The notes beneath the pieces were generated by a model. That model had not been told where the DNA came from and did no database searches. It was given only the letters and a program-made list of their open reading frames with translations. Made by a program: the position numbers and the translations under genes. Source: an uncultured Latescibacterota bacterium (lineage in GTDB: Bacteria; Latescibacterota; UBA2968). Taken from it: 64,000 nucleotides of DNA. This document shows positions 1 through 64,000 of this stretch, piece by piece (position 1 is the first letter of the stretch; each line of letters begins with the position of its first letter). The DNA is taken from positions 2,982,522 through 3,046,521 of the forward strand of contig OX638329.1 in assembly GCA_951812755.1 (NCBI GenBank), written 5' to 3'.

Positions 1-145
1 TGCTCAATGCACAGGTATGCAGTTCCACGCGGCGGTGGCGCAAGTGGGGTTTTGTACGCACAGTGATAGAGATGTGGGTATTGCGTATTCTCTATACGTT
101 TTCTGTATCGGATATCAGGTTGAGTCGATGGTATCGGTGATTAAA

Positions 146-1048
146 ATGGAATACAGGATATTTGGTAAAACGGGATGGAAGGTCAGTGAGATAGGGCTTG
201 GCGGGTCGTGGTTCTACGGTCGCCCCGAGATGGGGCTAAAACCGGTGTCGCATGGGGTGGCGGTGGTGGAGCGAGCGCTGGAGTTGGGTGTGAATTATTT
301 CGACACCGCACCGCTTTACGGGCGTGGGCGCAGCGAAGAGGTGCTGGGTGTCGCGCTGTCGGGTGTGCGTGAGCCGTATTATCTGGCGACAAAGGTCGGG
401 TATTATCCCGAGCCGTTTGATTATACACGCGATGCAGTATGGCGCGGTCTCGATGCGAGTTTGAAGCGGTTAAAGCGCGATCATGTTCATCTTTTGCAGG
501 TGCATGAGGCCGAAAAAGCCGGGTGGCCCGGGTTATTTGATGCGGGGCGAACTATAGAGGCGTTGTTGGAGATACAGTCTCAGGGAATCTGTGATTATAT
601 TGGACTGACGGGTTCTGATTTGGATTTGATGTCTCGAGTGCTCAAAGATACCGATGTATTTGTTTCGGTGATTACGTTTTGCAAATACGATTTGTTGACG
701 CGAGAAGCAACAGAGACGCTGGTCCCCACAGCGGCAGAGGAAGGCGTTGCTGTGATTTGCGCTTCGCCATTGCACGCGGGGTTGTTGGGTTCAAAACGAG
801 AGCAGTGGATGGCACAGGAGCGATTTGCCGATTTGTATGACGATCTAATACGGATAGAGAAGATTGTTGAAGGTGTAGATGAACCTATGACGCGCACGGC
901 TTTGCGCTATTTGTTGTCGGACAATCGGGTGTCGATGTTGTTGTGCGGAGTATCGGATATTGATGAATTGGAGGATTGTGTGGGTGTGTCGGATGGCGGG
1001 CGATTATCCAGAGAATTGATCGCAGAGATTGAGGGGGATAGTATATGA
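146..1048 (+). CDS. aldo/keto reductase family oxidoreductase
   Basis: ORF 17..1048; N-terminal 'MEYRIFGKTGWKVSEIGLGG' is AKR-like; start moved to internal ATG 146; stop overlaps next gene start by 4 bp. Confidence 0.7.
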   Translation: MEYRIFGKTGWKVSEIGLGGSWFYGRPEMGLKPVSHGVAVVERALELGVNYFDTAPLYGRGRSEEVLGVALSGVREPYYLATKVGYYPEPFDYTRDAVWRGLDASLKRLKRDHVHLLQVHEAEKAGWPGLFDAGRTIEALLEIQSQGICDYIGLTGSDLDLMSRVLKDTDVFVSVITFCKYDLLTREATETLVPTAAEEGVAVICASPLHAGLLGSKREQWMAQERFADLYDDLIRIEKIVEGVDEPMTRTALRYLLSDNRVSMLLCGVSDIDELEDCVGVSDGGRLSRELIAEIEGDSI

Positions 1049-2082
1049 AACCCGTTCGTATGGGTATGATTGGATTGGGGCATATTCCACAGAATGCACA
1101 TTTGCCGGCCCTTTCCCAATTGGTTGAAAAAGGTGAGGTGGTATTGCAGGCATTTTGCGATGTGGATCAGGGCGTTGTGTCTGAGCAGGCAAAGGTGTGG
1201 GGCGCAAAATCCGTTTATACGGATCACCGCGAGATGTTTGACAAAGAGGAATTGGACGGGGTTTATGTGTGTTTGCCCCCGACCTTGCATACGGATGCAG
1301 AATTGATCGCAGCAGAGAAGGGAATCGCCCTTTTTGTAGAGAAACCGCAAAGTTTAGATATGGCTCAGGCTGTGGCTTTTGGCGAGGCGATTGATAGGGC
1401 GGGTATTGTTTCCCAGGTGGGATTCATGAGTCGCTATTATCCTTCTGCTGAATATTTGAAGGCCAGGCTCGAAACGCGAATTCCGCGACACGCACAGGTG
1501 CAGTTGTTTTACAGCGGGCGGCATATCCGATACTGGACGAGTCGCATGGCTCTGTGTGGGGGGTCGTATGTGGAAAATACCATTCACATGATCGATCTGT
1601 TGCGTTTTTTTCTCGGCGATATTGAGGCGGTGTCGGCGTTTTATTTTTACCGTGCGGAAGGTGAAGGGCCAGATCCGATCAATTTGCCTTATGTCTATAA
1701 TGTGAATTACCGATTTAAGAGCGGCGTGGTTGCCAATGCGACGACTTCGCGGGTGTTGAATGTGAATTATTCGCGGCGCGAAGTGACGGTGGTGGCCGAC
1801 GACGCGCTTTTGGAGTGGTCGGCGCAAAATGTCGTGTTGAACGGTGAAGAAGTCGCGGCGTGGGAGAGTCGTCCCAATGCGTTTGCGTTACAGACAGAGG
1901 CATTTGTGGATGCGATACGCAAAGGAGACCGCACTGCGATGCGGAGTTCTTATGGCGATGCCCTGAACAGTCTGGCGGCTGTGCTGGGGGCCAATGCCTC
2001 GGCAGAACGCGGTGGAGAACTTGTGCTGTTAGAGGACATGATTGCAGGGCGAGTGACGTGGTCGCCTGGAGAGGATGTCTGA
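1045..2082 (+). CDS. Gfo/Idh/MocA family oxidoreductase
   Basis: 345 aa; N-terminal Rossmann 'MGMIGLGHI'; translationally coupled to the upstream AKR gene. Confidence 0.7.
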   Translation: MKPVRMGMIGLGHIPQNAHLPALSQLVEKGEVVLQAFCDVDQGVVSEQAKVWGAKSVYTDHREMFDKEELDGVYVCLPPTLHTDAELIAAEKGIALFVEKPQSLDMAQAVAFGEAIDRAGIVSQVGFMSRYYPSAEYLKARLETRIPRHAQVQLFYSGRHIRYWTSRMALCGGSYVENTIHMIDLLRFFLGDIEAVSAFYFYRAEGEGPDPINLPYVYNVNYRFKSGVVANATTSRVLNVNYSRREVTVVADDALLEWSAQNVVLNGEEVAAWESRPNAFALQTEAFVDAIRKGDRTAMRSSYGDALNSLAAVLGANASAERGGELVLLEDMIAGRVTWSPGEDV

Positions 2083-2084
2083 CC

Positions 2085-3482
2085 GTGGATATACATTTTG
2101 CAACCCTATCAGAATTGGGCGCGTGCTATCGGGTGGGCGATGTGTCGCCGGTTGAGGTGGTGGATGCGTTGCTCCGGCGCATTGAAGATTGCGGTGGTCG
2201 GACAAAGGCGTTTATTACAGTTACTGCAGAACGCGCTCGCGCGGAGGCACAGGCGGCGGAAGCGATGTTGCGGTCGGGATCGGATTTGGGACCTTTGCAC
2301 GGTATTCCAATCGCGCTAAAAGATCTATTTCACACAGCGGGCATTCGCACGACTTCAGGTGCGAAAGTATGGGATACTTATGTGCCAAAGGATTCGGCAA
2401 CCGTCGCAAAGCGTCTTTCGCAGGCTGGTGCCGTGTTGATGGGGAAGACCAATATGGTGGAGCTCGCGTTTGGGCCTTATGGTTTGAATCCCCATTACGG
2501 TACGCCGCCTAATCCGTGGGGATCAGAACGCGTACCGGGTGGGTCGAGCAGTGGGTCGGGGGTGGCTGTGGCGGCGGGGTTGGTGCCTGTTGCGATGGGC
2601 ACAGATACGGGGGGTTCTATCCGCATCCCGGCGTCGTTTTGCGGTGTTGTGGGGCTCAAGCCCACGTTGGAGCGGGTGAGTCGCGCGGGTGCAATGCCGC
2701 TTTCGTGGACGCTTGATAGCATGGGCCCCTTGGCGCGATCTGTGGAAGATGCTGCGCTGGTGTTTGAAGCGATTGCCGGGCCTGATGCGGCTGATCCGGT
2801 GACGCTAAATCAACCTCTGGTGGATGTGGTTCGCGGGTTAAAGCGAGATGTGAAGGGGATGCGCGTCGGGTTTGTGCGCGATCCGTTTTGCGATGGGGCA
2901 GATGCTGTGGTTATCGCTTCGGTAGAAGCCGCGGCAGGGGTTTTGTGTGATCTGGGGGTCAATGTGGAGGAATTCCAATTTCCCGAAGCGCGGGAAGAGT
3001 TAGACGAAGAGCTTGACGGACGCGGCAGTGCGATGATTATGTGCGTGGAGGGGTATGTGTGTCAGGGGGATTTTATAGCCAGGCATGGCGAGATGATGGA
3101 TCCGCGCATTCGAGCGCGGATTGCACAGGGTGCGTCTTTTTCTGCGCCAGATTACGCAAGGGTTTTACAGCGGCGCGAGCAGTTGCGAATCTCGGCCTGC
3201 GAGACCCTGCGAGATGTGGATGCCGTGATTTGTCCGACGATGTTGACGGTTGCACCGCGTATCGCAGATGTCGATGTCGCGCCCGCCAGGTTGACAACGC
3301 GGCTGGTCAACTTTTTGGGTTTATGCGCGGTATCGGTTCCGTGTGGATGGTCCGATGAGGATTTACCCATCGGTTTGCAGATTATCGGCAAGCCTTATGA
3401 CGAGGCCCGAATTTTGCGCCTGGCGTATGCTTATGAGCAGGCGGTTGGTCCCCGCCGCGATCCCAACTTCATTCAGGCATAA
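2085..3482 (+). CDS. amidase (amidase-signature family)
   Basis: Signature 'GGSSSGSGVAVAAG...GTDTGGSIRIPASFCGVVGLKPT'; start set to GTG 2085 just after the upstream stop, because the longer ORF from 1860 overlaps the oxidoreductase. Confidence 0.75.
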   Translation: MDIHFATLSELGACYRVGDVSPVEVVDALLRRIEDCGGRTKAFITVTAERARAEAQAAEAMLRSGSDLGPLHGIPIALKDLFHTAGIRTTSGAKVWDTYVPKDSATVAKRLSQAGAVLMGKTNMVELAFGPYGLNPHYGTPPNPWGSERVPGGSSSGSGVAVAAGLVPVAMGTDTGGSIRIPASFCGVVGLKPTLERVSRAGAMPLSWTLDSMGPLARSVEDAALVFEAIAGPDAADPVTLNQPLVDVVRGLKRDVKGMRVGFVRDPFCDGADAVVIASVEAAAGVLCDLGVNVEEFQFPEAREELDEELDGRGSAMIMCVEGYVCQGDFIARHGEMMDPRIRARIAQGASFSAPDYARVLQRREQLRISACETLRDVDAVICPTMLTVAPRIADVDVAPARLTTRLVNFLGLCAVSVPCGWSDEDLPIGLQIIGKPYDEARILRLAYAYEQAVGPRRDPNFIQA

Positions 3483-4434
3483 ATGCCGTGGTGAAGAGCA
3501 GATTGAGATCGACTTTTTGGTCGATCATGCCCAGGCTGTGAAGGATATCCTGTGTTTGTTGCCACTTTGCTTCTGTTTGGGCACCCAGGCCCTGTTGTTG
3601 CGTGTCGGCGCTCTGCAATAGGGGAATCAGATATTTGAAATTGGCGCGATTGAAGGCTTCATCGCTTTCGGGACGCGCGGACATGTAGGCTGCTACCGCA
3701 TCTTCGGGATGATCGACGGCATGTTGCCATCCGCGCAGGCTCGCCCGCAAAAAGCGTTTGACCAGGTCGGGATTTTCTTTGAGAAAAGATTCATAGGCAA
3801 TGATGTTGGTGCTATATACATCGATGCCGTAATCCGACAGGGCAAGGCGATTGATCACATGGCCCTGGAGTTCGACGGTGACGGGTTGGTCTTCGGTATA
3901 TCCGAGCATGGCATCGACTTGACCTGCGAGGAGTGGTGCCGGGCTGGCTTCGCTCATGCCCATGAGTTGTATGTCTTCTTCCGGGATATTCTGGTGGCGC
4001 AAGAAGGCTTGAAATTCGCGGTGTTTTGTGCCACCGATATTGACGCCGATGCGTTTGCCGATCAGGTCTTGCGGTGTTGTGATATTTTTTTCTACGAGCG
4101 AATAAACGACAACGGGAGTTTGCTGATTGATCACGGCGAGCGATACAATCGGGATATTTTGTGCTCTTGCCATAACAGTTGCCGATCCGCTGGCCACGCC
4201 GAGTTTGTAGGTGCCGTTGCCCACGACGCGGGCCGCAGTGGGGGCGCCACTGCCTTCGAGGATTTCGACCTCAAGTCCCTCTTGTTCATAAAAGCCCTTT
4301 TGTTTGGCGACAAAAAAGCCCGCGTGTTCCATCTGTGCTTTCCAGTCGAGTATGAATTGCACCTGTGTTTTGTCTGTACTCGCACAAGACAGGGCGATGA
4401 GTGCGAGGGCAAGAGCGATGAGTATTTTGGGCAT
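3469..4434 (-). CDS. ABC transporter substrate-binding protein (NMT1/THI5-like, NitT/TauT family), lipoprotein
   Basis: 321 aa; N-terminal signal with 'LSC' lipobox-like site; SsuA/TauA-like periplasmic binding fold inferred from sequence. Confidence 0.6.
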   Translation of the reverse strand: MPKILIALALALIALSCASTDKTQVQFILDWKAQMEHAGFFVAKQKGFYEQEGLEVEILEGSGAPTAARVVGNGTYKLGVASGSATVMARAQNIPIVSLAVINQQTPVVVYSLVEKNITTPQDLIGKRIGVNIGGTKHREFQAFLRHQNIPEEDIQLMGMSEASPAPLLAGQVDAMLGYTEDQPVTVELQGHVINRLALSDYGIDVYSTNIIAYESFLKENPDLVKRFLRASLRGWQHAVDHPEDAVAAYMSARPESDEAFNRANFKYLIPLLQSADTQQQGLGAQTEAKWQQTQDILHSLGMIDQKVDLNLLFTTAFMPE

Positions 4435-4447
4435 GGGAATCTCCCTT

Positions 4448-5230
4448 TTAGCGTCCTATGGTTTCAACGGCACCGCCCCAACGGCGCAGGGCTGTTTTTT
4501 CGAGGCCGTCAACGAGTAGAAACAGGCCCGTGCCCATGCAGCCGAGTGCGAGCAGGGCGGCAAACATTAAATCGGTGGCGAGTTCTGAATTGGCCAGACG
4601 AATGAGATGGCCCAGCCCTGCACTGGAGCCGACAAATTCGCCGACCACAGCGCCAATTACACTGAGTGTGATGCACATTTTGAGTGCGGCAAAAAGATAG
4701 GGAATAGCATTGGGTAGGCGCACTTTAAAAAAGATCTGTCGTTGACGGGCCGAGAGTGACCGCATCAAGTCGAGGATGGATTTGTCAACCGATAAGAGAC
4801 CGCGCGTGGTGTTGATCACAACGGGAAAAAAGGAAATGAGGCCCGCGATAATTACCTTGGGCAAAAGGCCAAATCCAAACCAGATGACAAAAACAGGTGC
4901 CAGTGCTTCTTTTGGAAAGGTCTGCGTGGAGATGACCAGTGGGTAAAGCATCCGTTCGATCAAGCGAGAACGAGCCATTGCTATGGCACAAAGTAGCCCC
5001 GATGATGCGCCTGTGAGAAAGCCGCCGAGGGCTTCGGTGAGTGTGACGAGACCATGAGAGAGCAGGAGGCGATGAGATGCGGCAAATTTGGATAGGATTT
5101 GAGATGGTGGCGGGAGGATAAATGCGGCGACATCAAGACTTCGCACGACTATTTCCCACAAGCCGAGTAGCAAGATGATAAACAGCCCTGAGAGGGCGTA
5201 TTCTCGGATAAAAAAGCGAATTAGTTTCAC
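4448..5230 (-). CDS. ABC transporter permease (NitT/TauT family)
   Basis: 260 aa, multiple hydrophobic helices, permease EAA-like loop; 14 bp upstream of the binding-protein gene. Confidence 0.7.
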   Translation of the reverse strand: MKLIRFFIREYALSGLFIILLLGLWEIVVRSLDVAAFILPPPSQILSKFAASHRLLLSHGLVTLTEALGGFLTGASSGLLCAIAMARSRLIERMLYPLVISTQTFPKEALAPVFVIWFGFGLLPKVIIAGLISFFPVVINTTRGLLSVDKSILDLMRSLSARQRQIFFKVRLPNAIPYLFAALKMCITLSVIGAVVGEFVGSSAGLGHLIRLANSELATDLMFAALLALGCMGTGLFLLVDGLEKTALRRWGGAVETIGR

Positions 5231-5601
5231 AGGTCAAACAAGATGATTTGTGCGTGGACTGAACCGGCTTGGCTGTGGTATTCGGGATTTTCGTTCATGG
5301 CGAGAAATAGCGGGCCTTCGTAGGGCGAATAAAAATCGAAATAGTTGCCCACCGAAAGAATAGGGCTGTCGGCAATGCGCCCGACGAGTGCCCCCACATT
5401 TGTGCCGGGCAGGAGATATTGATCATTGGCGGGACGCCCTTCAATGCCATCGGGGCCACACCAGACAATGGTAAGCGGACGCATCTCGGGAGACCAGAGG
5501 CCCTCTGCAGTGATGATTACGCGCTGGTCTTTTTGTATCTGGAGGTACATTTCTTGCCATACGGCGTTTGGGCGAACGGTCTTGGTAATTGTGAATGCCA
5601 C
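5227..5601 (-). CDS. small PA-IL-like (LecA-type lectin fold) protein, tentative
   Basis: Segments 'IVWCGPDGIEG' and 'GALVGRIADSP' resemble PA-IL; start set to GTG 5601 preceded by AGGAG; 4-bp overlap with the permease start. Confidence 0.3.
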   Translation of the reverse strand: MAFTITKTVRPNAVWQEMYLQIQKDQRVIITAEGLWSPEMRPLTIVWCGPDGIEGRPANDQYLLPGTNVGALVGRIADSPILSVGNYFDFYSPYEGPLFLAMNENPEYHSQAGSVHAQIILFDL

Positions 5602-5687
5602 AGTTTCTCCTCGGTTTTGGGTGTAAAACGGCTCGCAAAGTACGCCTGTCAAAAATACTTGTCAAGCGGAAAATTTGGAGAAATAAA

Positions 5688-5715
5688 TTGACTCAAAATG
5701 CATAAGATTTATATT
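5688..5715 (+). promoter_or_regulatory. putative sigma70-type promoter for the bactofilin gene (-35 TTGACT, 16-nt spacer, -10 TATATT)
   Basis: Hexamers at 5688-5693 and 5710-5715, upstream of RBS AGGAGA (5741-5746). Confidence 0.3.
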
Positions 5716-5751
5716 AGGTGCCCGTTGAAAAAATTTCAGAAGGAGAGATCC

Positions 5752-6165
5752 GTGGATCGCAACGCAAATTTTGACAAGACCATGAACACCATTATTGGGC
5801 GTGGAGCTGTTTCTGAAGGTCATTTTCAAATTGAGGCTGGCGTGCGTGTGGATGGGGTCTTGAAAGGCGAACTCGAGTCATCCGGAACGCTGATTGTGGG
5901 AACGTCGGGTGTTGTTGAGGCCAGTGTGAAGGTGCGCGACGCATTGGTCAGTGGGCGCATTGTGGGGAACCTTGTGGCTGAGGAGAAGGTTCATTTGCAG
6001 TCTAAAGCCACTTTTATTGGAAAAATTCAAACGGGTGTCTTGATTGTTGAAGATGGTGCTGTTTTTAAAGCCGACTGCGATGCGGGCAGTGAGATACAAG
6101 AGGTTGATCAGACCGAGAAAGAATCACCAGATGAAACACAGAAGGCACTGCGCGAGGAAGCGTAG
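5752..6165 (+). CDS. bactofilin family protein
   Basis: 'GTLIVGTSGVVEASVKVRDALVSGRIVGNL' repeats typical of bactofilin; GTG 5752 five nt after AGGAGA, in frame with ORF 5698..6165. Confidence 0.6.
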   Translation: MDRNANFDKTMNTIIGRGAVSEGHFQIEAGVRVDGVLKGELESSGTLIVGTSGVVEASVKVRDALVSGRIVGNLVAEEKVHLQSKATFIGKIQTGVLIVEDGAVFKADCDAGSEIQEVDQTEKESPDETQKALREEA

Positions 6166-6185
6166 TGCCTTCTATAAAAGACGCA

Positions 6186-6238
6186 AAACCCCAAGCGATC
6201 GGTACGATTTGCCGATTGACTGGGGTTTTTTTTATCGC
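6186..6238. terminator. bidirectional stem-loop terminator between the convergent bactofilin and RND genes
   Basis: 'AAAACCCCA...ATCGG..CCGAT...TGGGGTTTTTTTT'; T8 run on the + strand. Confidence 0.45.
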
Positions 6239-9200
6239 GCGCGGGCTACGGCTGTAACGCGCTTGGCAAATTGCGAGAGATCATCCATGAGGGAATAGAC
6301 CGTAGGCAAGAGCACAAGGGTCAGGATTGTTGAGATAGATAGCCCGGAAATAACCACCAGACCAATTGGTCCCCAGCGCCTTGAGGTGCCTTCGGCATTG
6401 CCAAAGAGCATCGGCAATACCAGGGGCATCAGGCCAATAATAGTGGTGGTAGCGGTCATCATAATCGGACGCAAGCGGTCCTGGCCGCCACGGATAATAG
6501 CATCGCGACGAACAAGCCCCTGTTTTCGATATCTGTTGATGTGATCAACCAGGACAATGCCGTTGTTGACCACAATGCCAAAGAGAACGAGAAGGCCGTA
6601 CTTGGCATTGCTGTCCATAGCGATTTTGAAGGTGTAGAGACCGAGCGCGACGCCGATGAATGCGAAGAAGATGCAGAACATAATAGTGAGCGGATGGACA
6701 TAGGATTCAAAGAGCGAGGCCATGATGATGTAAATGAGAATAAGTGCCAGGATCAGGGTCTCATAGTCCTGGTTTTGTTCTGCATTCATAGATCTGAAGC
6801 GGCGATCCATTTCATACGTATATCCCTTGGGCAAGGGTACGCCTTCCATGCGCATTTTCATGATCTGGCCCACGCGAAATACCGCTTGCTGGTCAGTGTT
6901 GGCAAAAACGGTTACAGTTGACATGCGGTCTTCGCGTTGAATCGTGTTGCGGCCTGTTGTCAGGTCGAAATTCGCCAGGCTGGAGAAGGTGACCATGCCG
7001 CCGTTGTCGCTTTCAAATTCCGTTGTTTTGAGTTGTTCGAGGGTGGCGCGGTCTTCTTCGCGCAGCAGCACTGTGATGTCGATTTCGCCATCGGGGGTTT
7101 TGAAGTTGGAGCCACCGCGCGAACCGAGCGCAGAGGCGATGGTGTTTGCAATATCGCGCGGCGAGAGACCGTAGCGCTGTGCGCGCTCGCGATTGACTGT
7201 GACGCGAATTTCCTCGGTTCCGCTTTCGAGGCTGGTCTGTATTTCGTGAACGCCGGGCATCCCCTGCATGCTGGTTTCAATGTCTTCGGCCAAAATGGCC
7301 AGTGTTTCCTGGCTGCGTCCTTTGAGCTGAACGCCAGCCCCCACGGAAGAACTACCGCGGCCACCGCCAGATTTGAAACGCACGCCTGGAATGTCTTTGG
7401 GCAAGAGGGCGATAACTTTGCGCTGAACTTCATCTGTGGTGAGTTTGCCTTCGTCTGCCGGTGTGAGATAAAGGGTCAAGCGGGTACCGCGCCGACCGCT
7501 GTATCGGCTGCCAATGGCTTCGATGTCGAGTTCGTTTTTTAAGGGGATGAGTATGTCTTCGGCAATTTTGAAGATCTCACGCGCTTTATCCACATCGTAG
7601 CTGCGGGGCATTTCAATGGTGAGTCTTACAGCGCGACTGGGCTGATAGCGGAAGGGTTGTTGCTCTACTTTGCCGTAGATGTAGTTGCCGACAAAAAGAA
7701 GAACAACAGCCAGGGAGAGGGTTGCCCAGCGGTAGTGAAGGGTGGAAGAGACCAATTTGGCGTACATCGCTTTGGGACCGATTGCGCGGTAGCGAAAATA
7801 GAGAAAGATGACCAGTGCAATGATGCCGGGAAAACCAATTTTGGCAAATGCTGGCAACGCGCTGATGGTCGTGTTAAAATTTCCCCACAGGCCAGCGTAA
7901 TCAATTTTGCTGAAGTCCGTATAATAAATAAAGGCTCCCAGACCGAGCGCGGCTACAAGGCCGACAATGCTCTTGAGAACGCGATCAAGGATTTTACCAT
8001 CTTCATTGAAGGCGCGAGAGGCTGCAAGCGGAATAAGTGAGAGCGCGATACTAAATGAGGCAATAACAGATATGATTACGGTAACGGCAAAGTCGCGCAT
8101 GAAGAGCGAGGTACGCGAGTCGGTGACAAAAATGACCGGGATAAATACGCAGATGGTCGTGAGCGATGCAGCGAGGACTGGAAGACCGATTTCATCGCTG
8201 CCCTCGAGCGCGGCCTGTCTGGCATCTTGCCCTACTTCAAATCGTTTGCGAAAGATATTTTCAAGGGCCACGACCGCGGGATCGACGAGCATGCCGATGG
8301 CGACCATCAGACCCATCATGGAAATGAGATTGAGGGTGATGTTCGATCCGGATTGCCGCATGAAGTACATGATCAGGAATACGGTGAGCACACTGATGGG
8401 GATCGCAGAGCCGATAATGAGCGTACTGCGGAAGTTGCGAAGAAAAATAAAGATGGCGATGACGGCCAACAGACCACCCAAAATAGCAGATTGGCTGAGG
8501 CTGGTAATGCTATTTGTCACGTCGATGGATCGGTCGCGCACTATGTGCAGGCGGAGTTTGTCTTTCCCGACCTCTTCGTGGATGAGGGCGAGTTCGTCGC
8601 GCGCGAGTTTGCAGACATCGACCATGTTGGCCGTTGAGGCTTTCTGGATTTCAAGGGTTAGCGAAGGACGCCCGTCGAGGCGTTCAAAACGGCGGGATTC
8701 GGGATAATCGTATGTGACATCGGCAACATCGTCGAGAATGAGATTGGGGCGAATGGGCAGATCGCGAATTTGATCAACGGTTTCAAATTCACCCATGCTG
8801 CGAACAGCGAGACGTTTGTTGCCTTCGGTGACATATCCCGCAGAGACATTGATATTGTTGTTGTTCAGAGCGCGATTGATGGTGCGGAAGTCCATCTTAT
8901 AGGCTGTCATGGCTTTTTGATCGACTTCGATGAGGAGGTCTTTTTCTTCCAAGCCCTCGAGTACGACATTGGCGACACCTTCGAGACGCTGTATTCTGGG
9001 CAAGATCATTTGATTGAATACGTTGACGAGTTCCTGGTTGTTTTCACCAAGCCAGGTGAGAGAGTATTCGAGGATGGGAAAGTCTTCGGTGTCGAAACTG
9101 CGAATATCGATGCGATCGACATCGGCGGGCAGATCGGCGCGAACTTGATCGAGGCGGTCGCGGATGTGAACGCCGACGATATCCATATCGGCGTCCATCG

Positions 9201-9486
9201 CAAATTCCATGCCGACGCGCGCGCTGGAGCCACTCGATGAGGAACTGATGCTTTCAACGCCAGACATCGTGCCGAGGATTTCTTCGATGGGGCGCGTGAT
9301 GAATTGCTCAATTTCTTCCGGGGAAGAGGAGGGATAATTCACGGAAACAAAGATGCGCGGGAATGTCAGACTGGGCAGGTATTCGAGTGGCAACTTGAAT
9401 ACCGAAATAAAGCCCATCACCATAATACTAATTGCAACCATAATGGTGCTGATAGGTTTGTGTATGGCAAATTCGCTGAGTTTCAT
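6232..9486 (-). CDS. RND efflux transporter permease (AcrB/AcrD/AcrF family)
   Basis: 1084 aa with the 12-TM, two-large-periplasmic-loop AcrB layout; N-terminus 'MKLSEFAIHKPISTIMVAISIMVMG'. Confidence 0.85.
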   Translation of the reverse strand: MKLSEFAIHKPISTIMVAISIMVMGFISVFKLPLEYLPSLTFPRIFVSVNYPSSSPEEIEQFITRPIEEILGTMSGVESISSSSSGSSARVGMEFAMDADMDIVGVHIRDRLDQVRADLPADVDRIDIRSFDTEDFPILEYSLTWLGENNQELVNVFNQMILPRIQRLEGVANVVLEGLEEKDLLIEVDQKAMTAYKMDFRTINRALNNNNINVSAGYVTEGNKRLAVRSMGEFETVDQIRDLPIRPNLILDDVADVTYDYPESRRFERLDGRPSLTLEIQKASTANMVDVCKLARDELALIHEEVGKDKLRLHIVRDRSIDVTNSITSLSQSAILGGLLAVIAIFIFLRNFRSTLIIGSAIPISVLTVFLIMYFMRQSGSNITLNLISMMGLMVAIGMLVDPAVVALENIFRKRFEVGQDARQAALEGSDEIGLPVLAASLTTICVFIPVIFVTDSRTSLFMRDFAVTVIISVIASFSIALSLIPLAASRAFNEDGKILDRVLKSIVGLVAALGLGAFIYYTDFSKIDYAGLWGNFNTTISALPAFAKIGFPGIIALVIFLYFRYRAIGPKAMYAKLVSSTLHYRWATLSLAVVLLFVGNYIYGKVEQQPFRYQPSRAVRLTIEMPRSYDVDKAREIFKIAEDILIPLKNELDIEAIGSRYSGRRGTRLTLYLTPADEGKLTTDEVQRKVIALLPKDIPGVRFKSGGGRGSSSVGAGVQLKGRSQETLAILAEDIETSMQGMPGVHEIQTSLESGTEEIRVTVNRERAQRYGLSPRDIANTIASALGSRGGSNFKTPDGEIDITVLLREEDRATLEQLKTTEFESDNGGMVTFSSLANFDLTTGRNTIQREDRMSTVTVFANTDQQAVFRVGQIMKMRMEGVPLPKGYTYEMDRRFRSMNAEQNQDYETLILALILIYIIMASLFESYVHPLTIMFCIFFAFIGVALGLYTFKIAMDSNAKYGLLVLFGIVVNNGIVLVDHINRYRKQGLVRRDAIIRGGQDRLRPIMMTATTTIIGLMPLVLPMLFGNAEGTSRRWGPIGLVVISGLSISTILTLVLLPTVYSLMDDLSQFAKRVTAVARAR

Positions 9487-9574
9487 GGCTCCTCCTTTCT
9501 ACTAATACAATCTGCACGTCAGTTCATTTTGGCTTTGACGAAAATTGGATTGCGATTGTTCCCATTATGAGATT

Positions 9575-10084
9575 TCAAACAATGGTTTCCACAAATGCAG
9601 CGCTTTCGGGGTCGAGGCGGCGGTAATCGACGATCTCGTAGCGGTTGCCATCGGCGTCTCGCAGGATCACGCGTACGTCGTTAATTACGCGCACGTCGCG
9701 CTTGCTGCTGGGGATTTCAAATACGCGATGTCCGCGATCTGTTTCCACATCCCATGTGGGTACGTGAAAATTGGAAACAATGCTATTTATTTTTAGAATA
9801 CGCGGCATAAAATATGCCTGTTCGAGTGCTATTTCCAATGCATCTCGGCTGTCTGGGGCGAGATCGACCATGTCGCGCACTATGCCTATTTCACCGCCGT
9901 CTGAATCGTGGAGCACGATAAATTTTGTGGGCGCGTTGAGGGGAAAAGCGCGCTGCACGCCAATTCGCTCGTGGATTTTACCGCGCAGGTCGAGTGTGAG
10001 ATCGTCAAAATCGTCGAGATACAGGCGAATGTCGCGGGGCGAAAGAAGGGAGAGATCGCCGATCAGGTCTGGGTGTGAAGACAT
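9575..10084 (-). CDS. conserved hypothetical protein (possibly DUF1854-like)
   Basis: 169-aa ORF between the ABC exporter and RND genes, same strand; family name is from memory only. Confidence 0.35.
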   Translation of the reverse strand: MSSHPDLIGDLSLLSPRDIRLYLDDFDDLTLDLRGKIHERIGVQRAFPLNAPTKFIVLHDSDGGEIGIVRDMVDLAPDSRDALEIALEQAYFMPRILKINSIVSNFHVPTWDVETDRGHRVFEIPSSKRDVRVINDVRVILRDADGNRYEIVDYRRLDPESAAFVETIV

Positions 10085-10177
10085 GGGAATTAGGAATTAA
10101 AAATTAAAAATTAGGTAGTGGGGCCAAGTTCGTCTGTGAATGGGACTGAACCAATTGTACCCCGCTTCGTTGATTCG

Positions 10178-12475
10178 CTACCACGCGCGGAGTCTGGACA
10201 ATTCTGTTTGCATGTGGCAAAGACGTGCGTAAATACCATCATAGGCGATGAGTTCGGCGTGTGATCCCATCTCGGCGAGTTCGCCTTTGTCGATGATAAA
10301 GAGGCGGTCTGCGTGTTTGAGCGTGGAAAGGCGATGGGCTATGGCAAAGGTCGTGCGCCCTTGCACGAGTCTGTAAAGGGCTTCCTGAATCTGCGATTCT
10401 GTCTCGGTATCCATGCTGGAGGTGGCTTCATCGAGAATTAGAATGCGTGGGTTTCTCAGGATCGCGCGCGCAATGGAGATGCGTTGCCTTTCGCCGCCCG
10501 AGAGCCGAACGCCGCGTTCACCTACGGGGGTGTCGTAGCTATCGGGCAGGCGGAGGATGAATTCGTGGGCATTGGCTGTTTTGGCGGCTGCGACGATTTC
10601 ATCGAGTGATGCGTCGGGGTTGCCGTATGCGATATTTTCGGCTATCGGACCATTGAACAGAAAGGGGTCTTGCAGAACGACGCCGATCTGATCGCGCAGG
10701 GATTTGAGGGTGACATTGCGGATATCGCGTCCGTCGATTAAAATTGCGCCTTCTTCGATATCGTAAAATCTGCAAATCAGGTTGATCAGGGTGCTTTTGC
10801 CCGCGCCAGAATGTCCGGCGAGGCCGATCATTTCGCCGGGTTCAACGGTAAAATTGAGGTTTTTGAGAACGGGTTTGCCGGGTTCGTAAGAAAATGTCAC
10901 GTCGTCAAATTGGATGCGTCCTTCAATTGAGGGCATTGGGTTCGCGCTGCGTCTGTCGGTTACGTCGGGCTGTGTGTCGAGCACTTCAAAGACGCGCTCG
11001 GCAGAAGACGCGGCCCGCTGGAAGCGGTGGTTGAGGCGGCAGAGGCTTTCAACCGGGCCATAAAAACGCCACATGTACTGTGTAAATGCCACAAAGTTAC
11101 CCAATGTCAATGCGCCGTCGAGAACCGAGGATCCGCCCACGAGCCATATAATCAGTGTTCCCATAGACGTAATAAAAGCCATGACGGGGCCGAAGATGCT
11201 GCGAATGCCCGCAATTTTGATTTCACCCTTGAGGAGGTCTTCGCTGCGCGTCTGAAATTTACCCACTTCGCGGTCTTCCTGTGCAAAGGCTTTGACCACG
11301 CGCACGCCGGGAATGGTGTCGGCCAAGAGCGCGCTGATGGCAGCCCAACGCCGAAAGAGACCGCGGTAGGTGCGATGCAGGCGGTGACCAAATTTGAGGG
11401 TTGCAATAATCAGAAGGGGCGTGGGGATTAAAACGAGGGTGGCGAGTTTGACATTGAGCGTAAAGAGAATGCCGCATATAATGGCGATGGTGACGATGTC
11501 GCGGATAATTTCTTGCAGGCCATCGCTGATAAAATCCTGCAGGCGGCCCACATCCTGGGTGATGCTGGCCATAATGGTGCCGGTTTCGCGCTCGTTGTAG
11601 AAGCTGAGAGAATGGCGGTGGAGATGCCGATAGACCTCATTTCTGAGGTTATAGGTGATTTTCTGTCCAAGAACGGATAAAATATACGAGCGTATGGCGC
11701 GAAGACCCGATTGTGAGAGGTTGATCAGCAGGAGCAGGCCCACGAGGAAATAGAGGATTTCGTATCCGGTTGGCACCCCAAATATGCTGTTTGTGATGTC
11801 GCGGAAGAAGGTCGTTTCATAATTTGCAGAAGGTGCGAGTACGCCATCGATGAGGTCGCGCATCAAAAGCGGTGGGGTAAGGCCAATGAATGTCGAGGTG
11901 AGGAGCAGGACAAGACTCAGGGTTCCGAGTTTCCAGAAGGGACGCGCATAGGCGAGCAAGCGATACAGCAGTTTGCGGGTGTCGAGACAGTTGGTGCAGA
12001 CTCCCACCCTGCGCGAAATAATTGTGCCGCACACGTCACACCGTCTGCCCGAAATCGCGCGCCCAAGTTGGCCTTTGGCGATTTTGTCTTCGGTTTTACG
12101 CGCGTCTTTTACAAGGGTTTCAAGTTGGTGCGTTATCCGATTGAATTTCTGGTTCTGACCTTTGGTAAATCGCGCGAGGGTGGCGCCTGTGGTTCCGGTG
12201 CGGACTTTGAGCAAGCTGTTGCCAAACAGGTCTTTGACTTCGAGATTGGTAATTTCTGAAAGTGGGATGCGCTCTGTGTGTGGTGTCGAGTCGCCGTTGG
12301 GGCTAATTGCGAACAAGTGTTTGTCTGTGGCGAGGAGATAAGCAGTTCCGTACGTACCATCGAGACAAATGTCGGTACTGGCCGATAATTGGACGGTTTC
12401 GTGCGATGGGATAAGGCCATCTAAAATGTGCTGCGGAGGGATTTCCAGAAGATTTATCTCGGAACCGTTTGCCAC
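10178..12475 (-). CDS. ABC exporter, fused permease/ATPase with extra N-terminal domain
   Basis: 765 aa; Walker A 'GHSGAGKST', signature 'LSGGERQRISIARA', Walker B 'ILILDEAT'; six-TM core; about 170 extra N-terminal residues with 'CDVCG...CTNC'. Confidence 0.85.
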   Translation of the reverse strand: MANGSEINLLEIPPQHILDGLIPSHETVQLSASTDICLDGTYGTAYLLATDKHLFAISPNGDSTPHTERIPLSEITNLEVKDLFGNSLLKVRTGTTGATLARFTKGQNQKFNRITHQLETLVKDARKTEDKIAKGQLGRAISGRRCDVCGTIISRRVGVCTNCLDTRKLLYRLLAYARPFWKLGTLSLVLLLTSTFIGLTPPLLMRDLIDGVLAPSANYETTFFRDITNSIFGVPTGYEILYFLVGLLLLINLSQSGLRAIRSYILSVLGQKITYNLRNEVYRHLHRHSLSFYNERETGTIMASITQDVGRLQDFISDGLQEIIRDIVTIAIICGILFTLNVKLATLVLIPTPLLIIATLKFGHRLHRTYRGLFRRWAAISALLADTIPGVRVVKAFAQEDREVGKFQTRSEDLLKGEIKIAGIRSIFGPVMAFITSMGTLIIWLVGGSSVLDGALTLGNFVAFTQYMWRFYGPVESLCRLNHRFQRAASSAERVFEVLDTQPDVTDRRSANPMPSIEGRIQFDDVTFSYEPGKPVLKNLNFTVEPGEMIGLAGHSGAGKSTLINLICRFYDIEEGAILIDGRDIRNVTLKSLRDQIGVVLQDPFLFNGPIAENIAYGNPDASLDEIVAAAKTANAHEFILRLPDSYDTPVGERGVRLSGGERQRISIARAILRNPRILILDEATSSMDTETESQIQEALYRLVQGRTTFAIAHRLSTLKHADRLFIIDKGELAEMGSHAELIAYDGIYARLCHMQTELSRLRAW

Positions 12476-12562
12476 TGTTCAACTCCTGAGAAAAAGAAAG
12501 TGTTTACTTACTTATAAAGTTACTATAATTCGGTAAATGCGTCAAGACAAGATGGGAGTGGT

Positions 12563-12625
12563 ATCCGCAGAAAAAAACGCGAATAATTTGAGCGTTTTTC
12601 GCAGATGAACGCAGATAAAAAAAGG
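12563..12625. repeat. dispersed intergenic repeat, copy A
   Basis: 'CCGCAGAAAAAAACGCGAATAATTTGAGCGTTTTTCGCAGATGAACGCAGATAAAA' is near-identical to the reverse complement of 33569-33630. Confidence 0.6.
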
Positions 12626-12626
12626 A

Positions 12627-13364
12627 TCAAGCAGATTTGAAAATGCGACGCCACAGGGCGGGATGCTGAGACCGCTGCCAGGTTTTGAGACGCGATTGCC
12701 AGTCGTGTGGGCGTTCGGGCAGGAGGGGGAACCGCTTTTGTATGTATTCTCTCTGCGCTTCGATATCTACTTTGTCAATGGGTGCATAAGCTGGCAAAAG
12801 TGATCGGTTGACGAGTTGCCGCTTTTTGCTGGCTTCGATATTTTCGTGCGCGAGGCGCAGGTTTTCGAGGTAGTGGTATGTCAGGTCTCGCACCCGTGCA
12901 TTGTATTGTTTGCACAATTGGTCGAAGGTCCTGATGGTATCAAGGAGATCAGACGCGGGTGGTGTTTGCGTATTGGGGTGAAAGTCTTCTGGAAGTGCGT
13001 CCAGGCCGAGAGCTTCGCACATCTCTTTGTCATTGGAAAATGTGCGGATGAGTGTTTGCGCGAAGGGGCGAATTGCTTTTTGCAATGGCGCGATTTTTTC
13101 GGTCGCGTGTCGCAGGTGTTCTTCGGATTTTTTGAGGTATTCTTCCGCGTCTTTGCGCTCCTGGAGCTGTGCGGGAAGCACATTGTTGTCACGCAGGATT
13201 TTTCCCGCCATGCGATGTTCCGCATCGGGGCGGAAATACGCTTTTAAGTCGAGTGGCTTGCCTTTGCCGGGAATATCGGTATCGTCCGACACGGCATCGC
13301 GCAGCATTTCATCGGGCGTGCGCCTTTCGGGCTTTCCATCAGGCGTGCGTTTATATGATGGCAT
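12627..13364 (-). CDS. DUF1992-like protein (DnaJC28-like C-terminal domain), tentative
   Basis: 245 aa with 'IPGKGKPLDL' motif recalled for DUF1992. Confidence 0.4.
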   Translation of the reverse strand: MPSYKRTPDGKPERRTPDEMLRDAVSDDTDIPGKGKPLDLKAYFRPDAEHRMAGKILRDNNVLPAQLQERKDAEEYLKKSEEHLRHATEKIAPLQKAIRPFAQTLIRTFSNDKEMCEALGLDALPEDFHPNTQTPPASDLLDTIRTFDQLCKQYNARVRDLTYHYLENLRLAHENIEASKKRQLVNRSLLPAYAPIDKVDIEAQREYIQKRFPLLPERPHDWQSRLKTWQRSQHPALWRRIFKSA

Positions 13365-13402
13365 GGAGGTCTTTCCTTATGTTCCTGCACAGGAGCTTTT
13401 TG

Positions 13403-14086
13403 TCACTTCCAAAATCGACATCCAAAAGTAAAATTCACTGTGCCCGTTATTTGGTCGGCAACATCTTCGTTTCCTACCCGAAAAGGCATAAATTGAAAAC
13501 GGATTTCAGTGAAGAAACGAATATCTTTTTTGCGGGGGACAAATTCGCTGCCTACCCCAACTACGATGTTAAAATACAGGTCTGAGGATATATTTCGATG
13601 ATCGTTGGGACGAAAATGAAAGGCCCCCAGGCCAGCGTTCCAATACGGTGCAAATGACTTATTGGCTAAAATTTTATATCTAAATTCAAAGAGAAATGAA
13701 CTTAACCAACCTCCAGAATTAAATATACGGGATTCCCGGGTATTTTGCACATATCTTTGCGGCATGGAAAAGAAAGATCCGTATAAAACCAGATCTAATT
13801 TTTTATTCCCGATAAAGAACTCGCCGTTTACAGCTGGTCCCATCTGAGCACTGGCGAGATTGAAAGAGATATGGCAGACGTCACGAGGCTGGAAGTTATC
13901 AGATTGGAATAAGGCATCTAATAAGATATCTACAGGGTCGCATGGAAATTCGGTTTGGTTTATTATGGGAACTGAAACACCCGTCCCCAATCCAAATCCG
14001 ATATGGGCCTTTTGGCAATACGTGTTTGCAGGACAGCATATTGCGATCAATACTGCTAAAAGAATTTTTTTTATATTTGCGTACAT
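13403..14086 (-). CDS. outer-membrane beta-barrel protein, putative
   Basis: Signal peptide 'KKILLAVLIAICC', alternating aromatic/Gly strands, C-terminal '...FWK'; AT-richer than neighbours. Confidence 0.4.
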   Translation of the reverse strand: MYANIKKILLAVLIAICCPANTYCQKAHIGFGLGTGVSVPIINQTEFPCDPVDILLDALFQSDNFQPRDVCHISFNLASAQMGPAVNGEFFIGNKKLDLVLYGSFFSMPQRYVQNTRESRIFNSGGWLSSFLFEFRYKILANKSFAPYWNAGLGAFHFRPNDHRNISSDLYFNIVVGVGSEFVPRKKDIRFFTEIRFQFMPFRVGNEDVADQITGTVNFTFGCRFWK

Positions 14087-14333
14087 TCAATTTGTCTCAC
14101 TTCTTTACTATCATTCCGGACGACTATCTATTGTGATAACATCAAAATCCGTGCCTATTCGCCCGAGCGTGGGACAAGGTGTTGGTTTTTAAGAATTAAG
14201 TCATTTATTTATAGATAGTTAAATTTTCTGTCAGTGTAGAGCATTCCACTGTCGATAGTTTCGTGGTGTGGCATAAAAACCACACCTGTGGTCATTTTGC
14301 TACGTTTATTTTTTGTCATAGGAGAGATTTCAC

Positions 14334-15365
14334 ATGATCATTACACATGTTCGCGCAGTGCAGCCCGAAGCAGATCGCGCACCGGCAGGTTGGCGCGGAG
14401 ATATTGGGCAGATTCTGGTGCGGATTGATACGGATGATGGGTTGTCGGGATACGGCGTTGGCGGGGGTGGTGCGGCGGGTATTCACGTGGTTCAGACGGT
14501 GTTGCGCGAGGTGTTAATTGGCGCGAATGCCGGGGATGTCGAAGGGTTATGGGATGCGATGTATCGCCATACCGCGGCTTATGGTCGCAAGGGGATTGCG
14601 ATGATGGCGATTAGTGGTGTGGATTTGGCATTGTGGGATTTGCGGGGTAAGCGGGCGAATAAACCACTTGTCGAAGTATTGGGGGGCACGCGCATGGCGG
14701 TGCCGTCGTATCGCACGGGGTGGTCGCGAGATGGACTTGAGGGCGCGCTCGCATTGGGCTATAAGGCATTAAAATTTGGCATTGGTGGGATGGATCCCCA
14801 CAGTGAATTGGATGCCATAGCCGATTTTTTTGCAGATGTGCGGTCGGTCGTGGGTGATGATATTCAACTGATGTGCGATGCGTCAATGGGGTGGGATGTG
14901 GAGGGCACGTTGCGCGCTGCGGATCGGTTGGTCAAGTTCAATTTGGCATGGTTGGAAGAGCCGCTTTTGCCAGAGGATTTTGACGGCTATGAACGGTTGA
15001 TGCGCGAGAGTCCTATTCCAATTGCAAGTGGCGAGCACGAATATACGGCGCGTGGATTTGAGGATCTGATGCAGCGGGGATTACACGCTATTTATCAGCC
15101 CGATGTGTGCTGGTGCGGTGGGTTGACAGAGTTGGTGAAAATTTACAGGTTGGCGAAGGAGTACGATGTCGAGGTATGCCCGCATCGTGGAGGAGAGGTG
15201 TGGGCACTGCACGCGATTGTCGCGCTCGATCCCGATCCACTGGCCGAAAGTGGACGCCCCTGGATGACATGGGTGCGCGATCAGCCGGAAGTTATGGATG
15301 GCAAAATCGCGCCAGGTGAGGGACCGGGTTTTGGGGTGTGGTTCGATGATGACTTGTGGGGATAG
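14334..15365 (+). CDS. enolase-superfamily enzyme (mandelate racemase / muconate lactonizing family)
   Basis: 343 aa; RBS AGGAGA before ATG 14334; MR/MLE-like N-terminal capping and barrel segments. Confidence 0.75.
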   Translation: MIITHVRAVQPEADRAPAGWRGDIGQILVRIDTDDGLSGYGVGGGGAAGIHVVQTVLREVLIGANAGDVEGLWDAMYRHTAAYGRKGIAMMAISGVDLALWDLRGKRANKPLVEVLGGTRMAVPSYRTGWSRDGLEGALALGYKALKFGIGGMDPHSELDAIADFFADVRSVVGDDIQLMCDASMGWDVEGTLRAADRLVKFNLAWLEEPLLPEDFDGYERLMRESPIPIASGEHEYTARGFEDLMQRGLHAIYQPDVCWCGGLTELVKIYRLAKEYDVEVCPHRGGEVWALHAIVALDPDPLAESGRPWMTWVRDQPEVMDGKIAPGEGPGFGVWFDDDLWG

Positions 15366-15399
15366 TGAGATTCAATGCCCCGAGATTGAAGGCGGTTTG

Positions 15400-15428
15400 T
15401 TGACACTCTTTTGGATTCGGGCTATATT
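15400..15428 (+). promoter_or_regulatory. near-consensus sigma70 promoter (-35 TTGACA, 17-nt spacer, -10 TATATT) for the MNT/HEPN pair
   Basis: TTGACA at 15400-15405, TATATT at 15423-15428. Confidence 0.45.
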
Positions 15429-15470
15429 GCTCGAAAGATCATGCTCATTTGTGAAACAAGGGATAGCCTG

Positions 15471-15845
15471 ATGGCACATTTTTTAGATACAACAAACACT
15501 GTCATTTCTGAAGCAATTATCAATCAGATTGTGCAAAAAATCGTGGATCATATCAATCCATTGAAAGTGATTTTGTTTGGATCTTATGCCAGGGGAACGC
15601 CTGCGAAAGATAGCGATCTGGATTTATTTGTGGTTGTCGAGTCGAACTTGCCCCGTCATAAACGGTCCGCAAAAATCCGTCTGCTGTTTGCACCGGCCCC
15701 TTGTCCTCTGGATATTCTGGTTTACACACCACAGGAAGTCGAAAGCTATTCAGGAGTGGTCAATCATATTGTGACAGATGTAATGACAACGGGAAAGATA
15801 TTGTATGAGCGATCCCCAGACGGAGTTTGCGCGCCAGTGGCTTAA
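15471..15845 (+). CDS. nucleotidyltransferase (MNT-type, antitoxin-like)
   Basis: 'VILFGSYARGTPAKDSDLDLFVV' is the Pol-beta NTase motif (GS...D.D); start set to ATG 15471. Confidence 0.7.
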   Translation: MAHFLDTTNTVISEAIINQIVQKIVDHINPLKVILFGSYARGTPAKDSDLDLFVVVESNLPRHKRSAKIRLLFAPAPCPLDILVYTPQEVESYSGVVNHIVTDVMTTGKILYERSPDGVCAPVA

Positions 15846-16200
15846 AAAAGCTGAAAATGATGTGATCACGGCGCGGCAAACCTTGGCATTAGAAGATGGT
15901 CCAACCGACACGCCGTGTTTTCATGCCCAGCAGGCAGTTGAAAAGTCTCTAAAAGCACTGTTGACAGCAAATGGTATTGTGTTTCCTTACACCCATGATG
16001 TGATTGCGTTGTTGGATATGTCCACTGTTTTACTGGCTGAACTGGCATGCTTTCGGGAAGCGTGTGCAGAGCTTTCGCCTTATGGTGTTGATGTGCGCTA
16101 TCCCGGCGATTTTGCGGATCCATCTCGGGAAGACGCCCATTCTACTCTGAAGGTCGCTGAAAAAATTATGTCTCTTGTAAAAAATAAAGTTGGTGAATAG
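15805..16200 (+). CDS. HEPN domain protein (toxin-like partner of MNT)
   Basis: 131 aa helical protein overlapping the MNT gene 3' end by 41 bp. Confidence 0.65.
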   Translation: MSDPQTEFARQWLKKAENDVITARQTLALEDGPTDTPCFHAQQAVEKSLKALLTANGIVFPYTHDVIALLDMSTVLLAELACFREACAELSPYGVDVRYPGDFADPSREDAHSTLKVAEKIMSLVKNKVGE

Positions 16201-16371
16201 ATTACCAGCCAATGGACCAGAACATAGCTTAGCCCGGTATCTCGGCGGGAGGTCTAAAACGTGACCGGCTTTTTCAACTGTATGTGGACAGATGTCTAAA
16301 ATATCCCTGCTCCTGAACCTTCGCAAGCTTCACGCGAAGTTATGGGAACGACCACTAGATTCAGTAATAAC

Positions 16372-16402
16372 GCCATCGGCAAATCGCCGATGGCATTTTT
16401 TT
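16372..16402 (+). terminator. rho-independent terminator after the HEPN gene
   Basis: Stem GCCATCGGC/GCCGATGGC, 5-nt loop, then ATTTTTTT. Confidence 0.5.
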
Positions 16403-16439
16403 AGGGTTCGAAATTTTCACGGAAGGTGTTCTAAATCGT

Positions 16440-16559
16440 CGTGGCTCGTGGATAACCGTAATAACCGACAGCATAGCCACCAATCAAGAGATATTCAACG
16501 CCATGTGCGTTGAGCAACTTCAAGAATTCTTTGAAGTCGTCTGGTAGCGTGATTTCCAT
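16440..16559 (-). pseudogene. truncated nucleotidyltransferase-like gene remnant
   Basis: Frame from ATG 16559 gives 'MEITLPDDFKEFLKLLNAHGVEYLLIGGYAVGYYGYPRAT' then stop; overlaps the 83-aa ORF 16495..16746 in another frame. Confidence 0.25.
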
Positions 16560-16757
16560 AATTGATCCGACGAAGAATTTCGATTTGTTTCAGGCGTTCG
16601 CGAGGTGTTTGAGTAAGCCAATATGTACGTTCTTCCGACGTGTCGGAAAGTGAGCCTATAGCGAGTGCTGTTCTATCCAGCTTTAGAGGGATGTGATGCT
16701 TTGCCATTCGTCTATCTCCATCCAAGAGCATTGATGGACAATCCATCGATGCTCTTG

Positions 16758-18641
16758 TTATTTTTCAAAAAACGCTTTGCGTTGTGAGGTCACATCTTCG
16801 ATGGGAATGGGTTTGGAGAGGCCGACTTTGAAGGCGAGCATCCACATGACGAAGATGCCAAAGAGCAGCATGAGGATCTGCCAGACCCAGAGCGAGGGCA
16901 AACCAAAAGGTGCCCATGTAGCCGGGGTATTGGGGTCGGAAAAAAGAGTGTTGCCAACCGTGGCAAATGGCCCAAATCCAACGAGGAACCACACTACGGT
17001 GAGGATCCACGCCGGTGTCACCCATTTCTTCTGGTTTTCGGTGAGGCCAGAGACAGCCTGGATAAAAGCGTGGTGTTTTTGGCGTTTTTCGCGTTCTCCG
17101 TTGTTTTCTGATGCAAATTTCGAGACAAGCAGGGCAATGATCAAATTGGCGAAGATACCCCAGCCCGCGCTGTGAATGGTGAGGGGGAACGCGCCCCAGG
17201 GAAGCCCAAATACGGCCACTGTGCGATCGGTCAGGGTGACGGCGACCAGGCCAGCAACAAGGCCCCAGACCACGCCTTTGCGGGTGAGCCAGGGAAAGTA
17301 GCACACGCCCATGAGAGCCGGGTACATCTGGAAGCCGTAAGCAACGGCCAGGCCACCGAGCATAACGATAGCGCCGGTGAATTGCGCGGCGACGAATAGT
17401 GCGACCACTGTGACGACGATGACGAAGATGCGTCCACAGAGTTTTTGTACGCTGTCCGATGCGTCGGGGGAGACGTATTGTTTGTAGAGGTCGCGGGTGA
17501 CCATGCCCGAGAAGGTGGACATGTAGGCTGCTCCGGTGGATTGCATTGCTGCGAGGGCACAGACTGCGAGCAGACCAACGAGCCAGGGCGCCGAGTCGGT
17601 GAGCAGGTTGATGAGTTGGGGAACGAGGTTTTTGTCATCGGCAGATTCAAAGATGCCGTTTGCGATAAGGATATTGCCCCCAATACCCTGAAAGATCGTG
17701 AAAGAAAATAGGATGATGCCTATGATAATAGAGGATGCCACCACTTGCTGCCAGCGGAAAGGTTCGCTGGTTTTGTTGGAGAAGCACCACATGGAAAAGG
17801 CGGGTGAGGATTGGATGCCCATGAGCGCGAACATGTAGGTGAGGCACATCATGCCAGTCCACACGCTGCCCTGTGCTTCGGCGCCTGAGGATACGGCCTG
17901 GATAGTTCCCGGCATAGCGACAATATTTGAGTGACCGGCGGGGGTGAGTTTTTGACCCGATGCGAGGTCTTGTTTGACATAATCTGCCAGGCCATCGGTA
18001 AACCCGCCCCAACCTCCTGCAAAGCTGATGGCGATGCCACCGAGGATGACAATGCCGAGGGCGAGCAAGACGCATTGGGCGCAATCGACATAGGCAACGG
18101 ATCGAAGACCGCCGGAGGCGACGTAGATCATAACAATGGCGGAGAGGGCAAACATGCCCATTTCAATGCCGATCATGCCATCGGTGAGTACGTGGAAGAG
18201 GTCGCCAGAGGCGCGGAGTTGTACGCCGAGATAGGGAACTGAAAAGAGGAAGGCGACGAGAACCGTGAGCAGGCGCATGCCATTGCCACCGTAGTAGGTG
18301 GAGTACATTTCGCCAGGGGTAATGTGTTCAAAGGCTCGCCCTACGACCCATTGGCGGCGCAAAAAGAGCACGCCAGTAAAGGGAATTGTGAGGGCGTAGA
18401 AGGAAGCGAACGCATAGGGCAGGCCATCGATGAGGATTTTGCCGGGGTGTCCTACAAAGGTCCAGCCGGAAAAGCTGGTGGCGGTGGCCGCAAGAACAAA
18501 TACCCATAAGCCAATGGTGCGTCCGGCCACGAAGTAGTCGGTCGATGTGCGTGAAGATATAGCACCTCTGACACCCCAAAAGAGGCAATAAGCCCAGTAA
18601 AGTCCCACAAAAGCAAAAAGCCAGATTAGTTTAGCGTCCAC
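16758..18641 (-). CDS. sodium:solute symporter family transporter
   Basis: 627 aa polytopic protein with SSF-like N-terminal segments. Confidence 0.8.
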   Translation of the reverse strand: MDAKLIWLFAFVGLYWAYCLFWGVRGAISSRTSTDYFVAGRTIGLWVFVLAATATSFSGWTFVGHPGKILIDGLPYAFASFYALTIPFTGVLFLRRQWVVGRAFEHITPGEMYSTYYGGNGMRLLTVLVAFLFSVPYLGVQLRASGDLFHVLTDGMIGIEMGMFALSAIVMIYVASGGLRSVAYVDCAQCVLLALGIVILGGIAISFAGGWGGFTDGLADYVKQDLASGQKLTPAGHSNIVAMPGTIQAVSSGAEAQGSVWTGMMCLTYMFALMGIQSSPAFSMWCFSNKTSEPFRWQQVVASSIIIGIILFSFTIFQGIGGNILIANGIFESADDKNLVPQLINLLTDSAPWLVGLLAVCALAAMQSTGAAYMSTFSGMVTRDLYKQYVSPDASDSVQKLCGRIFVIVVTVVALFVAAQFTGAIVMLGGLAVAYGFQMYPALMGVCYFPWLTRKGVVWGLVAGLVAVTLTDRTVAVFGLPWGAFPLTIHSAGWGIFANLIIALLVSKFASENNGEREKRQKHHAFIQAVSGLTENQKKWVTPAWILTVVWFLVGFGPFATVGNTLFSDPNTPATWAPFGLPSLWVWQILMLLFGIFVMWMLAFKVGLSKPIPIEDVTSQRKAFFEK

Positions 18642-18769
18642 AAAAATTCTCCCTATTGTGAGCCATGTTCCCGAAGCCCGATCAAAAGATGCGGTTATGT
18701 GCTCACATCATACGTTCTGATGTGAAAAATGGCAAATGGATATTGAGGCTCTATGAACCTCATTTTGAT

Positions 18770-20047
18770 CTACCAGGCGACCATTGCATCTTTGAACAGG
18801 CTCTCCAGGTCTTCGGATTCTGCGGGACGCGGTGAGAGTTTGGTGACGCGGTGTTGGGGGAGGGTGCCTTCGACGAGTGCGGGGATGTCGCTTTCGGTAA
18901 ATCCGATGGCTGACAGGCCATTAGGCACTTCGAGCAGTTTCATCATGGCGACGATTTGATCGGCGAGGATGTGGCCCGCTTCGCTGGGAGATGTATTGGA
19001 GATATCAGCACCCATGATCTGTGCAGCTCGAAGGTGACGGTCTGGGCGCGCGGGTCCTGTGAAGCGAAAGACGGGAGGGGCGTTGAGGACGACAGACATG
19101 CCGTGTGGGATGATGGCGTGGTCCGTGGTCATCCCCCTGGGTTTGAAGTCTCGCACCATACCCGAGACGGGATACGACATGCCGTGGCAGAGGTGAACGC
19201 CTGCATTGCCAAAGCCGATGCCTGCGAGCGATGCGGCGAGGATCATTTGCGCGCGGGCTTCGTCGTCGTCGGGGTTGCGAACTGCGCGGGGCAAATACTG
19301 CGTGGTCATTTCTATGGCTTTGAGTGCCCACATGTCGGAAATGGGATTGGCGCCCTGATAGGCGGGGCGTTCGAGCGGGCGGTTGGGTCTGGGGCGTTCG
19401 GTATAGGGGATGGCGGTGAAGGATTCGAGGGCGTGGCAAAGGACGTCGAGGCCGGTTGCCGCCGCGATAGAAGGCGGCATGGTGCGCGTGTTTTCGGGAT
19501 CGACAATGGCGAGGTCGGGTTTGAGATAGCGGTGTGCAATGCCGGTTTTGACATGGCGGTCGGAGAGGTCCATAATGGCTACGCCCGTGGTTTCGCTTCC
19601 CGTGCCGGCTGTAGTGGGAATGGCAAAGAGGGGTTTGACGGGGCCGGGGACGGGTTTGCCCTGGCCGATGGGCGCGTTGATATAGGCGAAGAAGTCGTCG
19701 GGATAGGTTGCAAATAGATTGGCTGCTTTTGCCGTGTCGATAGATGAACCTCCCCCAATGGCGACATAGCCTTCGTAAGCGCCTTCGGTGGCGACTGCGA
19801 TGGCGTCTTTGAAAGAGACATCTGTGGGTTCCACGCGTACGCGATCGAACAAATCGTATTCTATGCCTTCGGATTCCAGGCTCTCTCTCGCGGTTTGAAC
19901 GGGGGGGAGATCGACGAGATTGGGGTCGGTGATGACGAGGACGCGCTTGAGGCCCATGTCGGAAAGGTCCATGCCGATCTCGCGCGTTGTTCCCACCCCA
20001 AAGCGCAGGTTTGAGGCACCCATTTGAAAGGCGGTGTCTTTGTTCAT
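18770..20047 (-). CDS. iron-containing alcohol dehydrogenase family protein
   Basis: 'GGGSSIDTAKA' NAD-binding motif and Fe-ADH-like His-rich region. Confidence 0.85.
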   Translation of the reverse strand: MNKDTAFQMGASNLRFGVGTTREIGMDLSDMGLKRVLVITDPNLVDLPPVQTARESLESEGIEYDLFDRVRVEPTDVSFKDAIAVATEGAYEGYVAIGGGSSIDTAKAANLFATYPDDFFAYINAPIGQGKPVPGPVKPLFAIPTTAGTGSETTGVAIMDLSDRHVKTGIAHRYLKPDLAIVDPENTRTMPPSIAAATGLDVLCHALESFTAIPYTERPRPNRPLERPAYQGANPISDMWALKAIEMTTQYLPRAVRNPDDDEARAQMILAASLAGIGFGNAGVHLCHGMSYPVSGMVRDFKPRGMTTDHAIIPHGMSVVLNAPPVFRFTGPARPDRHLRAAQIMGADISNTSPSEAGHILADQIVAMMKLLEVPNGLSAIGFTESDIPALVEGTLPQHRVTKLSPRPAESEDLESLFKDAMVAW

Positions 20048-20092
20048 GTTTTGATTCCGATAAGTAGCATTTGTAATATAGTTGTTCTTTCA

Positions 20093-20126
20093 GGTGCATC
20101 GCCCAGTGTTCGCTAAGCGATGCACC
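20093..20126. other. perfect 10-bp inverted repeat GGTGCATCGC-N14-GCGATGCACC
   Basis: Between the thioredoxin-like gene stop and the ADH start; no adjacent T-run. Confidence 0.4.
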
Positions 20127-20144
20127 GTAATTCGATCTCTTGCC

Positions 20145-20588
20145 TCACATGTCCATGTCCTCGCCCTCAGTTGTGGCAACATGGGCCTCAATTTTGCCGA
20201 TCATCTCATCGGCGGTATTTTCCCGGGTCAAAGTTTCCAACAGAGCCTTGTCGGCGGGGTTGATGATCAGGACCAGCCCGGTCTTGTTGTTGGTCTTGAG
20301 GTGTTGCTCTATGCCGAGGGCTGCAGCCAGCAGGCGGGCCTGCCCGGTTCGGTCTTCGTCGGTTACGTCCAATGTGAGAAAGAGAACAGGCTCGGCAGAC
20401 ATGGTTTCTCGGACTTCGTCGAGAATGGGCACCAGTGCCTTGCAGGAACTGCACCAGTCGGCGTGTACTTTGACCACGTATAGAGCTGGTGTGCCTTCGC
20501 CTTCTACTTCGACGGTGCCTGCAAAGGCGGGGGCTGAGGTCAGCAAAAAGGCAAGGGCGATGAGGGAGAGGCTACGTCGGGTTTGCAT
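20145..20588 (-). CDS. thioredoxin-like protein, secreted
   Basis: 'WCSSCK' CxxC motif; signal peptide 'LSLIALAFLLTSAPAFA'; start ATG 20588 with AAGGAG RBS. Confidence 0.6.
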   Translation of the reverse strand: MQTRRSLSLIALAFLLTSAPAFAGTVEVEGEGTPALYVVKVHADWCSSCKALVPILDEVRETMSAEPVLFLTLDVTDEDRTGQARLLAAALGIEQHLKTNNKTGLVLIINPADKALLETLTRENTADEMIGKIEAHVATTEGEDMDM

Positions 20589-20637
20589 GGGTTTACTCCT
20601 TAGAATGGGTGAATGAGCCATGTCGTTGGCTCAGGTC

Positions 20638-20680
20638 TGCAACTTATTTTCTCTAACTCAGGTATGAAAAATAAGTTGCA
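20638..20680. promoter_or_regulatory. 13-bp inverted repeat TGCAACTTATTTT-N17-AAAATAAGTTGCA, candidate operator
   Basis: 50-90 bp upstream of the thioredoxin-like gene start and just after the ABC permease stop. Confidence 0.35.
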
Positions 20681-20706
20681 AAAAACAGAGATGTGGTGGG
20701 TAGCCA

Positions 20707-21645
20707 CTATCTTTCTCGATGTCTCAGTCTATCAACTGCGACTGCGACGACTATAATAATGCCAGTGACGATTTCTTGCACCCAATTTGGCAAGCCCATT
20801 TGTGAACAGCCAGAGCGGATGACGGTCATGATCAGTGCGCCGACCACGCTGCCGAGCACTGAGCCTTCGCCGCCCGAGAGGCTGCCCCCGCCGATGACAA
20901 CGGCTGCGATGACGTCGAGTTCGAGGCCAACAGCGACCGTGGGATCGCCTACGGTGAGGCGCGAAAATTGGAGGAGTCCGGCTATGCCTGCGGATGTTCC
21001 TGCAAGGGTATAGATGAGTAATTTGGTGGCTTCGACGCGGATACCGCACAGGCGAGCCGTGTTTTCGTTGGAGCCAATGGCGACGATGTGTTTACCCGGG
21101 CGGGTATAGGCGAGGAATCCGCCAGTGAGGAGGGCGAGGATGATGAGGAGCCATACGCCGGGCGGGAATATCCACCACGCACCTCGCGGGAGTGCTGCGA
21201 GCAGGTCGATGAGATAGGTGAGGGGCGCGTCGATTTTCTGTTCGCTGGCCAGTCCTTTGGCTATGCCGCGCACGAGCAGTAGCGTGCCGAGTGTGACGAT
21301 AAAAGGCACGACGCGAAAACGGGTGATGATCAGACCGTTGACAAGGCCACACAGCGCACCTGTGAGTATGCCGATGAGCGCGGCAACAGGGGGTGACAGG
21401 TCCGCCTGGAGCGATGCTGCGATGGCGACGGTGGTCAGGGCTATGATGGAGCCGACGGAGAGGTCAATGCCCCCGGCGATGATAACGAGGGTCATGCCGA
21501 GTGCTGCCGTGCCGACAATGGCTGTTTGACGCGCGATGGTTTCGAGGTTGCGACCACTGCTAAAGCTGTCGGGACCGAGTATGGCGAATAGGCCGTAAAC
21601 TGCGAATAGGCCGAGCAAGGGGGCAAAGCGCGATAGATGATTCAC
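20707..21645 (-). CDS. sugar ABC transporter permease (RbsC-like)
   Basis: Multi-TM protein; GTG start 21645 overlaps the ATPase stop (GTGA). Confidence 0.8.
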   Translation of the reverse strand: MNHLSRFAPLLGLFAVYGLFAILGPDSFSSGRNLETIARQTAIVGTAALGMTLVIIAGGIDLSVGSIIALTTVAIAASLQADLSPPVAALIGILTGALCGLVNGLIITRFRVVPFIVTLGTLLLVRGIAKGLASEQKIDAPLTYLIDLLAALPRGAWWIFPPGVWLLIILALLTGGFLAYTRPGKHIVAIGSNENTARLCGIRVEATKLLIYTLAGTSAGIAGLLQFSRLTVGDPTVAVGLELDVIAAVVIGGGSLSGGEGSVLGSVVGALIMTVIRSGCSQMGLPNWVQEIVTGIIIVVAVAVDRLRHRER

Positions 21646-23138
21646 TCTGCGACCTCCTGTCCGGTCGCTTCGAGCATGAGGCTGTGTTCGCTGCATTTGT
21701 CAACGGGATGTGCAGGGCCGAGGCGACCGCGATACATGACGGCGATGCGGTCGCATATCCCGAGGAGTTCGGGCAGGTAACTGCTTACGAGGAGGATGGC
21801 TTTGCCCTGTGTGGCGAGTTGGTCAATCAGGTGGTAGATGTCGGCTTTGCTGGCAATGTCAATGCCGCGCGTGGGTTCGTCCAAAAGCAGGCAATCTACG
21901 TCGTGGTGGAGAAGGCGGGCGAGCGCGACTCTTTGCTGGTTGCCGCCGGAGAGGTCTGCAATGGATTGTGCAGGTCCCGATGTGCGAATGTTGAGTCGAG
22001 ATATCCACTGATGGGCAATGGCGTGCAGTTTTTCCGGAAAGATGATCCCTCTGGGCAAGCGCGAGAGGGTGAGGTTATCGGCGAGACTCATGGATTGGGC
22101 GAGACCTTCGTCTTTGCGATCTTCGCTGAGCAATCCCATTCCCTGAGCGAGACGCTGTGCAGGTGTTGCGCGGGCAGTGTTGTGCGCGAAGGTGATATTG
22201 CCTTTGCGGATGGGGTCAAGGCCAAAGAGGGCGCGCAAAAGTTCCGTGCGACCCGCGCCGATGAGTCCGCCAATGCCGAGTACTTCTCCGCGGTGTAAGA
22301 CGAGGGACGCGCTGTGAGGGAGATGGGCGCCAGCGAGATCTGTGAGATCGAGGAGTGGTTCGCCCGGCGTGCGATTGGAGCGGGGAAACAAGTCGTCAAT
22401 TTGTCTGCCGACCATGAGGTGGACGATGTCGGGTATGGGGGTTGGGGCGACCAGGCCGCTGCCCGCGCTTTTCCCATCTCGCAAAACTGTGAATTGATCG
22501 GCGATTTCTTTGATTTCTTCGAGGAAATGCGAGATATAGACGATTGCCAAATTTCGCGCTTTCAGGCGTTGTATCACGCGAAACAAGCGGTTGACATCTG
22601 CGCGCGTGAGGCTGCTGGTGGGTTCGTCGAGGACGAGGACTCGGCATTGAACAGATAGTGCGCGTGCGATTTCTACGATTTGTCTTTCGGCAATGGTGAG
22701 GCTGCTCACGCGCGCGTGGGGATCGATATCGGCATGGTCGAGTTCTATTAGTGCGTTTTGAACAAGGGCGTGCATGTCTGATTTTTGCAACAGCCCGCGT
22801 CGTGTGATTTCCATTCCGAGGAGGACGTTTTCCGCAACGGTTAGATGGGGCGCGAGGGAGAGTTCTTGATAGATCATGGTCACGCCCTGCTGTCGCGCCT
22901 GGAGAGGATTGGCAGGTGCAAAGGGCGATCCGTCAATAGTCATTTCCCCGGCATCGGGCTGCAAGGCTCCCGAGAGTACTTTCATCAGGGTGCTTTTACC
23001 CGCGCCATTTTCACCGATGAGGGCGTGGACCTCGCTGGCTGAAACGGCAAAATCGACATTGTCGAGCGCAATAGTCGCGCCAAAGGTTTTGCGGATGCCG
23101 CGCATGGCAAAGCGCGGATGTTTGGAAACAGAAGACAT
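21642..23138 (-). CDS. sugar ABC transporter ATP-binding protein, duplicated NBD (RbsA-like)
   Basis: 498 aa; 'GENGAGKST', 'LVLDEPTSSL' and a second NBD with 'LSGGNQQRVALAR...LLLDEPTRGID'. Confidence 0.85.
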   Translation of the reverse strand: MSSVSKHPRFAMRGIRKTFGATIALDNVDFAVSASEVHALIGENGAGKSTLMKVLSGALQPDAGEMTIDGSPFAPANPLQARQQGVTMIYQELSLAPHLTVAENVLLGMEITRRGLLQKSDMHALVQNALIELDHADIDPHARVSSLTIAERQIVEIARALSVQCRVLVLDEPTSSLTRADVNRLFRVIQRLKARNLAIVYISHFLEEIKEIADQFTVLRDGKSAGSGLVAPTPIPDIVHLMVGRQIDDLFPRSNRTPGEPLLDLTDLAGAHLPHSASLVLHRGEVLGIGGLIGAGRTELLRALFGLDPIRKGNITFAHNTARATPAQRLAQGMGLLSEDRKDEGLAQSMSLADNLTLSRLPRGIIFPEKLHAIAHQWISRLNIRTSGPAQSIADLSGGNQQRVALARLLHHDVDCLLLDEPTRGIDIASKADIYHLIDQLATQGKAILLVSSYLPELLGICDRIAVMYRGRLGPAHPVDKCSEHSLMLEATGQEVAE

Positions 23139-23158
23139 AGAGGATAGGCCTGACCGGT

Positions 23159-24658
23159 TTATCGGACAAATCCCAACGTGCGGTGGATAATGTGTGGGTC
23201 AATTACGACTGCGGGTTTTGAGTTGGGCGTAATTTGTTTCCCGAAAGCAGAAGCGAATGCGAGGAAGTCCGAGAAACCAACCATACCATCTGCATCGATG
23301 TCGAATCGCGGGTCAAAATCCGGGTCTGAACTGCTCTTGCCAAAGTGGGCGGCGAACAGTAGGAAGTCTGTGAAGCCGATTACGAGATCGCCGTCAAAAT
23401 CAAAGATTCCGAGCGCGACTGTGGGGGTGAATCGAACTTTTTTGAGGTACGCAAATAACAGGTCGAGATCCCGAGACGATTCAGCAATTAACACATCGGT
23501 CCCGCGTTGCTCAATCTTGAAGTCTGTGGATCCAAGGTGTTTAATTGAGAGTATGTCTTCGTAGGCGGTCTTGAACTCTGTCGCATCCCGTTCCGTATCC
23601 CATGTCGTGAACAGGACGAGAGCGGGTGTGTTATCCTCGCGGTGTTTGAAGACGGCATACTGGTCACCATGCCAGCCTGCGGCTGCCGAGTGTGATGGGG
23701 TATTGACATCAAAGGTATTGAAGATGATTCTGAGGCCAAGTTCGCCCAATGTATCCTGATCCAGTAATTCCCAATCTTCTGCGAAGGGTTCATTTGCCAA
23801 ATCTGGAAGTGCGATCTCCTCGAGAGATTCCCCTGCGAAGTATTTGTCTGGATGGAGAATGTGTTCCATCGACATTGGCGGAGTGGTGTACGCGCGATTC
23901 ACTGTTGCCCAGCCTCCGCGTTTTTTCAGGGCAAATACAAAGGCCATTCCGCGAAAGTAGATTCCAATTTGCTGTTCAAATAGGAAATCGGGGATTTCAT
24001 CCGTCTCATTGACGGCCGTATTGATAATATTGTTTATGAATCGCTGTAGTTGGGCATCTGACATCGCCCGTCCAGCGCGATCAAAAGACCAGAGGAATTG
24101 CACCAGCGTTGCATCCCCTTCGGCGAGGGCCTGATGTGCTAATATTTGATCGCTATTTGTTGCGCTGTCGAGCAAGCGGTCGAGTCCAAAGTGCTGATCC
24201 TGTAGCACATGCGTAAGTTCATGAGCTATAATCACTTGAAGCTGTTGTATGGAAATTGATCCTATCGGGAAGTTGACAGAACGGGTTGCGGGATCGTAAT
24301 AGGCTCCGACCTGGTCCAGCAAGGTCCTTTTCATTGCTTCGAAGTCGAAGGGGATACCGCCGTGGTGCAATCCGATGGCGCGGATGAACAGATCGTAGTT
24401 TTGACGAATTATTAGGGGTACGGACCGATCGAACTCGCTGTTTATAAAGGCGGTGATTTCCGCGTTTGTCCGATAGCGTATTGTGAATGGCTGGACAAAG
24501 TTGAGCGACCGGGTTGACGATACCTGTGGCTTAATTGTTTCGCTCAGTGCAGTCAGGTTGGGTAAGATCTGCGATAGGGCGATTGAAGGGATGGCGATGA
24601 TAATTATTGCAATTCGGCAAAGTTTTTTCACTATTTTTGCTCCATTTACTTGAGCCAT
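23159..24658 (-). CDS. secreted HExxH metallopeptidase-like protein with C-terminal dockerin-like repeats
   Basis: Signal peptide; 'HELTHVLQ' motif; tandem 'DFDGDLVIGFTDFLLFAAHFG' and 'DIDADGMVGFSDFLAFASAFG'; 13-bp overlap with the binding-protein gene. Confidence 0.45.
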   Translation of the reverse strand: MAQVNGAKIVKKLCRIAIIIIAIPSIALSQILPNLTALSETIKPQVSSTRSLNFVQPFTIRYRTNAEITAFINSEFDRSVPLIIRQNYDLFIRAIGLHHGGIPFDFEAMKRTLLDQVGAYYDPATRSVNFPIGSISIQQLQVIIAHELTHVLQDQHFGLDRLLDSATNSDQILAHQALAEGDATLVQFLWSFDRAGRAMSDAQLQRFINNIINTAVNETDEIPDFLFEQQIGIYFRGMAFVFALKKRGGWATVNRAYTTPPMSMEHILHPDKYFAGESLEEIALPDLANEPFAEDWELLDQDTLGELGLRIIFNTFDVNTPSHSAAAGWHGDQYAVFKHREDNTPALVLFTTWDTERDATEFKTAYEDILSIKHLGSTDFKIEQRGTDVLIAESSRDLDLLFAYLKKVRFTPTVALGIFDFDGDLVIGFTDFLLFAAHFGKSSSDPDFDPRFDIDADGMVGFSDFLAFASAFGKQITPNSKPAVVIDPHIIHRTLGFVR

Positions 24659-25626
24659 TTATCCAGGTCTGGCGTCAATACATCTTTGATGTCTGGATTG
24701 TTCATGTTGTCTTTGGTGACGAGGGCAACGCCGGTGTCAACGCGTTTTTCAACGGGTTGGTTTTTTAGATGTGCGACCATGGTTTTGACGCCGAGGTAGC
24801 CCATTCTAAAGGGGTTTTGCAGTACAAGCCCGTGGATTTGATCGTTTTCGAGGGCTTCGACGAGTTTTTCCGAGCTGTCAAAGCCGATGAATATGACACT
24901 GCCAGCGAGTCCCGCGTCTTGCAGGGCGCGCAGCATGCCAAATGTGGTGGATTCGTTGGGGCAGAAGATGCCCTGGATGATGAGTTTGCCGTTTGCGTCT
25001 TTTAAGGGCGCGAGCAAGTTTTCGCTGGCTTGATACGCGCTTTCAGTGGTGGCACCCCCGTGTTGATTTGATGAGATAATTTCGATGTCTGAGTGCTCGC
25101 CTATTGCGTCGAGAAATCCCTGTTCGCGTTTCATCGTGCTGGCAGAGCCTTCCTGATAGCGCAGCATGATGACTTTGCCCTTTTGGTTCAGGCGTTGGGC
25201 CATGTCGGCACCTGCGAGGCGTCCTCCGCGATAATTGTCGGTGGCGACAAAGGAGACGTAGTCATCGCTTTGAAGGCCCGAGTCGATAATGACGACTGGA
25301 ATGCCGCTGCTTACGGCATTGGCGACGGGTAAGCGAAGGGCGGTGTCGTCAAGGGGCGCGAGCACAATGCCCGAAACGCCGCGGGAGATGAAGTTTTCGA
25401 CCAGTGCGATCTGGTCTTCGCGGTCGTCTTCTTTGAGCGGGCCTTTCCATATTATTTCTATGTCTAACTCGCGCTGCGCTTTGACAGCACCTGCGTGAAT
25501 CGATTTCCAGAACTCGTGGGTTGTGCCTTTGGGTATGACGGCAATGGTTGTTTTTGCCGGGCCGGTTTGTTCACTACCACAAGCGATAAAGATCATGAGG
25601 GCCAATGAGATTAAGATGCGGTTCAT
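24646..25626 (-). CDS. sugar ABC transporter substrate-binding lipoprotein (RbsB-like)
   Basis: 'LISLALMIFIACGSEQ' lipobox; periplasmic-binding-protein type I fold inferred. Confidence 0.8.
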   Translation of the reverse strand: MNRILISLALMIFIACGSEQTGPAKTTIAVIPKGTTHEFWKSIHAGAVKAQRELDIEIIWKGPLKEDDREDQIALVENFISRGVSGIVLAPLDDTALRLPVANAVSSGIPVVIIDSGLQSDDYVSFVATDNYRGGRLAGADMAQRLNQKGKVIMLRYQEGSASTMKREQGFLDAIGEHSDIEIISSNQHGGATTESAYQASENLLAPLKDANGKLIIQGIFCPNESTTFGMLRALQDAGLAGSVIFIGFDSSEKLVEALENDQIHGLVLQNPFRMGYLGVKTMVAHLKNQPVEKRVDTGVALVTKDNMNNPDIKDVLTPDLDKWLK

Positions 25627-26474
25627 TCCTTCTTACCTCCTTCACGTATATCCTCATCAGACGTAAGCCCCTCTCGGGCGATCCAGGATCTGTCCCATTT
25701 TTGGCCGCCGATGAGACCGCCATCGACAACGAGGGCGTGACCGTTGACAAATGAGGCGTGATCGCTGGCGAGATAGAGGGCTGCGTGTGCGATGTCTTCG
25801 GGTTGTCCCGCGCGATGGATAGGCTGTCCGCCAGCGAGTTTTTCGGTCATGAGATGATATGCTTTGTCAGATTCTTCGGGCGCGAGGTCCAATGCCGGGG
25901 CAAATATGGGGGTGGCAATGCCGCCTGGGCATATACAGTTGACGCGGATGTTGTGTGGTCCCAATTCCATTGCTGTTGTGCGGGTGAGGTGTATGACGGC
26001 TGCCTTACACGCGCTGTACACATGCGGCGCATAGCCCGTGCGAAGGCCCGCGACAGAACCCGTGCTGATGATGCTGCCCGATCCCTGTTTTTTCATCACG
26101 GGAGCCGCGTGTTTGATGCCCATGAAGACGCCGCGCAGGAGAATGCTTACGGTTTTGTCAAAACCCCGCATGGATGTTTCTTCAACAGGTCCCGCTACAC
26201 CGCCATATCCGGCGTTGTTAAAGAGGCAATCCAGGCGTCCAAAGTGTGTGACCGCGAGGTCAATCATTGCTCTAATATCGGGTTCCCGCCTCACATTGGT
26301 GTGCTGGAAGATGGCATTGGGACCGAGTTCTTCTGCTACGGCCTGGCCTTTATCTTCCTGAATATCTGCGATGACGACTTGCGCGCCTTCTTCGATAAAG
26401 AGGCGAGCGGTTGCGCGCCCAATGCCGCTTGCGCCACCTGTGATGATCGCTACTTTTTCTTTGAGTAATCCCAT
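25623..26474 (-). CDS. SDR family oxidoreductase
   Basis: 'VAIITGGASGIGRA' cofactor motif, 'NNAG' and 'YSACK' catalytic motifs. Confidence 0.85.
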   Translation of the reverse strand: MGLLKEKVAIITGGASGIGRATARLFIEEGAQVVIADIQEDKGQAVAEELGPNAIFQHTNVRREPDIRAMIDLAVTHFGRLDCLFNNAGYGGVAGPVEETSMRGFDKTVSILLRGVFMGIKHAAPVMKKQGSGSIISTGSVAGLRTGYAPHVYSACKAAVIHLTRTTAMELGPHNIRVNCICPGGIATPIFAPALDLAPEESDKAYHLMTEKLAGGQPIHRAGQPEDIAHAALYLASDHASFVNGHALVVDGGLIGGQKWDRSWIAREGLTSDEDIREGGKKE

Positions 26475-26540
26475 TAATAGCCCTCTTTATACGACGTTGC
26501 GTGTCAAACATACCCTATTTGGGTGATTGGATATGGGAAG

Positions 26541-26580
26541 CATACTAATTTTACATGAATTAGTATGAAATTAGTATGAA
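26541..26580. promoter_or_regulatory. inverted repeat CATACTAATT-N7-AATTAGTATG plus tandem ATTAGTATGAA x2
   Basis: In the 137-bp gap upstream of the SDR gene. Confidence 0.3.
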
Positions 26581-26611
26581 TATCCTGGATTGGCCATGTT
26601 GTAATCGATAA

Positions 26612-27487
26612 TCAGGCAAGGGCGAGGTCTTCTTGCCATACTGGTGGTCTGACGAGGGGCAGGTTGTTTTCCTCGCACCAGGGTTTGAGCGGGGTTTCGC
26701 CACCGCTGGTTTGATATTCTTCTGTTTTGACCTGTGTTTCGCCAAGGAGGTACTGGCCCAGTGGATCGAGTTTGTCCAATAGCGATTGGGGTTGTACGCG
26801 GTAATCTATGGGGGCGAGCCATCTGTAGCCATAACCGAACATGATGACTTTGCGGGTCTCGGCGGATAGATTGACACCGCCAGCGTGATAGGTCCGGTTT
26901 TCAAAGATGAGACAGTCTCCGGGTTCGAGATGCGGTTCGAATGCGCCTTCTGGATCGCCATTTGGGGGTATGTCGAGTGGTTCTCGCAATAGATTGCTTC
27001 CGGGCACGACGAGTGTGGCACCTGCATTGGATTCGGTGAGGTCGGAGAGGTAATAGGCACATTTGAGCATGCCCCGGGGAGCCGCGTGCTGGAGGTCGTT
27101 GTTGAGGCGACCGTAATCGCGATGCCAGTTTGGCGCTCGGGCAAAATCAGGCGTGCCGGGCGGGTCGGGGTGTTTGTAAATCAGGTGTGAGGTGGTGAGG
27201 TGAAGATATGCGCCGAGAAATTGCACGACCATGGGGAAGATTGTAGGATGTGTGAGGAGTGGCAGAAAGGCATCGTCTAAGGCGATGCAGTTGCGAAATC
27301 CATCGTAATATCCATTTTCGCGCGTTTGTCGGCTTGTTTTTTTGTCGCTGGCGATGAGTTGGTCGCATATTCCGAGCAGGTGTGCGACTGTTTTTTGATC
27401 GAGTGCCTCTCGCACGATCAGGCAGCCTTTTTCGTCGAATTCCCGGATGGTTTCTTTGGGGAGGATATTCCAATTTGGGGTGGTCAT
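26612..27487 (-). CDS. phytanoyl-CoA dioxygenase (PhyH) family protein
   Basis: 291 aa; 'WHRDY' and C-terminal 'H..G' 2OG-Fe(II) oxygenase features. Confidence 0.7.
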   Translation of the reverse strand: MTTPNWNILPKETIREFDEKGCLIVREALDQKTVAHLLGICDQLIASDKKTSRQTRENGYYDGFRNCIALDDAFLPLLTHPTIFPMVVQFLGAYLHLTTSHLIYKHPDPPGTPDFARAPNWHRDYGRLNNDLQHAAPRGMLKCAYYLSDLTESNAGATLVVPGSNLLREPLDIPPNGDPEGAFEPHLEPGDCLIFENRTYHAGGVNLSAETRKVIMFGYGYRWLAPIDYRVQPQSLLDKLDPLGQYLLGETQVKTEEYQTSGGETPLKPWCEENNLPLVRPPVWQEDLALA

Positions 27488-27533
27488 TTTGAGGTCCTTT
27501 TTGATCAGGTTTCAGGTAAGTTGTGGCCTGATT

Positions 27534-28244
27534 CTAAGATAGTGCCATTTCCAATTTGTGCTTTCGTTTTATCCAATCGGGGAGCATGCGCTCAAGTAAG
27601 TTATAAAACTCTGCCCCGTGATTGGGATGAAACAGGTGACATAACTCGTGGACGACGACGTATTCAATACATTCTCTGGGTGCTTTGATGAGTTCCAGAT
27701 TTAACGTCAGGCTGCCTTTGCTGCTCAAACTGCCCCAGCGCGTTTTCATATTGCGGATTTTGAGGATGGGTTTATTCACCCCCTTTTTTTGAAAGGGACG
27801 CCAGCATTCCTCAAACACTTTCAAAAAATAAATATTCGCCTTGCTTCGGTACCATTCTTCAAGCAACATCGCGATATGTTCAGGCTCGTTATTAACCGTT
27901 GCTATGTGAAAAAATCCCTGCTTTAGCAAGACCTTATCCGTTTCAGCCTGTCTTATCTTCAACCGATACTTTTTGCCCAGGTACAGGTGGCTTTCTCCTC
28001 CGACAAATCGCCGCTCTGGAGTTCGCGGGTCAAACTGTGCGAAATAGCGAAGCTGGCGTCTTATCCAACGCGCGCGTTTGTAAATGAGACGCTGGATGAG
28101 GTTTGTATCTGTTTCCAGTGGTGCTTTTACGGTCACTAAGCCGTTTGGATGAACGGCAATTTCGATAGATTTTCTGTTGGAATAACTCAGATGAAAGGGA
28201 ATGGATTCGCCCGCGTATGTGATGGCGTGCTGAGTTTCCGACAT
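27534..28244 (-). CDS. YgjP-like (DUF45 / M48-type) metal-dependent hydrolase
   Basis: 'VVVHELCHLFHPNHGAEF' motif; immediately after hsdR, a common arrangement. Confidence 0.75.
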   Translation of the reverse strand: MSETQHAITYAGESIPFHLSYSNRKSIEIAVHPNGLVTVKAPLETDTNLIQRLIYKRARWIRRQLRYFAQFDPRTPERRFVGGESHLYLGKKYRLKIRQAETDKVLLKQGFFHIATVNNEPEHIAMLLEEWYRSKANIYFLKVFEECWRPFQKKGVNKPILKIRNMKTRWGSLSSKGSLTLNLELIKAPRECIEYVVVHELCHLFHPNHGAEFYNLLERMLPDWIKRKHKLEMALS

Positions 28245-28249
28245 TAAGG

Positions 28250-31200
28250 CTACCTCCAGAATTTGGCAATCCTCATTGCTTGGCTGATCATTTCGTCCAT
28301 TTGTTCCGAAGATAAATCAATGCCATGTATGTCTTCCACCACATCGTAGAAGAAATCATCAATCTCGTTTTTTACGACATTTTGCGCGTCGCTATCGTTC
28401 CAAAAATCTACCTTCCAATTCCTTTCTATCGCGGTTTGAATGGCAAGCGTTGTTTTTATTGCTATGCCATCGGTCTGGCTTTCATCGATATCAATTTTTG
28501 AGAAACAGGGTTTAATTGCGCCAAAATATGCACAGGCTTCACGATTATTGCGAATCTCGTCGGGCACATCGTCGCGTTGAGAGCTTTCGACCTTATCGCG
28601 AATATCGCTCACCTTTTGCAGATAATCCAGGGCTAATATCCGTTGCTGCCTGAAATCGTCGATTGCCTCCTGAATGAGCTTTGAGAATTTCTCGTAAAAA
28701 GCAGGGTCTTTGTCCATGTTTTCGGTAATCTTGCGCTTGGTTGCATGCGCGATATGGTCGGCGTTTGCCGCTATATTTCGGGTGCGGTAGATGCCTCGCT
28801 CCTCTTTGACCACAGAAAAGGTGTTGTTATCAAAAATATCCACGGGATCGTTTAATTGGGTGACTTCGTTTGCCTGAATATGCGTGTTTAGCAACTTTTT
28901 AATTCGGGTGTCATAGTCGCCGTAATCAATGGCTTCGGCGTAGCGCAGTCTGACAGCCTGTCTCAGTTTCTCAAAACGCAAGAGATCGCTTTTGTAGCGT
29001 TTGAGTTGGGCCTCGTCGGTCTGCATAATGAACTGCTCAGATGAAAGCGCGATGGCAAGGGTTTTGCCGTATTCCGTGAGGCGTTCATAAAAATCTTCCC
29101 GCAATGCGTCATCGGATAGGAGGACTTCGTAGCGTTCTTCATCGCGGGAATTTTTAATTTCTTTGAATATATCCCAGAGGTCCGAGTAACGTTGCGGCAA
29201 TTTTTGTATTTCTTCCTGGATGGAGACCAGGACATTGGCGAGATCCGCTCTGTCAAAATCCGCAAGCGCGTCGTATTCGTTCAGTGCTTTGTCCAGTTCA
29301 CCCAATACATTGGCATAATCAACGACATAGCCAAATTCCTTATTTTCGTGTACGCGATTAACCCGGGCAATAGCCTGGAGCAATGTGTGTTCGCGCAACT
29401 TACGGCACAGATAGAGCACGGTATTGCGAGGCGCGTCAAATCCGGTGATGAGTTTATCTACTACAATCAAAATTTCCGGATCGTCCGCGTGTTTGAACTG
29501 TGCGATGATTTGTTTGTTGTATTGGTCTTCGGAACCATAACGAGCCATCATTTTGTTCCAGAACGCGTTGACCTCATCTGTTTCTTCGCCTACCTCTTCA
29601 TGCCCCTCTCGCGTATCCGGGGGAGAAATAACGACCTCCGATGAAATATCATTTATCTCATTGAAAAATTCTCGATACTTCAGGGCAGTCGCTTTGTTGG
29701 GTGCTACAAGTTGCGCCTTAAATGGGGTGTTCTGCCAGTTTACGCGGTAGTGTGTGCTTATGTCAAATGCGCGCATATAGACGACCTGGTCTGCCTGATT
29801 GAGTGCATCTGCACGGGAATATTTTCTTTTTAAGTCGGCTTTTTGTTGGTCTGTCAGGTTTACCGTATGGCGTTCGAACCACAAATCAACCGCGTTTTCG
29901 TTTTGCTCTATCTCTACATGCCGTCCTTCGTACAGTAGGGGAACCACTGCCTTGTCTTTGATCGCCTGTCGCACGGAATAGTGCGGTTCAATAAGACCTC
30001 CAAATCTAACAAAACTGTTCTTCTCTCTTTTGAGCAATGGCGTACCTGTGAAGCCGATGTAACAAGCATTGGGTAACATCTGCCTCATGCGCGCTGCGAG
30101 AGAACCGAAGTTTGTGCGGTGGCTTTCATCTACGAGGACGACAATATCCGCTGAATCATCAACGTATTTTTCAGCAGAAAGTGCCGTATCAAATTTATTG
30201 ATCAGCGTCGTGATGATACCCACTTTGTTTTTGATGTGTTTGACCAGATTTCGCCCGGTTGTCGCCCGCTCCATGTCCAGGCCACAGGCTGCGAAGGTGT
30301 TGCCCAGTTGTTTATCCAGGTCTTTGCGGTCTGTAACGAGAATCATTCGGGATTTATTCAGTTCGGAGTTCAGAGCCAGAGTACGCGCGAGCATGACCAT
30401 TGTGATGGATTTCCCAGATCCCTGAGTGTGCCAGACAATGCCGCCCTGGCGGCGTCCTGTCTTGTCTATTTGTTTGATGCGATTTATTGCGGAACGAACG
30501 AGAAAGAACTGCTGGTATCGGGCTATTTTCTTACTGCCAAGGTCAAAGACGATAAAGCCGTAAATGAGTTCCAACAGACGCTCTGGACGGCACAGGCTGT
30601 AAAGACATCTATCCTGTTCCGTGAGCAGTCGGTCTCCTGTGCTTTCAAGCGCGGCGAAGTGCGATAGCGCCAGAGCAAAATCGCCGCGGAATAGGGCGTC
30701 TTTGTCTTCAGCGGAAAGGGTTTTATTGATGCTGGCATTCACTTCGTGAGCAGAATCCTCCATTTCGTCCCATAAGCTCCAGAATGCCTTTGAAGTTCCC
30801 ACCGTTGCGTACTTCGCCTCATTTTTGTTTATAGCCAGCAATATTTGTGCGTAAATGAAAAGGCGCGGGATATATTCTTCGCCCTGATTGCGGATTGTTT
30901 GAGATATGGCCTGCTCAACATCCACATCGGAGCCTTTGCATTCGATTACAACAAGGGGAATACCGTTCACGAATAGTATAATGTCGGGCCTTGCGGTTTC
31001 CAGGCTGCGGGTGCGTTCAACAGAAAATTCCGCTGTGGCGTGAAACACATTGTTCGCGGGATTTTTCCAGTCGATATAGTTCAGGGTATAACTTTTGGAA
31101 TCGCTCTCGATGGTTTGTTCAAGTGATGTGCCAAGCGTTATCAGGTCGTAGATTACTTCATTTGTTTTTTGCAGACCATCGTATTGGATATTTTTGATTT

Positions 31201-31438
31201 TCTGAATGGCAGATTGAATATTCTCCTCGCTGAATAGATACAGACCGCCTTTGTAGTGAATGCGGTTTATTTTTTTAAGCTGATCGCGCAAGATGTTTTC
31301 CAGCAGAACATTTGAGGCACGACCACCGCGTTCTACCATCGCCTGCTCGGGGGGCAGATACCGGTAGCCCATGTTAATTAGCTGTTGCAGGGCAGGTATC
31401 TGGGAGAGGTGTTTTTCGCTGAATGGGAAGGTAGGCAT
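28250..31438 (-). CDS. hsdR: type I restriction endonuclease subunit R
   Basis: 1062 aa; helicase motifs ('HTQGSGKS', 'DESHR') and HsdR-like N-terminal nuclease region. Confidence 0.9.
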   Translation of the reverse strand: MPTFPFSEKHLSQIPALQQLINMGYRYLPPEQAMVERGGRASNVLLENILRDQLKKINRIHYKGGLYLFSEENIQSAIQKIKNIQYDGLQKTNEVIYDLITLGTSLEQTIESDSKSYTLNYIDWKNPANNVFHATAEFSVERTRSLETARPDIILFVNGIPLVVIECKGSDVDVEQAISQTIRNQGEEYIPRLFIYAQILLAINKNEAKYATVGTSKAFWSLWDEMEDSAHEVNASINKTLSAEDKDALFRGDFALALSHFAALESTGDRLLTEQDRCLYSLCRPERLLELIYGFIVFDLGSKKIARYQQFFLVRSAINRIKQIDKTGRRQGGIVWHTQGSGKSITMVMLARTLALNSELNKSRMILVTDRKDLDKQLGNTFAACGLDMERATTGRNLVKHIKNKVGIITTLINKFDTALSAEKYVDDSADIVVLVDESHRTNFGSLAARMRQMLPNACYIGFTGTPLLKREKNSFVRFGGLIEPHYSVRQAIKDKAVVPLLYEGRHVEIEQNENAVDLWFERHTVNLTDQQKADLKRKYSRADALNQADQVVYMRAFDISTHYRVNWQNTPFKAQLVAPNKATALKYREFFNEINDISSEVVISPPDTREGHEEVGEETDEVNAFWNKMMARYGSEDQYNKQIIAQFKHADDPEILIVVDKLITGFDAPRNTVLYLCRKLREHTLLQAIARVNRVHENKEFGYVVDYANVLGELDKALNEYDALADFDRADLANVLVSIQEEIQKLPQRYSDLWDIFKEIKNSRDEERYEVLLSDDALREDFYERLTEYGKTLAIALSSEQFIMQTDEAQLKRYKSDLLRFEKLRQAVRLRYAEAIDYGDYDTRIKKLLNTHIQANEVTQLNDPVDIFDNNTFSVVKEERGIYRTRNIAANADHIAHATKRKITENMDKDPAFYEKFSKLIQEAIDDFRQQRILALDYLQKVSDIRDKVESSQRDDVPDEIRNNREACAYFGAIKPCFSKIDIDESQTDGIAIKTTLAIQTAIERNWKVDFWNDSDAQNVVKNEIDDFFYDVVEDIHGIDLSSEQMDEMISQAMRIAKFWR

Positions 31439-31455
31439 TGCATTGTTCCTGTTTT

Positions 31456-31514
31456 ATCCGCAGATGAATATTATCCGCATATGAACGCAGATATTCGCAG
31501 ATAGAGGCAGATAA
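31456..31514. repeat. cluster of CGCAGAT-type motifs in the hsdR upstream region
   Basis: 'CGCAGAT' at 31459, 31486, 31496 and GGCAGAT at 31506 (10-bp spacing for the last three), CGCATAT at 31476. Confidence 0.4.
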
Positions 31515-32018
31515 AATTCTTGTGAAGCTGGAAGATTACGAGCTTATGACTCTGGTCTCTGATTCATCTCGCTTTGGCTGCATCTCCGTTTTCTTACACG
31601 ACTTCTCAATCATTATCGGTCGCTGGCCTATTGCCTTCTAATTGCTGAAAGCAATTTTTGTTGGGGTTGCATATTTAAGAATGTATGCGAGTTTTCGCAA
31701 ATTTCTGCTTTCCAACTCTTTTTTTGTAAACAGTACAAAAAATACTATAAATTCGTCACAGTCGATATATCCCGTGATTTCTTGACAAGGTAACTGATCC
31801 GAAGTCACTACTCTAATATATGTATTTCTTTTATCGGTTCTTTTAGCAATACTTCGGACAGTTTTTAGGTGTAAAGGTTCTTTGAAATCAACAGGTTAGA
31901 TGAGACCCCATGTTTTATTTACAAGTTAGCCCTATACCCTGAGTTTGATAAAAAAACTGACAATTCTATAAACCGTTGTATTATAGAAACTTAGGGTTTT
32001 TGACTAATTGGAAACCTA

Positions 32019-32129
32019 TCAAAAAGTGTCCGAACCATTGTTGGTGTTCAATCCATTTTTAAATTCCATAAATTCACCAAGCTGAACTTCCCGCCATCCC
32101 TTCGGCAACTGCCCATTTTTCACTGTCAT
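32019..32129 (-). pseudogene. orphan N-terminal fragment of an hsdS specificity-subunit gene
   Basis: 'MTVKNGQLPKGWREVQLGEFMEFKNGLN' matches the conserved HsdS N-terminus, then stop; followed by about 500 bp of AT-rich ORF-free DNA. Confidence 0.4.
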
Positions 32130-32166
32130 TCTATTATCCCCTGTTGAACTGTGCAGTACTTCTGGC

Positions 32167-32388
32167 TCACCAACTCTTTCCTTGCAGTTCCTTCGGGAAG
32201 AGCTTGCGGCTGGAGAGCCGGTCTTCATCTAAAACGTGAATAAGGTATTCGAGAGTTTTCCGCTGTTCGTCAGTATCGCCCTCATCCATCCATGACTGGA
32301 CCAACTGCACAAGACCGGCTGCACGGTCATCAGAAGTTTTGCTTTCACTGACAATCTCGGTAGGATTTTCTGAAAGCCTTTTATCCAT
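32167..32388 (-). CDS. hypothetical small acidic protein
   Basis: 73-aa ORF inside the R-M island; no recognisable motif. Confidence 0.2.
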   Translation of the reverse strand: MDKRLSENPTEIVSESKTSDDRAAGLVQLVQSWMDEGDTDEQRKTLEYLIHVLDEDRLSSRKLFPKELQGKSW

Positions 32389-32427
32389 ATCTCTGTCCTC
32401 TCATCTCATCGCTTTTGCCCTCCTGCT

Positions 32428-32775
32428 TTATGTCTTGACCGCCTGCAATTTCTCTGTTTCAGAAATCTCGCATTGTGGCGCGGGCAGTTGGGTGATGATG
32501 TTCGCAATCAGCGTCTCGTCCTTGTTTGACATGGCATTCGCCACATCTTGAGGATTGCTATGCGTCTTTCGCGCAAATTCTCGCGCACCGCCTTGTCCTT
32601 CAACAGCCGCACTGAATCCGTAATAAAGCGCGGCACCATCCGGATCTTTTTCGTGCTCTTCCAATAAGACTTCAAGGAAGGAGAGAGCTTTATCGATATC
32701 CGAAAACTTTTCGATTAAGTAGTCGCGGAAATCTATCATCTGTCTCATCGTTGGGTCTCCTTGTAATTTTGCCAA
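32428..32775 (-). CDS. addiction-module antidote protein (HTH antitoxin)
   Basis: 115 aa; 'AALYYGFSAAVEGQGGAREFARKTHSNPQDVANAMS' antidote-like; directly downstream of and overlapping the toxin gene. Confidence 0.55.
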   Translation of the reverse strand: MAKLQGDPTMRQMIDFRDYLIEKFSDIDKALSFLEVLLEEHEKDPDGAALYYGFSAAVEGQGGAREFARKTHSNPQDVANAMSNKDETLIANIITQLPAPQCEISETEKLQAVKT

Positions 32776-33080
32776 TAGGTTTTTGCGCGTTCAATGTCTC
32801 GCGTTTGGGAAGACTTATCGCCGCCGCAGAGCAACAGGACGATGGTGTTGCCGACTATACCAAAATAGATGCGATAGCCTGCTCCAAAATGGAAACGGGT
32901 TTCAAAAATACCGTCACCGACAGATTTCCAGTCGCCAAAATTGCCGCCCGCAAGACGACCAAGGCGTGCTTGAATCCGGTCCTGCGTTTTTTGATCGCGT
33001 GACTCAAACCATTCGGTGAAAGGCACTCGCCCATTTGAATGCTGGTAAATTTGCAGTTTTCTCGGTTGCGTAGCAAGCAT
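32745..33080 (-). CDS. RelE/ParE-family toxin (addiction-module killer type)
   Basis: 'FHFGAGYRIYFGIVGNTIVLLLCGGDKSSQTRDIERAK' matches the killer-protein C-terminus. Confidence 0.6.
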   Translation of the reverse strand: MLATQPRKLQIYQHSNGRVPFTEWFESRDQKTQDRIQARLGRLAGGNFGDWKSVGDGIFETRFHFGAGYRIYFGIVGNTIVLLLCGGDKSSQTRDIERAKTYWQNYKETQR

Positions 33081-33116
33081 TCTCTATCTGCCCTTTGCCT
33101 GACTCATGGTGCAATT

Positions 33117-33485
33117 TTAGGTCTCGACTGCCTGCAATTTCTCGGTCTCTGTTTCAGATGTCTCGCATTGCGTCGCGGGCAGTTGGGCGATGATGTTCGC
33201 AATCAGCGTCTCGTCTTTGTTTGACATGGCCTGCGCCACGCCTTGAGGATTGCAATGCGTCTTTCGGGCAAATTCTCGCGCACCGCCCTGTCCTTCAACA
33301 GCCGCACTGAATCCGTAATAAAGCGCGGCACTATTCCCGTCTTTTTGGTATTCTTCCAATTCCGTTTGAAGATAGGAGATGGCCTCCTCAAAGTCAGAAA
33401 GCCCTTCGATTAAGTAGTCGCGATAATTTCTCATTTCTCTCATCGTTAGGTCTCCTTGTAGTTTTACCAATAGGTTTTTGCGCAT
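33117..33485 (-). CDS. addiction-module antidote protein, second paralog (orphan)
   Basis: 122 aa, near-identical core to 32428..32775. Confidence 0.55.
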   Translation of the reverse strand: MRKNLLVKLQGDLTMREMRNYRDYLIEGLSDFEEAISYLQTELEEYQKDGNSAALYYGFSAAVEGQGGAREFARKTHCNPQGVAQAMSNKDETLIANIIAQLPATQCETSETETEKLQAVET

Positions 33486-33551
33486 TCAATGTCCCGTGCC
33501 TGCGAAGATTTGTCGCCGCCGCAGAGCAGGAGGACGATTGTGGCATCTGTA
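33486..33551 (-). pseudogene. 3' remnant of a duplicated RelE/ParE-like toxin gene
   Basis: Encodes only '...TIVLLLCGGDKSSQARDIECAKTYW*'; 5' part replaced by repeat copy B. Confidence 0.45.
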
Positions 33552-33568
33552 AATATCTTTTGATTTAG

Positions 33569-33630
33569 CCTTTCATCTGCGTCTATCTGCGAAAAACGCT
33601 CAAATTATTCGCGTTTTTTTCTGCGGATTC
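33569..33630. repeat. dispersed intergenic repeat, copy B (inverted relative to copy A)
   Basis: Reverse complement nearly identical to 12563-12625; supplies the last codons and stop of the RhuM-like gene. Confidence 0.6.
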
Positions 33631-34658
33631 CGACCCAATTGTCGTTCCAATTCTTTAGTTTCTCTATCAAAATCAGATTCAAACAAACGATCCTGAACAA
33701 TTCGGTATTTCTCAAACTCGCTTTCGGCATGGGCTTTGGCAATCTCGGCACTGACTTGTCCGCTGTCTTTCAATATCTGCCGGTCAAAAGCCTCGAGAAA
33801 TATATCGAGGCGTTTTGCCCAGTCCTCCATTGTCATGGGTATCTTGCGCTGTGCCCGGTCTTCGGCGAGGTCAATATAGGCGTTGACGATACGCCCAAGA
33901 GATTCCAGTTCTTCTTTCGACAGGTAGTTCTTTGCGACAGAGACATCAGACTTCAGGATTTTGCCGGTTGGGGCTTTCTCCCAGGTGGCAAGCCCCATGT
34001 GCCGCTGACCGCTATCTGCCCGCTGTTGTATAAATTCCGCCGTAGTATGGCCGTGAATAGCATAATGCAGTTTGTTTTGCACTCTGGCGAAAAACTCGCG
34101 GGTGGTCGGCGCGTCCCTGTTATAATCCATGCTGGTGGTGTAAATGTCGGCGATCTTTTGGTAAAACCGCCGTTCGCTCAGACGAATCTCGCGGATTTCT
34201 TCCAGCAACCGCTCAAAATAGTCCTCGCCGAGAAACGCGCCATTTTCCAACCGCTGCTTATCCAGAACATAGCCTTTGATCGCAAACTCCCGTAAAACCC
34301 GGGTTGCCCATTGGCGAAATTGCGTGGCGCGTCTGGAGTTTACCCGATAACCGACCGAGATGATGGCGTCCAGATTGTAAAAATTGGTAGTGTAGTTTTT
34401 GCCATCAGCGGCAGTATGTGCAAAACTTGCACATACTGAATCCTGGTCTAACTCGTTGTCATTAAAGATATTTTGCAAGTGCTTTGTAATAACTGAGCGA
34501 TCCACGGAAAATAACTCCGCCATGAGTTTTTGTGTCAGCCAAATGGTGTCGTCCTGGTAACGCACTTCAATACTATCTTCACTGGCCTGGTTGGTAAAGA
34601 TCAAAAATTCCGCTGTGCTGCTGCGGATAGTCAGATCTTTTGAGGATCTCTTGCTCAT
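33600..34658 (-). CDS. RhuM-family (Fic/DOC-related) protein
   Basis: 352 aa; 'DAIISVGYRVNSRRATQFRQWATRVL' is characteristic of RhuM; 4-bp overlap with hsdM. Confidence 0.65.
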   Translation of the reverse strand: MSKRSSKDLTIRSSTAEFLIFTNQASEDSIEVRYQDDTIWLTQKLMAELFSVDRSVITKHLQNIFNDNELDQDSVCASFAHTAADGKNYTTNFYNLDAIISVGYRVNSRRATQFRQWATRVLREFAIKGYVLDKQRLENGAFLGEDYFERLLEEIREIRLSERRFYQKIADIYTTSMDYNRDAPTTREFFARVQNKLHYAIHGHTTAEFIQQRADSGQRHMGLATWEKAPTGKILKSDVSVAKNYLSKEELESLGRIVNAYIDLAEDRAQRKIPMTMEDWAKRLDIFLEAFDRQILKDSGQVSAEIAKAHAESEFEKYRIVQDRLFESDFDRETKELERQLGRNPQKKTRII

Positions 34659-36169
34659 GCTCGTTTTACTCCCTCCATTAATCTCCCTATCTCTCCCCGT
34701 ACTACGATTAACTCCTCTTCCAGTCGGTCTATCTCAAGCTGCACTGCATCAATATCAATCTCCTCTTCTTCTTCAAAGGTATCTACATAGCGAGGAATGT
34801 TTAAATTGAAGTCGTTTTCTTCAATTTCTTCAAAGGTGGCGAGGTGGGCGTATTTGTCTATATCCTGGCGTTTTTTATAAGCGGTGGTGATTTTTTCAAT
34901 GTGCTCGTCCAGCAATGCATTTTGATTTTTCCCGGCCTGATATTCGCGGCTTGCATCAATGAACAAGACATCTTTGCGGTTCTCATTTGCTCCCCCTTGT
35001 TCTCGCGAGCGGTCAAAGACCAAGATGGCGACTGGTATTGAGGTCGTGGGGAACAGATTGCCCGGCAAGCCAATGACGACGTCGAGCAAGTTTTCTTCAA
35101 TGAGTTGCTGGCGAATGCGTCCTTCGGCACCACCCCGGAACAAAACACCGTGAGGGACCACAACAGAAACCCGGCCTTGTTTTTCCAAAGCCGCTTCCAC
35201 CATGTGGCTGATAAACGCATAGTCGCCTTTGGATTTGGGAGGCAAACTGCGCCAGAAGCGGTTGTATATGTCTGCCTCGGCGTCTTCCGCGCCCCACTTG
35301 TTAAGTGAAAACGGGGGATTGGCGACTACATTGTCGAATTTCATCAACCGATCGGATTCCACCAGTGCCGGGGCAGTGAGCGTGTTGCACCATTCAATGC
35401 GGGCTGCATCGGCACCGTTTAGAAACATATTCATACGCGCCAATGCCCAGGTGCTGCCGTTCACTTCCATTCCGTAAAGGGCGTGGTTTTTGTCGCCCAC
35501 TACGCGCGCGGCTTCAATGAGAAGACCAGCGGAACCGCAGGCGGGATCACAGATACGGGCGCCGGGTTTGGGCGCGCACAGTTTTGCCACCAGTTCGGAT
35601 ACCTTGTGTGGCGTGTAGAACTCGCCGGCTTTTTTGCCCGCGTCAGATGCGAAGCGTTCAATCAGGTAGATGTAGGTGTTGCCGATCACATCTTCCGAAA
35701 CCCGTCTGGGACTCATATTCAATTCGGGTTTGTTGAAATCTTCCAGCAGTGTTTTTAGACGGCGGTTGCGGTCTCTGGTCCTGCCGAGACTTGTCTCGCT
35801 GTTGAAATCTATATTTCGGAAAACACCTTCCAATTTCTGTTTGTTTTCCGTTTCAACCGCCTCCAGTGCGATGTTGATGAGTTCACCGATATTGGGAGCA
35901 GAGCGCTGTTCATAAAGGTTGTAAAAACTACTGCCATCCGGCAATACAAAACGCTCATTCCTCAGCCTGCGCCTGATGCGTTCATCGTTATCGCCGTATC
36001 GTTTTTTATATTCCTCGTAGTGGTCCTTCCAGACATCGGAAATGTATTTTAGAAACAGCATTACGAGGATGTAGTCCTTATATCCGGCTGCATCCATCAC
36101 GCCGCGAAAGGTGTCGCAGGCAGCCCAGGCAGCGTTGTTGATGTCTTTTTGTTGGATTTGACTGTTCAT
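34655..36169 (-). CDS. hsdM: type I restriction-modification DNA methyltransferase subunit M
   Basis: 504 aa; 'ICDPACGSAGLLIEA' SAM-binding motif and 'NPPF' catalytic motif. Confidence 0.9.
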   Translation of the reverse strand: MNSQIQQKDINNAAWAACDTFRGVMDAAGYKDYILVMLFLKYISDVWKDHYEEYKKRYGDNDERIRRRLRNERFVLPDGSSFYNLYEQRSAPNIGELINIALEAVETENKQKLEGVFRNIDFNSETSLGRTRDRNRRLKTLLEDFNKPELNMSPRRVSEDVIGNTYIYLIERFASDAGKKAGEFYTPHKVSELVAKLCAPKPGARICDPACGSAGLLIEAARVVGDKNHALYGMEVNGSTWALARMNMFLNGADAARIEWCNTLTAPALVESDRLMKFDNVVANPPFSLNKWGAEDAEADIYNRFWRSLPPKSKGDYAFISHMVEAALEKQGRVSVVVPHGVLFRGGAEGRIRQQLIEENLLDVVIGLPGNLFPTTSIPVAILVFDRSREQGGANENRKDVLFIDASREYQAGKNQNALLDEHIEKITTAYKKRQDIDKYAHLATFEEIEENDFNLNIPRYVDTFEEEEEIDIDAVQLEIDRLEEELIVVRGEIGRLMEGVKRA

Positions 36170-36186
36170 ATTTTGTTACTCCATTA

Positions 36187-36492
36187 TTAACGATCACCAC
36201 AGGGTGGATTATATCGATTCCGCAGTTCTGTCTCGATAATAGTACGGTCATCTGAATTACAGTAATAAGCCGCGTAACTCTGATAGGGATAACCTACCGA
36301 TTTCCAACAGTATTTCCGTTCATGATTTTCTACGCGTTTCTTCACATCCTCCGATTCACCTATATCAACAGGCGTCCAGAGTTGATGTATCGTGCGCCGC
36401 CCTAAAATGGCATACACTCCGGATTCATTTCTAAGATCGGATGTATCATCAAGAGGACCTTCAAAGCTGTAACGTCCTATTCCAATAGTCAT
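36187..36492 (-). CDS. small GIY-YIG-like nuclease-domain protein, tentative
   Basis: 'GVYAILG...VDIGESEDVKKRVENHER...E...N' fits GIY/YIG/R/E/N spacing; start set to internal Met 36492. Confidence 0.35.
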   Translation of the reverse strand: MTIGIGRYSFEGPLDDTSDLRNESGVYAILGRRTIHQLWTPVDIGESEDVKKRVENHERKYCWKSVGYPYQSYAAYYCNSDDRTIIETELRNRYNPPCGDR

Positions 36493-36688
36493 GTCAATAA
36501 CTCCTATTTTATAGGGGTGATTTAAGGATGCGAATAAAGAGTAGAAATCATGGCACAATGACAAACAAAACCTTTCTGGATTGCGGCTAAAAACGTGCCG
36601 CAATGACAGGTGCTATTCCCATCGTCACGCCTGCATGCCTTAAGCAGGCGTCCAGAATAGGGAAGGTGCTCTGAACTCTTTAATGGCA

Positions 36689-37270
36689 TTAAGGTTTTTC
36701 AGATTCATTTAACAATCGCATCTGAATTGTTTTGACCAGTTTTTCCTTTTGCTCTGCCAAATTTTTCATCAGCCTTTGTTCCTTATTTAACAAATCGGCA
36801 AGGGCGACGATTTGTTCTTGTATTTCCAGATTGGGGAGAGGGATTTCCAGAGCATCAAGAGCGGATTTGCCTATCATGGTCATTATCGTTCCGGTCGCCC
36901 TGCTGTGTAAAAATGCTTGTGATGAGGATAGGTTGATACACCAACAAAGATATTCCGGTAGAACATTTTTGCTTGTGACGCGGATCAAGAATAGCGGGGC
37001 CGAGACAACCGTCCGTCCGGGTTCCTTATCAATGATTGTCGCCGTAGTAGTTTTGCCTCGGGAGCGGAAAACCAAATCTTTGCATTCGACCAGATGGCGC
37101 TCATTGATGCCGTTTATATTAATGGTCATTAGGTTGCCATAATCCAATTTATCTTCGATTAGATCGCGCATCTGAATGACAGCCACATTCCCATCTGCTT
37201 CCGGCTCAATACGGGAACGAAAGGAGAGGCCCATCTGAACAAGAGCGATGTCTTTGAGCTTGTATTTCAT
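36689..37270 (-). CDS. hsdS: type I R-M specificity subunit S, short single-TRD form
   Basis: C-terminal 'LPNLEIQEQIVALADLLNKEQRLMKNLAEQKEKL' is the conserved HsdS coiled-coil; about 193 aa from ATG 37270. Confidence 0.75.
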   Translation of the reverse strand: MKYKLKDIALVQMGLSFRSRIEPEADGNVAVIQMRDLIEDKLDYGNLMTININGINERHLVECKDLVFRSRGKTTTATIIDKEPGRTVVSAPLFLIRVTSKNVLPEYLCWCINLSSSQAFLHSRATGTIMTMIGKSALDALEIPLPNLEIQEQIVALADLLNKEQRLMKNLAEQKEKLVKTIQMRLLNESEKP

Positions 37271-37414
37271 AATTACTGGTAAAATATAAAAGTTGCCAGT
37301 TGTGGGAGAAATTATATTACAGAAAAGCCTTTCCTGCAATATAAAGAAAAAAATTCCACTCTGTCAAGTGAAAGTCTTCATTTAGCCGCGAATTGGCGTC
37401 CTGTTCAGATCCCT

Positions 37415-37547
37415 CGCCTTCATCTGCGTCTATCTGCGTTCAGGCTCAAATGAACTGCTGTCACAGTTGTAAACAGCTCACTCGCCTTCATTCTGTGGAC
37501 CCTTTGGGTTTTGCCTTTCATCTGCGCCCATCTGCGAAAAACGCTCA
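37415..37547. repeat. degenerate CGCAGAT-motif repeats plus left half of repeat copy C
   Basis: 'CATCTGCGTCTATCTGCG' at 37421-37438 and 'CATCTGCGCCCATCTGCGAAAAACGCTCA' at 37519-37547. Confidence 0.5.
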
Positions 37548-37735
37548 GAGACTGTTTTAAAACTCATTTTGCCCCTTCTCAGCTATGCGCTATTGCACTG
37601 TCATTCTGAGCGGAGCGCAGCGGAGTCGAAGAATCTCTTGCCAACTCAGGTGGAAAAGATGCTTCGGCTACGCTCAGCATGACAAAACGCCGAACATCCG
37701 TAGCATCAGGTATTAATTTTAAAACAGCTTCTCAG
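37548..37735. mobile_element. MITE-like insertion (~185 bp) splitting repeat copy C
   Basis: Imperfect terminal inverted repeats GAGACTGTTTTAAAA / TTTTAAAACAGCTTCTC; flanking CTCAGA on both sides; internal palindrome GTCATTCTGAGCG / CGCTCAGCATGAC. Confidence 0.35.
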
Positions 37736-37760
37736 ATTATTCGCGTTTTTTTCTGCGGAT
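37734..37760. repeat. right half of repeat copy C
   Basis: 'CAGATTATTCGCGTTTTTTTCTGCGGAT' contributes '...IRRKKRE*' and the stop of the sulfatase gene. Confidence 0.5.
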
Positions 37761-39449
37761 CAGCATCACGCGCCGCACATCCATTACCTGTGAATTGGAT
37801 ACGTCAAGGGCGCGCAAGGTCAGGGTTCCTCTACCCGCGTTTAGCTGGATTGTTCCCAGTGTCAATGGCTCGAAATCCTTTACATAAGACTCGCCTCCAC
37901 GCGGATAGCGGTCATCCGCTGCGCCGATTTGTGGTGGGTCGTGTGCGTCGGTTACCTGTCCTTGCACTTTTGTTGCTTGACCTTGCGCGGGGTGAAATGC
38001 CAACTCGACGGTTGATCCCACATCTTCTTCTGGGCAGGTATAATAAACCGCCGCTTCATAATCGCCCGTTGTGCCGACCTCAATATCCCAGGTCATCCGA
38101 TCACCAACTTGTGTCCAGTGCGTAAAATAAGAACAGTTGGGCGCGCCGGCACTGCGCTGGACTGTGCCGTGATGCACCCCGTCTCGTGCGGGCAAGCGAG
38201 TCGTTTTCCAGTAGCCTGTGGCAAAGGGACGGTCGTCGTTGACGGGCAAGACTTCGGCGTGGAATTTTGCTGTTGCATCTGATAATTCCGCATGGACATC
38301 AGGGTATTCTTGCGATACATCTGTTGTCTGTCCACCATCGGCGCCCATATCGTATAACTTGCCCTCTATGTCCAATCGGAATCGCTGATTGCGCGCGCTC
38401 AATTGCGCCCGCTGATGTGACAAGATGATGCGGTCAGACCATTCGACATCTTCGCCCAATAGCAGGGGTTTGAGGCTGCGACCATCCAGCGGCTTTTCAA
38501 CTTTCAGGTCGATATCCGCAAGGTCGGCAAATGTGGGCAATAAATCAATCGCTCCGGCGATTTCTTCAATGACTGTACCAGCCTGGATATGCCCTTTCCA
38601 GCGCATCAAGCCCGCCACGCGCACGCCGCCTTCATCTGTTGATCCTTTTGTGCCTTTCATCCCGCCATTCCAGCGCGCGCCATTGGGACCATTATCTCCA
38701 AAATAAAATACAATGGTATCTTCCGCGATTTCCAACTCATCGAGTTTGTCCAGCAATCGCCCCACGTTCCAATCGATATTTTCGCATAGAGCCAGTGCCG
38801 CCCGCGTGCGTTCTATCTCTTCTTGATTGGGGTTGGTCGCCAGCATCTCAATCGGTTTATCGCGGAATGGATCGTAAAATCGGTCGGGCACCTGAAATGG
38901 GGTGTGCGGGATATTGTAGGGAAGATAACAGAAGAACGGTTGATCCCGTTCGACATTTGCCGCCATAAAATCCATGGCGCGATCTGTACACTCATCGGGT
39001 AAGTATCCCTTTCCTCGCGTGAGTTCGCCATTGTGTTCGAGTTCGGCATCGAAATATTGCCCCCAGTGTCCGGAACAGAACCCAAAAAACTCGTCAAATC
39101 CCCGCGCGTTCGGATGATAGGGATGCTGCGTGCCATTGTGCCACTTGCCATAAGCTCCCGTGGCGTATCCGGCGGCTTTGAACACATCGGCAATGGTTGT
39201 TTCATCGAGGTTCAGTCGTTCGGCGCCGGTGCTTACGCCGTGGACACCGCCGCGCAGATGATAGCGACCCGTCAAAAACTCTGCCCGCGTGGGCGCGCAT
39301 ACCGGGCAGACGTAAAACCGGTCGAATAGGGCGCCATCTCGTGCGAGAGAATCCACATTGGGTGTGTTGAGATTTGTATTGCCGTGTACACTCAAATCGC
39401 CCCAACCCTGATCGTCGGTCAAGATCACGAGAATATTTGGTCTGGTCAT
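37737..39449 (-). CDS. sulfatase
   Basis: '[15 protein letters not shown]' formylglycine motif; 'LTDDQGWGD' N-terminus; ~150-aa C-terminal extension. Confidence 0.85.
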
Positions 39450-40795
39450 TGGGTCTCCTTTTTTAAGGCGTCATATTCCGGATTCACACACTGATCTCCC
39501 CGCTGTTCCAGCACCAACCGCAAGCCGATTTCGGGTTCGGGATATTGGCCCTGGTCATCGGTCTGTGCAATCCACTGTGTTAGAATATCGCGGTGGTATT
39601 GCAAGGCTTCGGCATGGTCTGGGTCATCTACGAGGTTGTTCACCTCATCGGGGTCGGCGTCACAATCGTAAAATTCTTCTGCGATGCGTTCTTCTGCCCA
39701 GAAAAATGCCTGCTCGGGCGTCAGTTCGCCGTTGGCGTTCATGGTTCGCAGCAGTTCCATATAATCCGATCCATCGCGGTACTGTGCCTGCATAAAGGGA
39801 CGATCGGTCATAAAGTTGCGCACATAGCGATACCGCTGGGTACGCACCGTGCGCATGCGATCTATTGTGAAATCACAGCGGTCTTTTGCGGCAATTACAT
39901 AGTCGCGTTCGACAAAATGTTCGCCAAACAGATTTTGGCCTTCCATGTAATCGGGTACACCGAGGCCAGCGAGCGCGAGTGAGGTGGGACCGATGTCAAT
40001 GCCGCTGACGAGGTCGGAGCGCACGTTTCCGGGTGTTACGATATCTGTATTGCCCTGCCAGGAAATCATCAATGGGATTTTGTGCCCGCCTTCGTAAATA
40101 AATTGCTTGTGCCGCGGCAACCGCATCCCGTGATCGCTAAATAAAAATATAATCGTATTTTCGCGCAATCCATCTTCTTTCAGTCGCTCCAAAATCCATC
40201 CCACCTGTCGGTCTGTGTGCGAGATACAATCGTAGTGCAGGGCAATTTCTCTGCGGATGATTTCGTGGTCGGGATAGAACGATGGCACGGGTACCGAGGC
40301 GGGATCGATGCCCGGACCTTTGAGCAATCCAATGCTTTTGCCACCTCGAAGCTGAATTTGTCCGAAGAACGGTTGGTCAGGGGGACATCCGGACCAATCG
40401 CTTCCATCTTTTGCCCCTTTGAAATCCATGCTCCCATGGTGGTTAAATAAAACATCTAAATCAAAGACAAAATTGTAATGCGTTTTGCCCTCGTTAAATG
40501 TGTAATATCCGGCGTCTCGAAAATACTCGGGTATTGTTTTTATCCCTTCGGGTAAAATGGGGTATGAACTGTTGTGGTTGTGCGCGCCTATGGTGGTTTG
40601 ATACATCCCGGTAATCGTTGCCGAGCGCGAAGGCGAGCACACGCCAGAGGTTTGATATGCCCGATCAAATTTTACGCCCGAAGCAGCGAGCGCGTCTATA
40701 TTGGGCGTTTGTATGGTCTGGTCGCCGTAACAACTCATCCACGGGTTCATATCTTCGAGAAAAAGCCAGAGAACATTCGGACGGGGGTTCGACAT
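39446..40795 (-). CDS. sulfatase
   Basis: '[11 protein letters not shown]' motif; 4-bp overlap with the downstream sulfatase. Confidence 0.85.
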
Positions 40796-40813
40796 TTTTT
40801 ACTCCTTTCAGTT

Positions 40814-41776
40814 TTACTCAGTTCGATAATTGAGCTTGAGCCATTCTGGTGGGCCGTATAGCAGTGGTTTTTCGTTCCAGGTAAATAGCGGTTCTATGTC
40901 TCGCAAAATATCGTCGAGGGCTTCGTGATCGTACGCATCTTGAGTTGGGAAACGGGTTGTCAAGCGGCTGTGCGCGCTCTTGATTACCTGGCGGCGGCGC
41001 AGTATTTCGGGATAATTGGTGCCTTTTAATGTTTCGAGCGCGAATAGGGGAGCCATGATGCCATATACCCGTTTTGCCTCTTTCAAATCTCCAGCTTCCA
41101 GGGCATTCCACAGGCGCACCACGACATCTGTTATGTGACAGCCGGGCATTTGTCCGGCCACGCCGCGCGGATGTTCGAGCAGTAAATAGCGGCCACTGGC
41201 GCCACCAAATACGCCCTTCAATTTTGGCCCGGCCTGTTCGATTAAGCCCGTAGCCATGTGCGTTGGAGGGAAGACCTCTTCCTTGACGTATTCTATGTGT
41301 TCTACTTCATTGATCAAGCGCACCACTGTGTCGATTGATAGCTCGCTACCCCGCGTGTGATTTTGTATAAAAATTGGCATATCCACTTCGCGGTCTATTG
41401 CTTGATAATAGTGTACCATCGCATCTTCGTCTTCAATTGGCTCTATATAAGGGGCCATTGCTATGACGCCATCGGCTTCCAGTGCTTGCGCGTGGCGCGC
41501 GAACATCGTCGCGTGGTTACTACTCGCCCCCTGAACGCCGAGAATGACGGGAATGCGTCCGGCGGTGTGTTCTACGACCATCTGCATCCCGTGCATGCGT
41601 TCCCGGTCGGTCAATACGGGAAAACTACTGGCATTTACGGGCCAGACAATTCCGTGCGCGCCACAGGTGATACAAAAATCCAGCACGCGTTTGAGGTCGC
41701 CCCAATCGACATCTCCATTTTGCTTAAAAGGCGTTGAGGGAATGGTGAATACCCCGCGAAATGTATCAGAACTCAT
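40814..41776 (-). CDS. dihydrodipicolinate synthase / N-acetylneuraminate lyase family protein
   Basis: TIM-barrel DapA-like; start ATG 41776 with AGGAGA RBS; upstream extension rejected (terminator inside). Confidence 0.75.
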   Translation of the reverse strand: MSSDTFRGVFTIPSTPFKQNGDVDWGDLKRVLDFCITCGAHGIVWPVNASSFPVLTDRERMHGMQMVVEHTAGRIPVILGVQGASSNHATMFARHAQALEADGVIAMAPYIEPIEDEDAMVHYYQAIDREVDMPIFIQNHTRGSELSIDTVVRLINEVEHIEYVKEEVFPPTHMATGLIEQAGPKLKGVFGGASGRYLLLEHPRGVAGQMPGCHITDVVVRLWNALEAGDLKEAKRVYGIMAPLFALETLKGTNYPEILRRRQVIKSAHSRLTTRFPTQDAYDHEALDDILRDIEPLFTWNEKPLLYGPPEWLKLNYRTE

Positions 41777-41852
41777 GTTGTCTCCTTTTTTAAACACTAT
41801 TGCAGAACAATATGCAGAAATAGAAAATAAGTTATGAAATTTTATCTCCAAA

Positions 41853-41889
41853 CAAAAAATCCCGCCATTGCTTTGTACAAGAGCGGGAT
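41853..41889 (-). terminator. rho-independent terminator after the AAA+ gene
   Basis: On the minus strand, stem ATCCCGC/GCGGGAT followed by TTTTTTG. Confidence 0.4.
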
Positions 41890-41909
41890 ATCATTCCAAT
41901 TTCTCAACT

Positions 41910-41935
41910 GTTTCTATCCGATGTTTCTATCCGAT
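41910..41935. repeat. tandem duplication GTTTCTATCCGAT x2 spanning the AAA+ gene stop
   Basis: Two exact 13-bp copies at 41910-41922 and 41923-41935. Confidence 0.5.
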
Positions 41936-42790
41936 CAACTCGGGCAAATGCGCGGGCAGCAACTCATCGCCGTCACAGTTCACGACGGCCTCATCGATCA
42001 CTCGGCAGAGTTCGGCGGCATTCCTCGGCCAATGATACGCGCCCAACTTTTCCAAAACCCCATTGGAAATCCTCGGAACACTTCGACCATCTCGCTCCGC
42101 ACGTCCTTCAGCGAAATATTGCGCCAGAACGGGGATATCCTCTTTCTGATCTCTCAGCGTATGTGTTTCAACCACGCATACTCGGAGTTGATCGTATAAA
42201 TCTGCGCGAAATCTTCCGGCTTTCACTTCTTTGCTCAAGTCCCGATTTGTAGCCACCATGATGCGAACATCTGCATACACAGGCTGTACCCCGTTCACGC
42301 GGGTATAATAGCCATCGGTCAAATAACTGTGCAAACGATATTGCGTTTCTGGTGCCATGATATTTACCGCATCCAAAAACACCGTACCACCCTGCGCCAG
42401 TTCCAGCAAGCCGCGCTTGGCAATGCCCAAAAACCCGCCATCTTCTACTCCGAAAATCTCTGCTTCATTGTGTTCAACAGATATTTCACAAAAATGTTCT
42501 AAAAACGGATGGTCTGCACGCCGGCTAAATGAATGAATGCTTTTTGCTGTATATGCTTTCCCTGTGCCGGTTTCTCCATAGATAAGCACGGGGGAGGCTG
42601 TACGCGCGACTTCCCGAACCCGCGCTCGCAACTGTTTGGCAGCCTCGCTCTCTCCCACAATCTCCATCTTCGGAATATGCCCACCCACTGTTCTTTGAGG
42701 CGCGAGTGCATCCAGCATGGCCTCGGCTTCTTCGACGTTTACTTTGTCTTCCTGTAACATCGTCAACACCTTGCGTCTATTTGCAGACAT
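41927..42790 (-). CDS. sigma-54-interaction-domain AAA+ ATPase lacking a C-terminal DNA-binding domain
   Basis: Walker A 'GETGTGKAY', Walker B 'GTVFLDAV'; GAFTGA position reads 'GGFLGIAKRG'; ends after the AAA+ lid; AGGAGG RBS. Confidence 0.65.
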   Translation of the reverse strand: MSANRRKVLTMLQEDKVNVEEAEAMLDALAPQRTVGGHIPKMEIVGESEAAKQLRARVREVARTASPVLIYGETGTGKAYTAKSIHSFSRRADHPFLEHFCEISVEHNEAEIFGVEDGGFLGIAKRGLLELAQGGTVFLDAVNIMAPETQYRLHSYLTDGYYTRVNGVQPVYADVRIMVATNRDLSKEVKAGRFRADLYDQLRVCVVETHTLRDQKEDIPVLAQYFAEGRAERDGRSVPRISNGVLEKLGAYHWPRNAAELCRVIDEAVVNCDGDELLPAHLPELIG

Positions 42791-42886
42791 ACGAACCTCC
42801 TGTTAAAGACTTAAAAGCAACCACCGATGAACACAGAGGAAAAGGCGAATAGGCAACGATCAGTTTTCAGTAGTCAGCATACTGTC

Positions 42887-43246
42887 CTATAATCCCCGCA
42901 ACTGTGCAATCGCCTCCTGGGGGCTTAATTCGCCGCAATCTACGGCATCCAAAATTGTTCGCTGATTCAGGCGTTTCTCCACGGCGGGATACCCGAGGGC
43001 CTGCACGACCTCTTCCAGTCGCTTGCGCACAGTGGGATACGAAATCTTCAGTTCTTTTTCCATTTCTTTGATATTGCCTCGGGCGAGCAAAAATGCCTCA
43101 ATAAACTGTTGATGTGCATCCGTTAGCAGTGCCAAACGCGATACGGGCAATTCGCCCTCCACGACAATGTGACAGGATGAACACCGCAGCTTAACAGGCT
43201 CCATCGTGCCATTGCACACTGGACAATGGGGTATTGAACGTCTCAT
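42887..43246 (-). CDS. DUF2089-like zinc-ribbon/HTH protein, tentative
   Basis: 'CPVCNGTM...CSSCH' zinc ribbon then a helical HTH-like region; AGGAGG RBS; start set to internal Met 43246. Confidence 0.45.
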   Translation of the reverse strand: MRRSIPHCPVCNGTMEPVKLRCSSCHIVVEGELPVSRLALLTDAHQQFIEAFLLARGNIKEMEKELKISYPTVRKRLEEVVQALGYPAVEKRLNQRTILDAVDCGELSPQEAIAQLRGL

Positions 43247-43406
43247 AATACCTCCTTTCAATATGTTATTTTAAAAAATATGACTAATAAATTCAAATAT
43301 GTCAATAATAAAAATAACTATATATGCAAAAATGTTATTATAATTTAAAATATCGTATATTTATGTTTCAAAAATTAAGTGCAAATCCCGTCTCGTTGGA
43401 CAATAT

Positions 43407-43477
43407 TGGGCGTAAATTATGGTTGTTTATTCCAAAATTTGGCGTAAATTATGGAATTAAAGTCCATATTTTACGCC
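43407..43477. promoter_or_regulatory. three copies of a 14-bp motif GGCGTAAATTATGG (two direct, one inverted), candidate regulator site
   Basis: Copies at 43409-43422, 43441-43454 and inverted CCATATTTTACGCC at 43464-43477, in the divergent region before the ATPase gene. Confidence 0.4.
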
Positions 43478-43492
43478 GAAAGAGGTGGTCAT

Positions 43493-44746
43493 GTGAAAAA
43501 TAGAACCCTATTTTCTTTTATAAAACAAAAATCCGCCTCCAGATTGGGGCGGCTCATTGCTTTGACAGGTGCGCGACAAACGGGCAAGACCACACTGGTA
43601 CAAACGGGATTTTCCGACTATTCATACATTTCTCTCGATGATCCGATCACTCGTCCGGATTTTACAGCACTTTCGGCTGCACAGTGGTATCAACAGTATC
43701 CAAATGTCATTCTGGACGAAGTGCAAAAAGCACCTGCGATTATAGAGTCTATCAAAGCCGTTTACGATCAGTATCCCGATGCTCGCAGTATCTTACTCGG
43801 TTCCAGCCAAATCTTGTTAATGGAACAGATCCGCGAAAGTTTGGCCGGGCGTATCTCCCTTATTGAACTGTATCCTCTCACATTGCCGGAAATGCTGACA
43901 GATTCCTGGGATGACACCATTGTGGATTCCAGATTTATCCATTTTCTTAAAACAGGTGAACGCGATATTTTGTATTCGGGTATGCCACTCCAGAGCGAAC
44001 GCTATGCACAAGTGGCACATCACCTGGCACATTATATGAATTTTGGTGCTATGCCAGCCGTCGTTGATCCCTTGCTTACCATCCCTGATAAATACGATTG
44101 GTTGCACGACTATATCCAAACCTATCTTCAGTGCGACTTGCGCGATCTCGCCAATTTGCGCGATCTCACTCCGTTTGCTCGCATGCAACGCGCATTGGCG
44201 GGGCTGACTGGCGTATTGCTCAATATGAATGAATTGGCTCAACTTACCGGCGTCACATCCAAGACTGTCAAACGCTTTATCTCATATCTCGAAATAAGCT
44301 ACCAGGTCATATTGTTACAACCGTGGTTTCGCAATCTGAACAAACGTCTGTCCAAAGCGCCAAAAGTTCATTTTCTCGATCCTGGCATCCAGCGTGCGTT
44401 ACTCAATCGACGCGGTCAACCCACAGGCCATGAATTTGAAAGTGCTATTATTGCTGAAATTTACAAACAAATTCAAAATAGCCGGTTGCCCATTGATTGT
44501 TATCATCTGCGCACGGCAGATGGACGCGAAGTCGATTTGCTGCTCGAAACTGAACGGGGCTTTGTGCCTATCGAAATAAAAATGGCGGAACGCATTTCTT
44601 TTACAGACGCCCGCCATTTGCGCAAACTCGACGAAATTTTAGACAAACCCATTCTGCAGGGACTGGTGCTCTCCAATGACCCTCGCATTCACGATCTGGG
44701 CAATGACATTGTGGCACTACCTGTGGGTTGGGCACTTGGCGCGTAA
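43493..44746 (+). CDS. AAA-type ATPase with DUF4143-like C-terminal domain
   Basis: Walker A 'GARQTGKTTL'; start set to GTG 43493 because the motif array covers ATG 43451. Confidence 0.65.
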   Translation: MKNRTLFSFIKQKSASRLGRLIALTGARQTGKTTLVQTGFSDYSYISLDDPITRPDFTALSAAQWYQQYPNVILDEVQKAPAIIESIKAVYDQYPDARSILLGSSQILLMEQIRESLAGRISLIELYPLTLPEMLTDSWDDTIVDSRFIHFLKTGERDILYSGMPLQSERYAQVAHHLAHYMNFGAMPAVVDPLLTIPDKYDWLHDYIQTYLQCDLRDLANLRDLTPFARMQRALAGLTGVLLNMNELAQLTGVTSKTVKRFISYLEISYQVILLQPWFRNLNKRLSKAPKVHFLDPGIQRALLNRRGQPTGHEFESAIIAEIYKQIQNSRLPIDCYHLRTADGREVDLLLETERGFVPIEIKMAERISFTDARHLRKLDEILDKPILQGLVLSNDPRIHDLGNDIVALPVGWALGA

Positions 44747-44795
44747 TGAACGCAACCCAAAAGCCCCCCGGTGATGTACTCAACGAGGGGCTTTT

Positions 44796-46094
44796 TCAAT
44801 TGTCGCGAAGGATATAGAGTCTCAAGTCGCTCGGCGGTGGGATTTTTTCTCTGGGTCTGTCGCGATTGCGATCCAGTGTTTCCCAGCGCAAGACGTATTG
44901 TTCGCCGGATCGTGTTCCCTTGCCGCGAGCACCGCGCAGGTTGATGGTCATGCCCGGATAATCAGATGTCACTTGCTCCAATTCATCGGGGATCTCGTTA
45001 TCGGGTAGTGGGTATGTCCCGATCACTTGCAGGGTCTTAGGATGCAATTTCCAGATTCCCTGGCCTTCTTTTATATGCCAGTAACTCAGGCTGAGATGCC
45101 CATCGGCTTCTGCTTTGACACCGCCCAATCGTATTTCTGCACCGATAGAGCCTCCGCCTCCAAACTCCCACCGATAAGTCCAATCACTCACCTTGTAAAA
45201 TATCCACTCGCCGTTTTCCAAACGCGCACAATAGGCTTGTGTATATCCATTTTCGTCGTGTTTATGATAGCTGATCACGGCGCGCTTCTGGTCGTCAAAG
45301 CCCAGGGATTGCGTCATATTGATCAATCCCCCTCCTGGGGGCACGGGATCGACGGTGGCACCGCTTTCGATTGTAATTGGCAAAATTAGTGTGTCGCCGC
45401 CGCCTGTTTTCCAGGACAGGAGGTCTGGACTGCAGGCATAAGAAATACTGTGATTGGTTGCACAATCGGGTGTATCGCGCCAGATCCAGACCATGTGATA
45501 ATTCCCATCCGGCCCTTTTTCGGGCATGCGCGCATAGGCATTCATGCGGTCGAGCCCATCGAGCAATGGCGTACTGTGCATCCGGTGCCATGTTTTTGTC
45601 TGGACATCATACACATTGTAAAAATCAACCCCATTGCCACTACTGCCGTCTCGATATCGGAAAATCAATTCATTATTGGGACCGCGCATAAACACGGGGT
45701 AGGTACAGCGATCCTCATTTTTCCCCACCATAGAAGCGATGCGTTCAAAACTCGTGACATCGAGTGGGCGCGTTGTGCGAAAATAAATCAAGGGATCCAC
45801 ATGCATATTGCCGCACAAATGAATATGGCCATCGTCGTCGATGGCCATGGTCAGTGAATTGTGACTGTCCCATCCGATCTCCGAAGACAGCCGCCCCCGA
45901 TCTTCCAGCCATACACCTTCGGGATGTGCAAATGTCCATGTGTTTTCATTTAGCTTTCGCATTCCGACGGTTATTTTGCGCTCGGCATTGTAAAACGCGA
46001 TAAACTGCACATCGCCGTGGCTCAACAGATCAAACCCGACGGGATGACCAGACCAGACCGTTGCGACAAATAGCGAACTGTAAACGGAACCCAT
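44796..46094 (-). CDS. BNR/sialidase-like beta-propeller protein (possibly BNR-4 family)
   Basis: 432 aa with recurring W/Y-rich strand segments; family assignment from memory. Confidence 0.3.
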   Translation of the reverse strand: MGSVYSSLFVATVWSGHPVGFDLLSHGDVQFIAFYNAERKITVGMRKLNENTWTFAHPEGVWLEDRGRLSSEIGWDSHNSLTMAIDDDGHIHLCGNMHVDPLIYFRTTRPLDVTSFERIASMVGKNEDRCTYPVFMRGPNNELIFRYRDGSSGNGVDFYNVYDVQTKTWHRMHSTPLLDGLDRMNAYARMPEKGPDGNYHMVWIWRDTPDCATNHSISYACSPDLLSWKTGGGDTLILPITIESGATVDPVPPGGGLINMTQSLGFDDQKRAVISYHKHDENGYTQAYCARLENGEWIFYKVSDWTYRWEFGGGGSIGAEIRLGGVKAEADGHLSLSYWHIKEGQGIWKLHPKTLQVIGTYPLPDNEIPDELEQVTSDYPGMTINLRGARGKGTRSGEQYVLRWETLDRNRDRPREKIPPPSDLRLYILRDN

Positions 46095-46112
46095 AGTTTA
46101 TCCTCTGATTCG

Positions 46113-47039
46113 TTAAAACAAAGAGCGCGTTCTTTGATCAAAGATGTAGTGTTTGGGATTTTCCGACTTGCCATTTTTGATGACTGAGTAGTGGAGATGT
46201 GGTGCTGTTGAGCGTCCTGTTCTGCCCATTTCTCCGATTTTTTCACCGCGTTTGACGCGAGTTCCGAGCTTGACATGTGGCTTTCTGTTCAGGTGTCCAT
46301 ACAGAGTTTGCAGGCCATAGCCGTGGTTGATCCTCACATACCATCCCAAACGATTATTATAATCAATTTTATCTATTTTTCCATCGGCTGCAGCGATAAT
46401 GGGCGTGCCCCTGCGACCGGGATAATCGATGCCAGAGTGAAATTGTCTGCGCCCGGTGAATGGATCGCGACGGATGCCAAAACCCGATGATATTCTCGGA
46501 TTGTCCATCCGCACGGGGGTAATTGAAGGTATGTGCTGACGCATTTGGATGTCTTTGCTGAGCACCGCCAAAATCGTATCAAAACTGGTTTTCAAAAAGT
46601 GCGCTTCTCGCAAGAGCTGATCCATATTGATGCGGTTATCGGCCAGAAGGCCTGAGACGCGGTCTGGAACAGCGTTTTCCCATTCTGGCGGCATCGCTTC
46701 GCCGCCCCCCACACCTATTTGACGCACTTCGTCACTCGGTTCTGACAGGTCAACCCATGCGCGCATGATGCGATCTTTTTCCTGCAGCTGATCCATGTTG
46801 TGGCGCATGTTTTTCAGTTCTTCTTGAATTAAGGCAAATTCACGTTGAAGTGCGGTGTTTTCCTCCTTGAGTTCGGCGAGTCTTTCCCGCTTTCCCATTG
46901 TGGCAACATAGCCGAGTGAGAGCAATAGAAGCAGGCATAATGTACTTATAACACCGATAAATTTCGGTTTTGAGAGATGGTACTCTTTGATATAACCTTC
47001 ATTGTGGGAGATAAACATTAAAGTCAAATATTTTTTCAT
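46113..47039 (-). CDS. M23 family metallopeptidase
   Basis: 'HSGIDYPG...G', 'HGYGLQTLYGHL', 'GRTGRSTAPHLHYSV' LytM-type motifs; N-terminal TM and coiled coil. Confidence 0.8.
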   Translation of the reverse strand: MKKYLTLMFISHNEGYIKEYHLSKPKFIGVISTLCLLLLLSLGYVATMGKRERLAELKEENTALQREFALIQEELKNMRHNMDQLQEKDRIMRAWVDLSEPSDEVRQIGVGGGEAMPPEWENAVPDRVSGLLADNRINMDQLLREAHFLKTSFDTILAVLSKDIQMRQHIPSITPVRMDNPRISSGFGIRRDPFTGRRQFHSGIDYPGRRGTPIIAAADGKIDKIDYNNRLGWYVRINHGYGLQTLYGHLNRKPHVKLGTRVKRGEKIGEMGRTGRSTAPHLHYSVIKNGKSENPKHYIFDQRTRSLF

Positions 47040-47116
47040 ACAATAAATCCAGGTAAAGATGAGAGTGGCTTGTCTGCATTTAGAAGTGAGCAATATAAAA
47101 CTTTTTGGTCATTTTA

Positions 47117-48472
47117 TCAAGCTCTGACTGTTCCCCAGTTTTTCAGGAAGGCGAAGGCTTCGTCGCGCACGGCCTGGCGCAATTTGGGAATATCGTCGCA
47201 GAAGATACGCACCACTTTGGCCTGTGCTTCAAAGTTGTCGAGCAGATAATTTTTGAGCAAAGAGACTTCCGGGTCATCAAAGCTCATGGGTTCTGGTTTT
47301 TCTACGGGGATATGGGCGTCAAAAAAGACTTTGAGATCTACTTCGGGGCTTTTGTCAAATTGGAGAATATCGAGGAGTATTTCATTGCCACAGAGATTTA
47401 GTTTGAACTTTGAGGAAAGATGGGCGCAAAAGGCCATTTCGAGTTCTCGTCGCTGATCGGGCGCATTATAGAGGCAGCGAAATAAATTTCTGAGGTTTTG
47501 CGCGTATTCATGGGGAAAGAATATGCGGGCAACTTTGAAGAGTTTGCGTCTTTTGAGACGACCAATCAGGCTGGTTCGGTAGGAAATCCCGAGTTCGGTG
47601 TGTTCTTTTTCGAGGCGGTGAAGCAGGTCAGATTCGGTGGCGCGGTCAAAGTCATTTTCTATCAGCGAACAGTTGGGATGCGCCAAAAGGTCCTGTATCC
47701 CGCGCTTGAACATGGCATTGGCTGAGCGAACTGCGTGGTGCCAATAGACATTGCGATACATCAGATAACTGGTAAAGATGAGTGCTTCAGTCGCAGATAC
47801 GCCTTTGTAAGTGATGGCCGGTTGTTGTGTCGCGTGATGATATGTAATTGAGGATAGGAGCCGGTCTCTGTTCACGCTCTCGCCGAATGGGACACCGCAG
47901 TAGCGCGCGTCGCGCAGAAGATAGTCGATTTTGTCGGGGTCGAGCGTACCACTGAGAATGTGGGCAAGGCGCGTATCGCGGTCGGGGATAGTGCGCTGCT
48001 GGTAATCGATAACATTTGCAACGCGCTGAGGATCAATGCCCACTTTGAGAAGCGCGGCGTGAACTTCTGTACCTGGATCTTCAATGATATAGCGCCCCCG
48101 CGTTTCATGGTTAATAAAAAACATCTGCATTTCTTCGAGCAGATGCGAAAAGGGATAATGGCCGATGTCGTGCAACAAACTCGCTGCGAGAAGCACGCGC
48201 ACGTCATCGATATCGATATTGGGAGGGGGTTGGGTTTTGAGCAATTGCTTGAGGAAATGGCCCGCAATGTGAAACACACCTAAAGCGTGTTCAAAACGCG
48301 AGTGGCGCGCTCCGGGATACACGAGCAAAACGTGCCCGAGTTGCGATATATCGCGAAGGCGTTGAAATTCTTCGGCATCAACGAGGGGTAAAAAATCGGG
48401 CGGTATGTGGATATAGCCCCAAATGGGATCCCGGATCGCTTTGCCTTCTTCGAGAAAACGTAAATCAATCAT
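47117..48472 (-). CDS. HD-domain phosphohydrolase (dGTPase / SAMHD1-like)
   Basis: 'RFEHALGV', 'HDIGHYPFSH', 'DYLLRDARYCG' HD motifs. Confidence 0.7.
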   Translation of the reverse strand: MIDLRFLEEGKAIRDPIWGYIHIPPDFLPLVDAEEFQRLRDISQLGHVLLVYPGARHSRFEHALGVFHIAGHFLKQLLKTQPPPNIDIDDVRVLLAASLLHDIGHYPFSHLLEEMQMFFINHETRGRYIIEDPGTEVHAALLKVGIDPQRVANVIDYQQRTIPDRDTRLAHILSGTLDPDKIDYLLRDARYCGVPFGESVNRDRLLSSITYHHATQQPAITYKGVSATEALIFTSYLMYRNVYWHHAVRSANAMFKRGIQDLLAHPNCSLIENDFDRATESDLLHRLEKEHTELGISYRTSLIGRLKRRKLFKVARIFFPHEYAQNLRNLFRCLYNAPDQRRELEMAFCAHLSSKFKLNLCGNEILLDILQFDKSPEVDLKVFFDAHIPVEKPEPMSFDDPEVSLLKNYLLDNFEAQAKVVRIFCDDIPKLRQAVRDEAFAFLKNWGTVRA

Positions 48473-48479
48473 GAGAGGA

Positions 48480-49109
48480 TTAGCTTTTATGATTGTCGTT
48501 TATTTGCAGTCCGCGCACAAAAATTGTCACGAGATTTTCAATCATGGCGTCATCGCGTTCTGGCATATCGGTTTCATTTCTCGCAACAAAACGGCTGATG
48601 CAGTATTGCAGGAGTGCATGGAAGAAAGAGCGACGCGATGCAATCGGATCAACTGTGTGAAACAGGCCCTGATCGACACCAGTTTGAATAGCCTGGTGAA
48701 TGGATCGCATGTGGGGGTTGCTGTAAATTGCGAAAAATTTTTCTCGAAATTTGTGATCTTCGAGTGCGCTGTACATCATCAGGCGTATGAATATCGGATC
48801 TCTGCGATTGCGATTGACAAATGTCTGAGCAAAGTCGCGCAAGAGGTGTTCGATATTGCGTGGGTCTGGCGGAGGGATTGTGTCTTGATCCCACTGTTCT
48901 GAACGTTTTTCAACTGTGTATGTGATAATGGCGTTGTAAAGGTCTTCTTTAGTCGCAAAGTGTCTGAAGATAATGGCTTCCGAAACGTCTGCCGCACGGG
49001 CAATAGCGCGCGTGGTAGTACCGGTAAATCCTTTGGTCGCGAAAAGCGTCATCGCCACTTCGATAATTTGGGTGCGCCGTTCGGCCTGTGTAAGTCGTTT
49101 TCTGGGCAT
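48480..49109 (-). CDS. TetR/AcrR family transcriptional regulator
   Basis: N-terminal HTH 'TTRAIARAADVSEAIIFRHFATKEDL'. Confidence 0.85.
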   Translation of the reverse strand: MPRKRLTQAERRTQIIEVAMTLFATKGFTGTTTRAIARAADVSEAIIFRHFATKEDLYNAIITYTVEKRSEQWDQDTIPPPDPRNIEHLLRDFAQTFVNRNRRDPIFIRLMMYSALEDHKFREKFFAIYSNPHMRSIHQAIQTGVDQGLFHTVDPIASRRSFFHALLQYCISRFVARNETDMPERDDAMIENLVTIFVRGLQINDNHKS

Positions 49110-49326
49110 GCGCGGACCAGTGTCTTCGGGGTGAAGAATTGAATATAGAAGAAAATATCATCAGGGAGAGAATGGTTGTCAAGTTGAAAAAAAATTGGAA
49201 TTTGGATTGAAGATGCGATATAAAATTCTGCCACTTATTGTACGGGTTTGAGGTCTTGTGCCTGATCGGTGAAGGTATTGCGGCAGCAGTTCAAACGAGG
49301 TTTGGGACAGGATGCATTACTTTTGC

Positions 49327-49353
49327 TTGACACTTTTTGATCAATATGATAAT
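49327..49353 (+). promoter_or_regulatory. putative promoter for the tRNA pair (-35 TTGACA, 15-nt spacer, -10 GATAAT)
   Basis: Hexamers at 49327-49332 and 49348-49353, about 70 nt before tRNA-Arg. Confidence 0.3.
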
Positions 49354-49423
49354 TTTGCTCTCAAATAGGATGTGTCTGGTATCTGTTCAACCCTTGATAG
49401 AATCCTCAAGGGCAGGTTCTTTT

Positions 49424-49497
49424 GCTCCCGTAGCTCAGCTGGATAGAGCAACTGCCTTCTAAGCAGTAGGTCGCAGGTTCGAGCCCTGCCGGGAGTG
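49424..49497 (+). tRNA. tRNA-Arg (anticodon TCT)
   Basis: Hand-folded cloverleaf: acceptor GCTCCCG/CGGGAGT, anticodon loop CTTCTAA, T-loop TTCGAGC. Confidence 0.85.
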
Positions 49498-49512
49498 TTT
49501 TGCGTTTGGTGT

Positions 49513-49590
49513 GGTGGGTGTAGCTCAGTCGGTTAGAGCGCCTGGTTGTGGCCCAGGAGGTCGGGGGTTCAAATCCCCTCACTCACCCCA
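49513..49590 (+). tRNA. tRNA-His (anticodon GTG), with G-1 and encoded CCA
   Basis: Acceptor GTGGGTG/CACTCAC, extra 5' G opposite discriminator C, anticodon loop TTGTGGC, T-loop TTCAAAT, 3' CCA. Confidence 0.85.
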
Positions 49591-49605
49591 CATTTTTTAT
49601 GTCTT

Positions 49606-49651
49606 GGGCTTTTAGCTTCTATATACAAGGGGTTAAAAGCCCTATTTTTTT
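49606..49651 (+). terminator. rho-independent terminator after the tRNA genes
   Basis: Stem GGGCTTTTA/TAAAAGCCC followed by T-run 49644-49651. Confidence 0.45.
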
Positions 49652-49662
49652 AGGATGGATAG

Positions 49663-51021
49663 ATGTTTAATTTTTTTCGACGAGATAAGACCAAATTTAG
49701 CAGAGTCGTTGTTTTGGGCCTGGATGGCATGCCACATAGCCTGTTGCAACGCCTGATTGCCGAGGGGATTATGCCCAATTTTCAGCAGTTGATCGTTCAG
49801 GGGTCACTGATGTCTATGACGTCGGTGGTACCTACGGTATCGTCAACTGCCTGGGCATCGATTGCAACGGGTTGTAACCCGGGCAGACACGGGATTTTTG
49901 GGTTTATTGACCGCGTTCCCCAAACGTATGAGATGTTTATTCCATCTTCAAAAACATTGCGGGGCAAGACGTGGGTTGATCTATTTAGCAGCATGGGACA
50001 GCGGGTTTTTTCTATGGGAGTGCCAACTACTTTCCCCCCGCGCAAAGTCAATGGTATCTTGATTTCGGGATTTTTAGCACCCGATTTGAAACGGGCGACC
50101 TATCCGCCTTCTATTGCGTCTGAACTGGAATCTATGGGGTATTTGATCGATATTGACGCCTGGCAGGCGCGGAAAAACCGCCAGAAATTTCTCGACGAGA
50201 TCTTCTGGGCACTCAACCGACGCGCAGAGGCTATGTTCAAGTATTACGCCCAGGAATCATGGGATTTATTTGTGGCGCATTTTATGGATACCGACCGGTT
50301 GCACCACTTTCTCTGGGGCGATGTGGAACGAGGAGATGTGTCGTACACCGGGTGGTTTAATCGGTTTTACGCGCGCGTAGATGAGATCATTGGGGAGCTG
50401 GTTTTGCGGTTATACAGCGATACGCTACTCATGATTGTGTCGGATCACGGTTTTTGCACCCTGCAGCGCGAGGTGCATTTGAATTTTTGGCTGCAACAGA
50501 TGGGTTTGTTGTCTTTTGCATCGCCTGAACCAAAGCAGTTGAGAGATCTGGATCCCCGAACGCGGTGTTATTCATTGTTGCCCGGGCGATTTTACGTGAA
50601 TCTAAAGGGCAGGGAGCGCGAGGGGTGCGTGCAGGCAGGTGCTGAATACGAGCAGGTCCGGCGAGATGTGGCAGATGCGCTGATGGAAATTCGCGATCCC
50701 GATGGTGGGATACCAGTTATTGATCGCGTGTTGATGCGCGAAGAGGCTTTTATTGGTGATGACCTCGATGCGGCACCCGATCTTATGGCGGTACCTGCAC
50801 AGGGATATGATTTGAAGGGCGGTTTTGAAAAGCGCGTTTTGTTTGAATCCAGCCCGGTGAATGGCACGCATACCTTTGATGATGCACTGTGGTTTGCCAA
50901 TGCGCCTGGTTTGGCGTCTGATGACGCGACGGTGATGGATATTTTGCCTACGATGATGGCTCTGTTGGGGTTGGAAAGCCCTGATGGAGTGGATGGTCAA
51001 GTCGTGAGAGGGGCTTTGTGA
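49663..51021 (+). CDS. alkaline phosphatase-superfamily phosphodiesterase (type I phosphodiesterase / nucleotide pyrophosphatase)
   Basis: 'VVLGLDGMP' N-terminal metal-binding motif; 'MIVSDHGF'. Confidence 0.7.
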   Translation: MFNFFRRDKTKFSRVVVLGLDGMPHSLLQRLIAEGIMPNFQQLIVQGSLMSMTSVVPTVSSTAWASIATGCNPGRHGIFGFIDRVPQTYEMFIPSSKTLRGKTWVDLFSSMGQRVFSMGVPTTFPPRKVNGILISGFLAPDLKRATYPPSIASELESMGYLIDIDAWQARKNRQKFLDEIFWALNRRAEAMFKYYAQESWDLFVAHFMDTDRLHHFLWGDVERGDVSYTGWFNRFYARVDEIIGELVLRLYSDTLLMIVSDHGFCTLQREVHLNFWLQQMGLLSFASPEPKQLRDLDPRTRCYSLLPGRFYVNLKGREREGCVQAGAEYEQVRRDVADALMEIRDPDGGIPVIDRVLMREEAFIGDDLDAAPDLMAVPAQGYDLKGGFEKRVLFESSPVNGTHTFDDALWFANAPGLASDDATVMDILPTMMALLGLESPDGVDGQVVRGAL

Positions 51022-51605
51022 AACGCTTTGTTTTTTGTTGTGCGGTTATCTTGATTTGGGCCGATATACACGCGGACGATCACCACGTTTTGGACACGAG
51101 CAAAGAGGGTATGGAAGCGATTTCTAAAGCTCTGGGGGTAAAATGCCAATATTGCCATCCCTCTGAGACTGAGGCTGGGGAGCGCGATTACAAAGCACCA
51201 TCTCTGTTTAAGAAAACAGCACTTTATATGAAGCATCATTTTGTAGATGGTCTGATTACAACAGCGGGAAAATCGATTGATTGTGCTTTTTGTCACACGG
51301 GCACGGCGCGGTTTGTGGTGCGCGATACGAGTGCAGCCAAACCCTCCCGGTTGGCGGGCATGTCGCGTGGAGAAATTGTGGCGATGATGAAAGGTATGCA
51401 GAAAGCATTGGGTGTGAAGGCATGCGACTATTGCCATGTGAGAAGGCGCGATGGTCGGCTCGATCCGGTTACGCCCACGCCCAATAAGGTTGTTGCACGT
51501 ATGATGATGGAGAAGTTTACGGATCGCTTATTGGATATTAAAACGGGCAAGCCCGCAACTTGTCAGACTTGTCATGATGGGAAAGCGAAGTTTTTAGAGC
51601 GGTAA
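51018..51605 (+). CDS. tetraheme c-type cytochrome, secreted
   Basis: Four CxxCH motifs (CQYCH, CAFCH, CDYCH, CQTCH); signal peptide; GTG start overlaps the upstream stop (GTGA). Confidence 0.6.
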   Translation: MKRFVFCCAVILIWADIHADDHHVLDTSKEGMEAISKALGVKCQYCHPSETEAGERDYKAPSLFKKTALYMKHHFVDGLITTAGKSIDCAFCHTGTARFVVRDTSAAKPSRLAGMSRGEIVAMMKGMQKALGVKACDYCHVRRRDGRLDPVTPTPNKVVARMMMEKFTDRLLDIKTGKPATCQTCHDGKAKFLER

Positions 51606-51656
51606 GAGGTGAGAAGTAAAAGGTGAGCACAGACTCTTTTACGTCTTGTATCTTTA

Positions 51657-51685
51657 GTGTCTTTGTGTCTTTGTGTCTTTGTGTG
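51657..51685. repeat. short tandem repeat (GTGTCTTT)x3
   Basis: Three 8-bp units between the convergent cytochrome and nrdR genes. Confidence 0.5.
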
Positions 51686-51699
51686 AGATATATTACATC

Positions 51700-52152
51700 T
51701 CACCTTTCAAATTGCCGCAGTTCTTTTTCAAAGTCGCTGAGGTCTTTGAATTGGCGGTACACAGAGGCAAAGCGCACGTAGGCAACATCGTCGAGGCGTT
51801 TGAGTTCTGTCATGACGAGTTCGCCAATGTGCTCTTTGGCTTCTATTTCGCGTTCGCCTCTGCTTACGAGTTGATCTTCGATTCGGTCGGCGATTTCCTC
51901 GATCTGAGTTGTTGAGATCGGACGTTTGGTGCAGGAGAGCCGGATTTTGTCTATGAGTTTGTTTTTGTCAAAGATTTCGCGCCGTCCATCGGATTTTATG
52001 ACGGTGAGGGGGGTGTCTTCGATGTATTCGTAGGTTGTAAATCGACGTTCGCATCCCAGGCATTCTCGGCGGCGTCGGATAGCGGTGCCTTCTTTGCTCG
52101 ATCTGGAATCGACCACCTTGTCTTCGATCACGCCACAATAAGGACATTTCAT
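51700..52152 (-). CDS. nrdR: transcriptional repressor NrdR
   Basis: 'MKCPYCG...[12 protein letters not shown]' zinc ribbon plus ATP-cone; start ATG 52152. Confidence 0.9.
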
Positions 52153-52270
52153 GAGATAGGATTCCTTTCTTAAAATCAACATGATATTGTATGTTGATCA
52201 AATTATAGCACTAAATATAGGGTACTGTCAAGAAGGGAATTGTATATATGTGTTAAAATCAATGGTGCAC

Positions 52271-52315
52271 AAAAAAAAAGGGACCCATCATCTATCCGAT
52301 GCGTCCCTTTTTTGA
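52271..52315 (-). terminator. rho-independent terminator after the 52339..53271 gene
   Basis: Stem AAGGGAC/GTCCCTT with flanking A9 and T6 runs. Confidence 0.5.
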
Positions 52316-52338
52316 TTTTATATGGTGGTTTTTGTGCG

Positions 52339-53271
52339 CTACCTGTGGTAGGAAATGCCCAACGTGAAAGGCATCAGATATGGGGACGAGTTCAACTTAA
52401 AAAATGGCGCATCCACGCGCAATTCGAGTCTCAAGCGGCTTCGAGTGAGTCGCAGAGCTTCTATTCCGAAGACCGCATAAGCACCCAAGCCCGACCTATC
52501 GTCACTTGTATAGCTGGCACCGATTATGGCTAATCCACCGCCCACATAAGGCGAAAAATTCTGGTTGTTAAAGAAGTAACGTCCGCCGATTGACCAGGAG
52601 ATGAATCCAAAGTCCTCGCCCCACTCGTCGCCACCTCCGGTAAACCGCAACTCGGTTCCCACATCATAGTCCGGTACCTCATAAGACCACCCAATCTCCC
52701 AGCCAGGTTTGGCCTTTATGTCTGTGTCTGGGACAAAGGTTCCGAAGATTCCTATATTCCAAAGGGACTCACCGGTTATCTTCCGATGCACAGGGGCATC
52801 CTGTTCGACGACATTTTCCATGTTGACTGTAGAATCAATAGGCTTCTGGTGGATGAGTGCCTCAACCAGTCTGGGAGCGGCAGAGATCATCTCTTCGATA
52901 TTGCCCAGCAAGAGCTGTCGGTCACTTGCGACTGTTCCGACAGGGGTTTCCCAGCTCAAGCGAACCAGAACCTTTTCGCCCAGGCGGCGCAAAACAACGC
53001 GATAGACATTCGCCGAGTGTTGTACCTGGTAAACGGGATCGCCAACCGATATACCCTGTTTTCGCAGTTCATAACACACCAGCATGGTCGCGGTCTGCGC
53101 GTCGGATTCGTGGATGCCCGGATGGTCTCCAATTAAGCAGATAGCACTGGCGGGCACCACACTTTCTCCTTGCATCTGTGCAAAAGCAGGGATCGCAGAT
53201 AAGACAAGGAAAACGAGGGCAAATAAATTGACCCGGGTTATCGTTAGATGGGACATTATATTTCCTTTCAA
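52339..53271 (-). CDS. secreted / outer-membrane hypothetical protein
   Basis: Signal peptide 'LFALVFLVLSAIPAFA'; Gly/aromatic-rich C-terminal half. Confidence 0.4.
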   Translation of the reverse strand: MKGNIMSHLTITRVNLFALVFLVLSAIPAFAQMQGESVVPASAICLIGDHPGIHESDAQTATMLVCYELRKQGISVGDPVYQVQHSANVYRVVLRRLGEKVLVRLSWETPVGTVASDRQLLLGNIEEMISAAPRLVEALIHQKPIDSTVNMENVVEQDAPVHRKITGESLWNIGIFGTFVPDTDIKAKPGWEIGWSYEVPDYDVGTELRFTGGGDEWGEDFGFISWSIGGRYFFNNQNFSPYVGGGLAIIGASYTSDDRSGLGAYAVFGIEALRLTRSRLRLELRVDAPFFKLNSSPYLMPFTLGISYHR

Positions 53272-53283
53272 AACGCCTGCCAG

Positions 53284-54198
53284 TTAGAACGCTTTTCCAA
53301 ATCCGATGGCAAGAGAGAGACCACTAAAATCGCCGGGTGAGCCGAGCGCGTCGGCGAATCGTGCCAGGGTGTAGCGGCCTTCAATGGTGAGGGCGAGTTC
53401 TTTTTTTGCGCCGAAATGGATATTCAGGCCAGAAGCGAGATGGCCGCCCAGGGTGAAGGAGGTACTTGGGAAATCATCGAGGGTAAGAGGCACCGTAAGG
53501 TTGAGGCTGCTGTGTCCATTGCGAACGATTCTGTCTAAACCCAAATTGTTTCCGTAGTATCCCAGTCGATGTGAGCGGTGGTCCAGCCGGATGATGGGGC
53601 CAAAACCAAATCCAATATGGGGATTGATACGCGATGTGGGCGCAAAGTGGCGTTGGAGGCCGATTGGTATGGTTATCAGGGTAATCCGCGTTGTACCTGG
53701 GGGCATAAGGTCTCCCAGAATAGTGCTGGCTCTGGACAGGCTATAGGTGAGAAATTCTGGACTGGCGGTAAAGCGTGTGTGTGGAGATATTTTGTGGTCG
53801 TAATTGATGCGAGAGCCAAAGCCTCCGCTGGCTGTTGAAAAGAAGATTCCGATGTGATTGAGCATTTTCATCGGGTCCGGAAGCGGTGTATATACGGGAG
53901 ATAATCTGGCTGGATTGCCCAGAACTGATTGACCAGGACTACCGAGGATGCAAGGGGCATAGGGGCCGGATGGACTTTTGGGCACTGTAGAGAGCGAATC
54001 GGTCGGGAGTGTAAGGGTGCCTTCGGGGATGTGGATTTTTATTTCGCCCCTGGAGTTGATGTCAATGACACCATTGGTTATTGAACCCGACAATTGAGAT
54101 TTGGATTTTTGGGGTGAGGGTTCAAAGTGTGGTGCAGATGATGCAGTGACGGGCAAGCAGACGAGCGCGGCGAGTAAAAACAGTCGAATATATGACAT
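53284..54198 (-). CDS. outer-membrane beta-barrel hypothetical protein
   Basis: Signal peptide; alternating-strand pattern; C-terminal '...GFGKAF'. Confidence 0.4.
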   Translation of the reverse strand: MSYIRLFLLAALVCLPVTASSAPHFEPSPQKSKSQLSGSITNGVIDINSRGEIKIHIPEGTLTLPTDSLSTVPKSPSGPYAPCILGSPGQSVLGNPARLSPVYTPLPDPMKMLNHIGIFFSTASGGFGSRINYDHKISPHTRFTASPEFLTYSLSRASTILGDLMPPGTTRITLITIPIGLQRHFAPTSRINPHIGFGFGPIIRLDHRSHRLGYYGNNLGLDRIVRNGHSSLNLTVPLTLDDFPSTSFTLGGHLASGLNIHFGAKKELALTIEGRYTLARFADALGSPGDFSGLSLAIGFGKAF

Positions 54199-54489
54199 GG
54201 TAACCTCCTGAAAATGTGTGACCCCGGCTGGATGATCATATATGCAAAATTTGTGCCGTAAATTATTTTTAACAAGAAATAATATAAGTGATTGTTTTTA
54301 TTATATTTTGTATTATATAGTATTTTGTGAGAGAAAAAACAGTATGTGTGTTTTTTCCGCACAGGTGTGGTAAAAGTGATACAGTATTGGTTTTGGAGTA
54401 CATAAATATAGATATTTAAACTTGACCTGCATAGCAGATTTCTGCATGAATAATTTAATTACCTGAACAAAAACCAAAAGGGAAAATAT

Positions 54490-55251
54490 GTGAGCCATAT
54501 ATCGCTGGCATCTGAAAATGAAGCTGTCAAGCGCGCGCTTGAGTCGTCTTATTGTCCCGAGCCGATTAGAGAGGCTCGGCAGATACAAGACGAGATACTC
54601 AGCGAGCGACTTCGGCATGGTCCATACAAAATTGCGGATATTGGGTGTGGTGATGGCTATCACGCCGTGTTATTCGCGCCGCACTGTCTTTTGTATCACG
54701 GCTTTGAAATATCGCCCGCAATGGCTGAGGACGCACGCGCGGTGTGGGAGAAAGAACGCATTGACAACGCACAGATATTTATAGGTGATGCCGCCGAGGC
54801 AGTGGTTGAGGAAGCGTTTTATGATCTTGTTTTCTGTCTGTATTTTACTCCGGGCAATATCAGGGATAAATCAGACGATCTCAGCCTGTACAGCGATGCG
54901 TATCTCGACCGCAATCCGCGGTTTATTCAGACGATTTCTCGTTTTTATCGCGCTCTGAAAATCGGCGGTTCCGCATTTCTCACCATGTATAAGGATGTGC
55001 CAAAAACAGAAGCCGCGCAGGTTGATTTCTACGAGCATACAAGGCAGCGCGTTGTGACGCCTTTGGGGTCGCGATTTGTGGCGACTGCTGAAGGTTTTTG
55101 GTCTGCCAGGTGGACGCAAGACAGTATCGCGTCCAATCTCGGTGCGTGTGGCATCAGGGCAGAGGCTATCGTGTTTCACCACCTGAACGATATTGCGTGG
55201 TTGGTCGAGGTGGTGAAGCATTCTCACTTGGAAAAAGGAGTGTATGCATGA
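54490..55251 (+). CDS. class I SAM-dependent methyltransferase
   Basis: 'IADIGCGDGYH' motif I and downstream acidic motif II. Confidence 0.75.
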   Translation: MSHISLASENEAVKRALESSYCPEPIREARQIQDEILSERLRHGPYKIADIGCGDGYHAVLFAPHCLLYHGFEISPAMAEDARAVWEKERIDNAQIFIGDAAEAVVEEAFYDLVFCLYFTPGNIRDKSDDLSLYSDAYLDRNPRFIQTISRFYRALKIGGSAFLTMYKDVPKTEAAQVDFYEHTRQRVVTPLGSRFVATAEGFWSARWTQDSIASNLGACGIRAEAIVFHHLNDIAWLVEVVKHSHLEKGVYA

Positions 55252-55625
55252 CAGGGCGAGAGCTTTACAATAAAGAAATAGCAGGTGAGAAAATTCGGCG
55301 CTGGCAACGCGAATCGGGTTTACAGGGCCAGGAAATCGCCAAAATGGTTGGGATTAGTGCGCCTTATTTTAGCGATATTCGAAAGGGCAAGCAGCGCGGG
55401 TCAATTCCCGTGTTGGCAAAAATTGCAGATGTGTTGGGCAGAAGTGTCGAAGATTTGTTGACGGATCAAGAAGCTGGCCCGGAAACAATACAGGTCGCCG
55501 AATTGAGGAAAGCGTTGCAGCCGATATTCAAATCAGAAACCGATGATATTATTGAGGGGATTCAACTCTGGCGGAGCGCACCACACAATTTCAAAGCTGC
55601 GTTTAGATCCTTGCTCGATGCCTGA
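55248..55625 (+). CDS. helix-turn-helix (XRE-type) transcriptional regulator
   Basis: 'GLQGQEIAKMVGISAPYFSDIRKGKQ' HTH; ATG 55248 overlaps the methyltransferase stop (ATGA). Confidence 0.6.
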   Translation: MTGRELYNKEIAGEKIRRWQRESGLQGQEIAKMVGISAPYFSDIRKGKQRGSIPVLAKIADVLGRSVEDLLTDQEAGPETIQVAELRKALQPIFKSETDDIIEGIQLWRSAPHNFKAAFRSLLDA

Positions 55626-55644
55626 TGAAGATGAAGAGATAAAA

Positions 55645-55681
55645 TAAAAGGGAACCGAAAACATCGGTTCCCTTATTTTTT

Positions 55682-55682
<1 letters not shown>
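55645..55682. terminator. bidirectional rho-independent terminator
   Basis: Stem GGGAACCGA/TCGGTTCCC with A-run before and T-run after. Confidence 0.5.
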
Positions 55683-55758
<76 letters not shown>

Positions 55759-55813
55759 ACCCTATGTCCAGATAAGCACTAAAAAAGAACAGGATTTTGG
55801 GGTTATTGTCAAG

Positions 55814-57121
55814 CTATTTCTGCGGTTTGTCGTTTTGCCTTTGTATCTCTTCACCGCGTTTTGGCTCATCCTGGGAAGGCTCTCCGCGCTTGGTAATTTT
55901 TACTCGTGTAATGCGCTGTCCTACTACTTCGAGGATTTCAATCAATAGATTGCCGTATTCTAAATTTTCATCTATCTGAGGTACGTGTCCAAGCACGTTG
56001 TATATAAATCCGCCGAACGTTTCGTAACCGTCTTGGGGCAGTTCGACGTTGAGCACGATATTGAGGTCTTCGATGTCAATACGCGCATCTGCGACGAGTA
56101 TTTTGCCCTCTTCACGCCATTCAAAAAGCGGTTCTTCATCGTCGTATTCATCTTGAATTTCGCCGACAATCTCTTCGATAATATCTTCCATAGTAATGAG
56201 GCCAGACGTACCGCCATATTCCCCAACGACAATCGCCATGTGTACTTTTTCGCGCTTAAATTCGGCCATTAGCTCAGCGAGTGTCTTATTTTCTGGCACA
56301 AAGTATGGCGCACGCATGATCTCTGGGATAGACCACGGCTGATTGGTCGCCAGATTGAGCAAAATATCTTTGACATAGACGACGCCTTTGATGTTATCGA
56401 TTCGTTCTTCATGGATGGGGATTCGCGAGTGCCAGGATTGTTGAATTAGCTCGAGAAGCTCTTTGGGCGTGGCCGTTATCTCAGCAGAAATCATGTCTAT
56501 ACGCGGGATCATCACTTCTTTGACAGTTGTTTCATCAAATTCAAAGATGCCCTCGATCATTTCTCTTTCTTCTGCTTCGATCGTGCCTTCTTCTGTTTCC
56601 GATTCGACGATATTTCGCAATTCTTCTTCTTTTAGTGCTCTGCTATCGTCTTCGCTCAAGAAAACAGTTTGCGCTTTTTGCAACAGCAGTGTTGGAAGAA
56701 CAAGAATAAAGTAAAAGGGCAAAAAGCATATCGGCAGAAAGGGCAGCGGGCGGTCTGACCCCTCTTCACTCCGGTAGGGGGGGACGATGCTGCGAATGAT
56801 CAGGGCGATAAATACATAAAGTGCGATGAGCAATGCTGCGCCGGGATACAGCCAGAAACCCGGTTTTAACGTCTGAAAAAGAATGGATAGCAGTGCCAGA
56901 GCTCCTATAGATATGGCGATTGTCTGACCGAACAAAACCATTTGTGACACAAAATCGCGGGAGCGATAGAGCCAGAGGTAGAGTCCTGCGCGTGCTATTT
57001 TTTCTTCGTGCAGGCGTTCGAGGGTTGTGCGCGAAATACCAATTGAGCCGAGCCTGGAGAACGCTGCTGTCAGGACAAGAGAAGCGATGGTTATAAAGAT
57101 TGCTGGCCAAGGATCGTCCAA
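55814..57121 (-). CDS. CNNM/CorC-family protein (DUF21 - CBS pair - CorC_HlyC)
   Basis: N-terminal TM domain, CBS region and CorC-type C-terminal domain. Confidence 0.8.
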   Translation of the reverse strand: MDDPWPAIFITIASLVLTAAFSRLGSIGISRTTLERLHEEKIARAGLYLWLYRSRDFVSQMVLFGQTIAISIGALALLSILFQTLKPGFWLYPGAALLIALYVFIALIIRSIVPPYRSEEGSDRPLPFLPICFLPFYFILVLPTLLLQKAQTVFLSEDDSRALKEEELRNIVESETEEGTIEAEEREMIEGIFEFDETTVKEVMIPRIDMISAEITATPKELLELIQQSWHSRIPIHEERIDNIKGVVYVKDILLNLATNQPWSIPEIMRAPYFVPENKTLAELMAEFKREKVHMAIVVGEYGGTSGLITMEDIIEEIVGEIQDEYDDEEPLFEWREEGKILVADARIDIEDLNIVLNVELPQDGYETFGGFIYNVLGHVPQIDENLEYGNLLIEILEVVGQRITRVKITKRGEPSQDEPKRGEEIQRQNDKPQK

Positions 57122-57164
57122 AAAATCACACTCCTTTCGCGGGAATGATTGTTTGCAGTAAGGG

Positions 57165-57590
57165 TTATCCCATCAGGGTCAGGTATTTTTTTTCTTCGTT
57201 TTGCATTTGCGCGTACCCGTCGGGGGTATCGTGCTCAAATCCCAGCAAATGCAGAGTCCCATGCACTATCAGGTGAGTTATTTCTGCCTGTAGGGACCGG
57301 TTATGCGCTTTTGCTTGCTGTCGTGCGCGATCTACTGAAATGTATATCTCTCCACAATAATGCGCCTCTGGATGGACCGCATCGGAAAGCTCAAATGAAA
57401 GAACGTCGGTCGTTTTGTCTATGTTTCGATATTTTTTGTTGAGCTGTCGAACATGGGCATCATGGGTTAGAATACACGAAACGGGAAGATGCACATCGTT
57501 GTCTAAAAGAAGTTGTTTCACTACAGCTTCTAATTGAGGGATATCCAGATCGCACCCATCAACTAAAGTTGTAATTTCCAGTGTATTCAT
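57165..57590 (-). CDS. ybeY: rRNA maturation RNase YbeY
   Basis: 'HLIVHGTLHLLGFEH' zinc motif; start ATG 57590 overlaps the upstream stop by 4 bp. Confidence 0.85.
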   Translation of the reverse strand: MNTLEITTLVDGCDLDIPQLEAVVKQLLLDNDVHLPVSCILTHDAHVRQLNKKYRNIDKTTDVLSFELSDAVHPEAHYCGEIYISVDRARQQAKAHNRSLQAEITHLIVHGTLHLLGFEHDTPDGYAQMQNEEKKYLTLMG

Positions 57591-59842
57591 CCGCTCGCGC
57601 TTTGACGTTCTTGTTGTTGCACTTGCCAGGGATAGGGGACTCGGTGGTGGTGCGAAGCCTGCAAGACGGGTAAAAAGGCTTCCTGGATTCGGGTCAGGTC
57701 GCGCAATGTAAGATCGCATTCATCCAATTCACCAGCATCATAACGACCTTTGACAATTGTATGGACGAGTTCTCTAATTTCGTCTGGATCATTGTTGGGC
57801 AGAGATCGCGTCGCAGACTCAACAGCGTCTGCGAGATTAATAATACCCGCTTCTTTGGTCTGGGGTTTGGGACCGGGATATTGGAAGTCGGCATCGCGGA
57901 CCGCCTGTTCGTCTATGAGTTGTGCCTGATGCTTAAACGAAGTCATTACTGAAGTCCCATGATGCTGTGGAATGAGATCAATAATTGCCAGAGGAAGTCC
58001 TTCTTCTTTCGCCAATTCGATCCCGTCCCTGACATGAGAGATGAGAATCAGGGCACTGATTTGAGGTTGCAACTCATCGTGGGGATTTACGCCATGCTGA
58101 TTTTCTATAAAATAGTGTGGGCGTCTCATTTTCCCAATATCGTGGTAATAACACCCAACGCGCGCGAGCAAAGGATCTGCTCCTATTGCGACCGCGGCTT
58201 CTTCCGAGATATTGGCCATGTTTATGCTGTGACTAAAGGTACCAGGAGCGCGAAGGGCCAAATTGCGCAACAGCGGGCGATTTAAGTCCGCCAATTCGAG
58301 TAATGTCATTGATGTTACGACATTGAAAACACTTTCGAACACGGGTAGTAATCCAATGGTGAGGATTAAGGAACCACAGGCAGATACAATGCCCCAGAAT
58401 AAATCCTCGCGTATTTCTGTGAGAAACTCAGTGGTGTTGGCATAAGAAAAAAGAAGTCCAACCGTGGAGGTAATTGTCAAGGCATAAGCGGCAATCAGAT
58501 ACAGACCAGGGCGGTAAAAATCTCTGCGATGGCGCACCTGATGTACCGAAAATGCGCCAATAATGCCTGTGGTGAGAAAAATGATCCCGTATTGGAGTTC
58601 GCCGAGGATGCTGGCACAAAGCGTTGTAACGACAAGGGTGATCACCATGCCGATGACGGCATCAAAGAGCACGGTTGCCAGCATTGCCGATAGTGCGACA
58701 GGGATAAGAAACGGGGATATGGCCTGGCTTTGGGCCGCGTAATCAGCCACGGCAGTAGGGATTAAAATAATGATGCCAAAAAGCACGATGTTTTTGGACG
58801 GACGATAAAGGTCAGGACGATAAAAATTTAGAAACGCAAAAAATATTATTAGCGTCAACGCGCAAAGTGATAGTCCAGCACCTCGTTGAATGAGGTCAAT
58901 GAATGGGTCTTGCTGGCGGCGTTGGTTGATATGTTCTGCCAGTGACCTGAGTTTATCTACGGCGTCAGATGTTACTCGGTCGTGTTTGTCAATAATGCGC
59001 TCGCCTTTGAGGACTGTCCCTGGTTTGGTACGTGAGACATTGCTGGCTGCCTCATCTCTTCGCCTCTGCGTTTCGACAGCGTCATAGGCAATGTTGGGAG
59101 ATAGATAGGCCAGGATCAATTCACTGCCCGCTTTTATTTCCATAGCACTTGCTTCCGACAATTGTTGTTCTATGGTTTGTTGGAGTCCAGAGGTAAAATT
59201 TTCTATATCGGCCAGTTCTTCAAGGCTAATTTGGCGTTCTGAGCCATTGTTAAGTAGTATAACCTCTGCGTACCCCTCTTCGACGGTATTTATTTCCTGG
59301 TCGATAATCCCGTTCTGATAAGTGTTTTGCAGAATGTTCTCGACAGAGGTGGTCAATCTATTGCGACTGGATGACCTTCTTCGGGATATGGGTATGAGAT
59401 GTTTCAGGGTGGATTCCGACAGGGGGCTAATCTCTGGGTGTGAAAGCCGTAGCTCTTGTGAGAGCGATTCGCTTACCCCGGAGCCTGTGTGTTTTTTTAT
59501 GTCGTTTAGAAATGTTTTATATCCGTTTAGTTTGCTTTGCTGTACTGTGCTATCATAGCGCAAAACCGGCAAAATCTGGCGGCGAGCTTCTGCGACTTCA
59601 TCCTGGTATGCTTCTTCGCTTTTGTAAACGGAGAAATTATCAGAGGCGATGACTTCATCTGGCGCAATCGCGCCTTCTCGGAATGCACTGTACTCGTATT
59701 GCTGTTGCGTGGGAAATAAGACGGTTAGTACGCCTAAGAGAGCGAGCATCAATGCAATGCGAAAGGCTTGCTTTCCCCGCTGTTTCCACTGTTGTCTCGT
59801 CTGACGCGTACGATCGCGTTGATTTTTTCTAAAGAACATCAT
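57587..59842 (-). CDS. 7TM-receptor HD/HDIG hydrolase (PgpH/YqfF-like)
   Basis: 'HDIGKM' HDIG motif after a seven-helix membrane domain and long extracytoplasmic N-terminal region. Confidence 0.8.
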   Translation of the reverse strand: MMFFRKNQRDRTRQTRQQWKQRGKQAFRIALMLALLGVLTVLFPTQQQYEYSAFREGAIAPDEVIASDNFSVYKSEEAYQDEVAEARRQILPVLRYDSTVQQSKLNGYKTFLNDIKKHTGSGVSESLSQELRLSHPEISPLSESTLKHLIPISRRRSSSRNRLTTSVENILQNTYQNGIIDQEINTVEEGYAEVILLNNGSERQISLEELADIENFTSGLQQTIEQQLSEASAMEIKAGSELILAYLSPNIAYDAVETQRRRDEAASNVSRTKPGTVLKGERIIDKHDRVTSDAVDKLRSLAEHINQRRQQDPFIDLIQRGAGLSLCALTLIIFFAFLNFYRPDLYRPSKNIVLFGIIILIPTAVADYAAQSQAISPFLIPVALSAMLATVLFDAVIGMVITLVVTTLCASILGELQYGIIFLTTGIIGAFSVHQVRHRRDFYRPGLYLIAAYALTITSTVGLLFSYANTTEFLTEIREDLFWGIVSACGSLILTIGLLPVFESVFNVVTSMTLLELADLNRPLLRNLALRAPGTFSHSINMANISEEAAVAIGADPLLARVGCYYHDIGKMRRPHYFIENQHGVNPHDELQPQISALILISHVRDGIELAKEEGLPLAIIDLIPQHHGTSVMTSFKHQAQLIDEQAVRDADFQYPGPKPQTKEAGIINLADAVESATRSLPNNDPDEIRELVHTIVKGRYDAGELDECDLTLRDLTRIQEAFLPVLQASHHHRVPYPWQVQQQERQSASG

Positions 59843-60822
59843 GGTTTTAACACAGCCTCTTCTCCCTCTGACTCATGGGAATGTTCGCTTTGCTCATAAG
59901 CTGTTATAATTTTTTGAACCAGTGGGTGTCGTACAACATCTTTTTCTGAAAAGTTGACGAATTTGATGGCTTCTATATGAGACAGGATATGTTGGACGTG
60001 TATAAGTCCAGACTGAATACCCGGCGGCAGGTCTATTTGTGTTATATCACCCGTAATCACGGCCTTGGCATTGTTGCCCAGACGGGTAAGAAACATCTTC
60101 ATCTGGTTGACGGTGGTATTCTGGGCCTCGTCGAGAATGACAAAAGCGTTATTCAGGGTGCGTCCTCTCATAAATGCAAGCGGCGCAATTTCAAGTGTGT
60201 GCATTTCCATAAGGTGTTGCAATTGTGTATCGGGTAACATGTCGCGCAGTGCATCGTAGAGCGGACGCAAATAGGGATCGACTTTATCCTGTATATCTCC
60301 CGGTAGAAATCCCAGGGTTTCGCCAGCTTCTACAGCCGGGCGCGTCAGAATAATTCTGGAGATGTGTTTGCTTTTTAATGCAGCAACAGCCGCAGCGACT
60401 GCCAGATAAGTTTTGCCCGTACCCGCCGGTCCAATGCCGAAAACAATATCGTAGTTTTCTATAGCTGTCGAGTAAGCAACCTGAGTCTGTGAGCGGGGGC
60501 GAATGAGAATTTTGGGCGTTGAAAGAATAGGCTTTGCGTATTCGCCAATTTCAGATTCGGAATTTTCTGGCGGTGGTGCAAGCAAGTGTAGAGGGTCAAA
60601 CTGATCGCCGCGCCGAAGGCATGAAATCATTTCTTCTAATAGGCCAGAGACGTGTTGAACTTTGTGTTGTGGTCCCTGAACATTTAGCTGATCCCCGCGG
60701 GCGGTTAAACGCACGCCATAGCGGTCTTCAAGGGCGAGCAAATTTGCATCGTTGTGACCGTATAAAGATAGAAGGTCAACACCGCGCAAAGATAGTCTAT
60801 GGGAGAGTTCTCTATTTTCCAC
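59839..60822 (-). CDS. phoH: PhoH family ATPase
   Basis: Walker A 'GPAGTGKTYLA', Walker B 'VILDEAQN'. Confidence 0.9.
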   Translation of the reverse strand: MENRELSHRLSLRGVDLLSLYGHNDANLLALEDRYGVRLTARGDQLNVQGPQHKVQHVSGLLEEMISCLRRGDQFDPLHLLAPPPENSESEIGEYAKPILSTPKILIRPRSQTQVAYSTAIENYDIVFGIGPAGTGKTYLAVAAAVAALKSKHISRIILTRPAVEAGETLGFLPGDIQDKVDPYLRPLYDALRDMLPDTQLQHLMEMHTLEIAPLAFMRGRTLNNAFVILDEAQNTTVNQMKMFLTRLGNNAKAVITGDITQIDLPPGIQSGLIHVQHILSHIEAIKFVNFSEKDVVRHPLVQKIITAYEQSEHSHESEGEEAVLKP

Positions 60823-60834
60823 GCTTTGAGTATA

Positions 60835-60872
60835 AGAAAAAGAAAACTCTCATTCCCAAACAGACTACGGGA
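60835..60872 (-). terminator. rho-independent terminator after the LysM gene
   Basis: 13-bp stem AACTCTCATTCCC/GGGAATGAGAGTT followed by a T-rich run on the minus strand. Confidence 0.45.
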
Positions 60873-60957
60873 ATGAGAGTTCGATTTTAGAGGTTGATAG
60901 ATGAACCTTCCATTGGATTTATGAAAGATCCAAATTCTGGGATCGAAAAGGTTGAGG

Positions 60958-61815
60958 TCAGTTTGCTGGAATGTCGAATACTTGAGCTGGGAAAATCATG
61001 CTCGGGTCAAAGATCTGTGTTTTATTGGCCTGGTAGATCCGATTCCATTTGGTGACATCATTGTACACCTTGCCAGCAATGGACGAGAGGTTCTCGCCAC
61101 TCATTACGAGGTGTTGATTGATATCGACGCCAAAAGGAATGTTGAGAACCCACTTGGGATAAATTATATCGGGATGTTTAATTTTATCCCGGTTTTCAAC
61201 ATAGATACGAGGCCAGAGATAAGGATCTCCGTAAATATCGTCTTTTTTGGCGATTCTCCAGAGATTATCGCCTCTGACAACCGAATATTGCCGAACGCGC
61301 TTGCGAGGCATTCGCGATTTGACCTGCTCAAGTAATTGATTAATACTGGTCAGTTTTGCCTGTGCAGTTGGAAAACAGGCTCTTTTGTCTGCGTTAAGCT
61401 CTGATACGCGGACTTCTATTTGGTCAATTTCATCTCGAACTTCAAAAAGGGCATCTTCTGGTAGGTCACGTAAGCCCATGAGGCGACTTTCAACGCGGCC
61501 GAGTTCTTGCATATATTGGTTGACCCCTGCTTCATCGGACTCAACAAGCCCATAAACTTGCTGTTTGATTTCACTGATCTGGGTATCTAGACTGGAAATC
61601 TGGTTAGAAAGGTCATTAGATGCAGTTTGGCATTCAAGCAGAGACTTTTTAAGTTCTGCAAGCCGTTGCTCTTGTTCTGTAAGTTTCATCTTGTATTCAT
61701 CATAGGTCATTGCCATCTGGGCAATGGCCCTTTGAGGGAAAACAAAAAGGACAACTGCACAGCAAATGACCTTGAAAATCTTCAAACCTGTCATCCGAAC
61801 AACTCCTTTCCACAC
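60958..61815 (-). CDS. LysM-domain protein with N-terminal coiled coil
   Basis: Two LysM-like segments ('YSVVRGDNLWRIAKK', 'HLVMSGENLSSIAGKVY'); signal/TM segment. Confidence 0.65.
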   Translation of the reverse strand: MWKGVVRMTGLKIFKVICCAVVLFVFPQRAIAQMAMTYDEYKMKLTEQEQRLAELKKSLLECQTASNDLSNQISSLDTQISEIKQQVYGLVESDEAGVNQYMQELGRVESRLMGLRDLPEDALFEVRDEIDQIEVRVSELNADKRACFPTAQAKLTSINQLLEQVKSRMPRKRVRQYSVVRGDNLWRIAKKDDIYGDPYLWPRIYVENRDKIKHPDIIYPKWVLNIPFGVDINQHLVMSGENLSSIAGKVYNDVTKWNRIYQANKTQIFDPSMIFPAQVFDIPAN

Positions 61816-61834
61816 ACCGTAAAAAATTACTGGC

Positions 61835-62080
61835 TCAAGACCTGTTGCACTGACTTAAGATATTTTGCCACTCGGCCAGAACTTGTTTCTTCTGTGCCAA
61901 TTGGCGTTCCAACTCGGCCCGGTGTTGCTTACAGGCTGCAAGGTCGGCTTCAGCCGATTCTGCGACTTTACGCGTTTCTTCGAGCATTTGGAGTTGCGAT
62001 CTTGAGGCCATTGGCGTGCAACATCCAGATAATAGAACGAGTAATAGACCACAACCTGCCACTTTTTTGAGTCTTTTCAT
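61835..62080 (-). CDS. small coiled-coil lipoprotein, hypothetical
   Basis: 'LLLVLLSGCC' lipobox-like signal then a heptad-rich helix. Confidence 0.35.
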   Translation of the reverse strand: MKRLKKVAGCGLLLVLLSGCCTPMASRSQLQMLEETRKVAESAEADLAACKQHRAELERQLAQKKQVLAEWQNILSQCNRS

Positions 62081-62236
62081 AACCCAACTGCCTCCTCAGG
62101 AATATTGGCGTAAGTATCTAAATTATCAAGACTTAAAATAAAAACAAAAAATCCAATAATACAACTTTTACACAAAGTACTACATAAAATACAGAAAGTC
62201 AAGAAAAAGTTTTGAATGCGTTATGGTTCTCTGTGA

Positions 62237-64000
62237 TTACAATAATCGCAAACCGAGTTCGCGGAGTTGGGCGAGATCTACTGCAGATGGTGCCCCATCC
62301 ATGAGCGATGCCGCTGTATTGGTTTTCGGGAATGGAATGACGTCTCGGATAAACGCTTTGCCCGCCATGAGGGCGACCAGGCGGTCGTATCCAAACGCGA
62401 TGCCGCCATGAGGGGGCGCACCGTAGCGAAAGGCGTCGAGTAAGAAGCCGAATTTTTCTCGTGATTCGCTTTCGGATATCCCCAACATGCGAAATACGCG
62501 TTCCTGGGTTTCTCTGCGGTGGATACGTATGCTTCCGCCAGCGATTTCGTTGCCATTGAGAACGAGATCATAAGCTCTGGCGCGAACATCACCTGGGGCG
62601 GTCTCAAGTTCATTGAGGTCTGCTTCCAGGGGGGATGTGAAGGGATGGTGGCAGGCCACGTAGCGTTTTTCAACATCATCAAATTCGAGAAGGGGAAACT
62701 GAGTCACCCATAAGAAACTAAAGTCACCGGTCGTCATAAGGTCTTGTTGCCGCGCGAGTTCTAAGCGCAGATTACCCAGTGCATTTGCGACAACTGCGGG
62801 TTGATCAGCAACAAATAAAAGCAGGTCCCCTATCTGCGCATCAAGTGATTCTCTGAGCATTTGTTGGGCTTGATCGGGGAAGAATTTGACGATTGATGAT
62901 TCGAGGCCCTGGTCGGTCACTTTGATCCAGGCGAGCCCCTTAGCACCGTGTTTTGCAACAAAAGCTGTGAGGTCATCGATTTGTTTGCGCGAGTAGTTTG
63001 CACATCCCCTGGCGTTAATGGCTCGAACCTGCCCACCGGAATCGATTACGGATCTGAAGACCCGGAATTCTGAGGCGAGGGCAGCTTTTGAAATATCGAC
63101 TATTTCGAGGTCAAAGCGCGTGTCCGGACGATCGGTTCCAAAGCGGTCAATCGCTTCGCGATAGGTCATTTGTGGTATGGGAGAGGGGATATCAAAGCCT
63201 ATGACGTGTGCAAACAGGTGCCGTGTAAGCCCTTCTGCGAGTTGCATGACATCGGCTTCTGTGACAAATGCCATTTCAATGTCAATTTGGGTAAACTCGG
63301 GCTGGCGATCGCCCCGCAGGTCTTCATCGCGGAAGCAGCGTACAATTTGAAAGTAGCGATCATAGCCGGCGATCATGAGCAACTGTTTGTAGGTTTGGGG
63401 CGATTGGGGCAGGGCATAGAAGTTGCCTCTTTGAACGCGAGAAGGAACCAGATAATCTCTTGCACCTTCGGGCGTGCTTTTCATGAGGAAGGGGGTCTCG
63501 ATTTCGAGAAAACTCTGGCCAATCAGATATTTGCGCGTTTCTTGCGCGGCGTTATGTCTCAGGAACACGGCTTGTTGCATATCGGGGCGGCGCAGGTCGA
63601 GGTAGCGATAGCGCAGGCGCAGTTCTTCGTTGGCATCGATTTCGGGTTCTATGGCAAAGGGCGGTGTGTCCGCTTCGTTGAGAAGGCGCAAGTCTGAACA
63701 TTCGATGTCAATGGCGCCGGTAGGCAATTTGGGGTTTGCCATGCCTTCTGGCCTCGGTTCAACTCTGCCTTTTATTGCCAGGACAAATTCGTTGCGTATT
63801 TTTTCGGCAATGGCGTGTGTTTCTGATTCGAGGTCGGGACGAAAGACTACCTGGGTGATGCCGTAGCGGTCGCGCAAATCGACGAATATGACGCCTCCAT
63901 GGTCGCGCCTTTTGCCCACCCACCCCATCAGGCAGACTTCTTCGCCTACATTTTCGATGCGCAATTCGCCGCAGTTGTGCGTGCGTTTCCAGTCGCCGAG
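62237..64000 (-). CDS. aspS: aspartate--tRNA ligase (5' end beyond the window)
   Basis: Class II aaRS motifs ('FLEIETPFL', 'FQIVRCFRDEDLRGDRQPEFTQID', 'GGIAFGYDRLVALM') and GAD insertion; ORF-track Met 63964 is internal. Confidence 0.9.
   Translation of the reverse strand, partial: LGDWKRTHNCGELRIENVGEEVCLMGWVGKRRDHGGVIFVDLRDRYGITQVVFRPDLESETHAIAEKIRNEFVLAIKGRVEPRPEGMANPKLPTGAIDIECSDLRLLNEADTPPFAIEPEIDANEELRLRYRYLDLRRPDMQQAVFLRHNAAQETRKYLIGQSFLEIETPFLMKSTPEGARDYLVPSRVQRGNFYALPQSPQTYKQLLMIAGYDRYFQIVRCFRDEDLRGDRQPEFTQIDIEMAFVTEADVMQLAEGLTRHLFAHVIGFDIPSPIPQMTYREAIDRFGTDRPDTRFDLEIVDISKAALASEFRVFRSVIDSGGQVRAINARGCANYSRKQIDDLTAFVAKHGAKGLAWIKVTDQGLESSIVKFFPDQAQQMLRESLDAQIGDLLLFVADQPAVVANALGNLRLELARQQDLMTTGDFSFLWVTQFPLLEFDDVEKRYVACHHPFTSPLEADLNELETAPGDVRARAYDLVLNGNEIAGGSIRIHRRETQERVFRMLGISESESREKFGFLLDAFRYGAPPHGGIAFGYDRLVALMAGKAFIRDVIPFPKTNTAASLMDGAPSAVDLAQLRELGLRLL

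Follow-up and report, generated by a model that had tools for sequence, protein, structure and literature searches.

An ABC exporter with a DUF1854 partner encoded beside an RND permease in an uncultured Latescibacterota bacterium

Introduction

RND systems of the MdtABC/MuxABC type comprise one adaptor gene, two RND genes, and an outer-membrane channel encoded elsewhere. In Escherichia coli, both acrAB and mdtABC rely on the unlinked tolC, and the mdtABCD operon also encodes MdtD, a single-component inner-membrane exporter of the MFS type. The proton-relay triad of AcrB is formed by D407 and D408 in transmembrane segment 4 (TM4) together with K940 in TM10. Among ABC transporters, N-terminal C39 peptidase or C39-like domains recognize the cargo in bacteriocin and type I secretion systems. 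Peptides or acidic ligands are frequent binding partners of PH-superfold domains. The PH-domain proteins DdE and DdF are required for the ABC-dependent export of enterocin DD14, a leaderless bacteriocin (PMC8657885).

The ABC+DUF1854 pair is an already recognized two-gene module (Pfam PF08909; NCBIfam "cyanophycin metabolism-associated" pair NF052233/NF052234), with ∼2,500 clusters at 50% identity in several phyla; the DUF1854 family itself comprises ∼1,750 clusters at an E value of ≤1e-10. In two beta-proteobacteria, DUF1854 shows cofitness with the ABC transporter encoded next to it and was proposed to be a subunit of that transporter, and the only functional clue found in the searched literature is the cofitness of the pair with cyanophycin-synthetase-like genes (cphA/cphA′) in two such bacteria, Acidovorax and Cupriavidus (Price et al., bioRxiv 10.1101/072470). 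An RND context of the pair was not described in the one paper of the searched literature that mentions DUF1854.

Results and Discussion

Layout of the locus

The window analyzed here is a 64-kb stretch of a ∼6.5-Mb genome, and positions are given in its numbering. The features that define the locus are the following:

10178..12475, minus strand: ABC exporter gene (half-size, 765 aa)
9575..10084, minus strand: DUF1854 protein gene (169 aa, soluble)
6232..9486, minus strand: RND permease gene (1084 aa, AcrB/MdtB-like)
12522..12550, minus strand: sigma-70-like promoter candidate, TTGTCT-17-TATAGT (consensus scan, 9/12 match)
6185..6229, no strand assigned: hairpin plus T-rich tail (inverted repeat with 18-nt arms, 83% complementary; sequence read directly)

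The original prediction had described the three co-oriented genes as a cassette, an observation that proved to be real. They are separated by gaps of ∼90 bp (93 bp between the ABC and DUF1854 genes), and terminator-like sites were not seen in either of these two internal gaps. The promoter candidate, a pattern match only, lies ∼47 bp 5′ of the ABC start codon, and the same consensus scan returned 14 sigma-70-like sites in the whole region, for an expected number of 8.1. At the other end, the hairpin stands after the RND gene, between this and a convergent bactofilin gene, and is probably a bidirectional terminator that closes the transcription unit. The three genes are thus probably cotranscribed.

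The ABC exporter and its N-terminal region

The ABC protein consists of an N-terminal PH domain, a zinc ribbon, a six-TM exporter domain and a nucleotide-binding domain. The last two were above threshold for PF00664 (159.1 bits, residues 186 to 474) and PF00005 (128.5 bits, residues 537 to 686), respectively. Judged by its sequence, the protein is an intact half-size exporter, since Walker A (G554), LSGGE (658), Walker B (678) and the H-loop (713) are all kept. Two further features were located ahead of TM1:

12098..12394, minus strand: PH-fold domain of the ABC protein (residues 28 to 126)
11987..12040, minus strand: zinc ribbon, CxxC-N10-CxxC (residues 146 to 163, between the PH domain and TM1)

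The predicted fold of the first is that of the PH superfold, a seven-stranded closed beta-sandwich capped by a C-terminal helix. Its match to Pfam bPH_3 (PF14470) reached 14.1 bits (E = 0.069), below the required 23 bits, and precomputed matches to PF14470/PF03703 exist for several homologues at 62 to 65% identity. As for the ribbon, the match to Pfam Zn_ribbon_3 was weak (E = 0.029, below threshold) and the confidence of the structure model there was only ∼70; in alignments A2 and A3, none of the four cysteines (C146, C149, C160 and C163) varies, and the two conserved CxxC knuckles form a putative zinc ribbon. The PH-like and zinc-ribbon reading that had been proposed for this N terminus is borne out.

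The same N terminus had also been regarded as an extra, and here the outcome was different. The best NCBIfam match of the protein, NF052233 (676.6 bits, below the equivalog cut-off of 880), aligns over nearly its full length (residues 20 to 758 against model positions 25 to 745 of 766), and wherever the contig of a locus covers that part, tblastn found the N-terminal region almost without exception, Poribacteria and Limnochordales included. Thus, the extension belongs to the family, of which it is a catalogued trait.

In their general plan, C39-type ABC exporters are comparable: they are half-size proteins of the same fold class with a cytoplasmic N-terminal domain before TM1, and HlyB-type and bacteriocin-type models score 300 to 420 bits on the ABC core of the window protein. 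However, their N-terminal domain has the papain-like C39 fold, whereas the window protein carries a PH fold and a zinc ribbon, and neither an HlyD-type adaptor nor a leader-peptide substrate gene was found in the window cassette. The DdE/DdF proteins of the enterocin DD14 system are likewise bacterial PH-domain proteins, genetically required for ABC export of a cytoplasmic product (PMC8657885). That system, likened to the window by PH fold and not by sequence, belongs to a monoderm with a known leaderless bacteriocin as cargo, whereas the PH modules of the window form part of the ABC protein itself or of DUF1854.

The DUF1854 partner

Nor is the small conserved protein peculiar to this locus. 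It is DUF1854, catalogued as a module with the ABC protein and proposed as its subunit (bioRxiv 10.1101/072470): it scored 129.9 bits against PF08909, for which the gathering threshold is 26.8, with residues 38 to 166 aligned to model positions 1 to 128 of 130. It is predicted to be built of two PH-like halves and to be the soluble cytoplasmic partner of the ABC exporter. The pair fits the module of Price et al. (bioRxiv 10.1101/072470), in which DUF1854 directly follows an ABC exporter with a ∼170-residue N-terminal extension. Architecture (∼170 N-terminal residues, exporter core, ∼165-aa DUF1854) and gene order are the same.

The two genes were adjacent in all 81 loci of our synteny sample. 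Among three distant metagenomic loci, one of them labeled Phycisphaerae, they were adjacent in two and one gene apart in the third, and in a single 98%-identical relative an IS110 element lies between them. Occasionally they are fused. The natural fusion P0338 (1013 aa) joins PH/ribbon, an ABC core 40% identical to that of the window protein and a C-terminal DUF1854, which puts DUF1854 at the end of the ABC protein that binds nucleotide. On its cytoplasmic side, the transporter is predicted to be made of PH-type modules.

Among curated models, the "cyanophycin metabolism-associated" equivalogs gave the highest scores for the two proteins. Together with the cofitness with cphA/cphA′ in Acidovorax and Cupriavidus (bioRxiv 10.1101/072470), this would suit an exporter of cyanophycin, of a cyanophycin-like amino-acid polymer, or of its dipeptides. 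We consider this highly improbable: both proteins fall under the curated cut-offs (676.6 versus 880 bits, and 92.9 versus 150 bits for NF052234), there is no cphA nearby, and no match to the cyanophycin synthetase, cyanophycinase or isoaspartyl dipeptidase families was found in the scanned ORFs of the window or of representative neighborhoods.

The RND permease

Both halves of the permease matched PF00873, with a score beyond the gathering threshold (653.5 bits, two stretches), and the closest solved structure was MdtB (9lyq_B, 322 bits). Its scores against the NCBIfam multidrug RND permease subfamilies (594 bits, cut-off 1250) and the MdtB and MdtC equivalogs (360.8 and 357.1 bits, cut-offs 1584 and 1774) were below the respective cut-offs. 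The AcrB-type triad is absent. Where the TM4/TM10 relay of AcrB/MdtB reads VDD (also found in CmeB) and K-N, the window RND has VDP (VD402-P) in TM4 and VVNN in TM10, the latter at the position of the lysine of MexB and MdtB. The TM11 Arg-x-Arg-Pro motif is retained, and two extra hydrophobic segments lie between TM6 and TM7.

Linkage of the RND gene to the module

The synteny sample comprised 81 phylogenetically close Latescibacterota/Gemmatimonadota loci, mostly from one phylum. The synteny check proposed originally gave a positive result: RNDs of a single clade lie within 3 kb of ABC-DUF1854 in 61 of the 81, in three arrangements. The RND gene was downstream in 37 loci, either immediately (21) or after one inserted Rieske gene (16), and immediately 5′ of the ABC gene in 24. 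Since the loci are so closely related, these 61 cases represent few independent events, about as many as there are arrangements.

In 22 loci, the upstream type is a tight five-gene operon, adaptor-RNDa-RNDb-ABC-DUF1854, in which RNDb adjoins the ABC gene. The linked RNDs form one clade, separate from the co-operonic RNDa, in a neighbor-joining tree without support values. Three junctions of the operon range overall from −4 to ∼10 bp (adaptor-RNDa, −4 bp; RNDa-RNDb, ∼4 bp; ABC-DUF1854, 4 bp), while the RNDb-ABC gap measures ∼1 to 190 bp. The ∼90-bp gaps of the window are looser than this coupling.

The linkage is not obligatory. No RND was found in the examined sequence of 19 of the 81 loci, among them L011, which shares 87% identity with the window in the ABC protein, nor beside ABC-DUF1854 in Poribacteria, Limnochordales and the three distant metagenomic loci. 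These RND-free cases are what would be expected if ABC-DUF1854 were a self-sufficient exporter and the RND an independent multidrug or toxin pump, inherited alongside it within the phylum. The ∼90-bp gaps of the window, the Rieske gene or IS110 element that can interrupt the cassette, and the origin of every linked locus from related lineages agree with such a neighborhood by descent. We regard it, nevertheless, as somewhat unlikely, because the same RND clade stays adjacent although it has switched side and partners, and because 22 loci pack five genes with three of the four gaps at −4 to ∼10 bp, as co-translated operon partners would be.

The missing adaptor

No membrane-fusion adaptor gene was found in the 64-kb window, and none was seen within the 20-kb flanks of any of those 37 loci in which the RND is downstream. 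The term "adaptor-less" of the original prediction holds to this extent, but the closest homologue of the window RND, the sister-clade RNDb, is operonic with an adaptor and a second RND. An adaptor gene accompanies the sister-clade RND in 22 loci; of the adaptor/outer-membrane pair that had been named as counting against the prediction if encoded beside another copy of this RND, the adaptor has thus been located. "Adaptor-less" therefore describes the local gene content of one clade, and the absence of the gene is no evidence of an adaptor-independent pump or of a new pump type. Nor is the missing outer-membrane-factor gene atypical, as had been stated, an unlinked factor being ordinary (compare E. 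coli tolC).

RND-superfamily members of monoderm bacteria, SecDF and HpnN operate without adaptor or outer-membrane factor. The window-clade pump might do the same and deliver its substrate no further than the periplasm or outer leaflet, a reading with which the fruitless adaptor searches, the lack of the D407/D408/K940 triad and the extra TM6-TM7 segments are compatible. It appears quite improbable to us. RNDb shares both the TM4/TM10 motifs and the extra segments, yet it is operonic with an RND-type adaptor, so these features do not mean adaptor independence; moreover, it is commonplace for adaptors to be unlinked and for RND genes to be orphans, and the search spanned 64 kb of ∼6.5 Mb. From the viewpoint of RND pumps, this outcome is largely deflationary, since the adaptor is missing only locally, in one clade.

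A possible two-stage export route

The locus is a new combination of known parts, not a new kind of machine. Whereas the window module is linked to a single RND without local adaptor, that of its relatives is linked to an adaptor and two RNDs, as in MdtABC. The sister-clade loci match the mdtABCD layout, with adaptor-RND-RND and then an inner-membrane exporter in one operon, that exporter being the ABC-DUF1854 pair instead of an MFS protein. We propose that the three-gene unit joins an RND pump to an inner-membrane exporter of two components that already existed, for export in two stages, a proposal that we give an even chance of being right.

In the first stage, the homodimeric half-size ABC exporter would spend ATP on a substrate made or accumulated in the cytoplasm, moving it across the inner membrane or into its outer leaflet. 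On the cytoplasmic face, each protomer set would present three PH-type modules, namely the ABC PH domain, tethered to TM1 via the zinc ribbon, and the two halves of DUF1854; by analogy, they most likely recognize or gate the cargo. In the second stage, the MdtB/C-like permease would take the substrate from the periplasmic side and hand it outward, relying in the window's clade on an adaptor and an outer-membrane channel whose genes lie elsewhere, and in the sister clade on an adaptor from the same operon. Transport direction and two-stage logic are our best reading of the ABC/RND arrangement. That ABC-DUF1854 is wired into RND efflux operons in one lineage argues for a product that ends outside the cell, beyond the periplasm. 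No conserved biosynthetic gene hinting at the substrate was found in representative neighborhoods.

A stronger version, in which ABC-DUF1854 and a dedicated RND clade of Latescibacterota and Gemmatimonadota form a purpose-built trans-envelope line for secretion of a product made in the cytoplasm, with triple-PH cargo selection or gating and a window-clade RND without dedicated adaptor, seems doubtful at present. If true, it would amount to a transfer from an ABC exporter to an RND pump of a kind not described before, and it would open the DUF1854 family of ∼1,750 clusters to functional study for the first time.

Upstream repeat and neighboring gene

Two features lie upstream of the ABC gene:

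12563..12616, no strand assigned: 54-nt intergenic repeat with hairpin (GCGAAAAACGC...GCGTTTTTTTC), just 3′ of the DnaJC28-domain (DJC28_CD) gene
12627..13364, minus strand: DnaJC28 conserved-domain gene (DUF1992-like; PF09350, 30.7 bits)

The repeat matches positions 33575 to 33628 of the window at 96%, has a split copy at 37519 to 37547 plus 37731 to 37760, and was present in only three of the 81 loci (L001, L003 and L012). It is terminator-like and no conserved component of the cassette. Between the DnaJC28-domain gene and the ABC gene lie 151 bp, which include the hairpin repeat. The DnaJC28-domain gene is a conserved neighbor in the window's clade, the same family being found directly upstream of the ABC gene also in L011 and L018, and its membership in the transcription unit is uncertain. 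A cluster of ORFs from 16 loci, grouped as such without Pfam assignment, likewise represents a gene of ∼250 aa upstream of the ABC gene.

Organization of the cassette

The region 6232-12475 of the window contained three ORFs, all of them on the minus strand:

10178-12475, minus strand: ABC gene, 765 aa, GTG start 7 nt after AGGAG
9575-10084, minus strand: DUF1854 gene, 169 aa
6232-9486, minus strand: RND gene, 1084 aa, ATG start after AAAGGAGG

The gaps between them measured 93 bp (ABC-DUF1854) and 88 bp (DUF1854-RND), and no terminator-like site was found in either. A sigma-70-like site was located 5' of the ABC gene (12550-12522), and a hairpin followed by a T tract lay 3' of the RND stop codon (6185-6229), with a bactofilin gene convergent on the opposite side. 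Given this promoter-like site, the terminator-free gaps and the 3' hairpin, it is plausible that the three genes constitute a single transcription unit.

The spacer between the ABC and DUF1854 genes (10085-10177) carried a brief AT-rich stretch with a periodic pattern (taattttt aattttt aattcct aattccc). In the related locus L003, whose ABC protein is 98% identical to that of the window, the same spacer harbored an IS110-family transposase gene (8341-9699; PF01548 plus PF02371) that splits the module.

The ABC and DUF1854 genes form a known module

The ABC protein matched PF00664 at residues 186 to 474 and PF00005 at residues 537 to 686, with the Walker A, signature, Walker B and H-loop motifs all intact. 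The two CxxC knuckles predicted for its N-terminal region were present, with a spacing of N10 instead of N13 (C146xxC149-N10-C160xxC163), and all four cysteines were invariant in an alignment of 27 homologues. The original prediction had regarded this N-terminal domain and the small protein as unusual features, but both define an already catalogued ABC-DUF1854 module. The top NCBIfam matches were the "cyanophycin metabolism-associated" ABC transporter NF052233 (676.6, curated cutoff of 880) and the "cyanophycin metabolism-associated" DUF1854 protein NF052234 (92.9, cutoff of 150), both scores falling short. The alignment to the 766-position NF052233 model began at residue 20 of the window protein, and therefore the N-terminal extension is a trait of the family.

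A word-indexed homologue search with ABC residues 1 to 182 returned a single protein and was uninformative; it was replaced by a full-length ABC query and tblastn on the loci. Among the 81 loci compared, drawn from the best 80 of roughly 378 genome hits, the ABC gene, N-terminal region included, adjoined DUF1854 in all cases (81/81). Three distant loci from metagenomes, one of them labelled Phycisphaerae, had the pair on its own; the two genes were adjacent in two of these loci, with one gene between them in the third. A natural 1013-aa single chain (P0338) joins the PH domain and ribbon, an ABC core 40% identical to that of the window protein, and a C-terminal DUF1854, and would make a good construct for structural studies of the module. 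When 1.84 billion representatives were searched with a profile, 2,511 clusters were obtained at an E value of ≤1e-3 and 1,755 at ≤1e-10. Neither sequence nor profile searches of the PDB gave a match to DUF1854 below an E value of 0.1.

In literature searches on DUF1854/PF08909, on cyanophycin and ABC transporters, and on Latescibacteria and RND, one relevant study was found. For Acidovorax and Cupriavidus, it described DUF1854 as cofit with its neighboring ABC transporter and with cphA/cphA'; it also noted occasional fusions and proposed that DUF1854 is a subunit of an amino-acid polymer exporter (Price et al., bioRxiv 10.1101/072470). No other paper in the literature searched mentioned DUF1854 or PF08909. 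The pair is thus an already known module, and our own locus and profile data agree with that study. For its part, the all-PH architecture predicted for the cytoplasmic parts of the module is new.

The family names and the cofitness with cphA would favor a cyanophycin-related role also for the window locus. However, neither a cyanophycin gene nor any other conserved biosynthetic neighbor was found in the scanned window ORFs or in the representative related loci scanned, and we rejected this role, which we consider very improbable.

Linkage of the RND gene

The window RND was a full-length AcrB-family permease (PF00873, 653 bits), with MdtB as its closest solved relative (322 bits). Its counterparts were located by tblastn of the window proteins.

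Position of the RND gene in the 81 loci (from the best 80 of roughly 378 genome hits)
Start within ~300 bp downstream of DUF1854: 21/81 (two tandem copies in L017)
About 2 kb downstream, one inserted gene for a 640- to 670-aa Rieske-domain protein between: 16/81
Directly upstream of the ABC gene: 24/81
A different RND about 3 kb off: 1/81 (L078)
No RND within the sequence examined: 19/81 (L011 among them)

The ABC protein of the RND-less locus L011 was 87% identical to that of the window. In a neighbor-joining tree without support values, all the downstream RNDs formed one clade, whose sister was RNDb, the RND adjacent to the ABC gene in the upstream arrangement (44% identity to the RND of the window); RNDa, the other RND of that arrangement, was distant in the same tree. 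This upstream arrangement was a tight operon, adaptor (HlyD_D23/RND-type MFP)-RNDa-RNDb-ABC-DUF1854, with successive gaps of -4, about 4, about 1 to 190, and 4 bp. No outer-membrane factor is linked to it, since the gene upstream is divergent.

The cassette and its synteny are real, the same RND clade recurring beside the module in relatives, and the arrangement is a new, RND-coupled variant of the ABC-DUF1854 module. The main argument that the two would be functionally coupled is that the genes stayed adjacent even where the RND changed side and partners, along with the tight packing of the upstream arrangement. Alternatively, the neighborhood may simply have been inherited without functional coupling. 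This is possible, if rather doubtful. The main caveat on coupling is that almost every locus belongs to a single phylum, which leaves few independent linkage events.

In the 16 loci with the Rieske insert (for example, L019 10564-12579), the product showed an N-terminal Rieske [2Fe-2S] domain followed by about 500 residues without domain assignment.

Local absence of an adaptor

No HlyD-type or OEP-type match was obtained among the non-overlapping window ORFs of at least 140 aa. When the adaptors of five relatives were compared with the window by tblastn, the best E value was 0.33, and the 20-kb flanks of the downstream-RND loci yielded no adaptor either (37/37). Thus, local absence of the adaptor is a stable trait of the downstream-RND clade.

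The window RND departed from AcrB-type proton-relay residues. Within residues 398 to 410, TM4 read VD402-P, where CmeB and MdtB have VDD, and within residues 968 to 984, TM10 read VVNN, where MexB and MdtB have Lys. Strict conservation of the VD-P/VVNN variant was seen across 58 linked RNDs; RNDa was similar (VDN/VVNN). Between TM6 and TM7 there were two extra hydrophobic segments (~503 to 525 and ~544 to 562), which could form an added helical hairpin; this stretch, about 45 to 55 residues beyond RNDa or MdtB, was common to the RNDs of L019-type loci and RNDb. Both the relay residues and the insertion were considered as signs of adaptor independence and rejected: they are shared with the adaptor-linked RNDb, and in part with RNDa, and are therefore uninformative on adaptor dependence.

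A truly adaptor-independent pump would fit the lack of a locally encoded adaptor, but as a general property that lack is contradicted by the five-gene adaptor operon of the sister clade, and we regard such a pump as improbable. In acrAB- and mdtABC-type systems, the gene for the outer-membrane factor is normally unlinked in any case.

Proposed export route

On the reading of functional coupling, to which we give roughly even chances, export would proceed in two stages. An ATP-driven ABC homodimer would move a cytoplasmic substrate across the inner membrane, with the PH domain, zinc ribbon and DUF1854 acting as a cargo-recognition or gating module on the cytoplasmic side, and the RND would take the substrate on the periplasmic side and send it outward. 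The adaptor-RND-RND-inner-membrane exporter layout of the sister-clade operon parallels that of the Escherichia coli mdtABCD operon. A leaderless bacteriocin whose ABC export requires PH-domain proteins provides a functional precedent (PMC8657885). Use of the operon's adaptor by the ABC protein, as in type I secretion, was rejected, as the Pfam matches of the adaptor are of RND type (BSH_RND, Beta-barrel_RND_2 and RND-MFP_C). Overall, the observation behind the original prediction was confirmed, save for the small N10 correction, and its interpretation was partly supported.

Neighbors of the module

Two co-oriented genes lay upstream of the ABC gene: 12627-13364, with a DnaJC28-conserved domain (DUF1992-like), and 13403-14086, encoding a 227-aa protein with no Pfam match. 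L011 and L018 likewise had a DnaJC28-domain gene directly 5' of the ABC gene, as tested by Pfam. The window, the loci with the five-gene operon (L041 type) and Poribacteria all had enolase-superfamily (MR_MLE) genes close to the module. These did not cluster as one family, and their proximity was taken as coincidence, as this superfamily may just be abundant in the genomes concerned. The neighboring QueC, PhyH, Rieske, glycosyltransferase and OGG-like genes were likewise discarded as pointers to the substrate, each being clade specific. Pfam checks of three loci (L017, L018 and L019) placed QueC 3' of the RND in each.

A dispersed intergenic repeat

Window-wide BLAST of intergenic spacers revealed a dispersed intergenic element of ~54 nt with an internal hairpin, CATCTGCGTnCATCTGCGAAAAACGCTCAAATTATTCGCGTTTTTTTCTGCGGAT:

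12563-12616: repeat copy
33575-33628: repeat copy, 96% match to 12563-12616
37519-37547 and 37731-37760: apparently split copy, halves about 183 bp apart
31476-31492: partial copy

A local repeat search of 5600-14400 gave chance-level short repeats only. The copy predicted in the putative promoter region is real, and contains a terminator-like hairpin directly 3' of the upstream DnaJC28-domain gene. At this position it was confined to L001, L003 and L012, the closest relatives (81 loci, best 80 of roughly 378 hits), and a regulatory role in the cassette was rejected for this lack of conservation. We regard the element as a young dispersed repeat outside cassette control.

Other features of the window

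Most repeat copies were near a type I restriction-modification island (28250-37339):

28250-31438: HsdR
33600-34658: RhuM-family gene
34655-36169: HsdM
36689-37339: HsdS-like gene

No ORF of at least 140 aa was present in 31439-33600, and the GC content dropped to 0.45-0.47 across 28 to 32 kb. Overlapping nucleotidyltransferase (NTP_transf_2/Polbeta) and HEPN genes (15411-15845 and 15805-16200) showed an MNT-HEPN toxin-antitoxin layout. Sulfatase genes in tandem and a gene for a BNR_4 protein were present at 37737-40795 and 44796-46094 and in related loci, and many related MAG isolate names (RHO, IRC, COS, SB06xx and Plut) resemble sponge-metagenome labels, which together suggests that the source lineage is a sponge-associated or marine degrader of polysaccharides.

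Follow-up and report, generated by a model that had tools for sequence, protein, structure and literature searches.

In REPIN-RAYT systems, REP doublets are served by a single-copy Y1/HUH transposase (PMC3116915, PMC3337134). The repeat described here, ATC(CGCAGAT-NNN)n, five copies or partial copies of which lie within the 64-kb stretch of DNA that was analysed (the window), resembles that arrangement in several respects: short extragenic repeats are scattered through the genome, the putative mobile unit pairs two inverted copies across a short spacer, and the gene that goes with it lies between inverted repeats and keeps one stable context in a system inherited by lineage. It differs from it in the parts of which it is made, a phased direct array of heptamers standing in place of a GTAG-headed imperfect palindrome and a putative ~130-aa PD-(D/E)XK (Cas4/RecB-like) nuclease in place of an HUH tyrosine transposase, and in that the same heptamer is common to several phyla. 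Among the features by which REPs are recognised, neither the imperfect palindrome of 20-40 nt headed by GTAG (the repeats are direct and lack GTAG) nor a Y1 (HUH) gene was found. As for the inverted doublets of REPINs, 57 of the 131 metagenome arrays listed have an inverted partner, while the window copies are single. REPIN-RAYT would still be the closest working analogy, although its defining features are absent here.

IS elements and MITEs share with the present case terminal inverted repeats around one small gene (seen here in gene cassettes and hairpin elements), gene-less versions of 60-190 bp that are little more than two ends, nested insertions and copies placed between genes. However, no DDE, HUH, serine or tyrosine transposase and no consistent target-site duplication are found here, and the ends are built of 2-4 repeated heptamers. 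In Tn7 (the TnsB sites) and Mu (L1-L3 and R1-R3) several subterminal sites of ~22 bp are bound by a separate DDE transposase, and TnsA is a PD-(D/E)XK nuclease that acts in transposition. The likeness lies in repeated binding sites (here putative) that are inverted at both ends, and in the fact that a nuclease of restriction-enzyme fold can take part in transposition, but no second protein is encoded in the cassette considered here. BIME and BOX are mosaic intergenic repeats of modular build; here too the unit count is variable, and arrays, hairpin module and small palindromes are joined together or set inside one another, but the sequences are unrelated and the associated gene is a different one. 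Iterons and OmpR/PhoB operators likewise consist of direct repeats spaced by one turn of the helix, in which the core is conserved and the spacer free. In contrast to these, there is no nearby rep gene or origin and no common regulon, and the present repeats are scattered over gene ends and occur as inverted pairs that enclose a nuclease gene.

The overall explanation proposed here, to which a probability of about 0.6 is given, is that the repeats descend, without the gene, from the arrays at the two ends of a compact nuclease cassette of the GxxExxY family. The case is one of dispersed non-autonomous repeats tied to one enzyme gene, and of cross-phylum repeats linked to a large orphan nuclease family.

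The repeat in the window and at gene ends

The copies in the window, with the features nested in them or adjoining them, are as follows:

12563..12616, + strand: copy A, hairpin-bearing array (nhmmer 69.8 bits)
12630..12636, + strand: degenerate trailing unit AGCAGAT, 3' of copy A
31456..31512, + strand: array without hairpin, five units
33575..33628, - strand: copy B, hairpin-bearing array (nhmmer 68.6 bits)
37422..37499, - strand: copy D, diverged long-loop form
37500..37519, - strand: cassette leader remnant GAAAGGCAAAACCCAAAGGG, matching intact cassettes in loci L024 and L168
37520..37547, - strand: downstream half of copy C, right hairpin arm and CGCAGAT-GGG-CGCAGAT
37548..37730, no strand given: insert of 183 bp nested in the hairpin loop of copy C
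37731..37760, - strand: upstream half of copy C, ATC, unit 1 and left hairpin arm

Copy A consists of ATC, a first unit CGCAGA (12566-12571), a 28-nt hairpin module AAAAAACGCGAATAATTTGAGCGTTTTT (12572-12599) and CGCAGAT units at 12600-12606 and 12610-12616. Copies A and B, which the first-pass annotation had described as near-identical and inverted, are indeed 93% complementary over 61 nt, and the third copy that it had seen as split by an insert is copy C, the halves of which (91% identical to copy A at 37520-37547 and 97% at 37731-37760) enclose the 183 bp. The partial clusters that it had listed exist as well. The one at 31456-31512 reads ATC-CGCAGAT, ATC-CGCATAT, CGCAGAT, CGCAGAT and GGCAGAT and is directed towards copy B. 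The other, given as a motif cluster at 37421-37438, is present at 37422-37438 but is more than a cluster, being part of a full diverged fourth copy. This copy D comprises, in order, TCCACAGA, ATGAAGGCGAGT (the remnant of a cassette start codon, MKAS), an inserted small palindrome (TACAACTG..CAGTTCA), ATTTGAGCC and CGCAGAT-AGA-CGCAGAT. The counterpart of the leader remnant at 37500-37519 is, in L024 and L168, the stretch between the upstream array and the GxxExxY start codon. The 183-bp insert of copy C has inverted ends of its own (GAGACTGTTTTAAAA / TTTTAAAACAGCTTCTC) and a palindrome in its interior (GTCATTCTGAGCGGAGCGCAGCGGAGTCGAAGAATC ... GCTTCGGCTACGCTCAGCATGAC). It was found once only, with no second copy in the rest of the window or in the loci retrieved.

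The window contains 25 occurrences of CGCAGAT, a number that none of 100 shuffles reached (expected 11.6 +/- 3.6). The 10-bp phasing claimed for the units is exact inside the elements, and arrays of at least two CGCNGAT units with this period, following ATC or GGAAC, are found at 12600-12616, 31459-31512, 33575-33591, 37422-37438 and 37520-37536. The window copies are single arrays in direct orientation without inverted pairing, and the sole converging pair in the window is that of 31456-31512 and 33575-33628, 2.1 kb apart.

Some of these copies form the ends of genes, as had been proposed from the first inspection. Copy B contributes nine final codons and a TGA stop to the RhuM-like gene (33600-34658, ending ...NPQKKTRII), and the upstream half of copy C contributes seven final codons and a TAA stop to the sulfatase gene (37737-39449, ending ...IRRKKRE); the repeat is translated in a different frame in each of the two tails. 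In addition, the gene at 12627-13364 (- strand) ends in ...FKSA on the degenerate unit at 12630-12636, the reverse complement of which encodes its final ..SA residues. Copies had also been placed just before the starts of the ABC exporter gene and hsdR, and this is where they are: copy A sits 88 nt upstream of the exporter start, and 18 nt separate the end of the 31456-31512 array from the start codon of hsdR downstream.

The stops arise where the final T of a unit is followed by a spacer GAA, AGA or AAA, giving TGA, TAG or TAA, and since the 10-nt period shifts the frame from unit to unit, an ORF entering an array soon terminates. Only about half of the spacers are stop-forming, GGA and GGG also being common, so the stops are taken to be incidental. 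For the same reason a three-frame stop cassette under selection was rejected, and we read the stop codons as a by-product of insertion into last codons, with no selected function. Sulfatase orthologues end in ...VMLIRR or ...IRRKKRE where an array abuts the gene, and in ...VMLTLKE in L168, where none does. The outcome that the first-pass annotation had named as speaking against its claim, a repeat with no further copies in the genome and orthologues with identical C-termini lacking it, is the reverse of what was found: the family is dispersed, with many further copies beyond the window, and the sulfatase of L168 ends differently without the abutting repeat. For gene annotation it follows that C-terminal tails such as ...IRR and ...IRRKKRE before the stop, and N-termini such as MNAD..., are derived from the element and not from the host gene.

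Arrays and GxxExxY genes across phyla

The basic element is the array ATC(CGCAGAT-NNN)n, and the hairpin is a secondary nested module, itself open to further inserts, because three orthologous comparisons differ only by the presence or absence of this module: copy C against L020 and L025, copy B against L024 (where the orthologous site holds a three-unit array without hairpin) and L181 against L180. In the 54-nt form of the element the 28-nt hairpin module replaces 4 nt (TGAA or TGGA) between units 1 and 2. This gives a layout of ATC-CGCAGA, then AAAAAACGCGARTAATTTGAGCGTTTTT, then CGCAGAT-NNN-CGCAGAT, with a sharp left edge and a number of trailing 10-bp units that varies from 2 to at least 8, while arrays without hairpin read ATC(CGCAGAT-NNN)n-GAAAGGC. 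Further inserts found in the hairpin module are the TACAACTG..CAGTTCA palindrome and the 183-bp insert of copy C.

A scan for the hairpin-bearing form with GCGTTTTTCGCAGATNNNCGCAGAT as the query, in one genome per species, gave 38 genome matches, all of them in Candidatus Latescibacterota MAGs of at least 13 species, where about 0.07 matches would be expected by chance (our own arithmetic). Three of the matched Latescibacterota loci align with the window at 82-95% identity over 32-40.8 kb, which places the window in this phylum. Between species, orthologous copies of the 54-nt element share 98-100% of their sequence, against 67-85% for the 60 nt of intergenic DNA that follow, and the differences within the element fall in the 3-nt spacers. 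The combination of invariant heptamers with variable 3-nt spacers would be the signature of a protein recognition site. A metagenome scan with three bare units returned at least 120 loci, with a contig GC of 35-68% among the matches listed and a typical form ..GGAAC(CGCAGAT-NNN)3, loop, (NNN-ATCTGCG)3GTTCC. The inverted array lies within 120 nt downstream in the 57 of 131 listed arrays mentioned above, and upstream in only 8. The matches listed also provided 44 hairpin-like elements with inter-arm loops of 3-138 nt, and no consistent target-site duplication was found around these 44. The repeats account for short phased repeats in the intergenic DNA of many uncultured phyla, and such phased repeats give rise to small ORFs that are spurious and change the ends of genes.

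In Latescibacterota, 49 of 58 copies have CGCAGAT on whichever strand is locally richer in G. Where GC skew and gene direction conflict, the orientation of the element follows the skew, and with orthologous duplicates removed and an absolute skew > 0.1 the bias amounts to roughly 27 to 2 (hand count). Among single arrays outside Latescibacterota the bias was not significant (24 to 15).

When the ORFs within 1.5 kb of the metagenome arrays were clustered, one family recurred in four loci and no other in more than two. Its members are ~130-150 aa long and match PF13366 (PDDEXK_3) and TIGR04256 ('GxxExxY protein') with E 1e-35 to 1e-43. An order of upstream array, 0-120 nt, GxxExxY gene and inverted array at or overlapping the stop is found in L024, L025, L042, L055, L088, L105 and L135, and L077 shows the same converging arrangement around a fragment of the gene. 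The array-associated proteins share a pairwise identity of only 32-56%, and a profile search returned at least 7,999 homologues at E<=1e-10. In the reverse test, where the proteins were top matches of a profile built from array-carrying members of PF13366, eight independent GxxExxY proteins were located by exact-sequence look-up, and phased arrays adjoin all 8 ORFs as judged by eye. Five more distant homologues from IMG/VR are also flanked by arrays by eye, L188 only weakly, and in L193 the arrays at the gene are arranged atypically. A mechanical detector of converging phased repeats was positive for 11 of 17 GxxExxY ORFs and for 3 of 824 other ORFs (Fisher 1e-18), and a stricter version for 8 of 17 and 3 of 824; two of the three positive control ORFs are rhuM genes beside a cassette. 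The array and the GxxExxY gene occur together across many phyla. This provides a concrete, testable DNA partner for the very large family TIGR04256/PF13366, to which no function is assigned.

The motif of the arrays varies by lineage, with heptamers CGCCGAT, CGCGGAT, CACAGAT, CGCAAAT and CACGGAT and, at a 9-bp period, CGGAAT, CACGAAA and CGCGAAA. Arrays of 9-bp period built of CGCAGATTA or CGCAGATGA units were observed in L025 (7039-7081) and L197 (1195-1225 and 1650-1680). Since 9-bp arrays are present, also at distant homologues, the phasing of the family is 9-10 bp and not strictly 10. Identical GxxExxY proteins always have one genomic context each (8 looked up) and thus show no sign of recent jumping.

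Invariant in the GxxExxY alignment are E41, D81, E91-x-K93 and Q105-x-x-x-Y109, residues which we take to be the RecB/Cas4-type active site of the PD-(D/E)XK superfamily, and from its sequence the protein is predicted to be a small nuclease with a minimal Cas4/RecB-type PD-(D/E)XK fold. Searches by sequence found no solved structure for it, no match to the defence and phage families of PADLOC and PHROG and none to transposase families, PF13366 alone being encoded in the cassette. In a survey that includes the family, its function is entered as 'Unknown' and multiple transfers between divisions are recorded (PMC3424549). Literature searches, which covered few subscription journals so that an earlier description is possible, found none of the arrays or of their link to GxxExxY, and nothing relevant on PDDEXK together with inverted repeats.

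The 64-kb window itself contains no GxxExxY gene by tblastn, and a GxxExxY protein acting on its copies would have to be encoded elsewhere in the genome. At sites orthologous to those of the window, the gene is found between converging arrays in L024, L025, L168, L180 and L181. The hsdM and rhuM genes overlap at their junction in the window and in L020, while in L024, L025 and L180 the junction carries an insertion of 629-644 bp with the GxxExxY gene, bounded by inverted three-unit arrays. An intact cassette lies 3' of the sulfatase gene in L168, and another, in L181, has the hairpin-bearing form as its upstream end. Moreover, positions 37460-37519 of the window (- strand) keep the cassette leader and start codon (GAAAGGCAAAACCCAAAGGG..ATGAAGGCGAGT), the window's GAAAGGCAAAACCCAAAGGGTCCACAGAATGAAGGCGAGT being nearly identical to the pre-gene GAAAGGCAAAATCAAAAGGATTCACTAATGAAGGCGAGT of L024. 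With intact cassettes at orthologous sites and a retained leader and start codon, it is very probable that the window copies are gene-less derivatives of the terminal arrays of the cassette. As a candidate target-site duplication, the single comparison of an empty with a filled site shows only a diverged 10-11-bp repeat, AATRRARGGG, which also precedes arrays inside the insertion.

In L159-L167 (P0054) and L173-L178 (P0094), cassettes were also observed between consecutive same-strand genes, for example between two MacB/FtsX-type permease genes and between an MMPL transporter gene and a DUF1329 gene. Several gene calls there have a GxxExxY ORF overlapping the end or start of its neighbour.

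Proposed mechanism and competing explanations

The cassette consists of an upstream array of two to four heptamers (CGCNGAT) at 10 bp, the ~130-aa GxxExxY gene and the same array inverted, and measures about 450-650 bp in total. In the mechanism proposed for these repeats, the phased heptamers may act as a multi-site platform for several GxxExxY protomers on one helix face, and the inverted arrays may mark two ends that the protein cuts, upon which the cassette and its gene-less derivatives would be copied or moved. These derivatives, array-loop-inverted-array hairpins and single arrays, would be non-autonomous, and copies would be tolerated only between genes or in the last few codons, where a TGA, TAA or TAG of the array ends the frame. 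Binding and mobilisation of the arrays by the GxxExxY protein are given somewhat less than even odds. The larger proposal, in which GxxExxY proteins would be the enzymes of unrecognised selfish elements of ~0.45-0.65 kb that extend across phyla, with ends that are bound and cut and with REPIN-like gene-less forms, is offered more tentatively still. The lack of a consistent target duplication, the hydrolytic nature of the nuclease, the single genomic contexts and the single-array copies of the window count against a full transposon model, and since rejoining DNA is beyond a PD-(D/E)XK hydrolase on its own, a complete chemistry of transposition cannot be put forward. Should CGCNGAT arrays indeed be recognised by the nuclease, repeat and enzyme would form a REPIN-RAYT-like partnership on a different catalytic fold, and GxxExxY would also be a very small sequence-directed nuclease.

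The arrays might instead act as RNA, the upstream and downstream arrays pairing in the transcript into a stem around the nuclease ORF that would serve as an RNase III processing site, hide the start codon or stabilise the 3' end, with single copies at gene ends acting as 3' stabilisers or terminators for host genes. This would suit arrays that are tight against the ORF and often contain its ATG and stop, cassettes that are located inside operons and the position of most Latescibacterota copies 3' of a same-strand gene. The folding of both strands, a check put forward in the first-pass annotation, gave a weak result in the same direction, one strand of the hairpin form folding somewhat better than shuffled sequence (z -2.3 and -1.9). 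However, invariant heptamers with free spacers are unnecessary for a stem. The two arms agree in their heptamers, but their spacers are complementary at only about 52%, the mismatches show no G.U excess and no covariation between the arms is seen at the heptamer's variable fourth base, all of which points more to duplex DNA as the recognised form than to a stem of RNA. The hairpin contains just 3 G-C pairs, has a loop of 11 nt and was not flagged by a terminator scan, copies lie in every orientation relative to genes, and there is no Rfam match (Rfam 15 at gathering score matched only three tRNAs in the window). A role as RNA is thus considered unlikely. An intrinsic terminator was rejected on account of the same short stem and loop, its absence from terminator-like sites and the weak folding z-scores, as were CsrA or Hfq-type RNA motifs, for which the spacers are too variable.

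Ranked after an RNA role, and improbable as well, is the idea that the arrays are passive DNA without a dedicated enzyme, growing by slippage and spread and homogenised by gene conversion, so that the near-identity of copies would be concerted evolution and the GxxExxY link old shared ancestry. Unit numbers that vary from 2 to at least 8, with identical spacers throughout in L013, L022 and L025, would accord with it, as would the presence or absence of the hairpin module at the same position in three orthologous comparisons with a flanking homology of 9-17 bp, and the finding that non-orthologous copies are as alike as orthologous ones. Passive growth and conversion nevertheless leave unexplained why, in many phyla, new sites should arise beside genes that are unrelated, why converging arrays should frame one gene family in a fixed layout and why the nuclease active site is intact in thousands of homologues.

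The least likely of the three is that the arrays are sites for a host DNA-binding protein, such as an OmpR/PhoB-type response regulator or a nucleoid or replication-linked protein, and that GxxExxY genes merely prefer to insert there. In line with such a protein are the direct repeats with their 10-bp phasing, conserved core and free spacer, the conservation of elements at orthologous sites and the location of arrays just upstream of hsdR, hsdS and the ABC exporter gene, and the Latescibacterota strand bias (49/58 on the G-rich strand) also speaks for it, although outside Latescibacterota that bias is not significant (24 to 15). The motif, however, changes with the GxxExxY lineage and not with host phylum alone, the same heptamer at 35-68% GC implies a recogniser that travels with the arrays, and the neighbouring genes have no common function.

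The first-pass annotation had likened the units to iterons or regulator sites. The part of this that stands is the signature of a protein site, with fixed heptamers and free spacers; a role as plasmid-type iterons or as operators of neighbouring genes does not, because the copies lie beside unrelated genes in every orientation. What the copies have in common would be descent from the inverted terminal arrays of GxxExxY-nuclease cassettes, and the cognate DNA-binding protein that had been suggested as a search target would most likely be the GxxExxY protein, encoded outside the window, none having been found within it. Among more remote candidates, DnaA boxes were rejected (TTATCCGCA at 31454-31462 and 31471-31479 resembles TTATCCACA, but the motif is dispersed, the other units misfit and it travels with the nuclease gene), as were plasmid iterons or an origin (the flanks are an ABC exporter, a type I restriction-modification system and a sulfatase, and the repeats are dispersed over many loci) and integron attC sites (there are no R''/R' cores, RYYYAAC / GTTRRRY, and no integrase among the Pfam-scanned ORFs of the window).

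Other intergenic modules and the surrounding locus

The loops of other hairpins can carry a small palindromic module (..GAGCGGTG TACAACTG GCC-loop-GGC CAGTTCA..) as an insert. This module was seen in the window at 37440-37475 and in L002, L007, L012, L016, L017, L019, L020, L027, L033 and L035, its hosts being the array hairpin and hairpins of the GTAGGGGCG type, and one pair of its stem changes on both sides together, from GCC/GGC to GTC/GAC. REP-like hairpins starting with GTAGGGGCG often lie just downstream of elements (L002, L006, L009, L011, L013, L026, L034, L036 and L038); this motif has 28 occurrences in L001-L038 and 0 in the window. The tandem heptamers GAAGTGT, CTGACTA, GGGCTGG and GAAAGGC are common in the same intergenic regions.

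GC skew in the window reaches 0.29 per 2 kb, a very high value, whatever the direction of the genes. Its sign is reversed locally over about 32-46 kb, a span that takes in the block of restriction-modification and sulfatase genes, and the orientations of the arrays switch at the same boundary. This local reversal may be due to an inversion or to DNA that was acquired.

The type I restriction-modification locus of the window (28250-37339) is a patchwork in which hsdS is split (36187-36603 and 36689-37339) and rhuM and toxin-antitoxin genes are located between hsdM and hsdR. Among the relatives compared (L180, L181, L197 and L198), gene content switches exactly at arrays. In L025 and L181 rhuM is lost and GxxExxY gained, and an unrelated lineage has the order hsdM-GxxExxY-DnaJ-hsdS. 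Within the window, positions 32428-33485 hold tandem diverged gene copies of 115 and 122 aa, which form a 300-nt direct repeat of 84% identity with a Gp49/HigB-like toxin gene (32745-33080) between them, and this block is enclosed by the converging arrays at 31456-31512 and 33575-33628.

Follow-up and report, generated by a model that had tools for sequence, protein, structure and literature searches.

A half-size HsdS and a small GIY-YIG-fold protein as a candidate accessory module of type I restriction-modification operons

Type I restriction-modification (R-M) systems count among the best-studied defence systems and are considered to require only three subunits, M, S and R. Why, then, does a type I locus on a Candidatus Latescibacterota-like chromosome carry several small additional genes between and beside its core genes, and do any of these belong to the system itself? 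The locus lies in a window of 64,000 nucleotides, the whole stretch of DNA that was analysed, and its operon genes are all on the minus strand within a low-GC stretch (Table 1). An earlier, sequence-only reading had listed these genes; sequence reading and profile searches found all of them and showed their coordinates to be right. The interval between hsdR and hsdM, put at about 3 kb, measures 3.2 kb, and the description of the region as a type I R-M operon with defence-type cargo is borne out by profile matches and related loci.

Table 1. Features of the locus, in order of position in the window.
Feature	Position	Strand	Description
ygjP-like gene	27534..28244	-	zinc metallopeptidase fold, PF01863; usual last gene of this operon type
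hsdR	28250..31438	-	intact; 1062 aa, TIGR00348
Replacement segment	31527..32037		AT-rich DNA where relatives have the hsdS body and downstream cargo; 511 bp, GC about 0.41
Full-length hsdS stub	32019..32129	-	36 codons, about 30 of them hsdS-derived
p73	32167..32388	-	73 aa; short variable N-terminus and conserved antitoxin-tail module of about 50 aa
Antitoxin, first copy	32428..32748	-	106 aa; cognate by position; ATGA overlap with toxin gene
RelE/ParE toxin (HI1419 type)	32745..33080	-	TIGR02683
Antitoxin, second copy	33117..33443	-	108 aa; no toxin; direct repeat D1
Toxin pseudogene stub	33443..33541	-	last 33 codons, with an internal stop
Dispersed genomic repeat copy	33547..33630	-	provides last codons and stop of rhuM; truncates upstream toxin copy
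rhuM	33600..34658	-	cargo, RhuM family; 4-nt overlap with hsdM
hsdM	34655..36169	-	intact type I m6A methyltransferase; HsdM_N and N6_Mtase, TIGR00497
p101	36187..36492	-	101 aa, stand-alone, GIY-YIG fold; conserved start MTIGIG
Spacer between S-half and p101	36493..36688		196 nt; an insertion
Half-size hsdS (S-half)	36689..37270	-	193 aa, conserved start MKYKL; first gene of the operon
Promoter-like site	37338..37367	-	TTGACA, 18 nt, TATATT; some 70 nt upstream of the S-half start

Two of the three core subunits are clearly present. HsdM exceeds the TIGR00497 cut-off (283.7 bits against 242.75), matches PF02384 (E 2e-100) and PF12161 (E 2e-27), contains the NPPF and DPACGSAG motifs, and shares 94-99% identity with Latescibacterota relatives along its whole length (dN/dS 0.02-0.06). 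HsdR, which is full length relative to its orthologues, scores 476.5 bits against a TIGR00348 cut-off of 284.55 and shares 92-93% identity over 1062 aa with the proteins of loci L010 and L016 (dN/dS 0.12); its nuclease D...ExK motif and DESH helicase motif are readable in the sequence. The third, a full HsdS having two recognition domains and a pair of conserved helices, is missing. The accompanying RhuM protein (PF13310, E 8.5e-108, 359.8 bits against a threshold of 33.7) also matches the PADLOC candidate PDC-S05 (E 2e-154), and its gene occupies the same slot in relatives. Similarly, the YgjP-like gene (PF01863, E 4e-59, 200.5 bits against a threshold of 26; HExxH motif present as HELCH) follows hsdR in six further loci (L003, L010, L014, L016, L044 and L051). 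For every gene tested at the locus, dN/dS is below 1.

Comparison with about 35 related loci revealed a recurrent layout: half-size HsdS, a 101-aa protein (p101), HsdM, cargo, full-length HsdS, cargo, HsdR and YgjP. The same gene order is found in Latescibacterota chromosomes, in Spongiihabitans and Pseudolabrys, on gammaproteobacterial and betaproteobacterial-type contigs, and on a conjugative plasmid of the cultured Sulfitobacter dubius, and this layout is ancestral as well as widespread. There is good support for reading the region as a single type I R-M operon with this layout. The window copy is a reduced version of it, so the proposed expansion into a composite island runs in the wrong direction. 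As in classical type I systems (HsdM2 HsdS1 HsdR2, such as EcoKI and EcoR124I) with in-operon cargo, the M, S-type and R proteins score above curated thresholds, genes of the RhuM and YgjP types are in their usual places, and cargo lies between M, S and R. The locus differs in that it opens with an extra half-size S and, next to it, a small GIY-YIG-fold protein, and in that the window copy has lost the full-length S by deletion. With 11 of 12 positions matching the consensus, the promoter-like site upstream of this first gene scores best in the region; it is no more than a consensus match, and shuffled sequence yields at least as many such sites in total.

The full-length hsdS is present in every complete relative and missing only from the window copy. 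Followed from the hsdS start, the window's homology to its relatives breaks off at 32038 and picks up again near 31521, and the remaining stub still matches the N-terminus of the L011 HsdS (phmmer E 4e-16). The AT-rich segment found only itself in a blastn search against all fetched loci and had no Rfam match. A deletion that removed full-length hsdS and any cargo behind it, with a stub of 30 codons and 511 bp of unrelated DNA left behind, is therefore well supported. As a consequence, the half-size HsdS (S-half) is the sole specificity protein left beside intact hsdM and hsdR, an arrangement seen in none of the other related loci. S-half may not be able to replace a full S, and this copy of the system may be dead. 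The broader proposition that the locus is a dead remnant whose small ORFs have no present function here seems rather doubtful. It would accommodate the unique loss of full-length hsdS, the toxin pseudogene stub, the repeat insertions, the 196-nt insertion between S-half and p101, and the small p73 gene standing without a partner in the window. However, hsdM, hsdR, S-half, p101, rhuM, toxin, antitoxin and ygjP are all full length with intact catalytic motifs, and methylation and restriction can be supported by single-domain S subunits (PMC12418389). Moreover, such decay concerns the state of the window copy alone, not the identity of the module described below. As a partly decayed copy, the locus should not be annotated as an intact R-M system.

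S-half has the composition of a half-size HsdS: one Methylase_S domain (PF01420, E 1e-9, residues 2-171 of 193) followed by a long helix, in a protein of about 190-200 aa. Its best PADLOC model is the Specificity_I profile (208 positions, E 9e-26). The short hsdS is no leftover; related loci conserve it as the operon's first gene, with orthologues directly upstream of p101 or hsdM, and its dN/dS is 0.09-0.19. In the AF2 model of a fused homologue, P0146, the recognition domain (pLDDT >90) is followed by a 48-residue helix (residues 149-196). The S-half helix shares only 22-28% identity with the conserved helices of the full-length S proteins of relatives, and shared use of HsdM by S-half is for this reason an assumption. 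S subunits with a single domain are reported to form dimers, to methylate palindromic sites and to confer additional phage resistance (PMC12418389). Like the lactococcal truncated HsdS proteins of that study, S-half consists of one recognition domain and a conserved helix and is additional to a complete system; unlike them, it is not a truncation product, but is conserved, separately evolving, fixed upstream of hsdM and accompanied by a dedicated small partner. The 196-nt spacer between S-half and p101 is common only to the window and L007, with 4-30 nt in other relatives, and its positions 34-113 recur elsewhere in L009 and L010.

The partner, p101, had been called GIY-YIG-like by eye, and structure prediction combined with a fold search confirmed the GIY-YIG alpha/beta fold. 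Across 50 diverse members, the conserved residues are Y27 (46/50), R53 (48/50), H57 (47/50) and E87 (44/50), assigned to catalytic positions by motif order and secondary structure rather than by superposition. These correspond to the Tyr of the first motif (GIY), the helix-1 Arg and His/Tyr, and the metal-binding Glu. The Tyr of the second motif (YIG) is absent, with Asp43 in 48 of the 50 members and the canonical Tyr in the other two, among them the fusion P0146. The Asn position is not conserved. PF01541 does not match the window protein, which falls below the Pfam GIY-YIG threshold, and weakly matches six of the 50 relatives (best E 3.7e-5). Compared with GIY-YIG nucleases such as the UvrC N-terminal domain, T4 EndoII, the type II enzymes Eco29kI and Hpy188I, and I-TevI, p101 has the same fold, Tyr, Arg-x3-His and Glu, but comprises the catalytic core only plus a beta-hairpin, with Asp in place of the second Tyr. 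This N-terminal hairpin, together with C62/W63 and a PPCG motif, is an additional feature of the family, which numbers about 1,000 clusters at 50% identity. Distant relatives also occur outside R-M loci, and one protein (P0120) joins a p101-type domain to a TIR domain. A 138-aa ORF was rejected as the p101 gene, its upstream extension being common to no relative. PADLOC PDC-S14 shows a weak local likeness to the GIY-YIG core (E 1.4e-5 over 44 residues), but membership was also rejected, given that these models span 280-320 positions and only 44 of 320 were matched.

Several observations link p101 to S-half. Among 23 distinct loci whose p101 is at least 45% identical, 21 have S-half upstream and hsdM downstream, where flanks are visible. 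This linked clade spans Latescibacterota, Alpha- and Gammaproteobacteria and one conjugative plasmid, and the identities of S-half and p101 to the window proteins co-vary across loci. In addition, two S-half-p101 fusions, P0146 and P0207, are encoded directly upstream of hsdM, hsdS and hsdR; their S-half parts are nearly identical, while their p101 parts are clearly different. In the P0146 model, a 30-residue low-confidence linker separates the 48-residue helix from the GIY-YIG part. In these comparisons p101 is tied to S-half rather than to hsdM. Its occurrence beside or fused to a half-size S in many bacteria suggests an undescribed accessory part of type I systems. The ORF recurs in other R-M loci and is a credible new accessory component, as had been proposed.

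The best explanation overall, which we hold tentatively and at slightly less than an even chance, is a reduced type I operon in which S-half delivers the GIY-YIG protein p101 to DNA. S-half would dimerise via its helix, like known single-domain S subunits, and the dimer, together with HsdM, would recognise and methylate a symmetric bipartite site. As a minimal GIY-YIG nuclease domain without a DNA-binding domain of its own, p101 would be held on S-half non-covalently or, in some bacteria, by a flexible covalent linker. Brought to S-half sites in this way, it could cut as a second nuclease arm that does not depend on HsdR, or act as an effector of the R-M complex of some other kind. Narrowing this to the claim that S-half and p101 form an unrecognised second nuclease arm of a large type I class, with the symmetric site protected by HsdM, makes it somewhat unlikely. 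If true, such systems would be type I/type II hybrids that cleave without HsdR translocation, and other small effector or sensor domains, DUF2188 for one, could take the place of p101 in its slot. In type IIB/IIG enzymes such as BcgI, an S-like module directs methylase and nuclease to the same site, the PD-(D/E)XK nuclease being fused to the methylase. The proposed logic is the same, in that a type I-kind recognition domain positions a nuclease, a role that for p101 is predicted. There is also a precedent for a GIY-YIG domain within a type I subunit, as one is inserted in the HsdR of Methylococcus capsulatus (PMC1564403); there it sits in R, whereas p101 is linked to the S subunit.

Alternatively, S-half could be an extra specificity subunit with an extra symmetric target, and p101 an unrelated selfish or homing-type GIY-YIG gene that has lodged between S-half and hsdM and spreads along with the adjacent cassette. 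This appears unlikely, although it fits several features of the closest relatives. For example, L016 lacks p101 and has a clean junction, though its S-half is 88% and its hsdM 95% identical to those of the window. In L001, identities of 81% for S-half and 62% for p101 against 99% for hsdM are what cassette replacement or co-conversion would be expected to give. The dN/dS of p101 among close relatives is 0.3-0.55, and its top viral fold matches are homing-type endonucleases. On the other hand, p101 lacks the DNA-binding domain that a free-standing homing endonuclease requires, and no phage record carries it. Furthermore, the order S-half, p101, hsdM is kept across phyla down to 45-56% p101 identity, where dN/dS is 0.16-0.20, and two in-frame fusions to S-half have been maintained.

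Equally improbable, in our assessment, is that p101 resembles DUF2188 in being a non-catalytic adaptor, sensor or regulator on S-half, one that controls assembly or timing, or that senses anti-restriction proteins and triggers cargo effectors. The slot between S-half and hsdM is variable: it is empty in L016, L019 and L020, and in other loci it contains a DUF2188 protein, with both p101 and DUF2188 also found fused to the S-half C-terminus. This suggests that the slot may hold adaptors or regulators instead of a nuclease. The TIR fusion in P0120 points the same way, the non-TIR part of such proteins usually being a sensor, as does the replacement of the second GIY-YIG Tyr. PrrC, held latent by the EcoprrI type I enzyme, provides a precedent. 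Against this, the Tyr, Arg, His and Glu of GIY-YIG chemistry are kept in 88-96% of diverse members, which a pure adaptor would hardly account for. An assembly chimera is unlikely, because the gene order and the flanking sulfatase genes match in several long-read Latescibacterota chromosomes.

Should the S-half-p101 module prove real, it would add a component to the textbook picture of type I systems, might account for additional symmetric methylation motifs, and would provide a compact nuclease joined to a programmable recognition domain. The module is directly testable, as it is carried by the cultured Sulfitobacter dubius DSM 109990 (plasmid NZ_CP085149.1, protein WP_243263991.1).

The other small ORF singled out by the sequence-only reading, p73, recurs in R-M loci as well, and the concern that neither ORF would do so can be set aside. 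p73 does have relatives: 43 homologues were found, the gene lies between hsdM and hsdS in related loci, and it evolves under purifying selection (dN/dS 0.10-0.22). In P0043 its module is joined to an HI1420-like half domain, and in P0058 to a ribbon-helix-helix domain; P0058 is followed by an overlapping PIN-like gene (in L018; sub-threshold PIN match, E 1.2e-3). Judged by these fusions, p73 appears to be the C-terminal module of VapB-like antitoxins, orphaned here. Its 50-aa module is the C-terminal part of that ribbon-helix-helix protein, a putative VapB-type antitoxin, but p73 has this tail alone, with no DNA-binding domain and with no PIN gene or other partner in the window. Most likely, it is a remnant of, or a regulator derived from, a VapB-type antitoxin.

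Upstream of p73, the RelE/ParE cassette is partly duplicated in tandem and cut by a dispersed repeat. The toxin scores 113.5 bits against a TIGR02683 cut-off of 62.85, with a weak Gp49 match, and the small overlapping gene downstream completes the arrangement of an HI1419-type toxin. The first antitoxin copy has no match in Pfam, NCBIfam or PDB; neither HI1420-type profile (PF21716 or TIGR02684) matched it, and hhalign against the HI1420-like half domain gave a probability of 2.9%. The two antitoxin copies are 74% identical in amino acid sequence, D1 extending over 300 nt at 84% identity, and relatives have one to three copies. The toxin stub is 88% identical to toxin residues 79-111 (tblastn). 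The dispersed repeat has further copies, one at 12563-12620 and one at 37502-37547 plus 37731-37760, and partial ones at 37419-37438 and 31486-31515.

The locus at 27534-37340 belongs to the restriction-modification (R-M) systems of type I, and published precedents exist for its half-size specificity subunit (S-half, with a single recognition domain). Its eleven intact genes all lie on the minus strand, as do the stubs of a toxin gene and of hsdS, and the GC content is 0.41-0.49 against 0.52-0.55 in the flanks. ORF reading together with Pfam, NCBIfam and PADLOC searches bore out each item of the gene inventory in the sequence-only reading; HsdM, HsdR, the S domain, RhuM, the TIGR02683 toxin and the YgjP-like protein are at or above curated thresholds. 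The anatomy of the locus can be regarded as very probably correct.

Features of the R-M locus in transcription order, followed by copies of the dispersed repeat
Feature	Position	Strand	Remark
Single-domain hsdS (S-half)	36689-37270	-	First in transcription order; S domain via Pfam and PADLOC
p101 ORF, 101 aa	36187-36492	-	After S-half
hsdM	34655-36169	-	After p101
rhuM	33600-34658	-	4-nt overlap with hsdM
Toxin-gene stub, 33 codons	33443-33541	-	After rhuM
Antitoxin copy	33117-33443	-	After toxin stub
RelE/ParE toxin	32745-33080	-	TIGR02683
Putative antitoxin of RelE/ParE toxin	32428-32748	-	Assigned by position only
p73 ORF, 73 aa	32167-32388	-	After antitoxin
hsdS start, 36 codons	32019-32129	-	After p73
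Gene-free stretch, ~580 bp	Between hsdS start and hsdR
hsdR	28250-31438	-	After gene-free stretch
YgjP-like gene	27534-28244	-	Last in order
Dispersed repeat	12563-12620	+
Dispersed repeat	33547-33630	-
Dispersed repeat	37502-37547 + 37731-37760	-
Dispersed repeat, partial	37419-37438
Dispersed repeat, partial	31486-31515

The family alignment of p101, a 101-aa protein with a predicted GIY-YIG fold, was used as a search and returned nine loci in reference genomes. The nearest, with p101 83-93% identical, lie on Candidatus Latescibacterota chromosomes from long-read assembly and have an identical gene order and the same two sulfatase genes upstream. An assembly chimera, a possibility considered in the sequence-only reading, is therefore unlikely. 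The recurrent order is half-size hsdS, p101, hsdM, cargo, full-length hsdS, cargo and hsdR, with ygjP last on contigs long enough to include it. Besides the Latescibacterota relatives, this layout occurs in a Spongiihabitans genome, a Pseudolabrys genome, gammaproteobacterial contigs and many metagenome contigs (scanned for p101 with the close-family alignment A1 only), as well as in a betaproteobacterial-type island beside integrases and on a conjugative plasmid of cultured Sulfitobacter dubius. Plasmid searches gave this one clear p101 locus and three weak matches (~29% identity), while a phage collection gave none.

The association of p101 with S-half is close. In loci whose p101 has at least 45% identity, S-half lies immediately upstream and hsdM downstream where flanks are visible, with two exceptions (related loci L034 and L036). 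In two homologous proteins, P0146 (327 aa) and P0207 (337 aa), S-half and p101 are fused in frame; the S-half parts of the two are nearly identical and the p101 parts clearly different. Each is encoded immediately upstream of a run of hsdM, hsdS, an unknown gene and hsdR. An AF2 model of P0146, built from S-half homologues only, places a confident recognition domain before one 48-residue helix, a 30-residue low-confidence linker and the GIY-YIG part. Since that part is of low confidence and the pTM is 0.55, no fixed domain interface can be read from the model. Distant p101 relatives (34-48% identity) are found in other contexts, one of them beside an HNH gene. Protein P0120 joins a p101-type domain to a TIR domain, and P0170 is a single 295-aa protein with two tandem p101 domains.

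Conservation of length (~101 aa) and of the start MxIxIG among homologues fixes the start codon of p101. When 1.84 billion cluster representatives were searched with a profile, 1085 family members had E values of at most 1e-3 and 526 of at most 1e-10; almost all have ~100 aa. Among 50 diverse members, conserved positions are G25, W63 and Y77 (50/50), C98 (49/50), D43, R53 and R59 (48/50), G45, H57 and R83 (47/50), Y27 and E46 (46/50) and E87 (44/50). Judged by the order of motifs and by secondary structure, the catalytic Tyr, Arg, His and Glu that characterise GIY-YIG enzymes have their counterparts in Y27, R53-x3-H57 and E87. p101 shows both the modelled fold and conserved residues of catalytic type. 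The second Tyr of GIY-YIG is replaced by Asp43 in p101 and retained in one fusion protein, P0146. Window p101 matched no Pfam or NCBIfam model, PF01541 was touched weakly by 6 of 50 relatives, and PADLOC gave only a 44-residue local match to the candidate PDC-S14; the Sulfitobacter member is a "hypothetical protein" in RefSeq.

Single-domain S subunits are known to dimerise and direct methylation of symmetric sites, and such a subunit added to a complete type I system gives extra phage resistance (PMC12418389). By analogy, dimers of S-half with HsdM would recognise a symmetric site, and p101, which has no DNA-binding part of its own, would be carried to DNA by S-half and act there as a nuclease. 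This mechanism is proposed tentatively, at a little short of even probability. If the nuclease reading is true, p101 would be a new component for a textbook type I system. There is one precedent for a type I subunit with a GIY-YIG domain attached: an HsdR into which the domain is inserted (PMC1564403). No Pfam, NCBIfam or PADLOC entry and, within incomplete coverage of the literature, no paper was found for type I operons led by a half-size S that is paired with or fused to a protein of GIY-YIG fold; papers on PDC-S14 and DUF2188 likewise gave no description of an S-half/GIY-YIG module. The module can be tested in a cultured strain, given the Sulfitobacter dubius plasmid.

Alternatively, p101 could be an adaptor or sensor on S-half, as could DUF2188, neither being a nuclease. 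In L052-L054 (7663-7896), a 77-aa DUF2188 gene takes the place of p101 between half-size hsdS and hsdM, and P0215 is a half-size HsdS fused to DUF2188. The slot is thus interchangeable, which favours this reading, as does the TIR fusion, although the conservation of catalytic-type residues speaks against it. A second possibility is that p101 is a selfish homing-type gene adjoining an ordinary extra S subunit. Its patchy presence would fit: in the close relatives L016, L019 and L020, S-half directly precedes hsdM and p101 is absent, with a clean junction in L016. The fast evolution of the cassette would also fit. Identity to the window varies in parallel for S-half and p101 across loci, and both diverge faster than hsdM (81% and 62% versus 99% in L001). 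Estimates of dN/dS are 0.09-0.19 for S-half, 0.27-0.56 for p101 among close relatives and 0.16-0.20 among distant ones, and 0.02-0.10 for hsdM; purifying selection acts on all the genes. Against a selfish p101, however, stand its lack of a DNA-binding domain, its deeply conserved position and its fusions to S-half.

The window copy itself is reduced. A full-length hsdS of 377-486 aa is present in every relative complete in that part, whereas homology of the window to these relatives covers p73 and the first ~30 hsdS codons, ends at 32038 and starts again at ~31521, just upstream of hsdR. The AT-rich 511 bp between (31527-32037) have no match in any fetched related locus and no RNA-family match. 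This comparison indicates that full-length hsdS, and any cargo after it, was lost from the window. The locus had been described as expanded into a composite island; the change runs in the opposite direction, the window holding a cut-down example of an operon type whose usual content is larger. As no other locus compared has S-half as its sole S, S-half may not stand in for the full subunit, and this copy might simply be dead, although its hsdM and hsdR are full length, with intact motifs and 92-99% identity to orthologues, which may mean that the deletion was recent.

What lies between hsdS and hsdR as cargo differs among relatives: a PIN-TPR-GreABC giant protein, transposases, a SLATT-like and SMODS pair, or DUF3800. 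Giants of this kind (one with TIR) and the SLATT-like/SMODS pair lie at L001 14670-18899, L002 14506-18567, L020 8807-10258 and L003 13401-14719. Such nested cargo represents further conflict-system genes within the same operon type.

The p73 ORF, listed as unknown in the sequence-only reading, has relatives. With 43 homologues, most at 85-96% identity, and a dN/dS of 0.10-0.22, it is a real gene. Conservation lies in the last ~50 residues (LVQLVQSWMDEGDxDEQRxTLEYLIxxLDEDRLSxRKLFPKELxGKSW), a tail module common to antitoxin-like proteins. It forms the C-terminus of proteins with half an HI1420-type antitoxin domain at the N-terminus (P0043, PF21716 E 1e-9) and of the ribbon-helix-helix protein P0058 (FitA-like, HicB and RelB-like matches, all sub-threshold). 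In L019 (1793-3457), HsdM carries a homologous 50-aa C-terminal extension (phmmer E 9e-18). Downstream of the P0058 gene and overlapping it is a gene for 150 aa that has acidic motifs of PIN type and matches PIN below threshold (E 1.2e-3), so p73 is best read as the putative toxin-binding tail of a VapB-type antitoxin without the DNA-binding domain. In related type I loci p73 lies between hsdM and hsdS, and several of those that carry it have the PIN-TPR-GreABC giant behind hsdS. There is no PIN gene in the window, where p73 is most economically seen as an orphan antitoxin remnant or a small regulator.

The cassette of toxin and antitoxin is repeated directly (300 nt, 84% identity), and both the toxin stub and the second antitoxin fall within this repeat. 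The RelE/ParE toxin gave only chance MglB matches in a PDB sequence search. Membership of the window antitoxin in the HI1420 family was rejected: it had no Pfam, NCBIfam or PDB match, and in hhalign its probability of matching the HI1420-like half domain was 2.9%. Relatives carry the antitoxin in one to three copies and the toxin in up to two, in varying order. In L001 (13203-14663), L007 (15221-16780) and L008 (14634-16145), full-length HsdS has an in-frame N-terminal extension of ~100 aa homologous to the window antitoxin. This variation, together with the fusion to the start of hsdS, points to frequent recombination of the repeated cassettes.

Both rhuM and the sulfatase gene 37737-39449 take their final codons and stop from a dispersed repeat (ATCCGCAGAAAAAAACGCGAATAAT..GAGCGTTTTTCGCAGATnnnCGCAGATGAA) built on CGCAGAT motifs. 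As this repeat is found at several module junctions of the R-M locus in both the window and its relatives, it may be a recombination substrate. The copies at 33.6 kb and 37.5-37.7 kb were considered as att sites of an inserted module, a reading set aside given the third, intergenic copy at 12.56 kb and those at several junctions in relatives. Phase variation by hsdS inversion was also rejected, there being no recombinase, nor any inverted repeats between the pieces of hsdS. Over the island, Rfam gave one sub-threshold match, an ALIL pseudoknot at 29610-29718 (+) inside hsdR on the opposite strand, taken as chance (23.8 bits, where the gathering score is 50). The 196-nt spacer between half-size hsdS and p101 (36493-36688) is an insertion that only L007 shares; L009 and L010 have part of it at another place, and it contains two hairpin-forming stretches. 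Downstream of the sulfatase gene, a repeat copy is split by an insert of ~180 bp (37548-37730) within a 24-nt inverted repeat (37544-37567 / 37712-37735), which looks like a miniature inverted-repeat element.

What the first reader, a model, noticed from the sequence alone, without database searches (positions are those of the whole stretch)
32428..33560. Tandem toxin-antitoxin duplication leaving an orphan antitoxin and a toxin stub
A complete RelE/ParE-like toxin plus antidote pair (32428-33080) is followed by a second antidote paralog (33117-33485). Upstream of that paralog only the last ~22 codons of a toxin copy survive (33486-33551), ending in a premature stop and abutting repeat copy B. 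An orphan antitoxin could neutralise the neighbouring or incoming toxin.
Basis: seen in the sequence. Interest (0 to 1): 0.45.

Follow-up and report, generated by a model that had tools for sequence, protein, structure and literature searches.

The report
Decayed toxin-antitoxin array in restriction operon
Two old, diverged copies of a toxin-antitoxin gene pair sit inside a restriction-modification operon of a Latescibacterota genome, and one copy lost most of its toxin long ago but kept an intact antitoxin; this is an ordinary kind of decay that recurs at the same site in many related genomes.

Summary
The complete pair is toxin 32745-33080 and antidote 32428-32748, both on the minus strand. 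It is followed by a second antidote (true CDS 33117-33443, 108 aa). Upstream of that lies a toxin remnant (33440-33542) covering codons 79-111, with two in-frame stops. The two copies align over 427 nt at 83.6% identity (E=2e-132).

The toxin is a TIGR02683 (HI1419-type) RelE/ParE protein. The antidote hits no Pfam or NCBIfam model directly, but profile comparison shows it is a divergent HI1420-type HTH antidote (hhalign 99.6%).

"Tandem duplication in this genome" is not the best reading. These are old paralogous units of a 2-3 unit array. The array occupies the variable slot between hsdM/rhuM and hsdS of a type I R-M locus conserved across Candidatus Latescibacterota. The orphan's orthologue is paired with an intact toxin in other species. 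The rhuM-repeat/toxin-stub junction is shared with a second species (hsdM dS 0.39), so the scar is inherited and not an assembly artefact.

At least seven independent toxin deletions occur in related loci. Most keep the antidote's ribosome-binding region.

Verdict: a new member of a known kind, of low to moderate interest. The most unusual side observation is an in-frame antidote::HsdS fusion in related genomes.

The parts
32745..33080 (-). Toxin T1, intact, 111 aa. RelE/ParE superfamily, HI1419-type.
   Evidence: TIGR02683 scores 113.5 bits against a cutoff of 62.85, E=4.4e-33. Pfam Gp49 is weak, E=1.3e-4. It is 98% identical to L001 T.
32428..32748 (-). Antidote A1, 106 aa, cognate partner of T1. 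Divergent HI1420-type HTH antidote.
   Evidence: Its start overlaps the T1 stop (ATGA). It has no direct Pfam or NCBIfam hit. hhalign of its family against PF21716 members gives 99.6%, E=1e-24. The AF2 model has six helices, pLDDT 81.7.
33081..33116 (-). 36-nt spacer between the two units.
   Evidence: Spacers of the same length, 36 nt, separate units in L004 and L022. No promoter-like or terminator-like site lies in the spacers or at the unit boundaries.
33117..33443 (-). Orphan antidote A2, intact, 108 aa. It is 74% aa identical to A1 and is the orthologue of the second-unit antidote of L012 and L022.
   Evidence: It carries unique substitutions S64C and D68G at near-invariant positions.
33440..33542 (-). 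Toxin remnant, codons 79-111 of a lost unit-2 toxin, with two in-frame TAA stops (33464-33466 and 33446-33448). It retains the AAGGAG Shine-Dalgarno sequence of A2.
   Evidence: Every alignment to a toxin gene ends at 33542.
33543..33555 (.). 13-nt junction filler between the repeat and the toxin remnant.
   Evidence: The same junction sequence is present in L008.
33556..33628 (.). Repeat ('copy B'). It contains the decamer motif CGCAGAT(A/G)GAC and the last 10 codons of rhuM. Copies lie at 37478-37549 plus 37731-37761, and inverted at 31482-31516.
33600..34658 (-). RhuM-family gene (352 aa), the cassette whose 3' flank forms the deletion junction.
   Evidence: PF13310, E=8.5e-108.
32167..32388 (-). 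Conserved small ORF o73 (73 aa) downstream of the array. No family hit.
   Evidence: It is present in 15 of the related loci, at variable positions.
32031..32129 (-). hsdS N-terminal remnant (about 36 codons). The rest is replaced by AT-rich non-coding DNA (31530-32030).
   Evidence: tblastn to the L001 HsdS covers residues 1-36 only.
34655..36169 (-). hsdM, upstream boundary of the variable slot.
28250..31438 (-). hsdR, downstream boundary of the locus.

Best explanation
The region is the decayed remnant of an old multi-unit array of HI1419/HI1420-type type II toxin-antitoxin modules. Each unit has a RelE/ParE-fold toxin first, followed by an HTH antidote. The array sits in the variable slot between hsdM (+rhuM) and hsdS of a chromosomal type I restriction-modification operon in a Candidatus Latescibacterota genome.

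The distal unit (T1-A1) is intact. The proximal unit lost toxin codons 1-78 in an ancient deletion or cassette replacement. The other edge of that event is the 3' repeat of the rhuM cassette. What remains of the toxin is a pseudogene fragment that is decaying, except for the roughly 45 nt that carry the antidote's Shine-Dalgarno and start region.

The orphan antidote has stayed intact. Because units are separated by only 36 nt, with no promoter or terminator signals there, it is probably co-transcribed with hsdM-rhuM and T1-A1 (inferred).

Toxin loss with antidote retention is the expected asymmetric outcome: losing a toxin is harmless, while losing an antidote alone is lethal. The most likely residual role of the orphan (inferred, not shown) is as a spare HTH antidote or repressor. 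It could add neutralising or repressing capacity for the neighbouring unit, or give immunity to the lost toxin type, which still circulates at this same locus in related strains.
For: Shown:
- Family assignment of T and of A.
- Copy alignment.
- Mosaic identity between the copies: 63% over A codons ~10-35 and 93-100% over codons 37-95.
- The same sulfatase - half-hsdS - hsdM - slot - hsdS - hsdR locus in most of about 20 Latescibacterota loci (a few lack one or more of these genes within the fetched span), holding 0-3 T-A units plus PDDEXK_3, RhuM and o73 cassettes.
- Full 3-unit arrays in L004 and L022.
- The window's orphan is orthologous to unit 2 of L012 and L022, where it has an intact toxin.
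- The rhuM-repeat|stub junction is identical in L008, while hsdM dS between the two genomes is 0.39.
- The stub carries 2 stops in the window and a 1-nt deletion in L008, yet the A ORF is intact in both.
- At least 7 different toxin-deletion junctions occur in other loci, and most keep 20-45 nt upstream of the A start, including AAGGAG.
- T and A variable segments covary across 17 pairs, which supports a physical T-A partnership.
- Orphan dN/dS is 0.23-0.49.
- No sigma70-like promoter or terminator lies in the spacers or at the unit boundaries of the array.

Literature: orphan antitoxins are abundant and are attributed to degrading TA pairs or anti-addiction (PMC7192599). TA homologues are embedded in a type I R-M locus (PMC6265443). 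Toxins are embedded in R-M operons, and RhuM is a predicted toxin (PMC3710099).
Against: - No toxicity, neutralisation or expression data exist for any member.
- The orphan has two unique substitutions (S64C, D68G) at near-invariant positions of the putative recognition helix.
- The closest relatives (L001 and L002; L002 is 99% nt identical over T1-A1) have deleted this antidote entirely. The orphan may therefore be dispensable or on its way to decay.
- The promoter scan uses an E. coli-type consensus that may not apply to Latescibacterota.
- Gene conversion from intact paralogues, rather than selection, could keep the orphan ORF open.
Confidence: 0.78

Rival explanations
1. Recent in-situ tandem duplication of one TA pair, followed by truncation of one toxin.
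For: The two units are adjacent, in the same orientation and alignable end to end. A 100%-identical stretch of about 60-70 nt lies in the middle of the antidote genes.
Against: Overall DNA identity is only 83.6%, and dS between the copies is 0.39, as large as hsdM divergence between species. Each copy has closer orthologues in other species than its neighbour. The truncation scar is shared with L008. The near-identical core is better explained by gene conversion or constraint.
Confidence: 0.05
2. Assembly artefact: a collapsed or chimeric assembly of two full TA units.
For: This is a repeat-rich locus in what is probably a metagenome-derived genome. No exact copy of the orphan protein was found in the protein collection.
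Against: At 16% divergence the copies are too different to collapse. The same junction, base for base apart from point differences, occurs in an independently assembled complete chromosome of another species (L008, OZ244847.1).
Confidence: 0.02
3. The orphan antidote is a functionless relic that simply has not yet been inactivated, or is kept open only by gene conversion from neighbouring copies.
For: There are unique S64C and D68G changes at near-invariant positions. dN/dS against its closest orthologue is about 0.5 in the C-terminal half. L001 and L002 have deleted it. The mosaic identity pattern suggests recurrent conversion.
Against: The scar predates a split with hsdM dS 0.39. The 103-nt stub has acquired 2 stops (window) or a frameshift (L008), while the 327-nt antidote ORF is intact in both. 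In most of more than 10 related loci orphan antidotes keep an intact ORF and a retained SD.
Confidence: 0.25
4. The 'antidote' is primarily an accessory or regulatory module of the type I R-M system, either a controller-like HTH or an HsdS-associated domain. In this view the toxin is a restriction-coupled effector rather than a classic addiction module.
For: The close family is found only at this hsd locus in Latescibacterota. The antidote domain is fused in frame to the HsdS N-terminus in L012-L015, L022, P0057 and P0059. In L012 and L022 an intact, type-matched toxin lies immediately upstream. Units lack their own promoters. PrrC/EcoprrI is a precedent for a toxin held in check by Hsd proteins (PMC3710099).
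Against: T and A belong to the standard HI1419/HI1420 TA families. In the window the antidotes are free-standing and hsdS is truncated, so no such coupling can operate here. Fusions could be neutral products of the frequent deletions at this locus, although they are conserved across several species.
Confidence: 0.15

Closest known systems
HI1419/HI1420-type type II TA modules (TIGR02683 toxin / TIGR02684 = PF21716 antidote; RelE/ParE-Gp49 superfamily, HigBA-like gene order)
   Same: The toxin scores well above the TIGR02683 cutoff. The gene order is toxin first with overlapping stop and start. The antidote is about 100 aa, all-helical, with a C-terminal XRE-like HTH pattern. Profile-profile homology to PF21716 members is 99.6%.
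   Different: The antidote is too divergent to hit PF21716 or TIGR02684 directly, even at E=10. It forms a narrow Latescibacterota-specific subfamily (55 clusters at 90% identity). Units are arrayed with 36-nt spacers inside another operon instead of having their own autoregulated promoter.
Orphan antitoxins / degraded TA pairs (e.g. the Klebsiella survey, PMC7192599; the anti-addiction concept)
   Same: An intact antitoxin sits next to a deleted or pseudogenised toxin in the original genomic context. The proposed roles are the same: relic, cross-neutralisation or anti-addiction.
   Different: Here the same site shows at least 7 independent toxin deletions across species, most of which preserve the antidote's translation-initiation region. 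One scar is traceable across a species split.
TA homologues and toxins embedded in type I R-M loci (pneumococcal tvr locus tvrAT, PMC6265443; PrrC in EcoprrI and RhuM/Doc/HEPN genes in R-M operons, PMC3710099)
   Same: TA-type genes lie between hsdM and hsdS/hsdR, next to a RhuM-family gene. The slot is a hot spot of rearrangement.
   Different: The TA family is different (RelE/ParE + HTH rather than Phd-Doc or HEPN). No recombinase gene lies in the slot. The arrangement is multi-copy arrays rather than a single pair. In relatives the antidote is fused to HsdS, which I did not find described in the three targeted literature searches made here.

Membership tests
HI1419/HI1420 type II TA module | Toxin matches TIGR02683 (upstrm_HI1419, RelE/ParE family) above the curated cutoff | tested here: met
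   113.5 bits against a cutoff of 62.85, E=4.4e-33, covering residues 18-105.
HI1419/HI1420 type II TA module | Antidote matches TIGR02684 / PF21716 (dnstrm_HI1420) directly | tested here: not met
   Neither window antidote hits Pfam or NCBIfam, even at E=10.
HI1419/HI1420 type II TA module | Antidote is homologous to the dnstrm_HI1420 family by profile methods | tested here: met
   A profile search found intermediates that match PF21716/TIGR02684. hhalign of A2 against A3 (12 of 15 members are PF21716) gives 99.6%, E=1.1e-24, over residues 1-96.
HI1419/HI1420 type II TA module | Toxin-first bicistron with coupled (overlapping) stop and start | tested here: met
   ATGA overlap at 32745-32748, with AAGGAG upstream. 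The same arrangement holds in all 17 complete pairs of related loci.
HI1419/HI1420 type II TA module | Toxin arrests growth and the antidote neutralises it by direct binding | not testable with these tools
   Only indirect support: covariation of T residues ~25-53 with A residues ~5-54 across pairs.
HI1419/HI1420 type II TA module | Own promoter/operator autoregulated by the antidote | tested here: inconclusive
   No sigma70-like promoter upstream of either unit, and 36-nt spacers. The consensus may not apply to this phylum.
Orphan antitoxin (degraded TA pair) | Intact antitoxin ORF whose adjacent cognate toxin is deleted or disrupted | tested here: met
   A2 is 108 aa and intact. The toxin is reduced to codons 79-111 with two stops.
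Recent tandem duplication | Copies are each other's closest relatives and nearly identical | tested here: not met
   83.6% nt identity and dS 0.39 between the copies. The orphan is closest to L012/L022 unit 2 (dS 0.09).
R-M-coupled toxin (PrrC/EcoprrI-like guard) | Toxin gene embedded in the hsd operon | tested here: met
   The array lies between hsdM/rhuM and hsdS in the window and in the great majority of related loci.
R-M-coupled toxin (PrrC/EcoprrI-like guard) | Toxin held inactive by an Hsd subunit | tested here: not met
   In the window the antidotes are free-standing and hsdS is truncated. A::HsdS fusions exist only in relatives (L012-L015, L022).
R-M-coupled toxin (PrrC/EcoprrI-like guard) | Activation by phage anti-restriction factors | not testable with these tools
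   No experimental system is available.

The most novel reading that the evidence does not exclude
In this Latescibacterota lineage the HI1419/HI1420 units may not be plain addiction modules. They may form a restriction-coupled toxin system. In several species the last unit's antidote domain is translationally fused to the N-terminus of HsdS, directly downstream of an intact toxin of the matching type. The specificity subunit of the type I enzyme would then itself sequester a RelE/ParE toxin, and would release it when the R-M complex is lost, degraded or attacked by anti-restriction proteins. This is a PrrC/EcoprrI-like logic built from a different toxin. The free and orphan antidotes of the array, including the window's, would then tune or insulate that trigger.
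Probability: 0.12. Interest if true: 0.7.

Novelty: new member of a known kind. Interest (0 to 1): 0.3.

Why it matters
For the window itself it matters little. It is a well-documented example of how chromosomal TA arrays decay: toxin first, antidote and its ribosome-binding site last. It also adds a divergent, currently unannotated HI1420-type antidote subfamily that curated models miss.

The comparative picture is more useful. A single syntenic slot in a type I R-M operon, sampled across about 20 Latescibacterota genomes, records many independent toxin deletions, mosaic antidotes and covarying toxin/antidote specificity segments. This is a natural data set for studying TA specificity evolution and orphan-antitoxin retention. 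The antidote::HsdS fusions in relatives would be worth an experiment, because they hint at a physical link between a TA toxin and a restriction complex.

Tried and rejected
- Direct Pfam and NCBIfam scans of both antidotes, o73 and ORF138 at E<=10 found nothing useful.
- PDB sequence searches with the antidote profile and with the toxin returned only designed helical repeats, TPR proteins and MglB at weak E-values, judged non-homologous.
- Exact-protein look-ups of T1 and of the orphan, in both the 108-aa and 122-aa versions, found no record. The source assembly itself could not be retrieved.
- An Rfam scan of 31000-38000 at E<=0.1 gave no RNA family.
- The promoter/terminator scan found no promoter upstream of either unit and no terminator at a unit boundary; its single minus-strand terminator-like site lies inside the T1 coding sequence.
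- I considered that the 122-aa ORF (ATG 33485) is the real orphan gene. I rejected this because its first 14 codons are an out-of-frame reading of the toxin remnant, and all homologues start at the downstream ATG.
- I considered predicting a T-A complex with a linker construct.

Full report
**1. What is in the sequence**

All relevant genes are on the minus strand. Reading 5'->3' on that strand, the order is as follows:

- sulfatase (39449-37737)
- a repeat-rich spacer
- a half-size hsdS (37339-36689)
- ORF138
- hsdM (36169-34655)
- a RhuM-family gene (34658-33600)
- a 73-nt repeat (33628-33556)
- a toxin remnant (33542-33440)
- antidote A2 (33443-33117)
- a 36-nt spacer
- toxin T1 (33080-32745)
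- antidote A1 (32748-32428)
- small ORF o73 (32388-32167)
- the first ~36 codons of hsdS (32129-32031)
- about 500 nt of AT-rich non-coding DNA
- hsdR (31438-28250)

The two TA units align over 427 nt (33116-33542 against 32427-32847) at 83.6% identity with one gap, E=2.5e-132.

The remnant corresponds to T1 codons 79-111, with 89 of 106 nt identical. It reads ATIVLLLCGGDKSSQARDIECAKTYW*NYKET*R*, with two CAA->TAA changes.

The real start is the ATG at 33443. It is preceded by AAGGAG, and every homologue begins there.

**2. What the genes are**

T1 is a TIGR02683 (upstrm_HI1419) RelE/ParE-family toxin, scoring 113.5 bits against a cutoff of 62.85.

The antidotes match nothing in Pfam or NCBIfam, even at E=10. 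Their close family is tiny: 55 clusters among 5.8 billion proteins, all unnamed.

A profile search of 1.84 billion representatives found 308 clusters. Some of these hits are TPR proteins rather than antidotes. Intermediates among the hits match PF21716/TIGR02684 (dnstrm_HI1420 antidote) and HTH_3.

hhalign between the window family and these intermediates gives 99.6% probability, E=1e-24, over residues 1-96.

The antidote is thus a divergent HI1420-type HTH antidote, the canonical partner of the HI1419-type toxin.

**3. Comparative context**

The family occurs essentially only in Candidatus Latescibacterota MAGs. There it is almost always found in the same locus: sulfatase, half-hsdS, hsdM, slot, hsdS, hsdR.

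The slot holds variable combinations of PDDEXK_3, RhuM (full or fragment), o73 and 0-3 T-A units.

L004 and L022 carry three complete units.

The window's stretch from stub through A1 aligns best (89.8%) to units 1-2 of L004. By specificity type it is collinear with units 2-3 of L022 and L012.

The orphan A2 is nearly identical in its N-terminal half to the unit-2 antidote of L012 and L022 (dS ~0; overall dS 0.09). In those genomes that antidote has an intact toxin of the RLESGYFIDCKS type. Against its own neighbour A1, the orphan's dS is 0.39, which is similar to hsdM divergence between species (0.26-0.46).

The two units are therefore old paralogues, not a duplication made in this genome.

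**4. How the toxin was lost**

Every alignment to a toxin ends at 33542. Thirteen nucleotides further on begins the repeat that forms the 3' flank of the rhuM cassette.

The same junction is present in L008, a complete chromosome of another species, with only point differences...GATGAAAGGCTAAATCAAAAGrTATyyACAGATGmm|nnnATCGTCCTCCTGCTCTGCG.... There the stub carries a 1-nt deletion instead of stop codons.

The truncation therefore predates the split of these lineages. It is not an assembly artefact.

Other loci show different scars:

- a RhuM fragment joined at toxin codon ~96 (L005, L006)
- a repeat joined at codon ~100 (L010, L011)
- o73 joined about 30 nt upstream of the A start (L012, L015)
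- RhuM running directly into A codon 4 (L003, L007)
- a toxin broken into pieces (L003, third unit)
- an o73-5'::A-3' chimera upstream of T in L001 and L002, which have lost the window's orphan altogether

No orphan toxin was seen in any locus.

Most orphan antidotes keep 20-45 nt of toxin 3' sequence including AAGGAG. The exceptions are L003 and L007, where RhuM runs into A codon 4, and the first antidote of L013. This fits selection on translation initiation of the antidote.

**5. Function of the orphan**

The ORF is intact in both lineages that share the scar, while the three-fold shorter stub has been hit in both. dN/dS is 0.23-0.49. This argues for some constraint.

Gene conversion is an alternative. 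Identity between the window copies is mosaic, at 63% over A codons ~10-35 and 93-100% over codons 37-95.

Across 17 complete pairs, toxin residues ~25-40 covary with antidote residues ~5-33, and toxin residues ~41-53 covary with antidote residues ~34-54, with one exception type.

The orphan shares the second segment with A1, the cognate antidote of the neighbouring T1, but not the first. Cross-neutralisation of T1 is therefore possible but undecided.

The orphan also carries S64C and D68G at near-invariant positions of the putative recognition helix. Its closest relatives, L001 and L002, have deleted it. It may therefore be dispensable.

The 36-nt spacers, and the absence of promoter-like or terminator-like sites in the spacers or at the unit boundaries, suggest co-transcription with hsdM-rhuM. 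This is inferred, and the consensus may not apply to this phylum.

**6. Comparison with known systems**

All of the following are described in the literature:

- orphan antitoxins and degrading TA pairs (PMC7192599)
- TA homologues inside a type I R-M locus (the tvr locus, PMC6265443)
- toxins such as PrrC, Doc and the predicted toxin RhuM embedded in R-M operons (PMC3710099)

The window is a new member of these known kinds.

**7. Most unusual side observation**

In L012-L015 and L022, and in the metagenomic proteins P0057 and P0059, the antidote domain (residues 1-~95) is fused in frame to the N-terminus of a full HsdS. In L012 and L022 an intact toxin of the matching specificity type lies immediately upstream.

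This suggests a restriction-coupled toxin, analogous in logic to PrrC/EcoprrI. It does not apply to the window, where hsdS is truncated. I give it low probability as a functional system, but it would be interesting if true.

**8. Verdict**

- Observation: confirmed.
- Interpretation: partly supported. It is an orphan antidote plus a toxin stub, but the array is ancient and the deletion scar is inherited, so this is not a recent tandem duplication.
- Novelty: new member of a known kind.
- Interest: 0.3.

Noticed in passing
L022 6364-8207; L012 8364-~10150; L013 8001-; L014 8281-; L015 8001-; proteins P0057, P0059: The HI1420-type antidote domain (about 95 aa) is fused in frame to the N-terminus of a full-length HsdS (for example 503 aa in L022). 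In L012 and L022 an intact, type-matched toxin gene overlaps its start. This may be a physical link between a RelE/ParE toxin and a type I restriction complex.
   Followed up: partly
window 37544-37735: An insertion of about 190 nt with imperfect 24-nt terminal inverted repeats (MITE-like) splits the repeat downstream of the sulfatase gene. Uninterrupted versions of that repeat are at window 33556-33628 and L001 1601-1673.
   Followed up: partly
window 31530-32129: hsdS is cut after about 36 codons and followed by about 500 nt of AT-rich (GC 0.38-0.40) non-coding DNA with no match in any related locus. The relative L001 has a full hsdS, DUF3800 and AAA_14/DUF4143 genes there. The only other S gene in this locus is the half-size hsdS upstream of hsdM.
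   Followed up: partly
window 33572-33591, 37419-37438, 37517-37536, 31496-31515 (inverted), 12600-12619: A short decamer-type repeat, CGCAGAT(A/G)GAC (2-3 tandem copies), marks the boundaries of cassettes in the hsd slot: after the sulfatase, hsdM and rhuM genes and before hsdR, in the window and in related loci. It also occurs once elsewhere in the window. Its role is unknown; it could be a recombination hot spot, an operator or a genome-wide intergenic repeat.
   Followed up: partly
window 32167-32388; L001 5560-5640: o73 is a conserved 73-aa ORF with no family hit. It occupies different positions in the slot in different genomes. L001 and L002 carry a chimeric scar, o73 codons ~1-15 joined to the last ~12 codons of an antidote, upstream of their single toxin gene.
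   Followed up: partly
window 36689-37339 and all related loci: A half-size hsdS (194-216 aa, single target-recognition domain) is conserved upstream of hsdM, in addition to the full-length hsdS downstream of the slot.
   Followed up: no
antidote residues 1-55 (window 32584-32748 and 33279-33443): The N-terminal half of the antidote profile attracts TPR proteins and designed helical-repeat proteins in sequence searches: PDB hits to RPAP3 TPR and CTPR designs, and TPR proteins among the representative-search hits. This suggests a TPR-like helical hairpin in front of the HTH.
   Followed up: no
17 T-A pairs in WIN, L001, L003-L005, L008, L009, L011, L012, L016, L017, L022: Toxin segment ~41-53 (types RLAGGNFGDWKS, RxERGYFIDCKS, RLERGNVGDSKS and RLVGGNFGDxxS) covaries with antidote segment ~34-54 (types KDPDGAALYYGFSAAVEGQGG, KDGYGDVLYLAYETAIKAQGG and others). 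One recombinant exception type exists, and the window's orphan belongs to it.
   Followed up: partly
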